NCBI GenBank assembly: GCA_002269645.1
Contig: NIVC01000436.1
Coordinates: forward strand, 124,001-188,000
Length of the DNA stretch: 64,000 bases
Source: Macrostomum lignano
Taxonomy: Eukaryota
Direction: 5' to 3'
Numbering within the stretch: position 1 is the stretch's first letter; every line of letters begins with the position of its first letter. Shown here one piece after another: positions 1 through 64,000 of the stretch. The position numbers and the translations under genes were made by a program. The notes beneath the pieces are model-generated. The model was not told the origin of the DNA. It did not search any database and saw only the letters and a program-made list of their open reading frames with translations.

Positions 1-102
1 TGATTTATTGGGATCTAATATCGGGAGGGTGCGCCTGCGGCGCTTGGCGCCACGCGCCTGCGGCGCGCGCGCGCCGAGCGCCGATATCGATACGGGTATC
101 GA

Positions 103-447
103 TCACCTAGTGATCGGGGCGCCAGCCAATGAGAGGCGAGGAGGGTTGACACCCACCCCACCTCCAAAATCAAGCCATTCGGAATCCCTTAGTAGTTTCG
201 AACCCGTCGACCGTTGATCAAACGGCAGCTCTTCTAAGAAATTCGATGCGGATGCTGATTCGCTGTCGGCTACGCTGGCAACGACAACTAATGTGACAAT
301 GCCGGCAACCACTAGCATAACTAGTATCAGAACTTTTATCACACTCAAACTATCGAGTCGGCCTGATCGGCTTCTTGAACCCTGCTGCTCAGACTCGTGT
401 TGATCCAGCTGGTACCGGTGCATTGCTGCTGCTGCATGCAAATGCAA
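103..447 (-). CDS. Possible first exon or short ORF of a type II single-pass membrane protein
   Basis: Non-repetitive 114-aa ORF with a charged N-terminus (RSRSGR) followed by one ~23-aa hydrophobic stretch (VIKVLILVMLVVAGIVTLVVVAS). It ends at a stop that overlaps a weak possible donor (AG|GTGATC). No family recognised. Confidence 0.35.
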   Translation of the reverse strand: MHLHAAAAMHRYQLDQHESEQQGSRSRSGRLDSLSVIKVLILVMLVVAGIVTLVVVASVADSESASASNFLEELPFDQRSTGSKLLRDSEWLDFGGGVGVNPPRLSLAGAPITR

Positions 448-579
448 TCTCTATTGTGGCAGCATGTACTGCTGTTGTGCACCCGGAAGTTTCTCACGGA
501 TCTTTTAAAACTAAATCAGTCTGCAATAAATGAGAGCGAAGCTTTGTGGAGTGAGTTGATTCTGAACATTTTCCACTCC

Positions 580-1745
580 TCTTCCTTTCCACCCTATCCT
601 TGCTCCTCTACACCTGTTCCTTTCCTCTATCCCTGTTTCTCTCCTCTACACCTGTTCCTCTCATCTACACCTGTTCCTTTTCTCTACCCCTGTTCCTCTC
701 CTCTACACATGTTTCTCTCCTCTACACCTGTTCCTCTCCTCTACACCTGTTCCTTTTCTCTACCCCTGTTCCTTTTCTCTACCCCTGTTTCTCTCCTCTA
801 CACCTGTTCCTCTCCTCTACCCCCGTTTCTCTCCTCTACACCTGTTTCTCTCCTCTACACCTGTTCCTTTTCTCTACCCCTGTTCCTCTGCTCTGCCCCT
901 GTTCCTTTTCTCTACCCCTGTTTCTCTCCTCTACACCTGTTCCTCTCCTCTACACCTGTTCCTCTTCTCTACACCTGTTTCTCTCTTCTACCTCTCTTTT
1001 TTTCTATCCCTTTACCTCTCCTCTACGCCTCTTTCCTATACTCCTGTTCCTTTTTCTCTATCCTTGTTCTTTTTCTCTACCCCTGTTCCTCTCCTCTACA
1101 CCTGTTCCTTTCCTCTATCCCTGTTTCTCTCCTCTACACCTGTTCCTCTCCTCTACACCTGTTCCTCTCCTCTACCCCTGTTTCTCTCCTCTACACCTGT
1201 TTCTCTTCTCTACACCTGTTCCTCTGCTCTACCCCTGTTTCTCTCCTCTACACCTGTTCCTTTTCTCTACCCCTGTTCCTCTGCTCTACCCCTGTTCCTT
1301 TTCTCTACCCCTGTTTCTCTCCTCTACACCTGTTCCTTTTCTCTACCCCTGTTCCTATGCTCTACCCCTGTTCCTTTTCTCTACCCCTGTTCCTTTTCTC
1401 TACCCCTGTTCCTCTGCTCTGCCCCTGTTCCTTTTCTCTACCCCTGTTCCTCTCCTCTACACCTGCACCTGTTCCTTTCCTTTCCACCCCCTGTTCCTCT
1501 CCTCTACACCTGTTCCTTTTCTCTACCCCTGTTTCTCTCCTCTCCTCTACACCTGTTCCTTTTCTCTACCCCTGTTCCTCTGCTCTACCCCTGTTCCTCT
1601 GCTCTACCCCTGTTCCTTTTCTCTACCCCTGTTCCTCTGCTCTACCCCTGTTTCTCTTCTCTACCCCTGTTCCTCACTTATACCTATCTTCTCCCCTCCA
1701 CTCCTGTTCCTCTCCTTTACCGCTCTTTTTTCTTTCTTTCCTCTA
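580..1745. repeat. Pyrimidine-rich degenerate minisatellite (CTCTACACCTGTTCCT-like units)
   Basis: Recurring ctctac(a/c)cctgtt(c/t)ct units; the source of the three low-complexity ORFs here. Confidence 0.9.
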
Positions 1746-2801
1746 CCGCTAGCTACTATTCTCCTCATTTCTTTCTCCCCAGTAATCTATTACCTTTTGG
1801 TAGGAAAACTTGAACAATCATTTGCATTTTTAAGCAACATCAAATAAAACGCAGAAAAAATCTAATAAGATTTTATAACGAAATGTAATCTCTCTAGTGC
1901 TTTTTTATATTCGGAAACTTTAGCACAGCTGAATTGTGTTCTGATGCTTTAAAATCAAAACGAATAGCGGAACCTGAGGATATTAAACTGCAGGCAACAA
2001 AAATACATATTAAGATGGGTTAGAAAAGGTTGAATAGTGCTGTTTTCCTTGTTAATAATAATCTATTATATGTATTGCAATGACAAGTAGTTAATGACTT
2101 AAAGCAAGGTAAATGGAACTTCCAAAAGTGACGAGTATTTTCTGTAAGATAGACTATAAAACGCAATCAAGCTGTCTATTGTGATAAGGTTAGAATTGAG
2201 ATTCTAAAAATCAGGAAACTAATAGTTGTTCAACAACAGCAATTTTTTTCCAAAATTTAACTGAAATCAGTGTTCTATCTCACAGATGTGTCCCAACAAC
2301 TCATAAACTAAACATTCCGAAGTTAGCAGAATGCTAGCAAAACAACTTCGTCTTTATTTTTCTTTCAAAATTTTTCTGGCTTTTGAGCGCACACATAAGG
2401 TACAAAACGCTGAAAAGCGAAAACAGAGATCAAAACATACAAATTATTTAAAGAGCTGTTTTAAGATAAAAGTACATTGCCAGCCTAGTCAAAGACACCA
2501 TAAACTTGGCGGCCACATGTCATTTTTTTAAATATAGAAATTGACTAAACACTTATTGAATAAAAGCTCTGGCGTTAGATTTGAAATTATTGGATACCTT
2601 TGGTACGCCGAAGCATCCAAAAATTAGAAAGCACAGCCGCTGTCAGCTGTGCCACAGCGCACAATAAAGAATTTATAAGCGATGAAGCACTACTAACTAG
2701 AGGGAGGCCGATGTCAAGCCAATAATAATTAAGAGGGCCATGGGAGGGAAGTACATGAAGGGATTGTTGTCGTTATATTTTCGAAATTAAAATTTAATTT
2801 A

Positions 2802-3612
2802 AAAATCGATATTTTCGTCGATCCCACTCACTACACGCTCGGACACCAATAAAGCGTGGCAAGCCTACACCGTTAATTTAAAGTCAGTCTGGCTATGGCA
2901 ATGGGGTGGTGGTTTTTGGGCCGACAGGAAAATCGATATTTTCGACCCCACTCACTCTACACACTCGGACACCAATAAAGCGTGGCAAGCCTACACGTTA
3001 ATTTAAAGTCAGTCAGGCTATGGCAATGGGGTGGTGGTTTTTGGGCCGACAGGAAAATCGATATTTTCTACCCCAACTCACTCTACACACTCGGACACCA
3101 ATAAAGCGTGGCAAGCCTACACGTTAATTTAAAGTCAGTCGGGCTATGGCAATGGGGTGGTGGTTTTTGGGCCGACAGGAAAATCGATATTTTCTACCCC
3201 ACTCACTCTACACACTCGGACACCAATAAAGCGTGGCAAGCCTACACGTTAATTTAAAGTCAGTCGGGCTATGGCAATGGGGTGGTGGTTTTTGGGCCGA
3301 CAGGAAAATCGATATTTTCTACCCCACTCACTCTACACACTCGGACACCAATAAAGCGTGGCAAGCCTACACGTTAATTTAAAGTCAGTCGGGCTATGGC
3401 AATGGGGTGGTGGTTTTTGGGCCGACAGGAAAATCGATATTTTCTACCCCACTCACTCTACACACTCGGACACCAATAAAGCGTGGAAAGCCTACACGTT
3501 AATTTAAAGTCAGTCGGGCTATGGCAATGGGGTGGTGGTTTTTGGGCCGACAGGAAAATTGATATTTTCTACCCCACTCACTCCACACGCTCGGACGCTA
3601 ATAAAGCGTGGC
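2802..3612. repeat. 125-bp tandem satellite, about 6.5 copies
   Basis: The anchor AAAAT(C/T)GAT recurs at 2802, 2929, 3054, 3180, 3305, 3430 and 3555. Units are near-identical with no unique spacers. Confidence 0.95.
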
Positions 3613-4129
3613 TTTTGTGGTTTTTGTGCCCCGCTGTCCGGGAACACTTAAGTTTATCAACGAAGCCGTAAATCAACGAAAGAAACGAAATTTCCAATTG
3701 GCGCAATATTGCCGCACTATAATATACTATCTATGTACTATTTGATACGCAAACGGACGAATGCTAAATTGAGCACAATTGAAAACAAGTATAAATTTCT
3801 GTTTTAAGAGATTAAGAATATAAACGATATTAAGCAAAAACAGATAAATACTATAGACAATACGACAGGAAAAATAAACATTTGCGAGATTTTACGAGTG
3901 TAGTTACTGATTGCAACTACCAGCTGTCTCGTCTTATATATTATTACTATATCAAAGCCAATTAATCTGACTTATCCGATTTGTTTATATATATACTGAC
4001 AGGTTACGCAGAGATTCTGTTAGGAAAATTTAATCAAAAACTAGACAAAGAAAAAATCCAGAAAAAAGCACGCAAAAATATTAACGACCGCGCCCTCCAT
4101 TGGCATAAAAATGTTGCTTCAAAAGCAAA

Positions 4130-4474
4130 TTATTTGTGAATTTGATCTTCGATGTGCAGAGGCAGGGTCGACTGGATACCGGCGCACACGCATAGCAGGC
4201 CGCCAACCAGAATGAAAACCAGATTGTAATCCAAAGGGTAGGGAAGGCCCTGGTTGAAGGTGAACTGCAGCAGGCTGGTGCCGACGCTGATGCCGATTAT
4301 GCTGTTGGTTTTATTGGGGGGACGAGGGCCGGTTTACAAAACATTGGCCGTAGTTGGCACAGAAGTAGGACTGATAGGTCGATCCTAAACAGACAGACAG
4401 ACAGCCAGACACACACAAAGACAGACAGACAGACAGGCAGGCAGGCAGGCAGACAGACAGACAGACAGACAGAC

Positions 4475-4509
<35 letters not shown>

Positions 4510-4556
4510 GCCAGACACACACAAAGACAGACAGACAGGCAGGCAGGCAGGCAGGC

Positions 4557-4599
<43 letters not shown>

Positions 4600-4612
4600 G
4601 AGACAGACGGAC

Positions 4613-4649
<37 letters not shown>

Positions 4650-5777
4650 GGCAGGCAGGCACAGACAGACAGACAGACAGAGACAGACAGACAGACAGAC
4701 AGATAGACAGACAGACAGACAGACAGACACACAGACAGACAGACAGACAGACAGACGGACAGATAGACAGACAGACAGACAAACAGACACACAGACAGAC
4801 AGGCAGGCACACAGACACACAGACAGACAGACACACAGACAGACGCAGACACACAGACAGACAGACACACAGACAGACGCAGACACACAGTCAGACAGAT
4901 AGACAAACAGACAGAAACTAGGTAAGTAGCGCACACACCGCACACAACTATCACTGGAACACCCGGCAGGCCAGACACACAGCATGCTCACCGAGACACA
5001 TTAGAGAAGACAATTCCAACTCCGTTGGCGGTTCCGGCAGTGCTGGCAGACACGGAATTATTCAGCAGAACGCTGACGGTAGTGAAGCACCAGAATAGGC
5101 AGATATTCTTCACGGTGAGCAAAGTGCCGATGCCAAAGATACACGGCGTGATGTTGCTGGAGCGGCAGCCGAACAGCACGGACAGGGGGAAGCAGGTGAC
5201 GGCCACTACGCCAATTAGCAGGCCGATCATGTGCATCTGGGAGAGAACGATTGGTCAGTTATGTTGCTCAAAGTTTAGCAATGATAACAAAAGAATAAAG
5301 CGTTTTTAATACGAATCCAACATTACTAAGTCCACCTAAACTATATTCAGTAGTAGCATAGGAATATAAATTTTCTATAAGCAATCAAGGCAAAATTCTT
5401 TTACAATTTAAAACTTTTACCACTTGAAACGTGGCCGTTAGGTATTAGTAATTTGTCTGTGCTTGCCTGTCCGCCTGTCTGACTTACAGACTAAGTAGCA
5501 TCTGTCTGTCTTTCTGTCTCTGTCTATCTGTCTTCTGTCAGTTGGCCTTGGTGTCTGTCTGTTTGTCTGCCTTCGTTTGTCTTTCTGTTTGTCTGCCTTA
5601 ATGTCTGTCTGTCTGTTTGTCTGCCTTAATGTCTGTCTGTCTGTTTGTCTGCCTTCGTTTGTCTTTCTGTTTGTCTGCCTTAATGTCTGTCTGTCTGTTT
5701 GTCTGCCTTAATGTCTGTCTATCTGTTTGTTTGTCTACCGGTCTGTCTGTCTGTCTGTTTCTTTGTCTGCCTTAGTG

Positions 5778-5836
<59 letters not shown>

Positions 5837-8800
5837 ATGTCTGTCTGTCTGTATGTTCGTCTGTCTGTATGTCTGTCTGTCTGTCTGTCTGTATGTTCGT
5901 CTGTCTGTTTGTCTGTCTTAGTGTCTGCCTTAATATTTGTCTGTCTGTCTGCTGCAGTATTCCACCAGCATTCTAGGACGCAAGGGTGTTAAGAAAACGT
6001 AACTATATAATTAAGAGACGCCCACCAAAACAGGCAATGCAATCAGTCTGGCTACATCTGAAAACTGCAACTTACTGCAAAGCTGCAGTAAAAAATAACG
6101 TAGATGCGTACAGGTGAGAGCTTATTATCTCATTATTTTGAGGAAAAAAAAGATCTGCGGACTGATAAGATCAGCGGATTGTAAAAAAATGTACAAGGGT
6201 AATCGGCTTTCTTCTGGAGCGATTAAATTAAACGAAATAAATGAATTCTTATTCGGAAATTGAAACACAAACGATCATCGCGATCAAAGCCTGCGCATCA
6301 AGATTGAAATGAATTCTTTGAAAAATAGATTTTTAAGCTAAAATTTAAATTTAATTATTTAAATTAATATCTTAATATCTTAATAAATTAATAAGATAGC
6401 GGCGATTTTCTAAGAAACGAACAATCGATTTTCTAAGAAAGAGGCGAGTTTCTAGGAAACTAATGAGAGATTTTTAATTTTAAATGGCGGTTTTCTATAA
6501 GACTGAAACCGATTTTCTGAGAGCCTGGGGGGGGCTTTTCTAAGAAATCAGGAAAGATTTTTCAAGAAGCCGTGGGGCGATTTTCTCAGAAATCGAGAGA
6601 CGATTTTACAAGAAATCAAGGGGCGACTCTTTAAGAAGCCAAGGGGCGATTTAACAAAAAATTTGAGGGTCGATTTTCTAAGAAATCAAAAGGCATTTGT
6701 TAGAATTTTTATGGCAAAGTTAAAGTTACAAGTATACCGGTATGCGTTTTATTAAAAAACTATTTTTAAAAAAGCATGGCTCTCCAAACAAAAACAGAAC
6801 TCACCCTCATTGGGCCCAGTATCTTGCTCAGAGGCGGCAGCAAGGCGATAAATGGCATCAAAGCCACCAGCGCCATAATGTTAATAAGGCCGAGGTGTTT
6901 AGACTGCAGCGCCAACCCGGCGGCCCTGTCCAATGCAAACACGCTCACGCATTCGTCAAACATAACCGTGCCCGAGCACGTCACGGTGTACACGAATAGT
7001 ACAACTTTAAATAGAGGGTAGTCTGAGAATAGCCTTCGTCCAACGGTTGCTAAGCGACGCACCAACGATAGAAAAGCTGTACAAGCGCCCAAATTAGATT
7101 TACTCGAAGTTTTGAGGCGTTTATTGCTACTAAGAGTAGTTTTAGCGACTACAATAGCATCTGAATCGTTATTATCTCCATCCAGATTGGCGCAGAATTC
7201 GACAATTGGTTGTTCAGCCAATGCGGCAACGCTGTGACTCAGCGCTGCAATAGCGCTAATAGCTCCCAGTGCCGAATTATTTTCCACTGTTAATTTTCCG
7301 TTACTATCGACGCCATCGGTTGCTAGGTGATGCTGCGATCTGGATAGCCGGTTGCCAAGGACGCTATCGTCGTTGTTGCTATGGCGACAATGATGCCGAC
7401 AGTGACGACTATTGATACGATCGGCCGAACGAAACAGCAGCATGCTGGCTCGCTCTTCTCCTGTTGGTTGCCATGACAACCGACAGGATGATTTGGAAGA
7501 TTGGTCGGCGCAACGTTCTTCGTTGGCGTTGTTGGTCCCGCGACAGCAGTCTTTGTCGTGGTTAGCGTCCTTGGCTGCTAATTCCAGCTGTTGGAGTGTT
7601 TGAAATCTAATTACATTTACAGTTGTTTTTAGGTAGAAGTAATTGGGACGATTCCTTAAGGTAATTAGGAGTGATTTCTTAAGGAAATCAGGGGCGATTT
7701 CTTAAAGTAATTAGGGGCGATTTCTCAAGGTTATGAGGGGCGATTTCTCAAGGTAATTAAGGGCGATTTCTTAAAAAAATTAAGAGCGATTTCTCAAGGA
7801 ATTTAAGGGTGATTTCTCAAAGTAATTAAGAGCAATTTTTTCTCAAGGTAATCAGGAGTGACTTCTTAAGGTAATAAGGGGTGATTTCTCAAGGAAATCG
7901 GGGGCTATTTCTCAAGGTAATTTGGGGAGATTTTTCAAGGTAATTAGAGGCGACTTTTTAAGGTAATTAGGGGCGATTTTTCAAGGAAATTAGGGGCGTT
8001 TTCTCAAGACAATTCCTAGATAACTTCACTAACAAAAGAATGCTATTAAAAGCAGTTAATAGCAGTAATGAGCTCACAGTGACAGCTGCGGCAGAGTCGG
8101 GTTGCTTGGTCTCTTGCAGGAAAGCATAGCACAGCAGCAGAACAATCAGACAATAAGCGCAATAAACTAACGAAGGCAGGGCAAACGGGAATTTCCTAAC
8201 TAACGCCATCTCCGGAAAAGTGTCGCCAAACTGATTGTAGGGATCGGACAAGAAGGCGCCCATATTGGCGGCCAGAATAACGCCGAAAACGAAGCCAAAG
8301 TTGACGACAGACATGGCCATGACCTGCGGTATTATTGAATGGAAGACAAGTCAATTGTAAAATCCCAATAATATCGATAGGGCCATAAGCAAGGCAAGAC
8401 ATATCAAAAGATGAGCATTGTGTCTGCCTGATATCAAAAGAAATTACGAGTTTCGTGCCGAAAAAATAGAAACCTCCTATCCCCGCAGTATATTGTTCGG
8501 TAAAACCTGCCTCCTAAAACTTTCCAAGAAGTTCTGTTCTTCTACTTGAGTAGTCCTTCTAATAAAATTATTATTTATATTATATTATTATTATTATTAT
8601 ATAAATACTATATATAAGTACTTATACATATAAGTATAATTTTAATTATAGTACATATAGTACATACTTACATATTACATAAGCTTGTCCACAAAGTACA
8701 TATATATACATATACATATACACTTATATCAAAGTATTATTATTATTATTATTAATTATTTTCAACAGTAGTTAACATACATTCCTAAACCCTGGGCTGG

Positions 8801-10702
8801 CCAAGATAAGTCGCAAAAACGCCGACACGACAAAATACAGACGTAGTACTAATTAGACGACGAGGCATTTCGCCTTACTAATACAGTTATAGTTACTCCT
8901 ACCGTTTACCTAAAATTGCGTTAATTTTTGCTTTAGGGTTTCTTTTGAATAGGTAAGTCGCATTTTTGGTCAAAAAGTAAATTTCTAAGTTGAGCATGTA
9001 TGGTTGAAGTCTTAAAGAAATGAGTCACCTGATTTTCCTTGTTAGAAATCTCGTACACAACAGTCTTGCTTAGCGGGATAACAGCAGAAGTGGCGCCAAT
9101 TAGTAGGCGCGCTGCCAATGCGGCGCCAAAATTAGGCGCCAGACCGAACAACAAATTGCACGGAATTGAACAGGCCAAATTGATCAATATGACAGCTCGT
9201 CGACCTTTTGTGTCGGACAGAGAGCTCCAGAAGATGGCGCCAAAAATGTTGCCAGCATAGCGACCAGAATTCAGTATGCCAACGTAATACCCGATCTCCT
9301 GGTCGCTGTAGCCGAAATGCTGCGGTGGCGGATGTGAGTGCGTGTGAATTGAGTGATAATAGGAATTTAAAGTTGAGTATTAATTATGAAAAATAACTAC
9401 TCACTTTTCATAGGGAGTGAGCACACACTAATCATGGGAAGTGAGCACACTAATCATGGGAAGTGAGCACACACTAATCATGGGAAGTGAGCACACCAAT
9501 CATGGGAAGTGAGCACACTAATCATGGGAAGTGAGCACACTAATCATGGGAAGTGAGCACACTAATCATGGGAAGTGAGCACACTAATCATGGGAAGTGA
9601 ACACACTAATCATGGGAAGTGAACACACTAATCATGGGAAGCGAGCACACTAATCATGGGAAGTGAACACACTAATCATGGGAAGTGAGCACACACTAAT
9701 CATGGGAAGTGAGCACACTAATCATGGGAAGTGAGCACACTAATCATGGGAAGTGAGCACACTAATCATGGGAAGTGAGCACACTAATCATGGGAAGTGA
9801 ACACACTAATCATGGGAAGTGAGCACACTAATCATGGGAAGTGAGCACACTAATCATGGGAAGTGAACACACTAATCATGGGAAGTGAACACACTAATCA
9901 TGGGAAGTGAGCACACACTAATCATGGGAAGCGAGCACACACTAATCATGGGAAGCGAGCACACTAATCATGGGAAGTGAACACACTAATCATGGGAAGT
10001 GAACACACTAATCATGGGAAGTGAGCACACACTAATCATGGAAAGTGAGCACACACTAATTATGGGAAGCGAGCACACACTAATCATGGGAAGCGAGCAC
10101 ACTAATCATGGGAAGTGAACACACTAATCATGGGAAGTGAACACACTAATCATGGGAAGTGAGCACACAATAATCATGGGAAGTGAGCAGACACTAATCA
10201 TGGGAAGTGAGCACACACTAATCATGGGAAGCGAGCACACTAATCATGGGAAGTGAACACACACTAATCATGGGAAGTGAACACACTAATCATGGGAAGC
10301 GAGCACACTAATCATGGGAAGCGAGCACACTAATCATGGGAAGCGAGCACACTAATCATGGGAAGCGAGCACACTAATCATGGGAAGCGAGCACACTAAT
10401 CATGGGAAGTGACCACACTAATCATGGGAAGCGAGCACACTAATCATGGGAAGTGACCACACTAATCATGGGAAGTAGGCACACTAATCACAGGAAGTGA
10501 GCACACACTAACTAACCTCAATCAAGCGCGGAACAAAGACTTGCGGATACAGCAGTGACGAGGACTCGGCAATCTGAAAATTGAATAATTATTATGCTAA
10601 ATAGGATTTACTGTGGTAATCAAAATTTATTATTAACTTGAAGCCACTTACCGTTGCCAGCAGCAGAGCAATAATAACCAGCCATCTCTCTCTTGCTTCC
10701 AT
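4130..10702 (-). CDS. Major facilitator superfamily transporter (resembles ZIFL/YCR023C-type DHA1), about 642 aa, 7 exons
   Basis: Exons (minus strand): 10702-10652 ([17 protein letters not shown]), 10573-10517 ([19 protein letters not shown]), 9319-9029 (MFS motif A: [13 protein letters not shown]; ARLLIG), 8323-8078 (GAFLSDP...KFPFALP), 7587-6805 (long loop plus TMs), 5236-4992, and 4384-4130 ([16 protein letters not shown]...HK*). All introns are GT-AG with matching phases. The last exon is 1 nt short of frame at the G6 run 4316-4321. Confidence 0.85.
4388..4917. repeat. (GACA)n microsatellite in MFS intron 6
   Basis: Direct reading: acagacagac with ggca/caca variants. Confidence 0.95.
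5455..5952. repeat. (TGTC)n microsatellite in MFS intron 5, inverted relative to 4388-4917
   Basis: Direct reading: ctgtctgtct with gcctt inserts. Confidence 0.95.
6395..6700. repeat. Degenerate ~22-bp array (GATTTTCTAAGAAA...GGGGC), MFS intron 5
   Basis: Recurring gattttct(a/c)agaaa and ggggcga. Confidence 0.75.
7645..8010. repeat. ~23-bp array (GATTTCTCAAGGTAATTAGGGGC), MFS intron 4
   Basis: About 15 diverged units; same family and orientation as 6395-6700. Confidence 0.85.
8392..8540. repeat. Dispersed ~150-bp repeat, copy 1 (copy 2 at 11479-11655)
   Basis: AAGGCAAGACATATCAAAAGATGAGCATTGTGTCTGCC...AAAACTTTCCAAGAA...TTCTACTTGAGTAGTCCTT aligns by eye to AAGGCACAACATATCAAAAGATGAACACTGGATCTGCC...AAAACTTTTCTAAGAA...TTCTACTTAAAGTCGTCCTT. 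Confidence 0.75.
9415..10510. repeat. 22/24-bp minisatellite (GGGAAGTGAGCACACTAATCAT), MFS intron 2
   Basis: About 48 near-perfect units, running up to the 5' splice site at 10516. Confidence 0.97.
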
Positions 10703-11267
10703 AATTCTGTTTTTCTGTTTTAGCCAAATACACAGGGTAGTTATAGTTTTGCTTTAATTGCACAAACAAATTTCTTAGATGCCAAAACTTAATGCTTGCC
10801 GCCAATTGGCCTGGTCATTTGTGGGACTGCAAAAAAGCATTTAACTAGAATTAAAAAGCAGTCCATTGATTGAAATCTGAGATTTTGCATTGATAAATAC
10901 AGAGACAGCCCTAAGGCTATGCTTAAGCATATGGAAATCAGTAAAGCAGCTAAAGCTAATATATATATATATATACCAACAGCATACAGACTTCAAAGTA
11001 TGCAGTTAAAACTGAACACTTATAGCAAAGATCATCTTTGACTATTAGAAACTATTCCAAAATAACAATTGACAGAACTAATTATTATTTTATTTAATGC
11101 CTACTCAATATATTTGATGATGGTGGCTCTATATTAAAAAACCTAACTAAAGACAAAAATAGAGTGGATATGGTTATAGAAAATCTAGTTCCTATATAAT
11201 TGTAGTTAGAAAACTTAATAATAATAATAATAATAGGGCCTATTAATATTAATAATAATAATAATAA

Positions 11268-11385
11268 TTGATCACACCTGCCCTAATGGGCAGATTGCAA
11301 CCAACAGCTCAGCTGCAGCTATTTGCGCGACGTGACACATCTGAAGGCTGCATATGGCTGTTTAGTCCAAGGACTGGGGGGTCAC
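11268..11385 (-). mobile_element. 5'-truncated copy (3' tail) of the SINE at 15275-15570
   Basis: ACACCTGCCC...GCAACC.ACAGCTCAGC.GCAGCTATT...CATCTGAAGGCTGC...GGCTGTT.AGTCCAAGGACTGGGGGG matches 15280-15385; adjacent (AAT)n tail. Confidence 0.8.
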
Positions 11386-11478
11386 CACACTGTCTTTAGG
11401 AATTGAGGAATAAAAAATTAACATAGAATCCTAATTTTCTGAACGAAAAGCTTTATAAATATAGATAGAGCAATAAAA

Positions 11479-11655
11479 AAGGCACAACATATCAAAAGAT
11501 GAACACTGGATCTGCCTCCTATCAAACGCAATAACAATTTTTGTGCTGAAAAAATGAAAACTTCCTATCTCCGTAGTGTATTTTTCGGGAAAAAGTGCCT
11601 TCAAAACTTTTCTAAGAAACGAGGTTTCCCGTCTTTCTACTTAAAGTCGTCCTTG
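11479..11655. repeat. Dispersed ~150-bp repeat, copy 2
   Basis: Same orientation as, and visibly homologous to, 8392-8540. Confidence 0.75.
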
Positions 11656-11924
11656 GCTCTTTCTTTAAAAGTTTGCATAAAAAGTTAAATGTAAGTATTT
11701 TTGCTCGTCTTGCAAAAAAATCTTGCTTTAAAAGTATTTGAAAAAAATTTATTACTATTCTAATTCGAACTTTATAAAGCTAATCGTTTCGTTTTGTTAT
11801 AGCTTTAAAAGCGATATTAGCAAAATTTACAATTTTAAAATTACAGATAAGTTTCAGTGCGTGACATGGATCATGCGATGTTGTCTCTAAGCGCAAAAAG
11901 AAAGCTCCATTGATTTAGGAAATA

Positions 11925-14900
11925 ATGACAGGAAATTCTGGTATGGAGCATCTCATTTTTGTCATTAACCAGCTTCAGGATGCATGCGCATCATCTGGAA
12001 CGTCTATTCGAATTGATCTACCTCAGATTGCCGTCGTTGGCAGTCAGAGTGCAGGAAAAAGTAGCGTTCTAGAAAACTTTGTGGGCAGGTATGTTTCGAT
12101 TTCTTCAGAAAGAATTTTTCATGTGCATGTAAATCCTAAGTTTCAGCTGACACAAAGCCACGATGAATACTGCATTTTTTTGTCGTATTTCTATTGAATA
12201 TTGTTTATTATTACACTGTATATTTTAATTAAATTAAAAACAGAGACTTTTTGCCGCGAGGGTCTGGAATCGTCACAAGGCGACCTTTGATTTTGCAGCT
12301 GATGAATTATCAAACCGGTAAGCGACGATTATTTAAATAATTTCTGCTGCAATACAATCAATTTAAAACGATTTAAAACACTTCATCACCAGAATACGCC
12401 GAGTTCGGCCACATTCGCGGTAAAAAATTTGTGAACTTCGACGAAGTCCGTCGCGAAATCGAAGTTGAGACAGACCGTCTCACAGGGCAGAACAAGGGCA
12501 TCTCAAATGTGCCTATCACTCTCCGAGTTTACAGTCCTCAAGTTCTCAACCTGACACTGGTTGACCTGCCCGGCATGACCAAAGTGGCAGTTGGCGACCA
12601 GCCTCCGGATATTGAGCAGCAAGTTCGAACAATGATTTGGGAATTCATTTCCAAGGATAATTGCCTTATTCTGGCTGTCTCGCCGGCCAATTCAGACTTG
12701 GCGAATAGCGACGCATTGAAACTGGCGAAAGAGGCAAGCTTAATAAATAAAACTAATTGTGCTTTATCTAAATTTAGCTAGCGGTATTACAGAATTTTTT
12801 TTCCTCAAAATCTGTTTTATCATTTGTCTTTCATAAATCTTGAATCAATCTTTATCCCATACGCGTTTCCCCTGTTATGACTTCCCCTTGACACGGTACT
12901 CATTTTATTTGCTAATTCTTGCACCCGATGAAACCCATGCACAACTAGTTCCATCGAATTCATTCTATACTTTCTTTCTTCATAATTTAAACAATCCAAT
13001 AAACCTGTAATCTTTGCTCCATTCTTAGAATCGTATATCCGCCAATCATATTCCTAGAATGCTATCCTCCCACCAATATTCATTCTTATAATCTCATTCT
13101 CAACTCCCAAAATGTTTTTAGACTCGAATCCTCACACTTAGGATCCCATTCTCCCACCGTATTCTTAGAATCCCATTCTCCAACGTATTCTTAGAATCCC
13201 ATTCCCACCATATTCTTAGAATCCCATTCCCACCATATTCTTAGAATCCCATTCCCACCATATTCTTAGAATCCCATTCCCACCATATTCTTAGAATCCC
13301 ATTCCCACCATATTCTTAGAATCCCATTCCCACCATATTCTTAGAATCCCATTCCCACCATATTCTTAGAATTCCAACCCCACTGTCCCACCCAGGCTGA
13401 TCCCAGCGGCTCTCGCACAATCGGGGTTCTCACCAAACTCGACCTCATGGACGCCGGCACAGACGCTCGCGATGTACTAGAGAATCGGTTCCTGCCTCTT
13501 CGTCGAGGCTACGTCGGCGTCGTTAACCGGTCGCAGAAAGACGTCGACGGTCGGAAGGACATCAGCTCGGCGATGGCGGCGGAGAGGAAATTCTTTCTCG
13601 GCCATCCGGCCTACCGGCATATGGCCGAGAGGATGGGCACTGCTCACCTGCAGAGGTGCCTCAATCAGCAGCTAGTCGGGCACATCCGGGATACCCTGCC
13701 AACGCTGCGGGCCGCCCTGCAGAGTCGCCTCACCGAGCTGGAGGCCGAGCATCGCGCCTTTGGCGGTCTTGATCCGGACGATCCCAACGCTAAGGCGAAA
13801 ATTATGGCAACGTAAGACTTTTAAATTTCACCTCTTCCCCATATCCCAGATTTAAAATCCCTACACCCTATTCCTCTTTCCCGTATCCCAGATTTAGAAT
13901 CCCTACACCCTACTCCTCTTTTCCCATATCCCAGATTTGGAATCCCTACACCCTGCTCCTCTTTTCCCATATCCCAGATTTAGAATCCCTACACCCTACT
14001 CCTCTTTTCCTATATCCCAGATTTGGAATCCCTACACCCTATTCCTCTTTTCCCATATCCCAGATTTAGAATCCCTACACCCTACTCCTCTTTTCCTATA
14101 TCCCAGATTTAGAATCCCTACACCCTATTCCTCTTTTCCCATATCCCAGATTTAGAATCCCTACACCCTATTCCTCTTTCCCGTATCCCAGATTTAGAAT
14201 CCCTACACCCTACTCCTCTTTTCCCATATCCCAGATTTAGAATCCCTACACCCTACTCCTGTTTTCCCATATCCCAGATTTAGAATCCCTACACCCTATT
14301 CCTCTTTCCCATATCCCATATTTAGAATCCCTACACCCTACTCCTCTTTTCCCATATCCCAGATTTAGAATCCCTACACCCTACTCCTCTTTCCCATATC
14401 CCAGATTTAGAATCCCTACACCCTACTCCTCTTTTCCCATATCCCAGATTTAGAATCCCTACACCCTATTCCTCTTTCCCATATCCCAGATTTAGAATCC
14501 CTACACCCTACTCCTCTTCTCCCATATCCCAGATTTAGAATCCCTACACCCTATTCCTCTTTCCCATATCCCAGATTTAGAATCCCTACACCCTATTCCT
14601 CTTTCCCATATCCCATATTTAGAATCCCTACACCCTACTCCTCTTTCCCATATCCCAGATTTAGAATCCCTACACCCTATTCCTCTTTTCCCATATCCCA
14701 GATTTAGAATCCCTACACCCTATTCCTCTTTCCCATATCCCAGATTTAGAATCCCTACACCCTACTCCTCTTTTCCCATATCCCAGATTTAGAATCCCTA
14801 CACCCTATTCCTCTTTCCCATATCCCAGATTTAGAATCCCTACACCCTACTCCTCTTTTCCCATATCCCAGATTTAGAATCCCTACACCCTATTCCTCTC

Positions 14901-17900
14901 TTTCCCGTATCCCAGATTTAGAATCCCTACACTCTATTCCTCTTTTCCCATATCCCAGATTTAGAATCCCTACACCCTATTCCTCTTTTCCCGTGTCCCC
15001 AACATCTAGAATTTCAGTGGGTTAGTAACCGCAGAAATCATTAAATATATATTAATAAGGAATAAATTCTCACCCAGCACCTCACTCTTTGCGCTGCAGT
15101 TTAATCAACCAGTTCATTGAGAATTTCACCAAAGCAATCGAAGGCTTCGGCGAAGTCAGCACCAAGGAATTGTCGGGCGGTGCAAAAATTAACAAAATCA
15201 TTCACGACCGATACATGTACATGCTGCATAAGGTGACTGAATTGATTTCTTATTAAATTTTATTATTTTTTATTGATTACACCTGCCCAATTTGGGGCAG
15301 ATGTGCAACCGACAGCTCAGCCGCAGCTATTGCGCGGCGCATCTGAAGGCTGCGTACGGCTGTTCAGTCCAAGGACTGGGGGGGGGGAGTCGCCAAACAC
15401 CCTCAATGACCCCAGCTAATGCTGGCACCAATTTTACATCTGGGTGAACTGAAGCAATGCAGAGTTAATTGTTTTGCTCAAGGACACAAATTGTTCCAAG
15501 TGGGATCGGGAATCGAACCCCCGACGTTTCAGTTGTGAGTCAGACGCTCCAACCACTAGGCTACAACCCCTTTCTTGTTACAATACGCTTGCATGATGTT
15601 GCATGTGCAAATGAAGCCAATTTAAAACCAAACTCTCTACGCGCCAAACTGAGCTGATTTTTGATTGGCCAATTCAAACACTAGGTTCTGGCGCCAATTC
15701 AAAACCAGATTCTAGCGCTAATTTGATACCAGATTCTGGCGCCAATTTGAAACCAGATTCTGGCGCCAATTTGAAACCAGATTCTGGCGCCAATTTAAAT
15801 GCAGCTTCTGGCGCTAATTGAAGACTAGAATAACATAGATAGATAGATACTTAGATAGAGACAGACAAACAATTTTTCGTATTATTAGTGGATTTTTGCG
15901 CCAGATTCTTTCCAAATCTAGATTTTGGCGCCAAACCAAGACCAGGTTCCTAGCGTTAACCAAACACTAAGCATTTTTGTGTTGTTCTACAGATCTATCG
16001 CAACTTCTATGTTTGTATATATCTCGTATGCATTGACTCATTTTTTCATTTCAGTCTTCGAGATATATCGGCGAAAAGCACTATGTAAGTTGGGGTACAT
16101 GTGTATATTGCGTTTCAGTGGCATTCGTGCGCAGTTTATTAAACTGTACCCTCACTTGTAACAGATGGGTATACTGCAGCATTACATTATATGTAACAGT
16201 TTCACTATGAATGTGCCATACTTACTTTATTTTTTTTCAGACTGAATCGGACGAACGCGAACTGAGACGGGAGATTAAATTCGCAATTAGAAATATTCAC
16301 GGCATTCGGTGAGGTGCACTGTCAATTGCCATTTTATTGCACCCTGTCTCTATCTTTGATATGACAAATTTTTAACAGAGATAATTACTATAAATGGTTT
16401 TGTCAGCTATTATAACTGCGATACCCCCAGGCATGTGATCCGCCACCAGATGCAATCAGAATTTTGTTATTTGGCTGAACCTAGCCAAGACCTTTATTTT
16501 CGACATAGAAATTACAAATCGTTTTCTTTACCAAATTAGCTGAACAACTCAGTGACATAACTCCCCTCCTTATCTAACAATTTTGCACATTTAACCGAAT
16601 TAAATAGAGCTCAACGCGCCACCAAGTAACCTGACTCTTATCTCCCACCCCACACCCTAACCACCACCCCAAACCCTAACCCACCACCCCAAACCCTAAC
16701 CCACCACCCCAAACCCTAACCACCACCCTAAACCCTAACCAACCTCCCCAAACCCTAACCACCACCCCAAACCCTAACCACCACCCTAAACCCTAACCAA
16801 CCTCCCCAAACCCTAACCCACCACCCCAAACCCTAACCCACCACCCCAAACCCTAACCCAACACACCAAACCCTAATCCACCACCCAAACCCTAACCCAC
16901 CACAACCAAACCCTAACCCACCACACCACACCAAACCCTAACCCACATCCCCAAACCCTAACCCACCTCCCCAAACCCTAACCCACCTCCCCAAACCCTA
17001 ACCCACCTCCCCAAACCCTAACCCACCTCCCCAAACCCTAACCCACCTCCCCAAACCCTAACCCACCACCCCAAACCCTAACCCACCACCCCAAACCTTA
17101 ACCCACCACAACAAAACCCTAACCCACAACTTTAAACTTTAACACACAACCCAAACCCTAACCACTAACCCAGAACCGGTTTATTCACGCCTGACTTGGC
17201 ATTTGAAACGGTGGTTCGCCAACAAATTGGCCGCCTAAAAGAGCCAACGCTGCGCTGCGTAGAGCTGGTGACAGCAGAGCTGGGCTCAGTGGTGCACAAA
17301 TGCGCCCACGAGATGCGCAGCTACCCTCGCCTCCGGGAGACAGTCGAAGGCATCGTCAGCGCTAGGATTCGCGAAAGAGAAGTGGAAGCTAAGTCTCAGC
17401 TGATGCTGACCATGGACATCCAGCTGGGGTATATCAATACTAATCACGAGGACTTTATCGGATTCGTTAAGTAAGGATTAAGGGTTTTGCCTGAGTAATC
17501 TACCTGTAATCTACTCATAATCTACCTGTAATCCACTGACAATCTTCCTGTAATCTACTCGTAATCTACCTGTAATCTACTGACAATCTACCTGTAGTCT
17601 ACTGACAATCTACCTGTAATCTACTTACAATCTACCTGTAATCTACTTACAATCTACCTGTAATCTACTCATAATCTACCTGTAATCTACTGACAATCTA
17701 CCTGTAGTCTACTTACAATCTACCTGTAATCTACTGACAATCTACCTGTAATCTACTTACAATCTACCTGTAATCTACTTAGAATCTACCTGTAATCTAC
17801 TCATAATTTACCTGTAATCTACTTAGAATCTACCTGCAATCTACTTGCATATTGGCCTCAAACTATAACTAATCATCTCTAAATTTAATTTACAAATATT

Positions 17901-20900
17901 TCAGCGCCCAAAAATCGACCGAAAGACGCACGAAGGAGCGAGTTGGAAATCAGGTGACCAATTTGACCTTGACATGCTGCTCTTCATACTGACGCTGGCC
18001 GGTTGAATCCAGAGTTGACAAAAATAGTCAATATTTTCAGTGCAGATTAAGTCAACTTTTCAGGTGCATGCTGATTGTATAATTCAAGCGTGTGCCTAAA
18101 CTATGTGAAGGTTAGCTTGACGTTTCACCGAATGACTATCAAAAGCATTTATCAGGCAGGAGGAATATGTGAATATGATTCGCATCATTGATATTTTTAT
18201 ACTGTCGTTTCCATTTTTTGATTGGCGTAATGCAGTTTGAATTGAACTTTTCAAGCTTTTATAACAAGTAACAGCTATTCTGTAATTTATTTCACAATGT
18301 CTAACAGGTATCACTCTGTCTACCAGGTATCACCATATCCAACAGGTATCACTTGTCCAACAGGTATCTCTCTGTCTAACAGGTATCCCCATATTCAACA
18401 GGTATCACTTGTCTAACAGGTATCTCTCTGTCTAACAGGTATCACTATATCTAACAGGTATCACTATATCTAACAGGTATCACTATATCTAACAGGTATA
18501 ATCTTATCTAATAGGTATCATCTTATCTAACAGGTATCATCTTATCTAACAGGTATTCCTCTGTCTAGTAGGTAGCACCTTATCTAACACGTATCAGTTT
18601 GTCTAACAGGTATCGCTTTATCTAAAAGGTATCACCTTTTCTAACAGGTATCACCTTATCTAACAGATATCACCTTGTCTAACAGGTATCACCATATCTA
18701 ACAGGTATCACTCTGTACAACAGGTATCTTTCTGTCTAACAGGTATCACCATATCTAACAGGTATCACCTTATCTAACAGGTGTCACCTTATTTAATGTA
18801 TCACCATATCTAACAGGTATCACTCTGTCCAACAGGTATCTTTCTGTCTAACAGGTATCACCATATCTAACAGGTATCACCTTATCTAACAGGTGTCACC
18901 TTATCTAACATGTATCACCATGTCTAACAGGGATCAACCATGTCTAACGAGTATTTTTCTGTCTTATAATTATCACCATATTAATTTTGTAGCTGTAAAA
19001 ATTATTATATTATGGCATTACAAGAAAGATTTATAATATTTTATCAATCAAACCATCACTGTTTCATTTGAACAGGTGATTCACAAAGGCTTCCTGACAA
19101 TCAATAACAAGCACATCATGCGGGGCTGCTGCTGCTGGTTCGTCCTGTCGTCTGAGAGTCTCACCTGGTACGCGGATCAAGAGGTCAGTTTTGGTGCTCG
19201 CGTAATTTTTTATTAATCTCCTCTTATCTCCTCTCTTCTCTTTCCTCTTCTCTTTCCTCTTCTCTTTCCTCTTCTCTTTCCTCTCCCCTCCTCTCCTCTC
19301 CTCTCGTCTCCTCTCCTCTCGTCTCCTCTCTCCTCTCCTCTCCACTCGTCTCCTCCCCTCTTATCTCCTCTCTTCTCTCTCCTCTCCCCTCCTCTCCTCT
19401 CCTCTCTCCTCTCTCCTCTCCTCTCTCTCCTCTCCTCTCCTCTCCACTCGTCTCCTCCCCTATTATCTCCTCTCTTCTCTCTCCTCTCCCCTCCTCTCCT
19501 CTCCTCTCTCCTCTCTCCTCTCCTCTCTCTCCTCTCCTCTCCTCTCCACTCGTCTCCTCCCCTCTTATCTCCTCTCTTCTCTCTCCTCTCCTTTCCTCTC
19601 CTCTCTTCTCCTCTCCTCTCCTCTCCTCTCCTCTCCTCTCCTCTCCTCTCTCTCCTCTCCTCTCTCTCCTCTCCTCTCCTCTCCTCTCCTCTCCTCTCCT
19701 CGCCTCTCCTCTCCTCTCCTCTCCTCTCCTCTCCTCACCTCTCCTCTCCTCTTCTCTCCTCTCCTCTCTCCTCTCCTCTCCTCTCCTCTCCTCTCCTCTC
19801 CTCTCCTCTCCTCTCCTCACCTCTCCTCTCCTCTTCTCTCCTCTCCTCTCTCCTCTCTCCTCTCCTCTCCACTCGTCTCCTCCCCTCTTATCTCCTCTCT
19901 TCTCTCTCCTCTCCTTTCCTCTCCTCTCTTCTCCTCTCCTCTCCTCTCCTCTCCTCTCTCCTCTCTCCTCTCCTCTCTCCTCTCTCCTCTCCTCTCTCTC
20001 CTCTCCTCTCCTCTCCTCTCCTCTCCTCTCCTCTCCTCACCTCTCCTCTCCTCTTCTCTCCTCTCCTCTCTCCTCTCCTCTCCTCTCCTCTCCTCTCCTC
20101 TCCTCACCTCTCCTCTCCTCTCTCTCCTCTCCTCTCCTCTCCTCTCCTCACCTCTCCTCTCCTCTCCTCTCCTCTCCTCTCCTCTCCTCTCCTCTCCTCT
20201 CCTCGCCTCTCCTCTCCTCTCCTCTCCTCTCCTCTCCTCTCCTCACCTCTCCTCTCCTCTTCTCTCCTCTCCTCTCTCCTCTCCTCTCCTCTTCTCTCCT
20301 CTCCTCTCTTCTCTCTCCTCTCCCCTCCTCTCCTCTCCTCTCTCCTCTCTCCTCTCCTCTCTCTCCTCTCCTCTCCTCTCCACTCGTCTCCTCCCCTCTT
20401 ATCTCCTCTCTTCTCTCTCCTCTCCTTTCCTCTCCTCTCTTCTCCTCTCCTCTCCTCTCCTCTCCTCTCCTCTCTCCTCTCTCCTCTCATCTCTCTCCTC
20501 TCCTCTCCTCTCCTCTCCTCTCCTCTCCTCTCCTCTCCTCACCTCTCCTCTCCTCTTCTCTCCTCTCCTCTCCTCTCCACTCGTCTCCTACCCTCTTATC
20601 TCCTCTCTTCTCTCTCCTCTCCTTTCCTCTCCTCTCTTCTCCTCTCCTCTCCTCTCCTCTCCTCTCTCCTCTCCTCTCCTCTCCTCTCCTCTCCTCTCCT
20701 CTCCTCTCTCCTCTCTCCTCTCTTCTCTCTCCTCTCCTCTCCTCTCCTCTCCTCTCCTCTCCTCGCCTCTCCTCTCCTCTCCTCTCCTCTCCTCTCCTCT
20801 CCTCACCTCTCCTCTCCTCTCCTCTCCTCTCCTCACCTCTCCTCTCCTCTTCTCTCCTCTCCTCTCCTCTTCTCTCCTCTCCTCTCTCCTCTCTCCTCTC

Positions 20901-21445
20901 CTCTCTCTCCTCTCCTCTCCTCTCCTCTCCTCTCCTCTCCTCGCCTCTCCTCTCCTCTCCTCTCCTCTCCTCTCCTCACCTCTCCTCTCCTCTCCTCTCC
21001 TCTCCTCTCCTCACCTCTCCTCTCCTCTTCTCTCCTCTCCTCTCTCTTCCCCTCCTCTCCTTTCCTCTCCTCTCTTCTCCTCTCCTCTCCTCTCCTCTCC
21101 TCTTCTCTCCTCTCGTCTCGTCCCTTCTCTTATCTTCTCTTATAATCTCTTATCTTACCTCCTGTTCTTTCTTTTCATCCCCTCTTTTCTTTTTTTGTCT
21201 TCTCCACTGTCTTACCTCTCCAAATCTGCACTGCAACTCTCACAGAAATCTATAATCTCTTAGAACTAAGCGAACTATAGTTTGGAGATTGTTGCACATA
21301 AGATTGGGTACCAACTATTCAGAAAAGGCAGTTCAGTCTAAATACGGTTTCTCGTGTAGCTACGAGCTAATTTTAAGCTTTGCACTTCCGCTCAATTCTG
21401 TCTTACTTCTTTGCCAAAGGCGGCAAAGCCTAAACTAAGTCCTTT

Positions 21446-21515
<70 letters not shown>

Positions 21516-24500
21516 CACTCTACCATTTGTATTTGGAAACTATACATGCACATATTATAACTTCGCTTATAATAAACACAGCTATTATTGCATTGCCTTT
21601 GCGTTATAACAACTGAGGCTTGAATAATATTAGAGTTTCGCTACGCAGCGAAAATGAAGAATCAGAGCCTTCTAATTCTGCTGGAATCAACTGCTACATT
21701 TTAACTGCCGTCGGTTGGGTAGCGGAAGAGCAGTGAAGTTTAGAAGGTAGAGGCGGAGAGACAGACCGGAGAGAAAGGAGAGAGAAGAGGGGCGAGAGAA
21801 GAGGGGAGGGAGAAGAGAGGAGAGATGAGAGATGAGAGAGGAGAGGGGAAAGAGGAGAGAGGAGAGAGGAGTGAGGAGAGAGGAGAGAGGAGAGGGGAAA
21901 GAGGAGAGAGGAGAGAGGAGAGAAGAGAGGGGAAAGAGGAGAGAGGAGAGAGGAGTGAGGAGAGAGGAGAGAGGAGAGAGGAGAGGGGAAAGACGAGAGT
22001 GGAGAAATGAGAGAGGAGAGGGGAAAGAGGCGAGAGGAGAGAGGAGAGAGGAGAGGGGAAAGAGGAGAGAAGAGAAATGAGAGAGGAGAGATGAGAGAGG
22101 AGGGGGGAAGATGAGAGATGAGAGAGGAGAGGGGAAAGAGGAGAGAGGAGAGAGGAGTGAGGAGAGAGGAGAGAGGAGAGAGGAGAGAGGAGAGAGGAGA
22201 GAGGAGAGAGGAGAGAAGAGAGGGGAAAGAGGAGAGAGGAGAGAGGAGTGAGGAGAGAGGAGAGAGGAGAGAGGAGAGGGGAAAGACGAGAGAGGAGAAA
22301 TGAGAGAGGAGAGGGGAAAGAGGCGAGAGGAGAGAGGAGAGAGGAGAGAGGAGAGAGGAGAGAGGAGAGAGGAGAGGGGAAAGAGGAGAGAGGAGAGAGG
22401 AGAGAGGAGAGGGGAAAGAGGAGAGAGGAGAAATGAGAGAGGAGAGATGAGAGAGGAGGGGGGAAGATGAGAGATGAGAGAGGAGAGGGGAAAGAGGAGA
22501 GAAGAGAGATGAGAGAGGAGAGATGAGAGAGGAGAGGGGAAAGAGGAGAGAAGAGAGAGGACAGAGGACAGAGGGGAGAGAGGAGAGAGTAGAGAGGAGA
22601 GAAGAGACAGGAGGGAGGAGAATATAGATAAAAGAAAAGAAGAGAGAAAAGAGAGAATAGGAGCGCATCCTCTGGACGAGGAAGGCCAGAAGTGTTCCAT
22701 AGGGCAATGTCAGATACAAACGCAACGATATGAAAGGAGCAAATACACTGCTTGAGTAGATTCAAATGGTTTAAATTCTTCTGAATGCTAAACACTGAAG
22801 AAATGTAATGAAAAGTTCAGTTTTTTGTTGCTTGTTTGACAAGTATACGAAAAGTAACTAAAAACCAACTTAACTTCTAAACCGCGGCAATACAGGAGCG
22901 CCAGCAAAAGTACATGCTGCCCTTGGAAGGCCTTCGGGTTCGCGACGGCGAGAACCGATTGTTCAGCAAAAGAAGCGTCATCGTGCTCTTCAACGCTGAT
23001 GGCAGGTTGGAGCTACGATTTGCATTAAAAACTTGAATACTTCGTAGTACCAATAGAAACATCGTATTGAAAGTCATAGTGTAACTACTGTGAGTAGAAA
23101 CGGTGAAATTTAAATCTAGAAAACGTTTGAATTACCCGAACAGAAACACGTACAAAGACTGCAAGAGTCTGGAGCTTGCGGCCGAGTCAGCCGACGATGT
23201 CGACACTTGGAAGGCGGCGCTGCTTCGCGCTGGAGTTTATCCGGAGGGTGACGAGGAGGAGAAAGAGGAGGTGAGAGAAATGCAGGCAAGTGTTTGCTTT
23301 GTTACCTCACTCCGCATCCACCTCACTCCGCACATTCCTCACTCTGCAACCACCTCACTCCTCGCCCACCTCACTCCTTACCCACCTCACTCCTCGCCCA
23401 CCTCACTCCTTACCCACCTCACTCCTCACCCACCTCACTCCTTACCCACCTCACTCCTCACCCACCTCACTCCTTACCCACCTCACTCCTCACCCACCTC
23501 ACTCCTCAACCACCTCACTCCTTACCCACCTCACTCCTCACCCACCTCACTCCTCAACCACCTCACTCCTCACCCACATCACTTCTCAACCACCTCACTC
23601 CTCACCCACCTCACTCCTCGCCCACCTCGCTCCTCGCCCACCTCACTCCTCAACCACCTCACTCCTCACCCACCTCACTCCTCACCCACCTCACTCCTCG
23701 CCCACCTCGCTCCTCGCCCACCTCACTCCTCAACCACCTCACTCCGCATCCACCTCCCTCCGCACCGTACCTAATTCATTCTCCTGTCACAGAGACTACG
23801 GATATCTATGTTAATATCTACTGCCAAGAATAAAATTATTGAATCAATACAACTCTTACTCATCAAACTCGCACTCAACCAGGCTAGAAGCAGCAGTATA
23901 GAGGAGGAAACCCTGGACCCGTCGATGGAGCGTCAAGTTGAGACAATCCGGAGTTTGGCCAAATCCTACATGCGCATAGTGGACAAAGCGCAACGAGACT
24001 TTGTGCCAAAGACCATCATTCACATGGTGGTTAATGACGTACGCTTTGGGATGTGCAAATTCTTTCTTAAATATGACTAATTCTTACAATTATGTCACAG
24101 TTTAGGACGGAGGTGGGTCTGGATCTAGAATGGGTTGCTTTGAATCGAGATGAGAGCATGTGGGTGAAGAGTGAGGTGGATAATATGTGTGAAGTGGTTG
24201 AGGAATGAGGCGGGTGAGGGGTGAAGTGGGTGAGGAGTGAGGTGGTTGAGGAGTGAGGTGGTTGAGGAGTGAGGTGAGCGAGGAGTGAGGTGGGTGAGGA
24301 GTGGGTGAGTGAGGAGTGAGGTGGGTGAGGAGTGAGGTGGGTGAGTGAGGTGGGTGAGGAGGGAGGTGGTCGAGGAGTGAGGTGGTTGAAGAGTGAGGTG
24401 GTTGAGGAGTGAGGTGGTTGAGGAGTGAGGTGGTTGAAGAGTGAGGTGGTTGAGGAGTGAGGTGGTTGAAGAGTGAGGTGGTTGAGGAGTGAGGTGGTTG

Positions 24501-25177
24501 AAGAGTGAGGTGGTTGAAGAGTGAGGTGGTTGAGGAGTGAGGTGGTTGAGGAGTGAGGTGGTTGAAGAGTGAGGTGGTTGAAGAGTGAGGTGGTTGAGGA
24601 GTGAGGTGGTTGAGGAGTGAGGTGGTTGAGGAGTGGGTGAGTGAGTAGTGAGGTGGTTGAAGAGTGAGGTGATTGCAGAGAGAGTGATTCAGATGCGAGG
24701 CCAATACCCACCACAAAGGCACTGAAATAAAATCGCTCCCCTTCCGCCACAACGCAGCTGAGATCATTCCTAAAGACGTCGCTGCCAGTGCAGCTGTACA
24801 GCTGCTCCGACCAGACCAGCCTGATGGAGGAATCCGAGGCCGAGGCGACAAGACGCGTGGAAACCGCTCGAGCCTACAAGGCCACGGTGGAAGCTCTGCG
24901 AGTTCTCAGTGAAGTCGCAATCGGGGGCTACGGCGCTAGCAGCGGCGTCGGATTCTCGTCGGGAGCTTCAACATCAGCGACAACGTCGACAGTGTCATCC
25001 GTTGGCGCGCCGCAGAGACCGCCGCCGGCGCCGCCATCGACGCGCAAATTGTCGCCGGTGCCGCAGGCGCCGCCACCAGCGCTGCCATCGCGGCCGCCAC
25101 CGAACGTCACCGCGGCTGCCCTGGCCTCCGTGGCCGCCGCCACCGCCACTTCCGGCAGCTCGTCGGTGGTTCAGTGA
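11925..25177 (+). CDS. DNM: Classical dynamin GTPase (G domain, middle/stalk, PH, GED, short PRD), 820 aa, 13 exons
   Basis: Exons: 11925-12088, 12244-12317, 12393-12733, 13396-13811, 15100-15232, 16241-16308, 17174-17470, 17905-17953, 19076-19183, 22896-23005, 23144-23270, 23883-24038, 24758-25177 (sum 2463 nt, frame closed). Motifs: [51 protein letters not shown] domain [42 protein letters not shown] at 25492. Confidence 0.96.
13150..13375. repeat. 25-bp minisatellite (ATTCTTAGAATCCCATTCCCACCAT), dynamin intron 3
   Basis: Period of 25 read directly (13201, 13226). Confidence 0.92.
13840..15000. repeat. 42/43-bp minisatellite (ATATCCCAGATTTAGAATCCCTACACCCTA...), dynamin intron 4
   Basis: About 27 near-identical units. 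Confidence 0.96.
15275..15570 (-). mobile_element. tRNA-derived SINE with CORE-like central domain
   Basis: On the minus strand: GGGGTTGTAGCCTAGTGG (A box), GGTTCGATTCCC (B box), then GTGTCCTTGAGCAAAACAATTAACTC...CAGTTCACCCAGATGTAAAATTGG (resembles the MIR/CORE consensus), a 3' tail and an A-rich end. A second truncated copy lies at 11268. Confidence 0.85.
15685..15825. repeat. 24-bp array (TTCTGGCGCCAATTTGAAACCAGA), dynamin intron 5
   Basis: About 6 units, plus remnants near 15900-15955. Confidence 0.8.
16645..17170. repeat. 17/18-bp telomere-like minisatellite (CCCCAAACCCTAACCCA), dynamin intron 6
   Basis: Each unit contains CCCTAA. The array runs to within a few nt of the 3' splice site at 17173. 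Confidence 0.9.
17495..17850. repeat. 11/22-bp array (AATCTACCTGTAATCTACTNAC), dynamin intron 7
   Basis: Direct reading. Confidence 0.9.
18300..18950. repeat. 20-bp array (TCTAACAGGTATCACCNTA), dynamin intron 8
   Basis: About 30 diverged units. Confidence 0.9.
19220..21120. repeat. (CTCTC/CTC)n polypyrimidine satellite, dynamin intron 9
   Basis: Direct reading, with a recurring higher-order CCACTCGTCTCCTCCCCTCTTATC block. A pure (CT)n run follows at 21447-21510. Confidence 0.96.
21765..22625. repeat. (GAGGAGA)n polypurine satellite, dynamin intron 9, inverted relative to 19220-21120
   Basis: Direct reading. Confidence 0.95.
23305..23762. repeat. (CACCTCACTCCT)n-type array, dynamin intron 11
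   Basis: Units ccacctcactcct(ca/ta/cg)c. Confidence 0.93.
24165..24680. repeat. (AGGAGTGAGGTG)n-type array, dynamin intron 12; reverse complement of the intron 11 array
   Basis: Units gaggagtgaggtggtt. Confidence 0.93.
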
Positions 25178-25789
25178 CTATTCTGGTCATTTGGCATTGA
25201 AAATTATCGTAATGCTAAATTACTTTGCAAATTATGCTACTTATATTGTAGTAGCATGACGCAATATTAACAGCCGTTCTCGTCTGCGCGTCAAAAACAT
25301 ACGCAATTATTGTAGTTTGTATCAAACAAATACAGATTCAGATTAAATATTGTACTAAATATTTGTTCCCATACTAACTGCCTCTGACTCAAATTCAAAG
25401 TTTATCATTATTTGTTTTATCGTTGATAAGTTTAATTTTTTCACTATCACTTATCAATCACATGTGTACTTGTCCTCTGGCTTGAATTTGTAATAAAAAT
25501 TTCCTGCTACGAAAAATGCAATCTCTGGTACTAATTTACTATGAGTAGTTACTACCGAATCTATACACTCAAGACAATAGCGGAATAGCAGATCTGTTTC
25601 AGCATTTTCATTCCCGTCATATGTTAACGTAAAAATATTGTTACAACCTGTTTCTCACAGAAATATTCTGTCTAACGTATTCTACTGATAGTAGAATCAA
25701 CGACTATGGAAAAAAACAGTAAAATTGACACTTCAAAAAACATAAATTTGATTTCCTTGTTTAACATATTTTCTAAACTTCCTTGCGCT

Positions 25790-26050
25790 CCTCATCTCAT
25801 CTTATCCAGCCCGCATTTCATTCAGTCTTATCTTATCTAATATCATTGCATCTCATCTCATTCCATATCATCTCATCCAATCTCATCGCGTCTCATTTCA
25901 TTCCATCTTATCTCACCTAATCTCATCGCGTCTCATTTCATTCCATCTCATCTCATCTGGTCTCATTGCGTCTCATCTCATGATTCCATTGCATCTCATC
26001 GTATCTCAGTCGCCCATCTCATCTCATCAGCCTCATCGCGTCTCGTCTCA
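25790..26050. repeat. Degenerate (TCTCA)n array
   Basis: Recurring tctcat(c/t). Confidence 0.7.
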
Positions 26051-26789
26051 ACTTGTCTTTTTTCCACAAATCAATCATAATTCTTTTTTTCTTTTACTTC
26101 TATCTCCAAATCTCGCCCCGTCTTATAAATTCGATAAATATTTCTAAATAGCATTTGCAAAACAGCCTACTACCATAAGTAGTTTTCGCCCCAAAAAACA
26201 TCGCCTTCTTGTAGCTTAAGTTTGACTAGAAGCGATTCCGTCAAGCGAGGGCATGCAGCAGAGGTCCAATTCAAGCCAGTCAGTTTATTTGACTTAAAAT
26301 AAGAGTCAGAATGAGCGATGGGTGCAAAGAAAGAAATGAGAGACAGGAAAACAAATTTCTTCTTCAATGCAAAGCCCACTTTCTTCTGTCAGTCTGGCCC
26401 CCCCCGTTTCGATTGAAAAGTTGAAAGAATTGACATTTCCTGCGAGCACTTACCTAATATGGAAATATAGAGCTCTTCGATTTGGCTGGCTGGCTGACTG
26501 GCCGGTTGGCCAACGCGGAAGTTGAACGAAGGGAGTCGGGGACTGGCGACTCAAATTTATGTGAGAACTTTTTCACCTGCTGTCTGTCAGTCAGCAGGTG
26601 GAGAGAAGCGGGCAGGCGCAATATCCGTGCAAAATGCGCCCTTGGGAACTGGGATGTGAGTAATTAATTCCTTCTTTGGCGGGAAGCCAGGCGGTCGTGA
26701 CTCACCGCCTGAGTTCGTAATGGGGCGGCCGGTCTGTGAGCCTCGCCCTTAGCTGGACTTTCTCCCACTTTCATTCCCCACTCTTCCTA

Positions 26790-27390
26790 CATTCTCTCTC
26801 CTCACTTTTCCCATCTCCCTCTCTCTCATTTCTGACTCTCTCTCCTTTAATCTGATTACTGAATCTCACTCCCCTCTCTCCTCTCTCTTTTCTGACTCTC
26901 ACGCCGACTCTCTGACCCTCACTCCCACTATCTGACTCATTTCTGACTCTCACTTCCACTCTCTGACTCATTTCTGACTCTCACTCCCACTCTCTGACTC
27001 ATTTCTGACTCTCACTTCCACTCTCTGACTCATTCCTGACTCTCACTTCCACTCACTCTCTGACTCATTTCTGACTCTCACTCCCACTCTCTGACTCATT
27101 TCTGACTCTCACTTCCACTCTCTGACTCATTCCTGACTCTCACTTCCACTCTCTGACTCATTCCTGACTCTCACTTCCACTCTCTGACTCATTTCTGACT
27201 CTCACTTCCACTCTCTGACTCATTTCTAACTCTCACACTCACTCTCTGACTCATTTCTAACTCTCACTTCCACTCTCTGACTCATTTCTGACTCCCTCTC
27301 CCTTTAATCTCATTCCTGACTCTCACTTCCACTTTCTCTTCTTCCGACTCTCACTTCCTCTCTTTTTATCTCATCCCTGACTATCCTTCC
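26790..27390. repeat. ~29-bp array (CTCTGACTCATTTCTGACTCTCACTTCCA)
   Basis: Direct reading. Confidence 0.88.
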
Positions 27391-28177
27391 CTTTCAGGGC
27401 ACAATTCGCAAAAGGAAGCTCTACTCCACACAACTAACTACATTCAATAATTGTATTTCCAGTTGAAAAAAATTCTATCAAAGGTTTGCCATCGATAAAA
27501 CAGTTAGTCTTATAGCCAAATATGGATCGCTAATCTGTATACAAACTAATAGTGCGCCCGCAACCGCAATCTCAGTTTCAGTGGTTATAATTTGGCCGGT
27601 TATATAGGGGTCGCAATCTAGACTCAAATGAGACTAAGCCAGCTCACAGATAAGGAATTAAAGCTCCTTGTTAGCCACCACCGCCCACACACTAAGCCTA
27701 CACATGTACCCGCTCTGCTCAAGCTTATTGAGTCAAAGTCAATTAATGCAAATTTGGTGCTGGACTTGGCTGTCCAACCCTAATGCACGCCGCCCCCCCC
27801 CCATTTACCTCTCTCTGTTTGACATGTTTTAGCCTCACGACCAAGGACTAGCTCTCAGGTAGTGCTTAATTATTTAATGCTATAGTAGACTTATATAGTG
27901 TCGCATAAGGGTATATTAAGAACTATTTGTACAGGTAAAACTACTTGGATAGAACAGCTCAGTTAGATAGAGCAGAACTTTCGTTGATGAATTGTGGCAC
28001 TGAAATGAGTTTAAATCGGAGTAGACACGATAATGGGAATGAAAAGCATGCACACTGAGCTGAGCTGTTTTATTGAGATGAGGAAAGGTTTGACAGGATC
28101 GAGAGACTTAAGGGAGGGATGGAGGCTCAAAGGGGGTCGAAATGGAGAGTGAATTTCAGAGAAGAAATGAGAGAGAG

Positions 28178-28629
28178 AGAGAGAGAGAGAGTTAGAGAGA
28201 GGGAGAGGGAGAGGGGGAGAGAGAGAGAGAGAGTTAGAGAGAGGGAGAGGGAGAGGGGGAGAGAGAGAGAGTTAGAGAGAGGGAGAGGGGGAGAGAGAGA
28301 GAGGGAGAGGGAGAGGGGGAGAGAGAGAGAGAGAGAGTTAGAGAGAGGGAGAGGGGGAGAGAGAGAGAGAGAGTTAGAGAGAGGGAGAGGGGGAGAGAGA
28401 GAGAGAGAGGGAGAGGGAGAGGGGAGAGAGAGAGAGAGTTAGAGAGAGGGAGAGGGGGAGAGAGAGAGAGAGGGAGAGGGAGAGGGGGAGAGAGAGAGAG
28501 AGAGAGAGAGTGAGAGAGAGAGAGAGAGTTAGAGAGAGGGAGAGGGGGAGAGGGGGAGAGAGAGAGAGGGAGAGAGAGAGAGAGTTAGAGAGAGGGAGAG
28601 GGGGAGAGAGAGAGAGGGAGAGGGAGAGG

Positions 28630-28674
<45 letters not shown>

Positions 28675-28709
28675 AGAGAGAGGGAGAGAGGGAGAGGGAG
28701 AGGGAGAGA

Positions 28710-28742
<33 letters not shown>

Positions 28743-28750
28743 AGGGAGGG
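28178..28750. repeat. GA-rich microsatellite with GTTA interruptions
   Basis: Direct reading. Confidence 0.93.
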
Positions 28751-29550
28751 ATGAGAAGCAAGAATAAGGCAAGAGAGAAATTATGAAACGAGTCAATAAA
28801 AGGAACCACGGGCACTGCATGACTTCAACTGCCCAGCGACACAATGTTTCCCATTTATGCCATTCCGCCTTTCCAAGAAACAATGTCCCTCCCCCGCCAA
28901 TTCAAAGCAGACATACCTAACCATACCTAACCATAGAGTCATACCTAACCATAAAACTATAATTAGTTGCGACAATAAAAATTCTGTGGGAAGCTGCGCT
29001 GCATCACAGCTCTGGGACCCGGAAGAAGCAAATTAGACAAGTGAAAGGTGGGGGAGTGGGGGAGAGAGGGGGAGACAGTGCCGCAGTGACCCAACGGGGC
29101 CCCTCGATGCGGAAACCCCAGTTCAGAAGGAACCCCTGGAATTTGCGACCCAGCCAAGTCCAGAATTTCTGGCAAATCGATCGTGGCCTGTCTGGAAGGA
29201 AAAAACAATTTCTTTTACAACCTTTGACGCTGTTCTCTCAGTGGCAAGAAAAGCAAAACGTAAATTGACTTTCATTGCTGCTTTTTCAAGCTACGAAATT
29301 GATGCCGACTCTGTGTTTTTATTGAATTAATTAATCTTTTTCTTAGCTTTGTTATAATCTTGTCTTTCTGAGTAAGGGGGTCAAATCTGGTTCACGACAT
29401 TAGATATTTAAATTTACTCAGGGCCGGCTCTGCCCTGTTGTTGTTGCAGCGAATTAATTAAAAGTGTTCGCGAGCCTGACAGGGACCTCTGTGGGCTGTG
29501 ATACTTGGACTAGAAAGCGCTGAGCAATCCAAATAACTGAGACCCCGTTC

Positions 29551-30079
29551 CAGGGGCGTCGCCACCGGGGGACAGGAGGACATCTGGAGACCTCAAAATG
29601 GTGTCCTCGGCTCTATAATGAGTGCCTGCGGCGCTAAAATGAGTGCCTGCGGCGCTAAAATGAGTGCTTGTGGTGCTAAAATGAGTGCCTGCGGCGCTAA
29701 AATGAGTGCCTGCAGCGCTAAAATGAGTGCCTGCGGCGCTAAAATGAGTACCTACAGCGCTAAAATGAGTGCCTGCGGCGCTAAAATGAGTGCCTGCGGC
29801 GCTAAAGTGAGTGCCTGCGGCGCTAAAATGAGTGCCTGCGGCGCTAAAATGAGAGCCTGCGGCGCTAAAATGAGTGCCTGCGGCGCTAAAATGAGTGCCT
29901 GTGGCGCTAAAATGAGTGCCTGCAGCGCTAAAATGAGTGCCTGCGGCGCTAAAATGGTGCAATTGCTGACAACACCGATTCTGAAAATCATGTACATGTA
30001 GGAATTTAGTCATGTACAAACACATGTACAATTCTTGGCTTTGACCCCCCCCACCATAAAATCCCGGGTGACTCCTTTG
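29551..30079. mobile_element. Non-autonomous hAT-type DNA transposon (MITE) carrying an internal 21-bp minisatellite
   Basis: Perfect 8-bp TSD CCCCGTTC at 29543-29550 and 30080-30087. Imperfect TIRs: CAGGGGCGTCGCC and GGTGACTCCTTTG (revcomp CAAAGGAGTCACC). Internal (AAAATGAGTGCCTGCGGCGCT)n at about 29625-29955. Confidence 0.8.
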
Positions 30080-30805
30080 CCCCGTTCTATCAGAGACAGT
30101 TGCTATAATTTTTTCAAAATTTAATATTCATCAAAAAGACTGTTTAAATCTGTTGAGATATCCATCTACACGTGTAAGTAGTCTAATTTTTAGTCCAATA
30201 ACGACTATCCAGAGGTCTTTGGTTCGCGGCTTCTCTCACTGTTAATTCTATTTCTTTGTATATTATTGTTATTAACATTATGGTGGTCCTTGAATTGCTG
30301 CACAAGCAATGTCTAACACTGCGGTTCTATAATTGCAATGCACATTATCATACGTGTTTACTCTAAATACATTTTTTCTTCTCTCTAAATGGTCGGGTGA
30401 GAGAGAGAAACTTTCGCTTTCTTGCATACATGTAGGGTAGAGGCATTGTGAATCTAACAAAAGCACAGAGAGAGGCATTGGCTTGCGTGTCAAGTAGAGT
30501 GTTCTGTTAACGATTAAGAAAAGAGAGGAATGGAGTGACAACCATGAGGCTCGCAAGTAGCCTTCAAGGGACTTCATTGAAAGCGAATGCAAATTCTCGT
30601 GGGCGTTATCTTCGTTGACAGCATTTTCCTATATTTTTATAAGCCTGTTCTATCTATAGGGCATGGAGTTCTAGCATGTAGAGAGCATCTGGTAGGAAAT
30701 CTTTTGCATTATTCCATGGGCCTAGGATTGTATGTAACTCTTGGAACTTTTTGTTTGAAAAATTAATAGACTTCTCTTCTTACCATTTTTATTTTCATTG
30801 TTAAC

Positions 30806-31167
30806 CTCTGGTGCTGGCGCCTCTGGTGCTGGCGCCTCTGGTGCTGGCGCCTCTGGTGCTGGCGCCTCTGGTGCTGGCGCCTCTGGTGCTGGCGCCTCTG
30901 GTGCTGGCGCCTCTGGTGCTGGCGCCTCTGGTGCTGGCGCCTCTGGTGCTGGCGCCTCTGGTGCTGGCGCCTCTGGTGCTGGCGCCTCTCGTGCTGGCGC
31001 CTCTGGTGCTGGCGCCTCTGGTGCTGGCGCCTCTGGTGCTGGCGCCTCTGGTGCTGGCGCCTCTGGTGCTGGCGCCTCTGGTGCTGGCGCCTCTGGTGCT
31101 GGCGCCTCTGGTGCTGGCGCCTCTGGTGCTGGCGCCTCTGGTGCTGGCGCCTCTGGTGCTGGCGCCC
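30806..31167. repeat. Near-perfect 15-bp array (CTCTGGTGCTGGCGC), about 24 copies
   Basis: One variant unit (ctctcgtg) near 30990. Followed by four looser CCCTCAC units. Confidence 0.97.
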
Positions 31168-31840
31168 CGGTCACCCTCATGGTGCCACCCTCACGATGTC
31201 GCGCCCTCACGGTGTCACCCCCCTCACAATGGCAACGCTCCAAAATAAGCAACCCTATCCCAGCAGTCTAGACATTCATGTATTCGGCACTCTCCATGCA
31301 TGAGCAAAATTCATTCGCAGCAGCTAACAGAGTCCAGCAGTCAGTTGCTCGACAAACATTTGCATTCCTCTGCGTCTGCCTGCCTATCTCTCTCTGCATG
31401 ACTCTCTCAAGCGCATTCCCTGCTAGGAAAGATAAACCAGCTCATGGTTGGTCACCCGAAACCTGTTGACAACCAATCAGAAAGCAGGCAGCTAGCTTCA
31501 CGGGCGGCGTCTACCTCCGACCCCATCTCTCCACTGCTCCCTCATACCCCCCCCCCCCCCCCGGAGGGGGTTTCTTGTTCGTCGGTGAACAACTGCCGCT
31601 GATATAACAAGGCAGGCAGACAGACAAGTTCCCTTATTATAGACACATTCTTAGAAATTCCATCAGTCTCTGTAGGGACCAACGTCCCCCCCCCCAATTC
31701 TATAGTTAGGTATCGAATTACGTAATAGCAATAAATACTAGTAGCGGTCACATCAAAGGACTGGAAGAAACTGGGACAGAGAAAGGAACACCGATTTCCC
31801 AAAACACAATACTACCTACCTGCTACTTATAAATCTGAGC

Positions 31841-34800
31841 ATGCCGAATCAACAATCAGTTTTTAAGCCTCTTCATCCTCATCTGTTGCTGCTGCTTATT
31901 CTGACCCTGCTATTGTCGGGTCAGCCGCAACCGGTTAACGCCTGCTTCAGCCAGTCGCACCTGTACCAGCCGAGAGAATCCTCCAACAGGCAGCGCTCCA
32001 GTCACTCCTTCGCATTCGGAGAATATCAACCGAAGACCTCCGAGTTGGCGGTTCAGGCCAGCGGGCCAGAGGGGGCCCCGGTGAGACAGTCGCGACATCT
32101 GCTGAGATCCCGATCTGATTTGCTGGAGTTCAACGGCAGGCGCAGGTCGCGGTACATGACTCGGGTGAGCTGGATTGGCTTTGCTGGGGGTCTGCAGGTA
32201 TTGATCTATAGGTAGGGATCTACAGGTAGGGATCTACAGGTAGGGATCTACAGGTAGGTATCTACAGGTAGGGATCTACAAGTAGGGATCTACAGGTAGG
32301 AATCTACAGGTAGGGATCTAGAAGTATTGATTTGCAGGTGGAGACCTATGGGTAGGGATCTAAAAGTAGAGATCTACAGATAGGGATCTACTGGTAAAAA
32401 TCTTCAGGTAGAGATCTGTAGCTAGGGATCTAAAGTCACGGATCTACAGGTAAAGGTAAGGATCTACCGGTAGAGATTTGAAATTAGAGATCTGCAGGTA
32501 GGAATCTACTGGTAGGAGGGATCTACAGGTAGAAATGTACAGGTAGGGATCTACAGGTAGGGATCTACAGGTAGGGATCTACAGGTAGGGATCTACAGGT
32601 AGGGATCTACAGGTAGGGATCTACAGGTAGGAATCTACAGGTAGGGATCTGCAGGTAGGGATCTACAGGTAGGAATCTACAGGTAGGGATCTACAGGTAG
32701 GGATCTACAGGTAGGGATCTACAGGTAGGGATCTACAGGTAGGAATCTACAGGTAGGGATCTACAGGTAGGGATCTACAGGTAGGGATCTACAGGTAGGG
32801 ATCTACAGGTAGGGATCTACAGGTAGGAATCTACAGGTAGGGATCTACAGGTAGGGATCTACAGGTAGGGATCTACAGGTAGGGATCTACAGGTAGGAAT
32901 CTACAGGTAGGGATCTACAGGTAGGGATCTACAGTTAGAGATCTACAGGTGGGGATCTACAGGTAGGGATCTACTATAAGCCCACTATAAGCCTACTACA
33001 AGCCTGCGGTAATGGCTAATCAGACTCACTAACAGCACAACTGTCTTCTCACAACGCAGCGCTGCAAAGAGAAGCTGGAGCAATTGGCCCTGCTAGTTCG
33101 CAACCAATGGAATGGTCACGTTCGCATCCGGGTTCACCACGCCTGGATGCCGAAGCACGACGCCTATTGGGACAGCCAAGTCGGCCACCGCGGCCTCGAG
33201 TCTTTGCACTTTTCTGGCCGAGCAGTGGACATGTCTCTGCTGAAATTGAAACCCAATCTGAATTATCGAGACGTAACCTTGGGTCGATTGGCCCAACTGG
33301 CTTACTATCAGGCCTATTTCGACTATTGCAAAGTTTTAAAGGACACTGTGCACTGTTCAGTGAAGTCCGGTGAGCGTTTCAATAATTCAAGTTTAATTGC
33401 ATCATAGATACTGAGGCAGCGATGATTATCCAAGATTTTAGTTGCATCTTATAGTGACTGAGGCAGCGATGATTATCCAAGATTTTAGTTGCATCTTAGT
33501 GACTGAGGCAGCGATGATTATCCAAGATTTTAGTTGCATCTTATAGTGACTGAGGCAGCGATGACTATCCAAGATTTTAGTTGCATCTTAATGACTGAGG
33601 CAGCGATGATTATCCAAGATTTTAGTTGCATCTTAATGACTGAGGCAGCGATGACTATCCAAGATTTTAGTTGCATCTTAATGACTGAGGCAGCGATGAC
33701 TATCCAAGATTTTAGTTGCATCTTAATGACTGAGGCAGCGATGATTATCCAAGATTTTAGTTGCATCTTAATGACTGAGGCAGCGATGACTATCCAAGAT
33801 TTTAGTTGCATCTTATAGTGACTGAGGCAGCGATGATTATCCAAGATTTTAGTTGCATCTTATAATGACTGAGGCAGCGATGATTATCCAAGATTTTAGT
33901 TGCATCTTATAATGACTGAGGCAGCGATGATTATCCAAGATTTTAGTTGCATCTTATAGTGACTGAGGCAGCGATGATTATCCAAGATTTTAGTTGCATC
34001 TTATAGTGACTGAGGCAGCGATGATTATCCAAGATTTTAGTTGCATCTTAATGACTGAGGCAGCGATGACTATCCAAGATTTTAGTTGCATCTTATAGTG
34101 ACTGAGGCAGCGATGATTATCCAAGATTTTAGTTGCATCTTATAGTGACTGAGGCAGCGATGATTATCCAAGATTTTAGTTGCATCTTATAGTGACTGAG
34201 GCAGCGATGATTATCCAAGATTTTAGTTGCATCTTATAGTGACTGAGGCAGCGATGATTATCCAAGATTTTAGTTGCATCTTAATGACTGAGGCAGCGAT
34301 GATTATCCAAGATTTTAGTTGCATCTTAATGACTGAGGCAGCGATGACTATCCAAGATTTTAGTTGCATCTTAATGACTGAGGCAGCGATGACTATCCAA
34401 GATTTTAGTTGCATCTTAATGACTGAGGCAGCGATGATTATCCAAGATTTTAGTTGCATCTTATAGTGACTGAGGCAGCGATGATTATCCAAGATTTTAG
34501 TTGCATCTTATAATGACTGAGGCAGCGATGATTATCCAAGATTTTAGTTGCATCTTATAATGACTGAGGCAGCGATGATTATCCAAGATTTTAGTTGCAT
34601 CTTATAGTGACTGAGGCAGCGATGATTATCCAAGATTTTAGTTGCATCTTATAGTGACTGAGGCAGCGATGATTATCCAAGATTTTAGTTGCATCTTAAT
34701 GACTGAGGCAGCGATGACTATCCAAGATTTTAGTTGCATCTTAATGACTGAGGCAGCGATGATTATCCAAGATTTTAGTTGCATCTTATAGTGACTGAGG

Positions 34801-36368
34801 CAGCGATGATTATCCAAGATTTTAGTTGCATCTTATAGTGACTGAGGCAGCGATGATTATCCAAGATTTTAGTTGCATCTTAATGACTGAGGCAGCGATG
34901 ATTATCCAAGATTTTAGTTGCATCTTAATGACTGAGGCAGCGATGACTATCCAAGATTTTAGTTGCATCTTAATGACTGAGGCAGCGATGACTATCCAAG
35001 ATTTTAGTTGCATCTTAATGACTGAGGCAGCGATGACTATCCAAGATTTTAGTTGCATCTTATAGTGACTGAGGCAGCGATGATTATCCAAGATTTTAGT
35101 TGCATCTTATAGTGACTGAGGCAGCGATGATTATCCAAGATTTTAGTTGCATCTTAATGACTGAGGCAGCGATGACTATCCAAGATTTTAGTTGCATCTT
35201 AATGACTGAGGCAGCGATGATTATCCAAGATTTTAGTTGCATCTTATAGTGACTGAGGCAGCGATGATTATCCAAGATTTTAGTTGCATCTTATAGTGAC
35301 TGAGGCAGCGATGATTATCCAAGATTTTAGTTGCATCTTATAGTGACTGAGGCAGCGATGATTATCCAAGATTTTAGTTGCATCTTATAGTGACTGAGGC
35401 AGCGATGATTATCCAAGATTTTAGTTGCATCTTATAGTGACTGAGGCAGCGATGATTATCCAAGATTTTAGTTGCATCTTATAGTGACTGAGGCAGCGAT
35501 GATTATCCAAGATTTTAGTTGCATCTTATAGTGACTGAGGCAGCGATGATTATCCAAGATATTAGCCACATCTTAGTGACTGAGGCAGCGATGACTATCC
35601 AAGATTTTGTGCTGGTAGACTGACAATATATCAGTAGACAATTATCGATAGAAACACTCGCACCCCACCTCACCAGACGATCCCATGGACTCGGACTGGC
35701 TCGCCTGTTTTCCTTCCAAGGCGACGGTTGTCAAGCGTCACCATGGCAACAGTGGCAACCACAACAACAGCAACAACGCAGTGGTTGCAATTGACACCCT
35801 AACACCGGGAGATGAAATTCTTACTCTGGACGAGCTGACAGGAAAGCAGGTGTTCACCAGAGTTCTCGGTTATCACCATAAACTCGGAGACAGCGAGGCA
35901 ACCTATCTGAAGATCCAATTAGCCAACGGACATCAGCTGGAGGTGTCACCCAATCATCTGGTCTTCTCCACTTCGGCAACGTCGCTAAAAATTCGACCAA
36001 CCTACGCTGCCGACTTATCGATCGGCGATCGTTTGATGACGCCGCAATCGTCTGACGGAGGCTGGACGGGAGTAGTGAAAATTTCCGTGAGACATCGTCG
36101 AGGTCGGTACGCTCCGATGACGTCGGCTGGTCACCTGCTGGTTAACGGAGTCTGGGTGTCCAGCTACGCGCACACTCGTCATCAAGCCGCTGCTCATGTC
36201 CTGTTTGCTCCTCTGAGATGGTTGGATTTCCTTTGTAGCAGCGGCGGCAGGTTCTGCAACTCGATGACGTCAGATGCGTACGATAGAGACGGAGTGCACT
36301 GGTATTCGGGGTGGCTGCATCGAGCTGCTCAACTCATGGCTCCCGGTAGCGTTCTGTTTCCCAACTAA
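31841..36368 (+). CDS. hh: Divergent Hedgehog precursor (signal peptide, Hedge signalling domain, Hint/Hog autoprocessing domain with SRR), 441 aa, 3 exons
   Basis: Exons 31841-32164, 33060-33369, 35677-36368 (1326 nt). Hydrophobic leader then VNA|CFSQ. Hedge motifs: ASGPEG, YMTR|RCKEKL, ESLHFSGRAVD, LGRLAQLA, FDY, VHCSVKS. Hint: A|CFPSKATV, LTPGDEI, VSPNHLVF, GRYAPMTSAGHLLVNGVWVSSYA. SRR: AHVLFAPLR, GVHWYS. Both introns sit at the positions (MT.|RCK and SVK.|) known from vertebrate Hh genes. Confidence 0.92.
32205..32975. repeat. 14-bp minisatellite (GGGATCTACAGGTA), hedgehog intron 1
   Basis: Direct reading; degenerate in the 5' half, near-perfect in the 3' half. Confidence 0.95.
33410..35610. 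repeat. 45/47-bp minisatellite (GACTGAGGCAGCGATGATTATCCAAGATTTTAGTTGCATCTT[AAT/ATAGT]), hedgehog intron 2
   Basis: About 47 near-identical units filling almost the whole intron. Confidence 0.98.
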
Positions 36369-36521
36369 TTAACTATCTGGTATTGTAGACTTTCATAGGA
36401 TTCAGTTCGTGATTCCCAGTCCAATTTAAGTTTGCCGTAACTCTGCTGACTTGGTCTGTGCTTGTCTATTGGGCCTAGCTTCAGTGACTGGTTGCCGATA
36501 TTAACTGATTGGAGAAAGGTT

Positions 36522-37462
36522 GCTAACTGGTTGCTAACTGGTTGCTAACTGGTTGCTAACTGGTTGTTAACTAGTTCCTAACTGGTTGCTAACTGGTTGC
36601 TAACTAGTTGCTAACTGGTTGTTAACTAGTTCCTAACTGGTTTTTAACTGGTTGCTAACTGGTTGCTAACTGGTTGTTAACTAGTTCCTAACTGGTTGCT
36701 AACTGGTTGCTAACTAGTTGCTAACTGGTTGTTAACTAGTTCCTAACTGGTTTTTAACTGGTTGCTAACTGGTTGTTAACTAGTTCCTAACTGGTTTTTA
36801 ACTGGTTGCTAACTGGTTGCTAACTGGTTGCTAACTGGTTGCTAACTGGTTGTTAACTGGTTGTTAACTGGTTGTTAACTGGTTGCTAACTGGTTGCTAA
36901 CTGGTTGCTAACTGGTTGCTAACTGGTTGCTAACTGGTTGCTAACTGGTTGCTAACTGGTTGCTAACTGGTCGTTAACTGGTTGCTAACTGGTTGCTAAC
37001 TGATTGCTAACTGGTTGCCAACTGGTTGTTAACTAGTTCCTAACTGGTTGCTAACTGGTTGCTAACTGGTTGTTAACTGGTTGCTAACTGGTTGCTAATT
37101 GGTTGCTAACTGGTTGTTAACTGGTTGTTAACTGGTTGCTAACTGGTTGCTAACTAGTTGTTAACTGGTGCTAACTGGTTGTTAACTGGTTGTTAACTGG
37201 TTGCTAACTGGTTGCTAACTAGTTGTTAACTGGTGCTAACTGGTTGTTAACTGGTTGCTAACTGGTTGCTAACTGGTTGCTAACTGGTTGCTAACTGGTT
37301 GCTAACTGGTTGCTAACTGGTTGCTAACTGGTTGAACTGGTTCCTAACTGGTTGCTAACTGGTTGCTAACTGGTTGTTAACTGGTTGCTAATTGGTTGCT
37401 AACTGGTTGTTAACTGGTTGCTAATTGGTTGCTAACTAGTTGTTAACTGGTTGCTAACTGAT
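36522..37462. repeat. 11-bp array (AACTGGTTGCT) just 3' of hedgehog
   Basis: About 85 units, with AACTAGTT palindromic variants. Confidence 0.96.
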
Positions 37463-37964
37463 TGCTATTTGATTGTCAACTGATTGCTAAGCTCAACTTC
37501 GAAGCATCAGCCCAAATCAAATCAGACTTCCTCAGCCTCCTCTTCATCTTCACTTCCATGCCCAACAACCGGTTCAGTTCAACCCTAGTGAGAACTGTGT
37601 TGGGTTGCATTTTTCTGTCACGGAAAAAAAACCGACTCTGCATCACCTCAGCCGTTTCAGTTAACGATGCTTTTGTTTACTGGAAGGATGGTAGTTACCT
37701 GTTATAGCTTACTCCTTGTTAGCGTTCACGCGTAATCGAGTATTCAGCATTAAACCTGTTATGAAAATCTTTTTAGTAGTTTTGTTTAAAACCTTCAAGC
37801 AATTCGAAGCAGTCGAAAATTTGAAAGTTACAAAAATTTTAATTATATAAAAGTAGCCACAAGCGTAGATATACACGTAGTTGTAGCGGTAATAGAGCAC
37901 TTGATGCAGTGTAGGAAAAAGATGTTTGAACTGCATACGCTAAATGATCAGATTTCTCAACGAA

Positions 37965-38405
37965 GAACGCGCGCTCACAGAAATAGACTACGGGGATTCC
38001 CCCACGAGGAACGCGCCTGCACAGAAATAAACTACAGGGATTCCCCCACGAGGAACCTGCGTGCACATAAATAGACTACATGGATTCCTCCACGAGGAAC
38101 GCGCGTGCACAGAAATAGATTACAGGGATTCCCCCATGAGGAACGCGCGTGCACAGAAATAGATTACAGGGGTTCCCCCACGAGGAACCTGCGTGCACAT
38201 AAATAGACTACATGGATTCCTCCACGAGGAACGCGCGTGCACAGAAATAGATTACAGGGATTCCCCCATGAGGAACGCGCGTGCACAGAAATAGATTACA
38301 GGGATTCCCCCATGAGGAACGCGTGTGCACAGAAATCAACTACAGGGATTCCCTCCATGATGAATATTAGATTGTAGGGATTCCCCCACGAGGAACGCGC
38401 ATGCA
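37965..38405. repeat. 44-bp array (GAGGAACGCGCGTGCACAGAAATAGATTACAGGGATTCCCCCAC)
   Basis: GAGGAAC at 38006, 38050, 38094 and onward; about 10 copies. Confidence 0.92.
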
Positions 38406-39224
38406 TAGCAGTTTGCGAGTAATCTTTCAAGAGAGTTTAGTTCAGAAGCTCAGGATTTCAAGTTGATTTCAGTTAGTTAGGATCGACAAAATAATGCGCA
38501 AATTATCAAACTTCCCAGTTTCGTCGGCGTTGCTGAAACGCGCAAATACGTTTTATCATTCCTGTTCACTCTCTCCACGGCCGCTTCGCCTCGTCGTTAA
38601 AGACTGACTGAGTTGCTCTCCCCAACTCCAAATATGGTTGAAATTTTGACCGTGGGATTCGTAGGTGCGCGGTGGCAACGGGCCTAAACACAGAATGCAC
38701 CAAATAGCCATCGAGAATTGCGTCGAATTTTCGGTTCAATCAATAGTCTTTTTTCTTAGAAATAAAGGCAAAGAAAGGCCGAAAAAAGGGTATTTTTTGA
38801 AGTTCTGTCTGGCGCGCATCGCAGATGAAGAGCAATAACCCTAAGTTCTATCCAACGAATATCTAAATTAGTTAGAAATATAGCATCGCATCCATGGACA
38901 GTTAAGCGTGACGCGACACAGCCGGTCCAGTTTTTTTCTAAGATGGGATAAATGGGATAAATAGAAATTTAAGAGTTCGCAACGAAATATAGCTTTTTTT
39001 ACCTACGTTTTTGTTTATAAGAGAGAAACTGGTCGCTATGCGGATGCAAGAACTTGCGGATAAGTTAAGAACTTATAGTACTTGAATATAATTATCAATA
39101 TAGCTTTCTCCACTAAACGCACTGTAAGTAGTTTAGCAAAACTTGCAACTACGAGTATAGGCACATTGGAAACCCAATTTCACCCCCCCCCGGTTGCTAG
39201 CCAGTTTTTGGTGCTTAAGTGTCC

Positions 39225-40525
39225 TGACCCGTCTAAAAGTGGCACTCCTGACCCATCTAAAAGTGGCACTCCTGACGCATCAAAAAGTGGCACTCCTGAC
39301 CCATCTAAAAGTGGCACTCCTGACCCGTCTAAAAGTGGCACTCCTGACCCATCAAAAAGTGGCACTCCTGACCCGTCTAAAAGTGGCACTCCTGACCCAT
39401 CTAAAAGCGGCACTCCTGACCCGTCTAAAAGTGACACTCCTGACCCATCTAAAAGTGGCACTCCTGACCCATCTAAAAGTGGCACTCCTGACCCGTCTAA
39501 AAGTGGCACTCCTGACCCGTCTAAAAGTGGCACTCCTGACCCATCTAAAAGTGGCACTCCTGACCCGTCTAAAAGTGGCACTCCTGACCCATCTAAAAGT
39601 GGCACTCCTGACCCGTCTAAAAGTGGCACTCCTGACCCATCTAAAAGTGGCACTCCTGACCCGTCTAAAAGTGGCACTCCTGACCCATCTAAAAGTGGGC
39701 ACTCCTGACCCATCAAAAAGTGGCACTTCTGACCCGTCTAAAAGTTGCACTCCTGACCCATCAAAAAGTGGCACTCCTGACCCATCATAAAGTGGGCACT
39801 CCTGACCCATCATAAAGTGGGCACTCCTGACCAATCAAAAAGTGGGCACTCCTGACCCATCAAAAAGTGGCACTCCTGACCCGTCTAAAAGTGGCACTCC
39901 TGACCCGTCTAAAAGTGGCACTCCTGACCCATCTAAAAGTGGGCACTCCTGACCCATCAAAAAGTGGCACTTCTGACCCGTCTAAAAGTGGCACTCCTGT
40001 CAAATCTAAAAGTGGGCACTCCTGTCAAATCTAAAAGTGGGCACTCCTGACCCGTCTAAAAGTGGGCACTCCTGACAAATCTAAAAGTGGGCACTCCTGT
40101 CAAATCTAAAAGTAAGCACTCCTGTCAAATCTAAAAGTGGGCACTCCTGTCAAATCTAAAAGTAGGCACTCCTGTCAAATCTAAAAGTAAGCACTCCTGT
40201 CAAATCTAAAAGTGGGCACTCCTGTCAAATCTAAAAGTAAGCACTCCTGTCAAATCTAAAAGTGGGCACTCCTGTCAAATCTAAAAGTAGGCACTCCTGT
40301 CAAATCTAAAAGTGGGCACTCCTGTCAAATCTAAAAGTGGGCACTCCTGTCAAATCTAAAAGTAGGCACTCCTGTCAAATCTAAAAGTGGGCACTCCTGT
40401 CAAATCTAAAAGTGGGCACTCCTGTCAAATCTAAAAGTGGGCACTCCTGTCAAATCTAAAAGTGGGCACTCCTGTCAAATCTAAAAGTGGGCACTCCTGT
40501 CAAATCTAAAAGTGGCACTTCTGAC
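39225..40525. repeat. 24/25-bp minisatellite (AAAAGTGGCACTCCTGACCCRTCT grading into AAAAGTGGGCACTCCTGTCAAATCT)
   Basis: Direct reading; two variant domains. Confidence 0.96.
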
Positions 40526-41099
40526 GTCTCGGTGCTGTCAAATCTGTAGCAAGCACACCGTCTTTCCATGTTGATTAAAAAGCAACCTAAAATAATGCAC
40601 TTAGGATTTGACTTATCCCGGTTAGCTAAACGCTCAATGCGCGCCATAAAATGCCAGAAAGTATAGCATCCCCAATGCTTATATCTGTAAAAAGTTTGCC
40701 AACTAAAACTAAGCGTCGCTTGTACAGTGCCCCCCCCCCCACGAGAACTCAACACCTCCAACACTTGAAGGTTTTTTTCTCTGTGTCGCGTGCAGTCGCA
40801 CCTTCTGGCACGATCGGAGATGAGCTAGAGAGGCTGCTATTCATTTCGGGGAGGAATTATAAATGGTTATATTTTGTCGGCTTTCAATAGCCCAGACAAC
40901 TACGCAAAAACTCGTGGAAGATTCGAAACTTTTCCCTCCCCCCCCCCTCGTGTCTGTCCAGTCAGGCAGGCAAGGGCCGTTTTTTCCCGTTTTTTATCGG
41001 TTTCGCGCCCTTCAGTCCTGGGGTTGTAAACTAGGTCGCCGCTAAAACCGCGTGCCCTAATTCTAAGGGTATTTTGTTTATAAGTAATGATGGAAAAAG

Positions 41100-41465
41100 A
41101 AGAAACCAACTCTCTTACCGACTGTCATGGAACCAACTCTCTCACCGACTGTCATGGAACCAACTCTCTCACCGACTGTTATGGAACCAACTCTCTCACC
41201 GACTGTCATGGAACCAACTCTCTCACCGACTGTCATGGAACCAACTCTCTCACCGACTGTCATGGAACCAACTCTCTCATAGACTCACATGGAACCAACT
41301 CTCTCACCGACTGTCATGGAACCAACTCTCTCACCGACTGTCATGGAACCAACTCTCTCATAGACTCTCATGGAACCAACTCTCTCACCGACTGTCATGG
41401 AACCAACTCCCTCATAGACTCTCATGGAACCAACTCTCTACTCGACCCTCGTGGAACCAAAACTC
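41100..41465. repeat. 27-bp array (ATGGAACCAACTCTCTCACCGACTGTC)
   Basis: About 13 copies. Confidence 0.94.
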
Positions 41466-43109
41466 CCTCATAGAAATTTTCAAGCTCCTCGACAGGATAC
41501 TGAAGTATTTTTAATTAATAACCAGTGCTATTGACTTACTACAAAGAACGAAGGAACAACAGCAATTTTTGGAACCCATATTATTCTAAATTAATCAATT
41601 TTACACGAGCACATTGGACTCGATAATTACTGGGGCATTGGCTGGTTTGTGCTGAATTTTTTAAAATCGGTTGCATACGTCCATTTTTCTGCCGGCCACG
41701 CACCTGCCCTCAAGATGTCCATTTATGGGACTAACACAGTATGCCCTGGCACTGTAGGCGGTTAATCGGCCACTAACCCGTGAAATCAGACCAGCAATCC
41801 CTGTGGAGGAATTCATAGTTCCATGAAGAGCGCGATATCTTAAAATGCGTTTTAGGAAGATGGCCGCTTGCTAAATTAATCCCCATGGAAGCTTAAAATA
41901 TGCAGTTTAATTTACTGAACTACAACCAGTTTTACGAACAGGTAATACTCTAGAGCACATTAAAACAAAATAGTACTGCACACTCGTACTTAAAGTCTAA
42001 AAAGCGCTATACTAAAAAGATCCTTTTGAATTCTCTTATTTTGTCGTTTTATAAGGAAAATAGAATTGAAATAAGAAACAGAAATAAAAACATTGGATGA
42101 ATAAAGAAAAAAAAGCATGTAAGTAAAATAAATAATAAGGATGCATCATGCATGTACGTAAAAAAACAAGCCGAAGGTGTAATGTGTTAATATTTTTTTT
42201 AAAACGAATCTTCATTCAGTGAGTCTACCAAATAATGACGCGTATATTCTTGCAAAAATTTAAACTGTTTTTATGCCGAATTTCATTCAATTACATTTGC
42301 GTGTACGTGTGAATGTAAATTTCATTTTATCCGGTTACATTTTCTTTTATTTTCTAACGTGTTGTCCCCATCTTCTTACTAGTTTGTTAAACATGTGGTA
42401 CTGTTATCAAAACAACATTTAACCAATTTTCGTAGCTTAAGTGAGAGACTGTACGTCGACGGAATCCGCTACTGTAATCGGTTTGTTTATAACAAATGAG
42501 ATGCAACCTCACAAATTTGATTTAGTTTTTTTTTTCGATCAATTCTGATGCAGAAAGTGATCTAAGTTTTTATTTATTCTGCAGCAAATTATATTTTATC
42601 TTTCTTATGTTTTGAATACTCAGCTTTTCTCATAAAAAATAATAGCACTCGTCTAAAGGTAATTCAAAAGCTTGCAATCTACAACAAGATATTCACGACA
42701 ACACTACTCTTTTCATCAGCTTATTGTACGAGTAGTATCTTTAGCCTTTTGTGTATGCATGTACGAGTGTTTTGGTTTTAATAGCTTTTGCTCTTCCCAT
42801 TATTCAGCAAGCAATGTAAAACTCGAACAAACTAATAAAATTGCGTTTTTTATTTGACAACATGACCCGTGTCTTGAATAAAAGTGTGTTCTATTTTGTT
42901 TTAATTCGAATTATACGCTATAAATTATTGATAGAAGTAATTTCTTGTTTAATCGGACTATTTTCCAATCTGAGTTAAACTACAATACAACAAATTACAT
43001 GTAATTCAATTTATTTATTCATTCTGCTACATGTGCGACATGAGAAAATACCAGTAGACTACATTTACAGACTTATAAGCCTGGGACGGTTGTAAAATCT
43101 TGAGATTTC

Positions 43110-43665
43110 AAATCGCCGAAAAAGTGGCTGCAGCTAGAGTCGGCCAACATGTGGTTGTCAACGAGCGGAAAACCAATGCAAAGGTGCTGACAATGTCGCA
43201 CCCTCACAATCTGCCTGTCGAGATTCTACCCAAAGATGCTGAAGACGCGGAACACCGCTCCAGAGGCGTCGTCACTTCAACTACGTTATTTTTGCAACCA
43301 GCAATAGCGATCTCGTATCGGACCTGACAAGCGACGTCCTCGCTAGCCTGGATCACACATTTCGATCTGCCTGAGCTTCACTCGGAGGACCTGACAGACA
43401 ACACCAGGTATCGCAGCTCCTCCAGACGGTCGTGAAGACAGCATTGCTGTACAACACTGTCAAGATCTGGGCACTCAGGCAGCTCGACGCGACACCAGCG
43501 GCTCTGCTCCACGCTGCGTTCGGCGCCTGCCGCGGCCCTAAATGCGTCCCGCAAACGACGACTTCTTACGTGTCCAAGCGTGCTCGATCAAAAGCCTTCA
43601 GTTTTGCTGAGTGAGCGACGCGACTGCAGCTGACCGCTGGCCGCTTGCGAGCCATCCGGGACGGA
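43110..43665 (+). mobile_element. Old, 5'-truncated, decayed RTE-type LINE fragment related to 46480-48774
   Basis: GTTGTCAAC...AAAACCAATGCAAAGGTGCTGAC, CTGTACAACACTGTCAAGATCTGGGC and GCTGACCGCTGGCCGC...ATCCGGG parallel 48040-48070, 48312-48340 and 48500-48525. Confidence 0.7.
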
Positions 43666-44559
43666 AACAATACAATACTCAGACACAGACAGACTAATGA
43701 TTGATTAAAATTTCGTATTTCGATAACAATTTGAATTAAAGGCATAATCTACATGCGAATTCCATAGTTTTCCTTATTATTGGATGACTCTAGAATTTTA
43801 AGTGATCAAGCTGCAATAGTCCGATTGCTTGCACTGTAAATGGCTTTGCTGCTGCTACTTAGGCAACAACTAGTATCCAAAGTTCATTAAAATGCAAAAA
43901 AACGTTTCGCGGTTATTTAAACTTTGTTCAAGCAGATATATTTGAGCCATGAATTACGCTCGTATGTGCTAGTGGGGCTACCACATTTTGCGTTCCTTTT
44001 GGCCGTGTTGTTTTTTTCGTTAAGTGTTTTTCCAAGGACAAGTCTGTCACCAGATACACCTGATGGAGACTTTTGCTTTTATTCTATTCAGTCGGGTGGT
44101 CCAGACGCTGGTCACTATCTATACGAATGCTTCCGGTGTGTTTTGTTCTTTTTTAGGGCGGTCCTGCCCGCTGATGGACCCACCGCTGCTCCTTTCGATA
44201 GATGTTGATGGGACTTTTCTGCTAGCCTGTAAAACCTTCGCCCAGGCGCGTTTTCACCCCAACGTCCAACTATGTTAGCGTTCGCCGCATTACATACATG
44301 TAGTTCAATTCCTATTTTGGTAAATTGAAAAATAAGGCAGAATAAATAAGGACGCGTGATCTCTACTAGGAATGCTGCTGGACGTTACTGAATCAGCATT
44401 GAAACAAATAATCAATACTTCATGTAAGCTCAACGAAAGCTTTGAGATTTATGATTTGATATTTACTCGAATAGATCCGTACCAAATACGGTGGTGACAT
44501 CTGGCCAGCACTGCGCTACTTTATCATACTAGAAAAATCAGCAGCAAGCTTAGCAGGCA

Positions 44560-46420
44560 ATTTCCGGCACCGTGGATTGCGGCCCACCGAATGACACCGA
44601 TAGCTCCAGAAGTGCCAGCTCACGCCCACGGACATATGGAATCTCTGCCGCTGGACGGGACAGTGGACCGCTTCTGCTCCGTCACTTTCAAGGCGGCTCA
44701 GGGGGCCTGCCGCCGTACCCCATTCTGGAACAAAGGGTGTATGTACCAAGGCCTCCAGAAAAGTCCAAGAAGCTCGGTCAGCGGCCGATTCCCTGAAAAC
44801 CCCGGCGGCCCTGACCGCTTTCAACCGCACTCGCCGTGACCCCGCCGCCATCATCAGTCCGGCCCAGGGTACCAGACCAGCGTGTGTGTGCAACACAGAC
44901 AAGGAAGAAGTCAACCTCTTCTGCCAGCTATATCTCCCGGGTATCTCCCGGGTATCTCCCGGGTATCTCCCGGGTCGACCTGTAATGGTTTTATTCCTTG
45001 CCTTATTGGCGGGAACTGTTATCATCCAGACTTATGACAAAAATGTTGCTAAATAATTGTATCGCTTTTAATGTACATTCGCTCTCTCTATGTACATTGT
45101 TGACTTGCATAAATATAGCCAGCGCTGCCTCACTGGGGCCTTCGTTGATTTTTACACTGCCAAATACCGCGCGTTACAGACCGGAGCCCGGAGGACTCGG
45201 ATCTCCGCGAAACCCCCAGCGAAGCCGCCGCTATAGCGAATCCGAACCGCCCCTCACCACGCAAGAGCTGCGCACCGCCATCCGAAACCTGAAGTCTGGA
45301 ACAACGGCAGGACCAAGGAAATATTGAAGCGCCTCCGGCCCGAATGGACCTTCCACTCCCGTCACTGAATAACCTCGCCTGAAAGGAGGGCGCCATCCCG
45401 TCCAGCTGGCGTCTGGCCGTCATCATCCCGATCCCGAAGAAGGAGAAGGACCCGAAGGTGCCCAGCAGCTACCGCCCAGTGGCCCTTTCCAGCAACGTTG
45501 CCAAGGCTCTGCTAGACTTCAGCCGGGCGTACGACAGAGTCTGGCGCTTGGCCCTGTACGCTAAGCTGCTGCGCCTGGGGGTTGGCCGCCGACTTGTCCG
45601 GTCCGCGGCTTCCTCTGGCAGCGCCGGGCCAGAGTCCGCTGGAACGCCGCCGCCAGCCGGGAACGCTGCTTCCGCGAAAGACTCCCGCAGGGAAGTGTCA
45701 TCGCCCCGAAGCTCTGTATCGAATGTCTATGTCAATGACCTCGCTGTCAGCTAACCTTCGCCCAACATGCCGCAGACTTGAGACGTCGCATGGACGCGAC
45801 TGGGATACCTTCGCCTCGCCCTTCGCCTCGCTTCGCCTCCTGGTTGAGCGTCAGCAGAACTGCTGTGCCAGGGCGATCACCGGTCGCATTCAGCCCACCA
45901 CCATCCGGGAGCTCCTCGCCACTGCGGATCTGCCGCCGCTGGGCCACCTCTTCATGGAAATAAAGAGCGGCCACCCTTCACGAGAAGTCGCTCAGGCTCC
46001 TGTCGGACACTCCAGCCCCACTAATCGGCAAGCAGAACCTGTCAACCACGCCTCAAATCTGGCTCCGTGAGCACCATGAGACTGAGGACGGCATCCCGGA
46101 CAGCTGCCGACAGAAGCGCACGATTGAATTCATCAATAACCGTGACGCAAGAGACATCAATGTCTGGACTGACGGCAGCGCTACCGACGGCTGCCGCAAC
46201 AGACGAGGGGCCACGGTAATCACGACTCGCCGCTGGGGACAGGTCCTCACAGCGGCTGCGGGGGCCATCTGCAGCAGCACCACAGCTGGGCTGACGGCCA
46301 TCGCCCTGGGCATCGGGCAGTGCAGCTCCCTCCTGCTCTGCCACGGCCAGTCAATCGACATCTTCACGGACAGCATGGCGGCGGTCCAGATCCTGTCGCG
46401 CTCAGCCGGCCAGAGGGCGA
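44560..46420 (+). mobile_element. Decayed non-LTR retrotransposon of I/ingi type: RT plus RNase H
   Basis: Frameshifted RT pieces: PLTTQELRTAIRNLKSG, SWRLAVIIPIPKKEKDP..SSYRPVALSS, LDFSRAYDRVW, a GLPQGSV-like segment and YVND. RNase H from 46153: VWTDGS...CSSTTAGLTAI...IFTDS. An AT-rich insertion lies at about 44980-45165. Confidence 0.85.
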
Positions 46421-46479
46421 CTCCGTGGCGCGGCCAGGTGCCTGTTGTCCCCAGTCCCTGCTATTTCAACTATGGATCC

Positions 46480-48774
46480 GCCGGGTTGCGCCGGGGACCA
46501 TGAGGACAACCTCCATCTTGCCCCAGCTGTACCAGGTGGCCGCCTCAGACTCGGCACGATGAACTGCCGAACTCTGAAGGCCCCATGGCGTCACGCTGCA
46601 GGAGGTTTCTATCGTGGCTGAGCCGGGGCTCCACTCTGAAGACCTCGGAGCCGGCTGGAGCCTCCTGTACACGTCGGCAGATAACCACGGCCGGGTGGTG
46701 TCGGCGTGCTGATCGGACCGCGGCTCTACAGAGCGTGCATTGCATCTCGCTGTCCCCGCGACTGATTCGGGTCGACCTGCGACTGCGCACACGCTGCATC
46801 CGGCTGTTCTGCGCTTAATGCACCCACCGCTGCTCACCCCGAGGAGGCTCGTGCCTTCTTTGACTTCCTGGCTGGGCAGCTGGAAGAGGTGCCAAACCGC
46901 GACACGCTGGCAGTGCTCGGAGACCTGAACGCAGTCTCGCGGAGGTTCGAGCGCTCGCCCTTTGTCTCCGCTGGCTCTCCGGTCAGACCACGAACTCCTG
47001 ATCTGCGAATTGCGTCTCCGCGACCAGCTCTACCGACCGCCAAAGCAGCGGCCACGGCGATACTATCGCGCACTGTTGGACACTTGCGGGAAGCGTCAAT
47101 TCGCGGGTGCCACGCGCCTGCGTCGCCGCTGCCTGCCAGTTTTGCGACCCCACTGGACACGACGCTCCCAGCTGGGGACTTCTGCACCAGCCCAGTCACC
47201 ACGGAGGACGTTGTGCTGTTCGCTCGGAAAACACCCGGCGGCAAGGCGCTCGGCCCCGACGAAGTTCCGGTCGAAGCGCTGCGGCTCCGCTGTGTGGCCT
47301 CCCAGGTCACAGGCGTCATGAAACGCGTGCGCGCTGGCGCTCCTGCGCCAACCGAGTGGACTGTCGCGCACATCGTGCCGATACCGAAGAAGGCAGGGAC
47401 AATCCGGAAAGAAGACCACCGCGGGATCTCGCTGATGTCCTGCACCGCGAAGCTCTTCAACCGGCTGCTGCTCGATCGTCTGCAGTCGGTGCTGGACCCG
47501 TACCTTCGGTACGAGCAGAACGGATTCCGGCCGCAACGCGTTACAGTCACACAGATCCTTGCACTCCGCCGTGTCATCGAGGAGGCGCGTATCCGCCAGT
47601 CTACGCTGATCATTGTCTTCGTTGCCTTTCGAAAGGCGTTTGACTCGGTGCTGAGAGCCGCGCTCCCTTTCGTCCTTCGAGCCTACCGGGTCCCACACCA
47701 GCTAATCGACGCTATCATGTCGCTGTAGCGCGATACTCAAGCTGCTGTGGTGATAGCGGACGGCCTGTCAGACCTGTTCGATACTTCATCAGGAGTTCTG
47801 CAGGGCGACACGCTAGCGCTGTTTCTCTTCGTGCTGCTGCTGGACTGGATGCTTCGGACCGCACTCCCCTCGGCTAATGACGGCTTCCTGCTGCTCAGAC
47901 GCATCGGTCGCCGCCACGGCGAAAAGCGCCTAAGCGTACTTGGCTACGCCGATGACCTCGCCCTCCTGTCTTCATCCATTGAAGGCGAACAGCGCCAGAT
48001 CGACAGGCTGGTCGAGGTGGCATCGAGCGTTGGTCTGATCGTCAACACGTTAAAGACCGAGGTGCTGACTGTGCCGGCCGACATTTCAGCGGACCTGACG
48101 TGCCGCGGCGCAGACGGCCAGACGACCAAGCTCGCACGCTGCCAGAGGTTCAGAGGCTCGGCGGTCTGGTGCCCCACGTGGAAGAGGACCTCCGGCGGCG
48201 CAGATGACTTGCCTGGGCGGCCTTTCGTTCGATCCGAGCCGTCATCCTGTCTGAAGCGCTGCCCGACCGCCTAAGAGGGCTCGGCTGTGGCAGGCGGTGG
48301 TCGAAACCGTCCTGCTATACAACGCCGAGACGTGGACGCTGACGGCCACGCTAGAGCGGCAGCGGACTCGGCGCACTCAGGGCTGCTCCATGCGGCCTTG
48401 CGAGCTGACGAGAGCGTCGGGACCGAGGGCGTAGGGACCGAGGCCTTGTACGATCGGGCCAAGCTGCCGCGCCCGTCCTCCATACTGCGCCGGCGACGAC
48501 TTCAACTGGCGGGCCACGTGATCCGGGCCGAGGGCTACTGCCGCCAACCTGTTCAGGACGTCCTGCTGCTCACCTTGCAGGGTCCGTTAAGGCGGGGTCA
48601 GGCCCGAACCCGTCGATACGTGGACTGCCTCCTATGCGACGCTGGGGCGCCCGACACTGCCAACAAAGCGGACTTTCTTCGCTCCTAAGCTCTGCGGCGC
48701 GCCATCTGACGTGGCTTGCTTTAAATGTGACCTTGCTTGCAGGGCCGCGTATTTTGTTGTTGTTGTTGTTGTTG
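46480..48774 (+). mobile_element. RTE-clade non-LTR retrotransposon (APE endonuclease plus RT), frameshifted, with (TTG)n tail
   Basis: APE motifs: LGTMNCRTL, LQEV, GGVGVLI, LGDLNA, RSDHEL. RT motifs: ALGPDEVP, IVPIPKK, RGISLM, EQNGFRP, FRKAFDSV, GVLQGDTLA, GYADDLAL. (TTG)n tail at 48754-48774. Confidence 0.9.
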
Positions 48775-51118
48775 ACTGTAGATCCTTTCGAGGATCTTTT
48801 ACTGGACCTTTGTTTAAATGAACAAGAGGTTCCCGGAAAGTCACTAGCCAGTTAATTAAAATTCACCCAGATCGTCAAATTAAATCCGCGATTGATTGAT
48901 TGATTGAACCAAGGACTATTCATTCTCAAGTAGACTCAAGTCTCGTCTCGAGTAAGTAGCGAATCGAACTCGAACTCCAACTCGATCCTGCATGCAGAAC
49001 ATAGACCGGCTCTATTCGTATCCGCGGCTGTCAGTTCATCTCTAATCAGTGTAGAACGTAGACCAGCTCTATCCACTTCACCATATTTTTGTATATTGTA
49101 TATTATTACTTGTATAGTGTATTTATAGGGGTTGAACAATATTGAAGTTTCGAAATTTTCTATAGGCCTATTCGACATTTTTTCGACGATACGATACGAG
49201 ATTTGATCGAGATTTCGAAATATTTAATTCAAACAAGACAAAGCCAAAAACTTGAAAATAGCAGTTCTCTTTGTAAGCCTACAACATACATACTTTTTAA
49301 AAATATATTTAGAAAACAAATGTAAACTTTCTGCACTTTTGCTAAAACCACAACTTTTAATTCCTAAAAAACACGAAAATTTTCGGGTGCATCATTTTTT
49401 CAAACATGGGCCCTAAATCCCTTGATAAGTTGATATGAGTGGCACTATGAGTTTATTTTTTGGCACTAGGGCCTAAATTTGATTCATTTTGCATTCTGTT
49501 TATGGGCCTATTGATGTCTAAGTCTAAGTAATCTATGCTATATATATTCAGAAGATTGATATTTACAATACATTTAGTCTAAGGCTCTTTATTTTAGTTT
49601 TACTTTATTTTATATCAGATTCTTGTCACTTTTTATATCAAGATTCAATTGAGAAAGAAGTAAAAATCTTGAGTATAAGATAAAGTTGTAAAACCGCGGA
49701 TAGCATCTAGTGCACTTTTGAAATTTTTCTAAAGCACAGTGCACACATAGCCATGCAGTGCCTGTATAGGCCTATGCACTGCGGTGCCACTGCCCTTTTT
49801 TGTTGGCTGCTGCTCTAGCAGTAGCAAATAAATATATATGGAATGGAAGGGGGCCTAATACCTTTGTGGAAGGGGCCTATATACTTGTTAGTTATAATGC
49901 TTAAAGATGTTCCAAAATTTATATTTCAATTTTTCAAAATTTAAATTTTAAAAAGCAATCTTTTTTTAAAAATTCAAAAGTCCAAATTTTAGATGTCTAA
50001 AAAGTTGCTAAAATAAACTAGGCCTAATTTCTACTAAATAGGCCTATGCATGTATTTTGTTTTGCATCATAAGCAGAATATCAAAGTAAAAAAGTGAGTA
50101 TTTATTGCTTATACTAAACTTTGTTTTTCTGAATTTTAATTTCAGAAAATTTCAATTTCAATTTCAAAAAGTTAGCAAATTTAGATTTTGATAGAAAATG
50201 CTCTTTTGGAACATCTCTAGGCCCTAAAGTGTGGTAAAATAATTTGACTCTATTCTGCAGCACACATTTGCATGTTTTCAAAATGTATTCCAATAGGTAT
50301 AGAGTATCAATTGTGAGATAGAGATCTTGTCTGACCTTTAGTGTATTATTGAATATTGTATATTAGTATTGGCCTGGACTAGACTTTATACAATCATAGG
50401 CCCTACATAGTCATAAATGAAATATATTATTTTTTTAATCTAAGATAAGATTAATTTCATCCATAACTAATATTGTCCTATTGACTAAGACTATTGCATT
50501 TGTTGATTTTCTAGCTAATTATTATTTATTACTCTTATTGTTTGATACATTGTGATTTCTGCATTCTGCCTAGTGCTCTGAATTTCAAAGTGAAGAAATA
50601 CAATCAAGCGCGATAATGGGAATAACTATGACTCTTTTAAGAGTTGTATATAGCTATAAGTAATTATTGAATGTGTAACTATGGATCTATGGAGTAAGTA
50701 TGGTCTAACATGAGCCATTGTTTGTTTTAGCCTAGATACATAGGCCTGTATAAAGGGGCTATATAGCAAAAGTTAGATGAGTAGATCTTAGATAATTCTT
50801 GATGAGTGTCTTTATTGGTACAAAATGTTCTGAAATCTCTAAATACTGATTATTTTTAATTTTTAGGTTAATTCACAGTTCACACTTCATACTTTTCAAT
50901 AAATATGTCTTTTGCATGTGTCTTTTTAAGTCATGGAACCTTCATTGACACATATTTTTGTCATGTTTATAACTCTAATTAAGTGTAAGGTATTATAAAT
51001 TTATTATCTTATTATATTATTAAATATAGGTCCATTTTACTTTCATCTAGATACAAACAGACCTACCATGAATCAAAATTAACCATAGTAAGATTGATTT
51101 ATTTCAGCTATTTCAACT

Positions 51119-54100
51119 ATGAATCAAAATAATATCATTCAGCCATTGCTTACTGGTAAGTTATTTGAAAGTGTTTTTTTCAGTGCCAACTTATTTATTC
51201 TATAATAATTATTTAATTATTTAAAATGATACTTATGATATCCTTTTTTCATCAGACTTCTACCAGATATCCATGGCATATGCCTATTGGAAGGCCAACA
51301 AAGTCAATGACACAGCTGTGTTTGACCTATATTTTCGAAAGTGTCCATTCCAGGGCGAATTTGCCTTATTTGCTGGTCTAGAAGAGTGTCTAAAATTTGT
51401 TCAGCGATTTCGCTATTCAGAACAAGGTGAGATTGAGTGCTATTCTTTGTAATCTAATTGACAGTCATAGCTTTTATGTTGATTTAGAATCCTTTTGTAA
51501 TTCGTGAAATGTTTAAATTATCAAGTTTCAGGCCTATTTAATGCTGAGCTTATCAATTATCGAGCTTATCAATTGTTGAGCTTATCAATTATCGAGCTTA
51601 TCAATTGTTGAGCTTATCAATTATCGAGCTTTTCAATTATCGAGCTTATCAATTGTTGAGCTTATCAATTATCGAGCTTATCAATTGTTGAGCTTATCAA
51701 TTATCGAGCTTATCAATTGTTGAGCTTATCAATTATCGAGCTTATCAATTGTTGAGCTTATCAATTATCGAGCTTATCAATTGTTGAGCTTATCAATTAT
51801 CGAGCTTATCAATTGTTGAGCTTATCAATTATCGAGCTTATCAATTATCAAGCATATTAAGTATCAGGCTTATCGATTATCGAGCTTATAAATTATCAAG
51901 CTTATCAATTATCGAGTGGAAATTCAAGATTAGAAAGTGTTATAAAGAGTATGCAAGCTGACTATGGAAAAGAAAGACAACTTGCTATTCAATACAAGTT
52001 CTGTACACCCCATTTCTATTCAAAATATCACGCACAGACATTGCCTACCTTCGGACTGTTCTGCCACCAAGTGCTGATTCGGAATTTTTCGACTACTTAG
52101 CCACCCTCACCGCCCAAGGCGTGAGTCTCTACGCTGTGGAAGAGGGCAGCGCTGTGTTCCCAAAAGTGCCGCTAATCCGAGTCGAAGGCCCGCTAATAGT
52201 TTGCCAACTGTTGGAGACCACCCTGTTGAATTTGGTTAACTTTGCCAGCCTGCAGGCTACCAATGCGGCAAGGTTTAGACTGGCCGCTGGGCCCACTAAA
52301 CAGCTGTTGGAGTTTGGCCTTCGCCGGGCTCAAGGACCGGACGGCGCTCTGTCGGCCAGTCGTTACTGTTTTGTTGGTGGATTCAATGGCACTAGCAATG
52401 TGCTAGCTGGGAAACTATACGGCATTCCAGTTAAAGGCACCCACGCGCACGCTTTCGTTACTTCGTTTTATAGTTTGGATGAAGTGAAGGAGAGAACGCT
52501 CAAGAATAAGACTACTGGTCAATTGGGAGATTTTATTGAGGCTGTGAATCAGTGCCGGCGTACAGTTGAGGCTCAAGTTGGCCTGCCAACTGCCAATGTC
52601 AACGTTGGCGAGTTGACCGCCTTTGCGGCTTACGCTTTGGCTTTTCCCGGCTCGTTTCTGGCCTTGATTGACACCTATAATGTGCTCAAGTGAGTTTTTG
52701 CTACTTATGTAATGCTTTCTATGGCGCTTGAATATGCTGGGTGGTTGGGTAAGCATAAAATAAGTAATGGAGAACATGGGGAGAGAGAGAGACTAAAAGA
52801 CAGAGAGGGAGGGGGAGATGGGGCTAGTGAGATGGAAACGGCGAGAATGAGAGTAGGTAAAGAAAGATAGGGGGAGACCGGAAGAGTGAGATTGAGACGG
52901 GGAGAATGAGAGGGAGATTAAGAGAGTGAGAGGGAGACGGGGAGAGTGAGAGGGAGATGAGGAGAGTGAGAGGGAGATGGGGAGAGTGAGAGGGAGATGG
53001 GGAGAGTGGGAGGGAGATGAGGAGAGTGAGAGGGAGATAGGGAGAGTGAGAGGGAGATGGGGAGAGTGAGAGGGAAATGGGGAGAGTGAGAGGGAAATGG
53101 GGAGAGTGAGAGGGAGATAGGGAGAGTGGGAGGGAGATGGGGAGAGTGAGAGGGAAATGGGGAGAGTGAGAGGGAGATAGGGAGAGTGGGAGGGAGATGA
53201 GGAGAGTGAGAGGGAGATGGGGAGAGTGAGAGGAAGATGGGGAGAGTGAGAGAGGGAGAGCCTCCAAACCCTAAGGCGCTGACACGGCAAAGCACCAAGA
53301 CAAACAAAAAAGTTTAAAAGGAGTTAGTTGCCGATATTTCGAATACGAAATTCTTCGTCAGGGCAAATGAATTAAAATGAATATAATTCATTTTATATTC
53401 GAGAGTGAGAGGGAGATGGGGAGAGAGAGAGGGAGATAGGGAGAGTGAGAGGAAGATGGGGAGAGTGAGAGGGAGATAGGGAGAGGGAGATGGGGAGAGT
53501 GAGAGGGAGATGGGGAGAGTGAGAGGGAGATAGGGAGAGTGAGAGGGAGATAGGGAGAGTGAGAGGGAGATGGGGAGAGTGGGAGAGAGAATGAGAAGGG
53601 AGAGTGAGAGTGAGGGAGAGTATTGAATGAAAATCAGGCAGTCTAGACAGAGCGGTGACTATCGAGATTCCAATGCTCATTTTAGAGCAAATCGACCTCC
53701 TAAAGAAACACCGCCATCATTAATAAATCGATAAACGCATGACCCTCTCCCCTCCCACAGCTTAACTCTCTGTTGAAAATTCACTTCTTAGTTGTTGTCT
53801 GTTGCCATTAGCAACGCGGCTTCCAAGCTCAAGACTGTTTTACTTTCCCTTCCGTTTTGGAGGCAGCTTTTCTATGGGAAGTTTAAACATCCTCTAGCTA
53901 GTGGGAGAAGGGAAGGAGCCCAGGAAAGACTTGACTAAAAAAATTCCAAAGCACTGCCCCGTGCCTCACTCACTCTATTGCGCTAATTAGAAAACCCTGT
54001 GCGGCTATGCAGATGTAAACTTTTAAGTGTGTGTGTGCGCGCGTTTCATTGGAAGCCAATTCTTCAACCATTGTGTCTGAGAGGGTGAAGCACTGTCTCT

Positions 54101-57100
54101 ATTCTCTCCTCTCTTTACCAGTTTTTTTTAAATGCTATCGTATTCTTCTCTGTTCTAGTTGGTTAAGTTAACTTGCTTCTTTATTAGTAGCTTGGTTATA
54201 ATCTTAAAACACATGCTTAGCATCTAATTTTTTCTAAAGAGACTATCAGCTACTTAAAGTAAGATATATGATTTTTTGTACTTTTTTCGAGCAGGGTTCA
54301 GAAAACTTTACATCAAGGATCAGATAGATTAGGTGGAGAAGAGAGAAAATTAGAAAAAAAGAGCTGAAAAGAGACAAACCTTAAGCAGCCCATATTGCTA
54401 TTATTGTGAAGTTTCAAAGGACACAAGGGCCAGATAGAGAGGTTTTGCGGGCCGGAGTTTGAAATATGAACTGCAGAAAATATGAAAATTGAATAAAAAA
54501 GCACTCAGCTTGGAAAAAAACAATGCTAATTTGGCATCTGGAGTCAAATTTCAGTGTGCTAACAATTACTTTTAAAATTTTTCTACTCGTAAATTTTCCG
54601 AACTGTACTTTTAGATGTCCTAAAATGTATTTTTAGATGCCCTACTAAGAATGTACTTTTAGATGTACTTTAGTAATGTACTTTTAGGTGCCCTAATAAA
54701 GTACTTTTTGTGTACTTTAATAATGTACTTTTAAAGTTCTTTATGCATGTAATTTTAGGTGCCTTTCAATCGTCTACTTTAAATTCCATTCAATCATGTA
54801 CTCTCACATGTCTGAAGGCATGTAATAAAATGTTCTTTCAAAGTTAAAAGTACTTAAAACCGTCAACATAGTCGCATGCACTTATTCCCACCCAGATCCG
54901 GTGTAATCAATTTCATAGTCGTCGCCTTGGCACTGGACCAGTTCGGCTATCGGCCAATTGGGGTCAGGCTGGATAGCGGAGACCTTGCCTACCTTTCTGT
55001 GCAGGTTCGGGAACTGTTTCGGCAGGTGGCTGGCAGGTACGTCTGTGAGTTTGGTTATGTAAAAAGAGAGACAAAATTTCCCGCAGCAAAGTTTTAACTT
55101 GTAAAAAATCCCATTCAGCTACAGCAGAAATCCAAATCCAATTTAGCTACAAAAGAAATCCCAAATCCTAAATCCCATTCAGCTACAAGAAAAATCCCAA
55201 ATCCTAAATCCCATTCAGCTACAAGAAAAATCCCAAATCCGATTGAGCTACAACAGAAATCCGAAGTCCTATTCAGCTACAACAGAAATCCCAAATCCCA
55301 TTCAGCTACAACAGAAATCCCAAATCCGATTGAGCTACAACAGAAATCCCAAATCCCATTGAGCTACAAGAGAAATTCCAAATGCCATTGAGCTACAACA
55401 GAAATCCCAAATCCCATTCAGCTATAACAGAAATCCCAAATCCCATTGAGCTACAACAGAAATCCCAAATCCCATTGAGCTACAACAGAAATCCCAAATC
55501 CCATTGAGCTACAAGAGAAATTCTAAATCCCATTCAGCTACAACAGAAATCCCAAATCCCATTAAGCTACAACAGAAATCCCAAATCCCTTCTTTCCAGC
55601 CTAAAAATGCCCTGGTTCGAACACCTGACCATCGTGGCCAGCAACGACATAAACGAGGACACGATCCATTCGCTGAACCAGCAGGGCCATCAGATTGACA
55701 GCTTCGGCATTGGTACTCACCTGGTCACGTGCCAGAAGCAGCCGGCACTGGGCTGCGTCTACAAATTAGTAGAAGTAAACGGCCGGCCAACTATAAAGCT
55801 GAGCGAAGACGTTGAGAAGATGACAATTCCGGGTAGAAAGCGAGTATTTCGAGTGTTCGGCCAGGACGGCTTGGCCATTTTGGATCTGATGCAGTGCGCC
55901 GATGAGAAACCGCCTCAGGCTGGTAGTCGAGTGCTGGCGAGGCATAGTTTTCACGTGAGCATTTTTTCAGATAATGGATTAGTGTCTAGTAATGGATTAG
56001 TGTCTGATAATGAATTAGTGTCTGATATTGGATTAGTGTCTAGTAATGGATTAGTGTCTGGTAATGGATTAGTGTCTGATAATGGATTAGTGTCTAGTAA
56101 TGAATTAGTGTGTAGTAATGGATTAGTGTCTGGTAATGGATTAGTGTCTGATAATGGATTAGTGTCTGATAATGGATTAGTGTGTAGTAATGGATTAGTG
56201 TCTAGTAATGGATTAGTGTCTAGTAATGGATTAGTGTCTGATAATGGATTAGTGTGTAGTAATGGATTAGTGTCTGATAATGGATTAGTGTGTAGTAATG
56301 GATTAGTGTCTAGTAATGGATTAGTGTCTGGTAATGGATTAGTGTCTAGTAATGGATTAGTGTCTAGTAATGGATTAGTGTCTGATAATGGATTAGTGTC
56401 TGATAATAGATTAGTGTCTAGTAATGGATTAGTGTCTGATAATGGATTAGTGTCTAGTAATGGATTAGTGTCTGATAATGGATTAGTGTCTGATAATGGA
56501 TTAGTGTCTAGTAATGGATTAGTGTCTAGTAATGGATTAGTGTCTAGTAATGGATTAGTGTCTGGTAATGGATTAGTGTCTGATAATGGATTAGTGTCTG
56601 ATAATGGATTAGTGTCTAGTAATGGATTAGTGTCTGATAATGGATTAGTGTCTGATAATGGATTAGTGTCTGATAATGGATTAGTGTCTAGTAATGGATT
56701 AGTGTCTGATAATGGATTAGTGTCTGATAATGGATTAGTGTCTAGTAATGGATTAGTGTCTAGTAATGGATTAGTGTCTAGTAATGGATTAGTGTCTGGT
56801 AATGGATTAGTGTCTAGTAATGGATTAGTGTCTGATAATGGATTAGTGTCTGATAATGGATTAGTGTCTAGTAATGGATTAGTGTCTGGTAATGAATTAG
56901 TGTCTGATAATGGATTAGTGTCTGATAATGGATTAGTGTGTAGTAATGGATTAGTGTCTGATAATGGATTAGTGTCTGATAATGGATTAGTGTCTGATAA
57001 TGGATTAGTGTGTAGTAATGGATTAGTGTCTAGTAATGGATTAGTGTCTAGTAATGGATTAGTGTCTGATAATGGATTAGTGTCTAGTAATGGATTAGTG

Positions 57101-60100
57101 TCTGATAATGGATTAGTGTCTGATAATGGATTAGTGTCTAGTAATGGATTAGTGTCTAGTAATGGATTAGTGTCTGATAATGGATTAGTGTCTAGTAATG
57201 GATTAGTGTCTAGTAATGGATTAGTGTCTGGTAATGAATTAGTGTCTGATAATGGATTAGTGTCTGATAATGGATTAGTGTGTAGTAATGGATTAGTGTC
57301 TGATAATGGATTAGTGTCTGATAATGGATTAGTGTCTGATAATGGATTAGTGTCTGATAATGGATTAGTGTGTAGTAATGGATTAGTGTCTGATAATGGA
57401 TTAGTGTCTGGTAATGGATTAGTGTCTGGTAATGAATTAGTGTCTGATAATGGATTAGTGTCTGATAATGGATTAGTGTCTAGTAATGGATTAGTGTCTA
57501 GTAATGGATTAGTGTCTGATAATGGATTAGTGTCTAGTAATGGATTAGTGTCTGATAATGGATTAGTGTCTGATAATGGATTAGTGTCTGGTAATGAATT
57601 AGTGTCTGATAATGGATTAGTGTCTGATAATGGATTAGTGTCTGATAATGGATTAGTGTCTGATAATGGATTAGTGTCTGATAATGGATTAGTGTCTAGT
57701 AATGGATTAGTGTCTGATAATGGATTAGTGTCTGATAATGGATTAGTGTGTAGTAATGGATTAGTGTCTGATAATGGATTAGTGTCTGATAATGGATTAG
57801 TGTCTAGTAGTGGATTAGTGTCTAGTAATGGATTAGTGTCTAGTAATGGATTAGTGTCTAGTAATGGATTAGTGTCTGATAATGGATTAGTGTCTGATAA
57901 TGGATTAGTGTCTAGTAATGGATTAGTGTCTGATAATGGATTAGTGTCTGATAATGGATTAGTGTCTGGTAATGAATTAGTGTCTGATAATGGATTAGTG
58001 TGTGGTAATGAATTAGTGTCTGATAATGGATTAGTGTCTGATAATGGATTAGTGTCTAGTAGTGGATTAGTGTCTAGTAATGGATTAGTGTCTAGTAATG
58101 GATTAGTGTCTGATAATGGATTAGTGTCTGATAATGGATTAGTGTCTGATAATGGATTAGTGTCTGATAATGGATTAGTGTCTGATAATGGATTAGTGTC
58201 TGATAATGGATTAGTGTCTGATAATGGATTAGTGTCTGATAATGGATTAGTGTCTGATAATGGATTAGTGTCTGATAATGGATTAGTGTCTAGTAATGGA
58301 TTAGTGTCTGATAATGGATTAGTGTCTGATAATGGATTAGTGTGTAGTAATGGATTAGTGTCTGATAATGGATTAGTGTCTGATAATGGATTAGTGTCTA
58401 GTAGTGGATTAGTGTCTAGTAATGGATTAGTGTCTAGTAATGGATTAGTGTCTAGTAATGGATTAGTGTCTGATAATGGATTAGTGTCTAGTAATGGATT
58501 AGTGTCTGATAATGGATTAGTGTCTGATAATGGATTAGTGTCTGGTAATGAATTAGTGTCTGATAATGGATTAGTGTGTGGTAATGAATTAGTGTCTGAT
58601 AATGGATTAGTGTCTGATAATGGATTAGTGTCTAGTAGTGGATTAGTGTCTAGTAATGGATTAGTGTCTAGTAATGGATTAGTGTCTGATAATGGATTAG
58701 TGTCTGGTAATGAATTAGTGTCTGATAATGGATTAGTGTGTGGTAATGAATTAGTGTCTGATAATGGATTAGTGTCTGATAATGGATTAGTGTCTAGTAG
58801 TGGATTAGTGTCTAGTAATGGATTAGTGTCTAGTAATGGATTAGTGTCTAGTAATGGATTAGTGTCTAGTAATGGATTAGTGTCTGATAATGGATTAGTG
58901 TCTAGTAATGGATTAGTGTCTGATAATGGATTAGTGTCTGATAATGGATTAGTGTCTGATAATGGATTAGTGTCTGATAATGGATTAGTGTGTGGTAATG
59001 AATTAGTGTCTGATAATGGATTAGTGTCTGATAATGGATTAGTGTCTAGTAATGGATTAGTGTCTGATAATGGATTAGTGTGTAGTAATGGATTAGTGTC
59101 TAGTAATGGATTAGTGTCTAGTAATGGATTAGTGTCTAGTAATGGATTAGTGTCTGATAATGGATTAGTGTCTGATAATGGATTAGTGTCTAGTAATGGA
59201 TTAGTGTCTAGTAATGGATTAGTGTCTGATAATGGATTAGTGTGTGGTAATGGATTAGTGTCTAGTAATGGATTAGTGTCTGGTAATGAATTAGTGTCTG
59301 ATAATGGATTAGTGTCTAGTAGTGGATTAGTGTCTGATAATGGATTAGTGTCTGATAATGGATTAGTGTCTAGTAATGGATTAGTGTCTAGTAATGGATT
59401 AGTGTCTAGTAATGGATTAGTGTCTGATAATGGATTAGTGTCTGATAATGGATTAGTGTCTGGTAATGAATTAGTGTCTGATAATGGATTAGTGTCTAGT
59501 AGTGGATTAGTGTCTGATAATGGATTAGTGTCTGATAATGGATTAGTGTCTAGTAATGGATTAGTGTCTAGTAATGGATTAGTGTCTGATAATGGATTAG
59601 TGTCTGATAATGGATTAGTGTGTGGTAATGGATTAGTGTCTAGTAATGGATTAGTGTCTGATAATGGATTAGTGTCTAGTAATGGATTAGTGTCTGATAA
59701 TGGATTAGTGTCTGATAATGGATTAGTGTCTGGTAATGAATTAGTGTCTGATAATGGATTAGTGTCTGATAATGGATTAGTGTCTAGTAATGGATTAGTG
59801 TCTAGTAATGGATTAGTGTCTGATAATGGATTAGTGTGTAGTAATGGATTAGTGTCTAGTAATGGATTAGTGTCTAGTAATGGATTAGTGTCTAGTAATG
59901 GATTAGTGTCTGATAATGGATTAGTGTCTGATAATGGATTAGTGTCTGGTAATGAATTAGTGTCTGATAATGGATTAGTGTCTAGTAATGGATTAGTGTC
60001 TAGTAGTGGATTAGTGTCTGATAATGGATTAGTGTCTAGTAATGGATTAGTGTCTAGTAGTGGATTAGTGTCTGATAATGGATTAGTGTCTGATAATGGA

Positions 60101-63100
60101 TTAGTGTCTGATAATGGATTAGTGTCTAGTAATGGATTAGTGTCTAGTAGTGGATTAGTGTCTGATAATGGATTAGTGTGTAGTAATGGATTAGTGTCTA
60201 GTAGTGGATTAGTGTCTGATAATGGATTAGTGTCTAGTAATGGATTAGTGTCTAGTAGTGGATTAGTGTCTGATAATGGATTAGTGTCTGATAATGGATT
60301 AGTGTGTAGTAATGAATTAGTGTCTGATAATGGATTAGTGTCTGATAATGGATTAGTGTCTGGTAATGGATTAGTGTCTAGTAATGGATTAGTGTCTAGT
60401 AGTGGATTAGTGTCTGATAATGGATTAGTGTCTGATAATGGATTAGTGTCTGGTAATGGATTAGTGTCTAGTAATGGATTAGTGTCTAGTAGTGGATTAG
60501 TGTCTGATAATGGATTAGTGTCTGATAATGGATTAGTGTCTGATAATGGATTAGTGTCTGATAATGGATTAGTGTCTGATAATGGATTAGTGTCTGGTAA
60601 TGAATTAGTGTCTGATAATGGATTAGTGTCTGATAATGGATTAGTGTCTGGTAATGGATTAGTGTCTGATAATGGATTAGTGTCTAGTAATGGATTAGTG
60701 TCTGATAATGGATTAGTGTCTGATAATGGATTAGTGTGTAGTAATGGATTAGTGTCTAGTAATGGATTAGTGTCTAGTAATGGATTAGTGTCTAGTAGTG
60801 GATTAGTGTCTGATAATGGATTAGTGTCTAGTAATGGATTAGTGTCTAGTAATGGATTAGTTTCTAGTAATGGATTAGTGTCTGATAATGGATTAGTGTG
60901 TAGTAATGGATTAGTGTCTGATAATGGATTAGTGTCTGATAATGGATTAGTGTCTGGTAATGAATTAGTGTCTTATAATGGATTAGTGTCTGATAATGGA
61001 TTAGTGTCTGATAATGGATTAGTGTCTGATAATGGATTAGTGTCTAGTAATGGATTAGTGTCTGATAATGGATTAGTGTCTGATAATGGATTAGTGTCTG
61101 ATAATGGATTAGTGTCTGATAATGGATTAGTGTCTAGTAATGGATTAGTGTCTAGTAATGGATTAGTGTCTAGTAGTGGATTAGTGTCTGATAATGGATT
61201 AGTGTGTGGTAATGGATTAGTGTCTAGTAATGGATTAGTGTCTGGTAATGGATTAGTGTCTAGTAATGGATTAGTGTCTGATAATGGATTAGTGTGTAGT
61301 AATGGATTAGTGTCTGATAATGGATTAGTGTCTAGTAATGGATTAGTGTCTGATAATGGATTAGTGTCTAGTAATGGATTAGTGTCTGATAATGGATTAG
61401 TGTCTGATAATGGATTAGTGTCTAGTAGTGGATTAGTGTCTGATAATGGATTAGTGTCTAGTAATGGATTAGTGTCTGATAATGGATTAGTGTCTGATAA
61501 TGGATTAGTGTCTGATAATGGATTAGTGTCTAGTAATGGATTAGTGTCTGATAATGGATTAGTGTCTGATAATGGATTAGTGTCTGATAATGGATTAGTG
61601 TGTAGTAATGGATTAGTGTCTAGTAATGGATTAGTGTCTAGTAATGGATTAGTGTCTAGTAGTGGATTAGTGTCTGATAATGGATTAGTGTATAGTAATG
61701 GATTAGTGTCTAGTAGTGGATTAGTGTCTGATAATGGATTAGTGTCTGATAATGGATTAGTGTCTGATAATGGATTAGTGTCTGATAATGGATTAGTGTC
61801 TGATAATGGATTAGTGTGTAGTAATGGATTAGTGTCTAGTAATGGATTAGTGTCTAGTAATGGATTAGTGTCTAGTAATGGATTAGTGTCTAGTAATGGA
61901 TTAGTGTCTAGTAATGGATTAGTGTCTGATAATGGATTAGTGTCTGATAATGGATTAGTGTGTAGTAATGGATTAGTGTCTAGTAATGGATTAGTGTCTA
62001 GTAATGGATTAGTGTCTAGTAATGGATTAGTGTCTAGTAATGGATTAGTGTCTAGTAATGGATTAGTGTCTGATAATGGATTAGTGTCTAGTAATGGATT
62101 AGTGTCTGATAATGGATTAGTGTCTGATAATGGATTAGTGTCTGGTAATGAATTAGTGTCTGATAATGGATTAGTGTCTGATAATGGATTAGTGTCTAGT
62201 AATGGATTAGTGTCTGATAATGGATTAGTGTCTGATAATGGATTAGTGTCTGATAATGGATTAGTGTGTAGTAATGGATTAGTGTCTAGTAATGGATTAG
62301 TGTCTAGTAATGGATTAGTGTCTGATAATAGATTAGTGTCTGATAATGGATTAGTGTCTGGTAATGAATTAGTGTCTTATAATGGATTAGTGTCTGATAA
62401 TGGATTAGTGTCTAGTAATGGATTAGTGTCTAGTAGTGGATTAGTGTCTGATAATGGATTAGTGTCTGATAATGGATTAGTGTCTAGTAATGGATTAGTG
62501 TCTAGTAATGGATTAGTGTCTGATAATGGATTAGTGTGTAGTAATGGATTAGTGTCTAGTAGTGGATTAGTGTCTGATAATGGATTAGTGTCTAGTAATG
62601 GATTAGTGTCTAGTAGTGGATTAGTGTCTGATAATGGATTAGTGTCTAGTAGTGGATTAGTGTCTGATAATGGATTAGTGTCTAGTAATGGATTAGTGTC
62701 TAGTAGTGGATTAGTGTCTGATAATGGATTAGTGTCTAGTAATGGATTAGTGTCTAGTAGTGGATTAGTGTCTGATAATGGATTAGTGTCTAGTAATGGA
62801 TTAGTGTCTAGTAGTGGATTAGTGTCTGATAATGGATTAGTGTCTAGTAATGGATTAGTGTCTGGTAATGGATTAGTGTCTGATAATGGATTAGTGTCTG
62901 GTAATGGATTAGTGTCTAGTAATGGATTAGTGTCTGATAATGGATTAGTGTGTGGTAATGGATTAGTGTCTGATAATGGATTAGTGTCTGGTAATGGATT
63001 AGTGTCTAGTAATGGATTAGTGTCTGATAATGGATTAGTGTCTAGTAATGGATTAGTGTCTGATAATGGATTAGTGTCTAGTAATGGATTAGTGTCTAGT

Positions 63101-64000
63101 AATGGATTAGTGTCTGATAATGGATTAGTGTCTGGTAATGGATTAGTGTCTGGTAATGAATTAGTGTCTGATAATGGATTAGTGTCTGATAATGGATTAG
63201 TGTCTAGTAATGGATTAGTGTCTGATAATGGATTAGTGTCTGATAATGGATTAGTGTCTAGTAATGGATTAGTGTGTAGTAATGGATTAGTGTCTAGTAA
63301 TGGATTAGTGTCAGATGATGGATTAGTGTCTGGTAATGAATAAGTGTGATATTTTATTATTTGGCGTCGTGATTTAGTTAGGAATTGTTTGAGATAGATT
63401 TTTGTCAGATGTATTATAGTATTGCTGTCTTTGCAGTATCTTATTCTGCCAAATTTGTACCACTTCACAGCCATCCAAGCGAGTCTACGTGACACCCTCT
63501 CGGGTTGAAGAGCTGCACAGGTGCTACTGGCACGAGGGCAAGGTGAAAAAAGTTATCCCTGTCACTTTCCAGAATCCCAATTCTATTGGTTAGAATTCCA
63601 ATACCATACATTAGAATCCCAATCCCATAGATTAGAATCCCAATCCGATACATTAGAATTCCAATCCCATAGATTAGAATTCCAATCCCATAGATTAGAA
63701 TTCCAATCCCATAGATTAGAATCCCAATCCGATACATTAGAATCCCAATCCCATACATTAGAATCTCAATCCCATAGATAGAATCCCAATCCCATAGATT
63801 AGAATCCCAATTCCATAGATTAGAATCCCAATCCCAGACATTAGAATCCCAATCCCATAGATTGAGTTCGAAATCCCCAAAATCGCATCTACATCACAAG
63901 CCCCGCATCAACACCCGAACCACAGGTGATGTCGGAACTTCCCAATCTGGAGTCCATCCGAGAGCACGCCGCCGCTTCCCTTGTGACTCTGCGCACGGAT
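51119..64000 (+). CDS. NAPRT: Nicotinate phosphoribosyltransferase (3' end beyond the window)
   Basis: Exons 51119-51155, 51256-51426, 52038-52689, 54896-55036, 55600-55954, 63471-63542, 63926-(64000); all GT-AG with consistent phases. Motifs: [95 protein letters not shown]. Confidence 0.96.
51545..51915. repeat. 16-bp array with alternating A/B variants (GAGCTTATCAATTATC / GAGCTTATCAATTGTT), NAPRT intron 2
   Basis: Direct reading; mostly a 32-bp dimer. Confidence 0.93.
52775..53620. repeat. 20-bp purine array (GGGAGAGTGAGAGGGAGATG), NAPRT intron 3, split by ~135 bp of unique DNA
   Basis: Direct reading; interruption at about 53262-53400. Confidence 0.92.
55105..55590. repeat. 29-bp array (AATCCCATT[C/G]AGCTACAACAGAAATCCCA), NAPRT intron 4
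   Basis: Period of 29 (55441, 55470); ends at the 3' splice region. Confidence 0.93.
55967..63341. repeat. 7.4-kb 18-bp minisatellite (GATAATGGATTAGTGTCT), about 410 units, NAPRT intron 5
   Basis: Phase-perfect 18-mer with a small set of substitution variants and no indels seen. Confidence 0.99.
63580..63865. repeat. 21-bp array (TTAGAATCCCAATCCCATAGA), NAPRT intron 6
   Basis: About 13 copies. Confidence 0.92.

What the first reader, a model, noticed from the sequence alone, without database searches (positions are those of the whole stretch)
31841..33369. Hedgehog signalling domain with Zn site kept but Ca-binding site erased and charge-reversed
Seen: the mature N-terminus is CFSQ (Cys at 31943) rather than CGPG, with no KRRxxK heparan-binding cluster. 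The loop equivalent to IFKDEENTGADRLMT reads LEFNGRRRSRYMT, RVTEGWDED reads RVHHAWMPK, and the YYES Glu is absent. The Zn ligands (SLH, RAVD, VHCS) remain. Established: the acidic Ca site mediates binding to Patched, CDON/BOC, GAS1 and HHIP, while N-terminal palmitoyl-Cys engages Patched separately. Inference: a non-canonical Hh paralogue that may use only the palmitate interface, a different receptor, or act as an antagonist.
Basis: partly seen in the sequence, partly recalled or inferred. Interest (0 to 1): 0.72.

Follow-up and report, generated by a model that had tools for sequence, protein, structure and literature searches.

The report
Flatworm hedgehog gene lacking calcium site
This is the ordinary hedgehog gene of the flatworm Macrostomum lignano. 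Its signalling domain does lack the calcium-binding site, but every flatworm hedgehog examined lacks it too, including the working planarian one, so it is a trait of the phylum and not a rogue extra copy.

Summary
Window 31841-36368 (+) holds a three-exon gene. Its 441-aa product is identical to the annotated Macrostomum lignano "Hedgehog protein". It has a signal peptide, a mature Cys35 (CFSQ), an HH_signal domain and a Hint/sterol-recognition domain.

- **Sites:** The Zn triad is kept (H158, D165, H206). At most one of the six Ca ligands survives under any alignment. The peptidase-like residues (E177, H135, H181 of Shh) are gone. Ca loop 1 is Arg-rich (GRRRSRYMTRR).
- **Interpretation only partly supported:** This is not an extra paralogue.
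  - It shares indels and motifs with planarian, monogenean, trematode and cestode Hh. It groups with them at 89% bootstrap.
  - Both intron positions and phases match frog Shh.
  - All those flatworm proteins also lack the Ca site.
  - Smed-hh, the single planarian hh, works genetically with ptc, smo and gli.
- **Selection:** Two genomic copies differ at five sites, all synonymous.
- **Best reading:** This is the flatworm hh orthologue, a lipidated ligand that binds its receptor without Ca. The extreme basic loop is specific to M. lignano among the sequences sampled.
- **Novelty and limits:** Novelty is modest. The gene is known, but I found no paper describing loss of the Ca site across flatworms. 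A second, canonical hh in M. lignano could not be strictly excluded.

The parts
31841..32164 (+). Exon 1 (108 codons, ends in phase 0 after ...SRYMTR). It encodes the signal peptide, the mature N-terminus and the first half of the Hedge domain, including Ca loop 1.
   Evidence: The spliced product equals P0001. The donor is CGG|GTGAGC. The intron position and phase are the same as in frog Shh.
31841..31942 (+). Signal peptide, residues 1-34 (MPNQQSVFKPLHPHLLLLLILTLLLSGQPQPVNA)
   Evidence: Read from the sequence: a Leu-rich core followed by V-x-A before Cys35. AF2 predicts a helix at residues 13-25. No signal-peptide predictor was run.
31943..31945 (+). Cys35 codon (TGC). This is the predicted mature N-terminal Cys and the presumed palmitoylation site. 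Its context is CFSQSH, not CGPGRG.
   Evidence: Whether it is palmitoylated was not tested.
32129..32164 (+). Degenerate Ca loop 1: F97-NGRRRSRYMT-R108. It replaces FKDEENTGADRLMTQ and has net charge +6.
32165..33059 (+). Intron 1. It contains a 14-bp tandem array (GGGATCTACAGGTA, about 55 copies) at 32187-32974.
33060..33369 (+). Exon 2 (310 nt, ends in phase 1 after HCSVKS). It encodes the rest of the Hedge domain.
   Evidence: In frog Shh, exon 2 is 262 nt with identical boundaries and phases.
33129..33209 (+). Degenerate Ca loop 2: RVHHAW-MPKHDAYW-DSQVGHRGLESLH (residues 132-158). It has an 8-residue insertion after the conserved Trp. E127 is replaced by His, and D130 and D132 are not conserved.
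   Evidence: The AF2 confidence is low here (pLDDT about 51-64).
33207..33209 (+). Zn ligand His158 (equivalent to Shh H141)
   Evidence: Invariant column
33228..33230 (+). Zn ligand Asp165 (equivalent to Shh D148)
   Evidence: Invariant column
33351..33353 (+). Zn ligand His206 (equivalent to Shh H183), in the motif TVHCSVK
   Evidence: Invariant column
33370..35676 (+). Intron 2. It contains a 47-bp tandem array (about 48 copies, 97% matches) at 33392-35608. The acceptor is ...CCCCACCTCACCAG|AC.
35677..36368 (+). Exon 3. It encodes the linker, the autoprocessing site A221|C222-F-P, the Hint module and the C-terminal sterol-recognition region (GVHWYS). The stop codon TAA is at 36366-36368.
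   Evidence: Foldseek matches Drosophila Hh-C entries 1at0 and 6tyy with TM 0.90-0.91.
35706..35708 (+). Cys222 codon, the catalytic nucleophile of autoprocessing. The residue before it is Ala instead of Gly.
   Evidence: Cys is invariant. The metagenomic relative P0143 also has ACF.
35955..35957 (+). His305 of the (T/S)xxH motif of the Hint module (SPNH)
   Evidence: Invariant column

Best explanation
This is the Macrostomum lignano orthologue of the flatworm hedgehog (hh) gene.

**Inferred mechanism, from family knowledge.** The precursor enters the secretory pathway. Its Hint/sterol-recognition domain cleaves it at A221|C222 and attaches cholesterol. The signalling domain starting at Cys35 is released as the ligand.

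**Shown here.** That domain keeps the Hedgehog fold and the structural Zn site. It has lost the two-calcium site and the peptidase-like residues. All sampled flatworms of the Rhabditophora share this state (Macrostomorpha, Tricladida, Monogenea, Trematoda, Cestoda). It is therefore most likely ancestral to that clade.

**Inferred function.** The planarian protein of the same type is the only hh ligand there and works genetically with ptc, smo and gli. The most likely mechanism is therefore canonical Patched-dependent signalling in which receptor contact does not need Ca. Contact would rely on the N-terminal or lipid interface and the Zn-centred groove.

The Arg-rich replacement of loop 1 and the loss of the N-terminal basic motif are M. 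lignano-specific elaborations on this phylum-wide background.
For: - **Gene model and identity:** The 441-aa product is 100% identical to annotated P0001 from M. lignano. Pfam HH_signal and Hint both score well above their cutoffs.
- **Fold:** AF2 gives mean pLDDT 79. Foldseek TM scores are 0.75-0.80 to Shh, Ihh, Dhh and fly HhN, and 0.90 to Hh-C.
- **Gene structure:** Intron positions and phases are identical to frog Shh.
- **Shared flatworm features:** Indels and motifs are shared with Schmidtea, Cichlidogyrus, Schistosoma, Clonorchis, Sparganum and Echinococcus Hh. The NJ flatworm clade has 89% bootstrap, with M. lignano and the unidentified metagenomic P0143 branching first, as the species tree predicts for Macrostomorpha.
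- **Ca and Zn sites:** Ca ligands are missing in all of these proteins while the Zn triad is HDH in all.
- **Functional comparator:** P0149 is Smed-hh, ACZ64510. [quoted passage not shown]
- **Purifying selection:** Two loci in GCA_002269645.1 encode the identical protein. They have five synonymous and no nonsynonymous differences (P about 8e-4 under uniform neutrality). CDS identity is 99.6%, against 92-98% in the flanks and introns.
- **Pathway partner:** Smoothened is reported present in most flatworm species (bioRxiv 10.64898/2026.07.29.741434).
Against: - No expression or functional data for the M. lignano gene were found.
- The flatworm sequences are long branches, so the NJ grouping could be inflated by attraction. 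The shared indels argue against that.
- The CFSQSH N-terminus has no basic residue near the Cys. Other flatworms have C-x-K/R-S. Palmitoylation is therefore uncertain.
- The -1 residue at the cleavage site is Ala, not Gly. Efficient autoprocessing is assumed, not shown.
- A second, canonical hh in M. lignano could not be strictly excluded. The searches list only the best 120-150 hits, or cluster sequences at 50% identity.
Confidence: 0.8

Rival explanations
1. One reading: this is an additional, non-canonical Hh paralogue that coexists with a canonical hh. It would act through a different receptor or as an antagonist.
For: - The domain is very divergent, only 30-34% identical to canonical Hh.
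- Ca-poor paralogues do exist beside canonical ones elsewhere. A Nematostella Hh cluster (P0150, P0286) reads DKNRDG, and hagfish P0254 reads EKVKVD.
- The searches cannot exclude a hidden canonical copy.
Against: - It is orthologous by indels, tree and intron positions to the sole hh of other flatworms (PMC5153250).
- Only P0001 and its mis-modelled twin P0002 come from M. lignano among the hits of three searches.
- It retains the Hint/sterol-recognition domain, the N-terminal Cys and the Zn site. That is the full ligand architecture.
Confidence: 0.06
2. The gene is retained but has left the canonical pathway, working independently of Smo or even Ptc. This would resemble the nematode Hh-related proteins, with the Hedge domain repurposed, for example as a matrix or glycosaminoglycan-binding factor.
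For: - Smoothened is reported missing in the congener M. cliftonense and in Stenostomum. Pathway erosion therefore occurs near this lineage.
- M. lignano has the most altered N-terminus and the most basic loop 1 among the flatworms compared.
- E177, H135 and H181 are lost.
Against: - The same preprint states that Smo is a single orthologue in most flatworm species. The passage read names Stenostomum and M. cliftonense as the exceptions and does not mention M. lignano.
- The planarian protein with the same site losses signals with ptc, smo and gli.
- The Zn groove and Cys35 are conserved.
Confidence: 0.1
3. It is a decaying or neutrally drifting copy, an incipient pseudogene, and the site losses are simply degeneration.
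For: There is no expression evidence. The gene lies in very repeat-rich DNA, with minisatellites in both introns.
Against: - The reading frame and consensus splice sites are intact in both genomic copies.
- There are 0 nonsynonymous against 5 synonymous differences, and the CDS is far more conserved than the flanks.
- All Hint catalytic positions and the Zn triad are kept.
- The same 'losses' are conserved across the phylum.
Confidence: 0.03

Closest known systems
Planarian Hedgehog (Smed-hh, ACZ64510 / UniProt D2ILR9 = P0149; also Dugesia Djhh)
   Same: - Hedge plus Hog architecture.
- N-terminal Cys not followed by GPG.
- Shortened loop 1 without the D96 equivalent.
- Non-acidic residues and an insertion after the conserved Trp.
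- GR(A/G)(V/I)DMSL and LAQLA(Y/L)YxAxFD(W/Y)C motifs.
- Zn triad kept, E177 lost.
   Different: - Only about 27-29% identical overall.
- Smed-hh has CVKS, GCF and KENARWMT. M. lignano has CFSQ, ACF and the Arg-rich GRRRSRYMT.
- Function is demonstrated for Smed-hh only.
Neodermatan Hh (Schistosoma, Clonorchis, Echinococcus, Sparganum; P0025, P0146, P0086, P0004)
   Same: The same flatworm-type motifs and the same loss of D96, E127, D130, D132 and E177, with the Zn triad kept.
   Different: - They keep an EE pair in loop 1 (SEEARWMT).
- They carry a 200-300-residue insertion exactly where M. lignano has 8 extra residues.
- Their cleavage site is GCF.
Vertebrate Sonic, Indian and Desert hedgehog N-domain (PDB 1vhh, 3d1m, 2wfx, 6e1h)
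   Same: - Fold (TM 0.75-0.80).
- Zn triad.
- Three-exon structure with identical intron positions and phases.
- Hint/sterol-recognition domain.
   Different: - The six Ca ligands used in binding CDON/BOC, HHIP, GAS1 and one PTCH1 interface are absent.
- No CGPG and no Cardin-Weintraub motif.
- E177, H135 and H181 are absent.
- 16 extra codons in exon 2.
Drosophila melanogaster Hh
   Same: A Hh ligand that has lost one of the two metal centres yet still signals.
   Different: It is the mirror image. Drosophilid Hh lost the Zn motif (H-x6-T, H-x-Y, E177V; PMC6027127). According to the structural literature (my knowledge, not tested here) it keeps the Ca-site residues. The flatworm proteins keep Zn and lose Ca.
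Ca-poor Hh proteins outside flatworms: a Nematostella Hh cluster (P0150, P0286), tardigrade Hh (P0195), hagfish Hh (P0254)
   Same: They have two or fewer acidic residues at the six Ca positions with the Zn triad intact.
   Different: They keep the CGPG N-terminus and lack the flatworm-type indels. These are independent events. They were not studied further here.

Membership tests
Hedgehog ligand family (Hedge + Hog precursor) | N-terminal HH_signal (Hedge) domain | tested here: met
   Pfam PF01085 scores 73.1 bits against a cutoff of 22.1, over residues 48-208. phmmer to Ihh, Shh, Dhh and fly Hh structures gives E about 1e-13. Foldseek TM is 0.75-0.80.
Hedgehog ligand family (Hedge + Hog precursor) | C-terminal Hint module with a catalytic Cys at the cleavage site, a (T/S)xxH His and a sterol-recognition tail | tested here: met
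   Pfam PF01079 scores 127 bits against a cutoff of 29.7. C222, H305 and the GVHWYS motif are present. Foldseek to 1at0 and 6tyy gives TM 0.90-0.91. The -1 residue is Ala, not Gly. The general-base position is His, as in several natural Hh proteins and in the engineered D46H mutant of PDB 6tyy.
Hedgehog ligand family (Hedge + Hog precursor) | Signal peptide followed directly by the Cys that becomes the palmitoylated N-terminus | tested here: inconclusive
   The signal-like segment and Cys35 are present. The CFSQSH context lacks the GPG and the nearby basic residue of canonical substrates. No predictor or assay was available.
Hedgehog ligand family (Hedge + Hog precursor) | Conserved three-exon structure (intron after MTQ/R in phase 0; intron after HCSVKx in phase 1) | tested here: met
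   Window exons were compared with frog Shh exons mapped on L004.
Hh/DD-peptidase-type metal centre (Roelink 2018) | Zn coordination motif H-x6-D ... H-x-H, where the second His of H-x-H is the ligand | tested here: met
   The ligands H158, D165 and H206 are conserved. The first His of H-x-H (H181) is Thr.
Hh/DD-peptidase-type metal centre (Roelink 2018) | Catalytic Glu (E177) and guardian His (H135) | tested here: not met
   E177 aligns to Val, Cys or a gap, and H135 aligns to Arg. A peptidase-like activity is therefore not expected.
Canonical Ca-binding Hh signalling domain | Six acidic Ca ligands (E90, E91, D96, E127, D130, D132) | tested here: not met
   0-1 of 6 are acidic under three independent alignments. 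The loops carry net +6 and 0 charge, against -1 and -5 in SHH.
Flatworm-type hedgehog (orthologue of Smed-hh) | Shared derived indels and motifs, and monophyly with other platyhelminth Hh | tested here: met
   Alignments. The NJ bootstrap is 89%. Caveat: these are long branches and the method is a distance method.
Flatworm-type hedgehog (orthologue of Smed-hh) | It is the only hh gene of the genome, apart from whole-genome-duplication copies | tested here: inconclusive
   Only P0001 (two loci) and the mis-modelled P0002 were recovered from M. lignano. No tool could scan the whole M. lignano genome.
Flatworm-type hedgehog (orthologue of Smed-hh) | Signals through Patched, Smoothened and Gli | not testable with these tools
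   This is known for planarians (PMC5153250). No data were found for M. lignano.

The most novel reading that the evidence does not exclude
Rhabditophoran flatworms as a whole may have rewired Hedgehog reception. The Ca-dependent surface serves CDON/BOC, HHIP, GAS1 and one of the two PTCH1 contacts in vertebrates. In flatworms it was abandoned before the group diversified and became a free, fast-evolving loop region, with 8 to about 300 inserted residues. In M. lignano, loop 1 (GRRRSRYMTRR, net +6) may have been converted into a new basic patch. It could act as a relocated glycosaminoglycan or co-receptor site that compensates for the lost N-terminal Cardin-Weintraub motif. It also fits a minimal R-x-x-R convertase motif. 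Flatworm Hh would then be a natural 'Ca-free' ligand. It could be used to separate the contributions of the lipid/N-terminal interface and the metal interface to Patched inhibition.
Probability: 0.25. Interest if true: 0.6.

Novelty: new variant of a known kind. Interest (0 to 1): 0.4.

Why it matters
Structural work on vertebrate Hedgehog makes the Ca site central to binding of co-receptors, antagonists and one Patched interface. One review states that the Ca- and Zn-coordinating residues are conserved in Hh proteins, with Drosophilids as the outlier (PMC6027127).

The data here show a whole phylum, including a species with a functionally validated hh-ptc pathway, that keeps the Zn centre and lacks the Ca centre and the catalytic Glu. 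This is the reciprocal of the Drosophila case. It suggests that neither metal centre is individually indispensable for signalling through Patched.

It also offers a natural system for asking what the Ca site is for. M. lignano is transgenic-capable and planarians are RNAi-amenable.

For genome annotation the message is simpler. This is the standard hh gene of M. lignano, present as two near-identical copies.

Tried and rejected
- **Profile search with trimmed flatworm HhN domains.** It returned only 22 neodermatan fragments and no new free-living flatworms.
- **Third protein search with a profile of free-living flatworm sequences.** It added no further Macrostomum or other free-living flatworm sequences.
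- **Metagenome contig scan with the same profile.** 92 pattern matches, none confirmed.
- **hmmalign of neodermatan proteins carrying their 200-300-residue insertions.** Loop-2 columns were fragmentary, so those rows were judged from MAFFT alignments with the insertion trimmed.
- **Biopython BLOSUM bootstrap.** It timed out and was replaced by a Kimura-distance NJ with 300 replicates.
- **Literature.** Nothing was found on M. lignano hh expression or on Ca-site loss in flatworm Hh. Rink 2009 and Yazawa 2009 are not held.
- **Alternative splice junction considered and rejected.** A donor at 33359|GT with an acceptor at 35651 in phase 0 would give HCS|KHSHPTS.... The 33369/35677 junction has the strong polypyrimidine acceptor, reproduces the annotated protein exactly, and matches the conserved phase-1 position.
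- **Residue-level placement of the basic loop.** This could not be examined because model coordinates are not returned.
Full report
**What is there**

- Exon 1 runs 31841-32164 (ATG to ...CGG|GTGAGC).
- Exon 2 runs 33060-33369.
- Exon 3 runs 35677-36368, with stop TAA.

The spliced product is 441 aa. It is identical over its whole length to a deposited Macrostomum lignano protein, P0001 (BOX15_Mlig003939g1; UniRef name 'Hedgehog protein'). The window is therefore M. lignano genomic DNA, and it equals contig NIVC01000436.1 of GCA_002269645.1.

Pfam finds HH_signal over residues 48-208 (73 bits, cutoff 22.1). It finds the Hint module over residues 221-433 (127 bits, cutoff 29.7).

An AlphaFold2 model built on 47 aligned Hh proteins has mean pLDDT 79. 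Its two halves match solved Hh-N structures (Shh, Ihh, Dhh, fly Hh; TM 0.75-0.80) and the fly Hh-C autoprocessing domain (1at0, 6tyy; TM 0.90-0.91).

Both introns sit at exactly the positions and phases found in frog Shh. One falls after MT(Q/R) in phase 0, the other after HCSVK(A/S) in phase 1. Exon 2 is 310 nt against 262 nt in frog.

**Checking the observation**

- A Leu-rich signal segment ending VNA precedes Cys35 (TGC at 31943-31945).
- The mature end reads CFSQSHLYQPRESSNRQR, without CGPG and without a basic Cardin-Weintraub cluster.

I use mouse Shh numbering below. Roelink's papers give the Ca ligands as E90, E91, D96, E127, D130 and D132. They give the Zn ligands as H141, D148 and H183, and the catalytic-type residues as E177, H135 and H181 (PMC6027127 and PMC8052667).

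| Site | Result in M. lignano |
|---|---|
| Zn triad | Kept as H158, D165, H206 |
| Ca ligands, MAFFT | R, R, gap, H, S, V |
| Ca ligands, hmmalign to a profile of 121 canonical domains | gap, gap, S, H, H, D |
| Ca ligands, phmmer against Ihh | At best D146 = D130 |
| E177, H135, H181 | All replaced |

At most one of the six Ca ligands survives whichever alignment is used.

The two loops that build the Ca site carry net charges of -1 and -5 in human SHH. They carry +6 and 0 here.

This is unusual for the family. Among 178 Hedge domains with complete alignments, 134 have all six acidic residues and only 10 have two or fewer.

**What it is**

The key result is that this is not an odd extra copy. 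An exhaustive HMMER search of 1.84 billion cluster representatives returned flatworm Hh proteins as the nearest relatives. They are:
- an unnamed metagenomic sequence (P0143, 47% identical);
- trematode Hh (Dicrocoelium, Calicophoron, Clonorchis, Schistosoma);
- Schmidtea mediterranea Hh (P0149 = ACZ64510);
- the monogenean Cichlidogyrus Hh (P0267).

All share derived features with the M. lignano protein and differ from canonical Hh.
- Loop 1 is shortened (xxARWMT / GRRRSRYMT against DEENTGADRLMT).
- There is one extra residue before the RV strand.
- Non-acidic residues and an insertion follow the conserved Trp (W-MPK-HDAY, W-QKPPAAY, W-NPRNF...). The insertion is 8 residues in M. lignano and 200-300 in Neodermata.
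- They share GRAVDM, an insertion in the following loop, LAQLAYYxAxFDWC, and loss of the YYES Glu.

All of them keep the Zn triad and lack most or all Ca ligands.

A neighbour-joining tree (Kimura distances, 300 bootstraps) recovers a flatworm clade that includes M. lignano at 89%. M. lignano and the unidentified P0143 branch first, as the species tree predicts for Macrostomorpha. Long-branch attraction is a caveat. The shared indels are independent of it.

Smed-hh is described as the single planarian hedgehog ligand. It acts together with ptc, smo and gli-1 (PMC5153250).

No other M. lignano Hedge-domain protein appeared in three searches, apart from P0002. P0002 is a mis-modelled version of the same gene. 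Its N-terminus translates the 15-bp array upstream of the ATG.

**Is it functional?**

The assembly holds two loci encoding the identical 441-aa protein (the window, and L002 on NIVC01000173.1). These are probably the duplicated regions of this hidden-tetraploid genome.
- Their coding sequences differ at five positions, all third-codon and synonymous. With 316 synonymous and 1007 nonsynonymous sites, that has a probability of about 8e-4 under uniform neutrality.
- The CDS is 99.6% identical, against 92-98% for alignable intron and flank segments.
- Splice sites, the catalytic Cys222, the SPNH His305 and the GVHWYS sterol-recognition motif are all intact.

Two deviations in the autoprocessing part deserve mention.
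- The residue before the cleavage Cys is Ala, not Gly. P0143 also has Ala there.
- The general-base position is His, not Asp. His occurs naturally at that position in several other Hh proteins in the alignment. It is also the engineered D46H mutant crystallised as 6tyy.

I found no expression or knock-down data for the M. lignano gene.

**How it most likely works**

*Shown here:* architecture, fold, retained Zn site, lost Ca site, orthology with flatworm hh, and purifying selection.

*Inferred from the family:* secretion, Hint-mediated cleavage with cholesterol addition, and N-terminal acylation.

*Inferred from the planarian comparator:* signalling through Patched, Smoothened and Gli.

Reception therefore cannot depend on the Ca-mediated surface. 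The remaining candidates are the N-terminal/lipid interface and the Zn-centred groove.

Loss of E177 and H135 argues that any peptidase-like activity is gone and that the Zn is structural or used for binding.

Within this background, M. lignano is the extreme case.
- Neodermata still keep an EE pair in loop 1.
- Planarian and P0143 have a mixed loop.
- M. lignano has five Arg in six residues. It also lacks even the single basic residue that follows the N-terminal Cys in other flatworms.

**Rivals**

| Rival | My confidence | Main point |
|---|---|---|
| Extra paralogue or antagonist | about 0.06 | Contradicted by the orthology evidence, but not strictly excluded because no whole-genome scan was possible |
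| Shift to a non-canonical, Smo-independent role | about 0.1 | Smoothened is reported missing in M. cliftonense and Stenostomum but present in most flatworms |
| Decaying copy | about 0.03 | Contradicted by the substitution pattern and the conserved catalytic positions |

**Comparison with what is known**

The closest known protein is planarian Smed-hh.

Drosophila Hh is the instructive mirror image. Drosophilids lost the Zn motif and E177 (PMC6027127), while flatworms lost the Ca site and E177 but kept Zn.

That review presents the Ca motif as conserved among Hh proteins and singles out Drosophilids as the outlier. It does not mention flatworms, and I found no paper that describes their Ca-site loss.

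Independent Ca-poor Hh proteins exist in Nematostella, a tardigrade and hagfish.

**Verdict**

The gene itself is already annotated. What may be new is the phylum-wide pattern and the Arg-rich loop specific to M. lignano.

I rate it a new variant of a known kind, with moderate interest (0.4).

Noticed in passing
window 32187-32974 (hh intron 1): This is a 14-bp minisatellite, GGGATCTACAGGTA, in about 55 copies. Every unit contains a donor-like CAG|GTA and an acceptor-like CTACAG. The intron therefore holds dozens of decoy splice-site motifs between the real sites.
   Followed up: no
window 33392-35608 (hh intron 2), and L002 11392-11893: This is a 47-bp array of about 48 copies at 97% identity, and it fills most of intron 2. 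The second genomic copy of the gene spans 2585 bp instead of 4528 bp, largely because its intronic arrays are shorter. The exons differ at only 5 synonymous sites.
   Followed up: partly
window 30805-31166: This is a 15-bp array (CCTCTGGTGCTGGCG, 24 copies, 99% matches) about 675 bp upstream of the hh ATG, open in several frames. The UniRef entry A0A1I8FC53 (P0002) translates it as LVLAP/WCWR repeats and fuses it to hh exons. That gene model is an artefact.
   Followed up: partly
window 55972-63347: This is an 18-bp minisatellite (TAATGGATTAGTGTCTGG, about 410 copies, 7.4 kb). It creates a 2611-codon open frame of GLVS(D/S)N repeats directly after a NAPRTase_C-matching exon. It is most likely intronic, and the open frame is a by-product of the period being a multiple of three.
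   Followed up: no
window 51225-55970 (+): These are exons of a nicotinate phosphoribosyltransferase gene. NAPRTase_N matches at 51225-51449 and 51962-52690, and NAPRTase_C near 55640-55970.
   Followed up: partly
window about 45000-48700 (+): This is a degenerate retroelement. The RVT_1 reverse-transcriptase domain is split over two ORFs (46766-47725 and 47729-48271) by a stop codon. It lies between hh and NAPRT.
   Followed up: partly
window 12431-25177 (+): This is a dynamin gene upstream of hh. Dynamin_N and Dynamin_M exons were confirmed by Pfam, and the annotated product is 830 aa. The same dynamin-hh order is found at the second locus L002, so the duplication covers at least these two genes.
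   Followed up: partly
whole window: Tandem-repeat density is extraordinary. TRF reports 35 rows with score of 300 or more, with periods from 2 to 132 bp, in nearly every intron and intergenic stretch.
   Followed up: no
P0147 / P0296 (Polyangiaceae / Myxococcales MAG proteins, 1127 aa): A bacterial protein with two tandem Hedge-like domains scored among the best non-flatworm matches to the M. lignano Hedge domain (E 1.3e-14). One domain reads FKDEEGTGADRMMT ... TEAWDED with an intact Ca-type motif. This is an example of the bacterial Hh-like peptidase domains discussed by Roelink.
   Followed up: no
P0143 = L003 (JGI sample 3300019149, 1091-bp contig): This is the nearest relative of the M. 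lignano protein outside the species (47% identity). It is an intron-less environmental sequence of unknown organism. It also has the ACF cleavage site and no acidic Ca ligands. It is probably a transcript from an unsampled free-living flatworm.
   Followed up: partly
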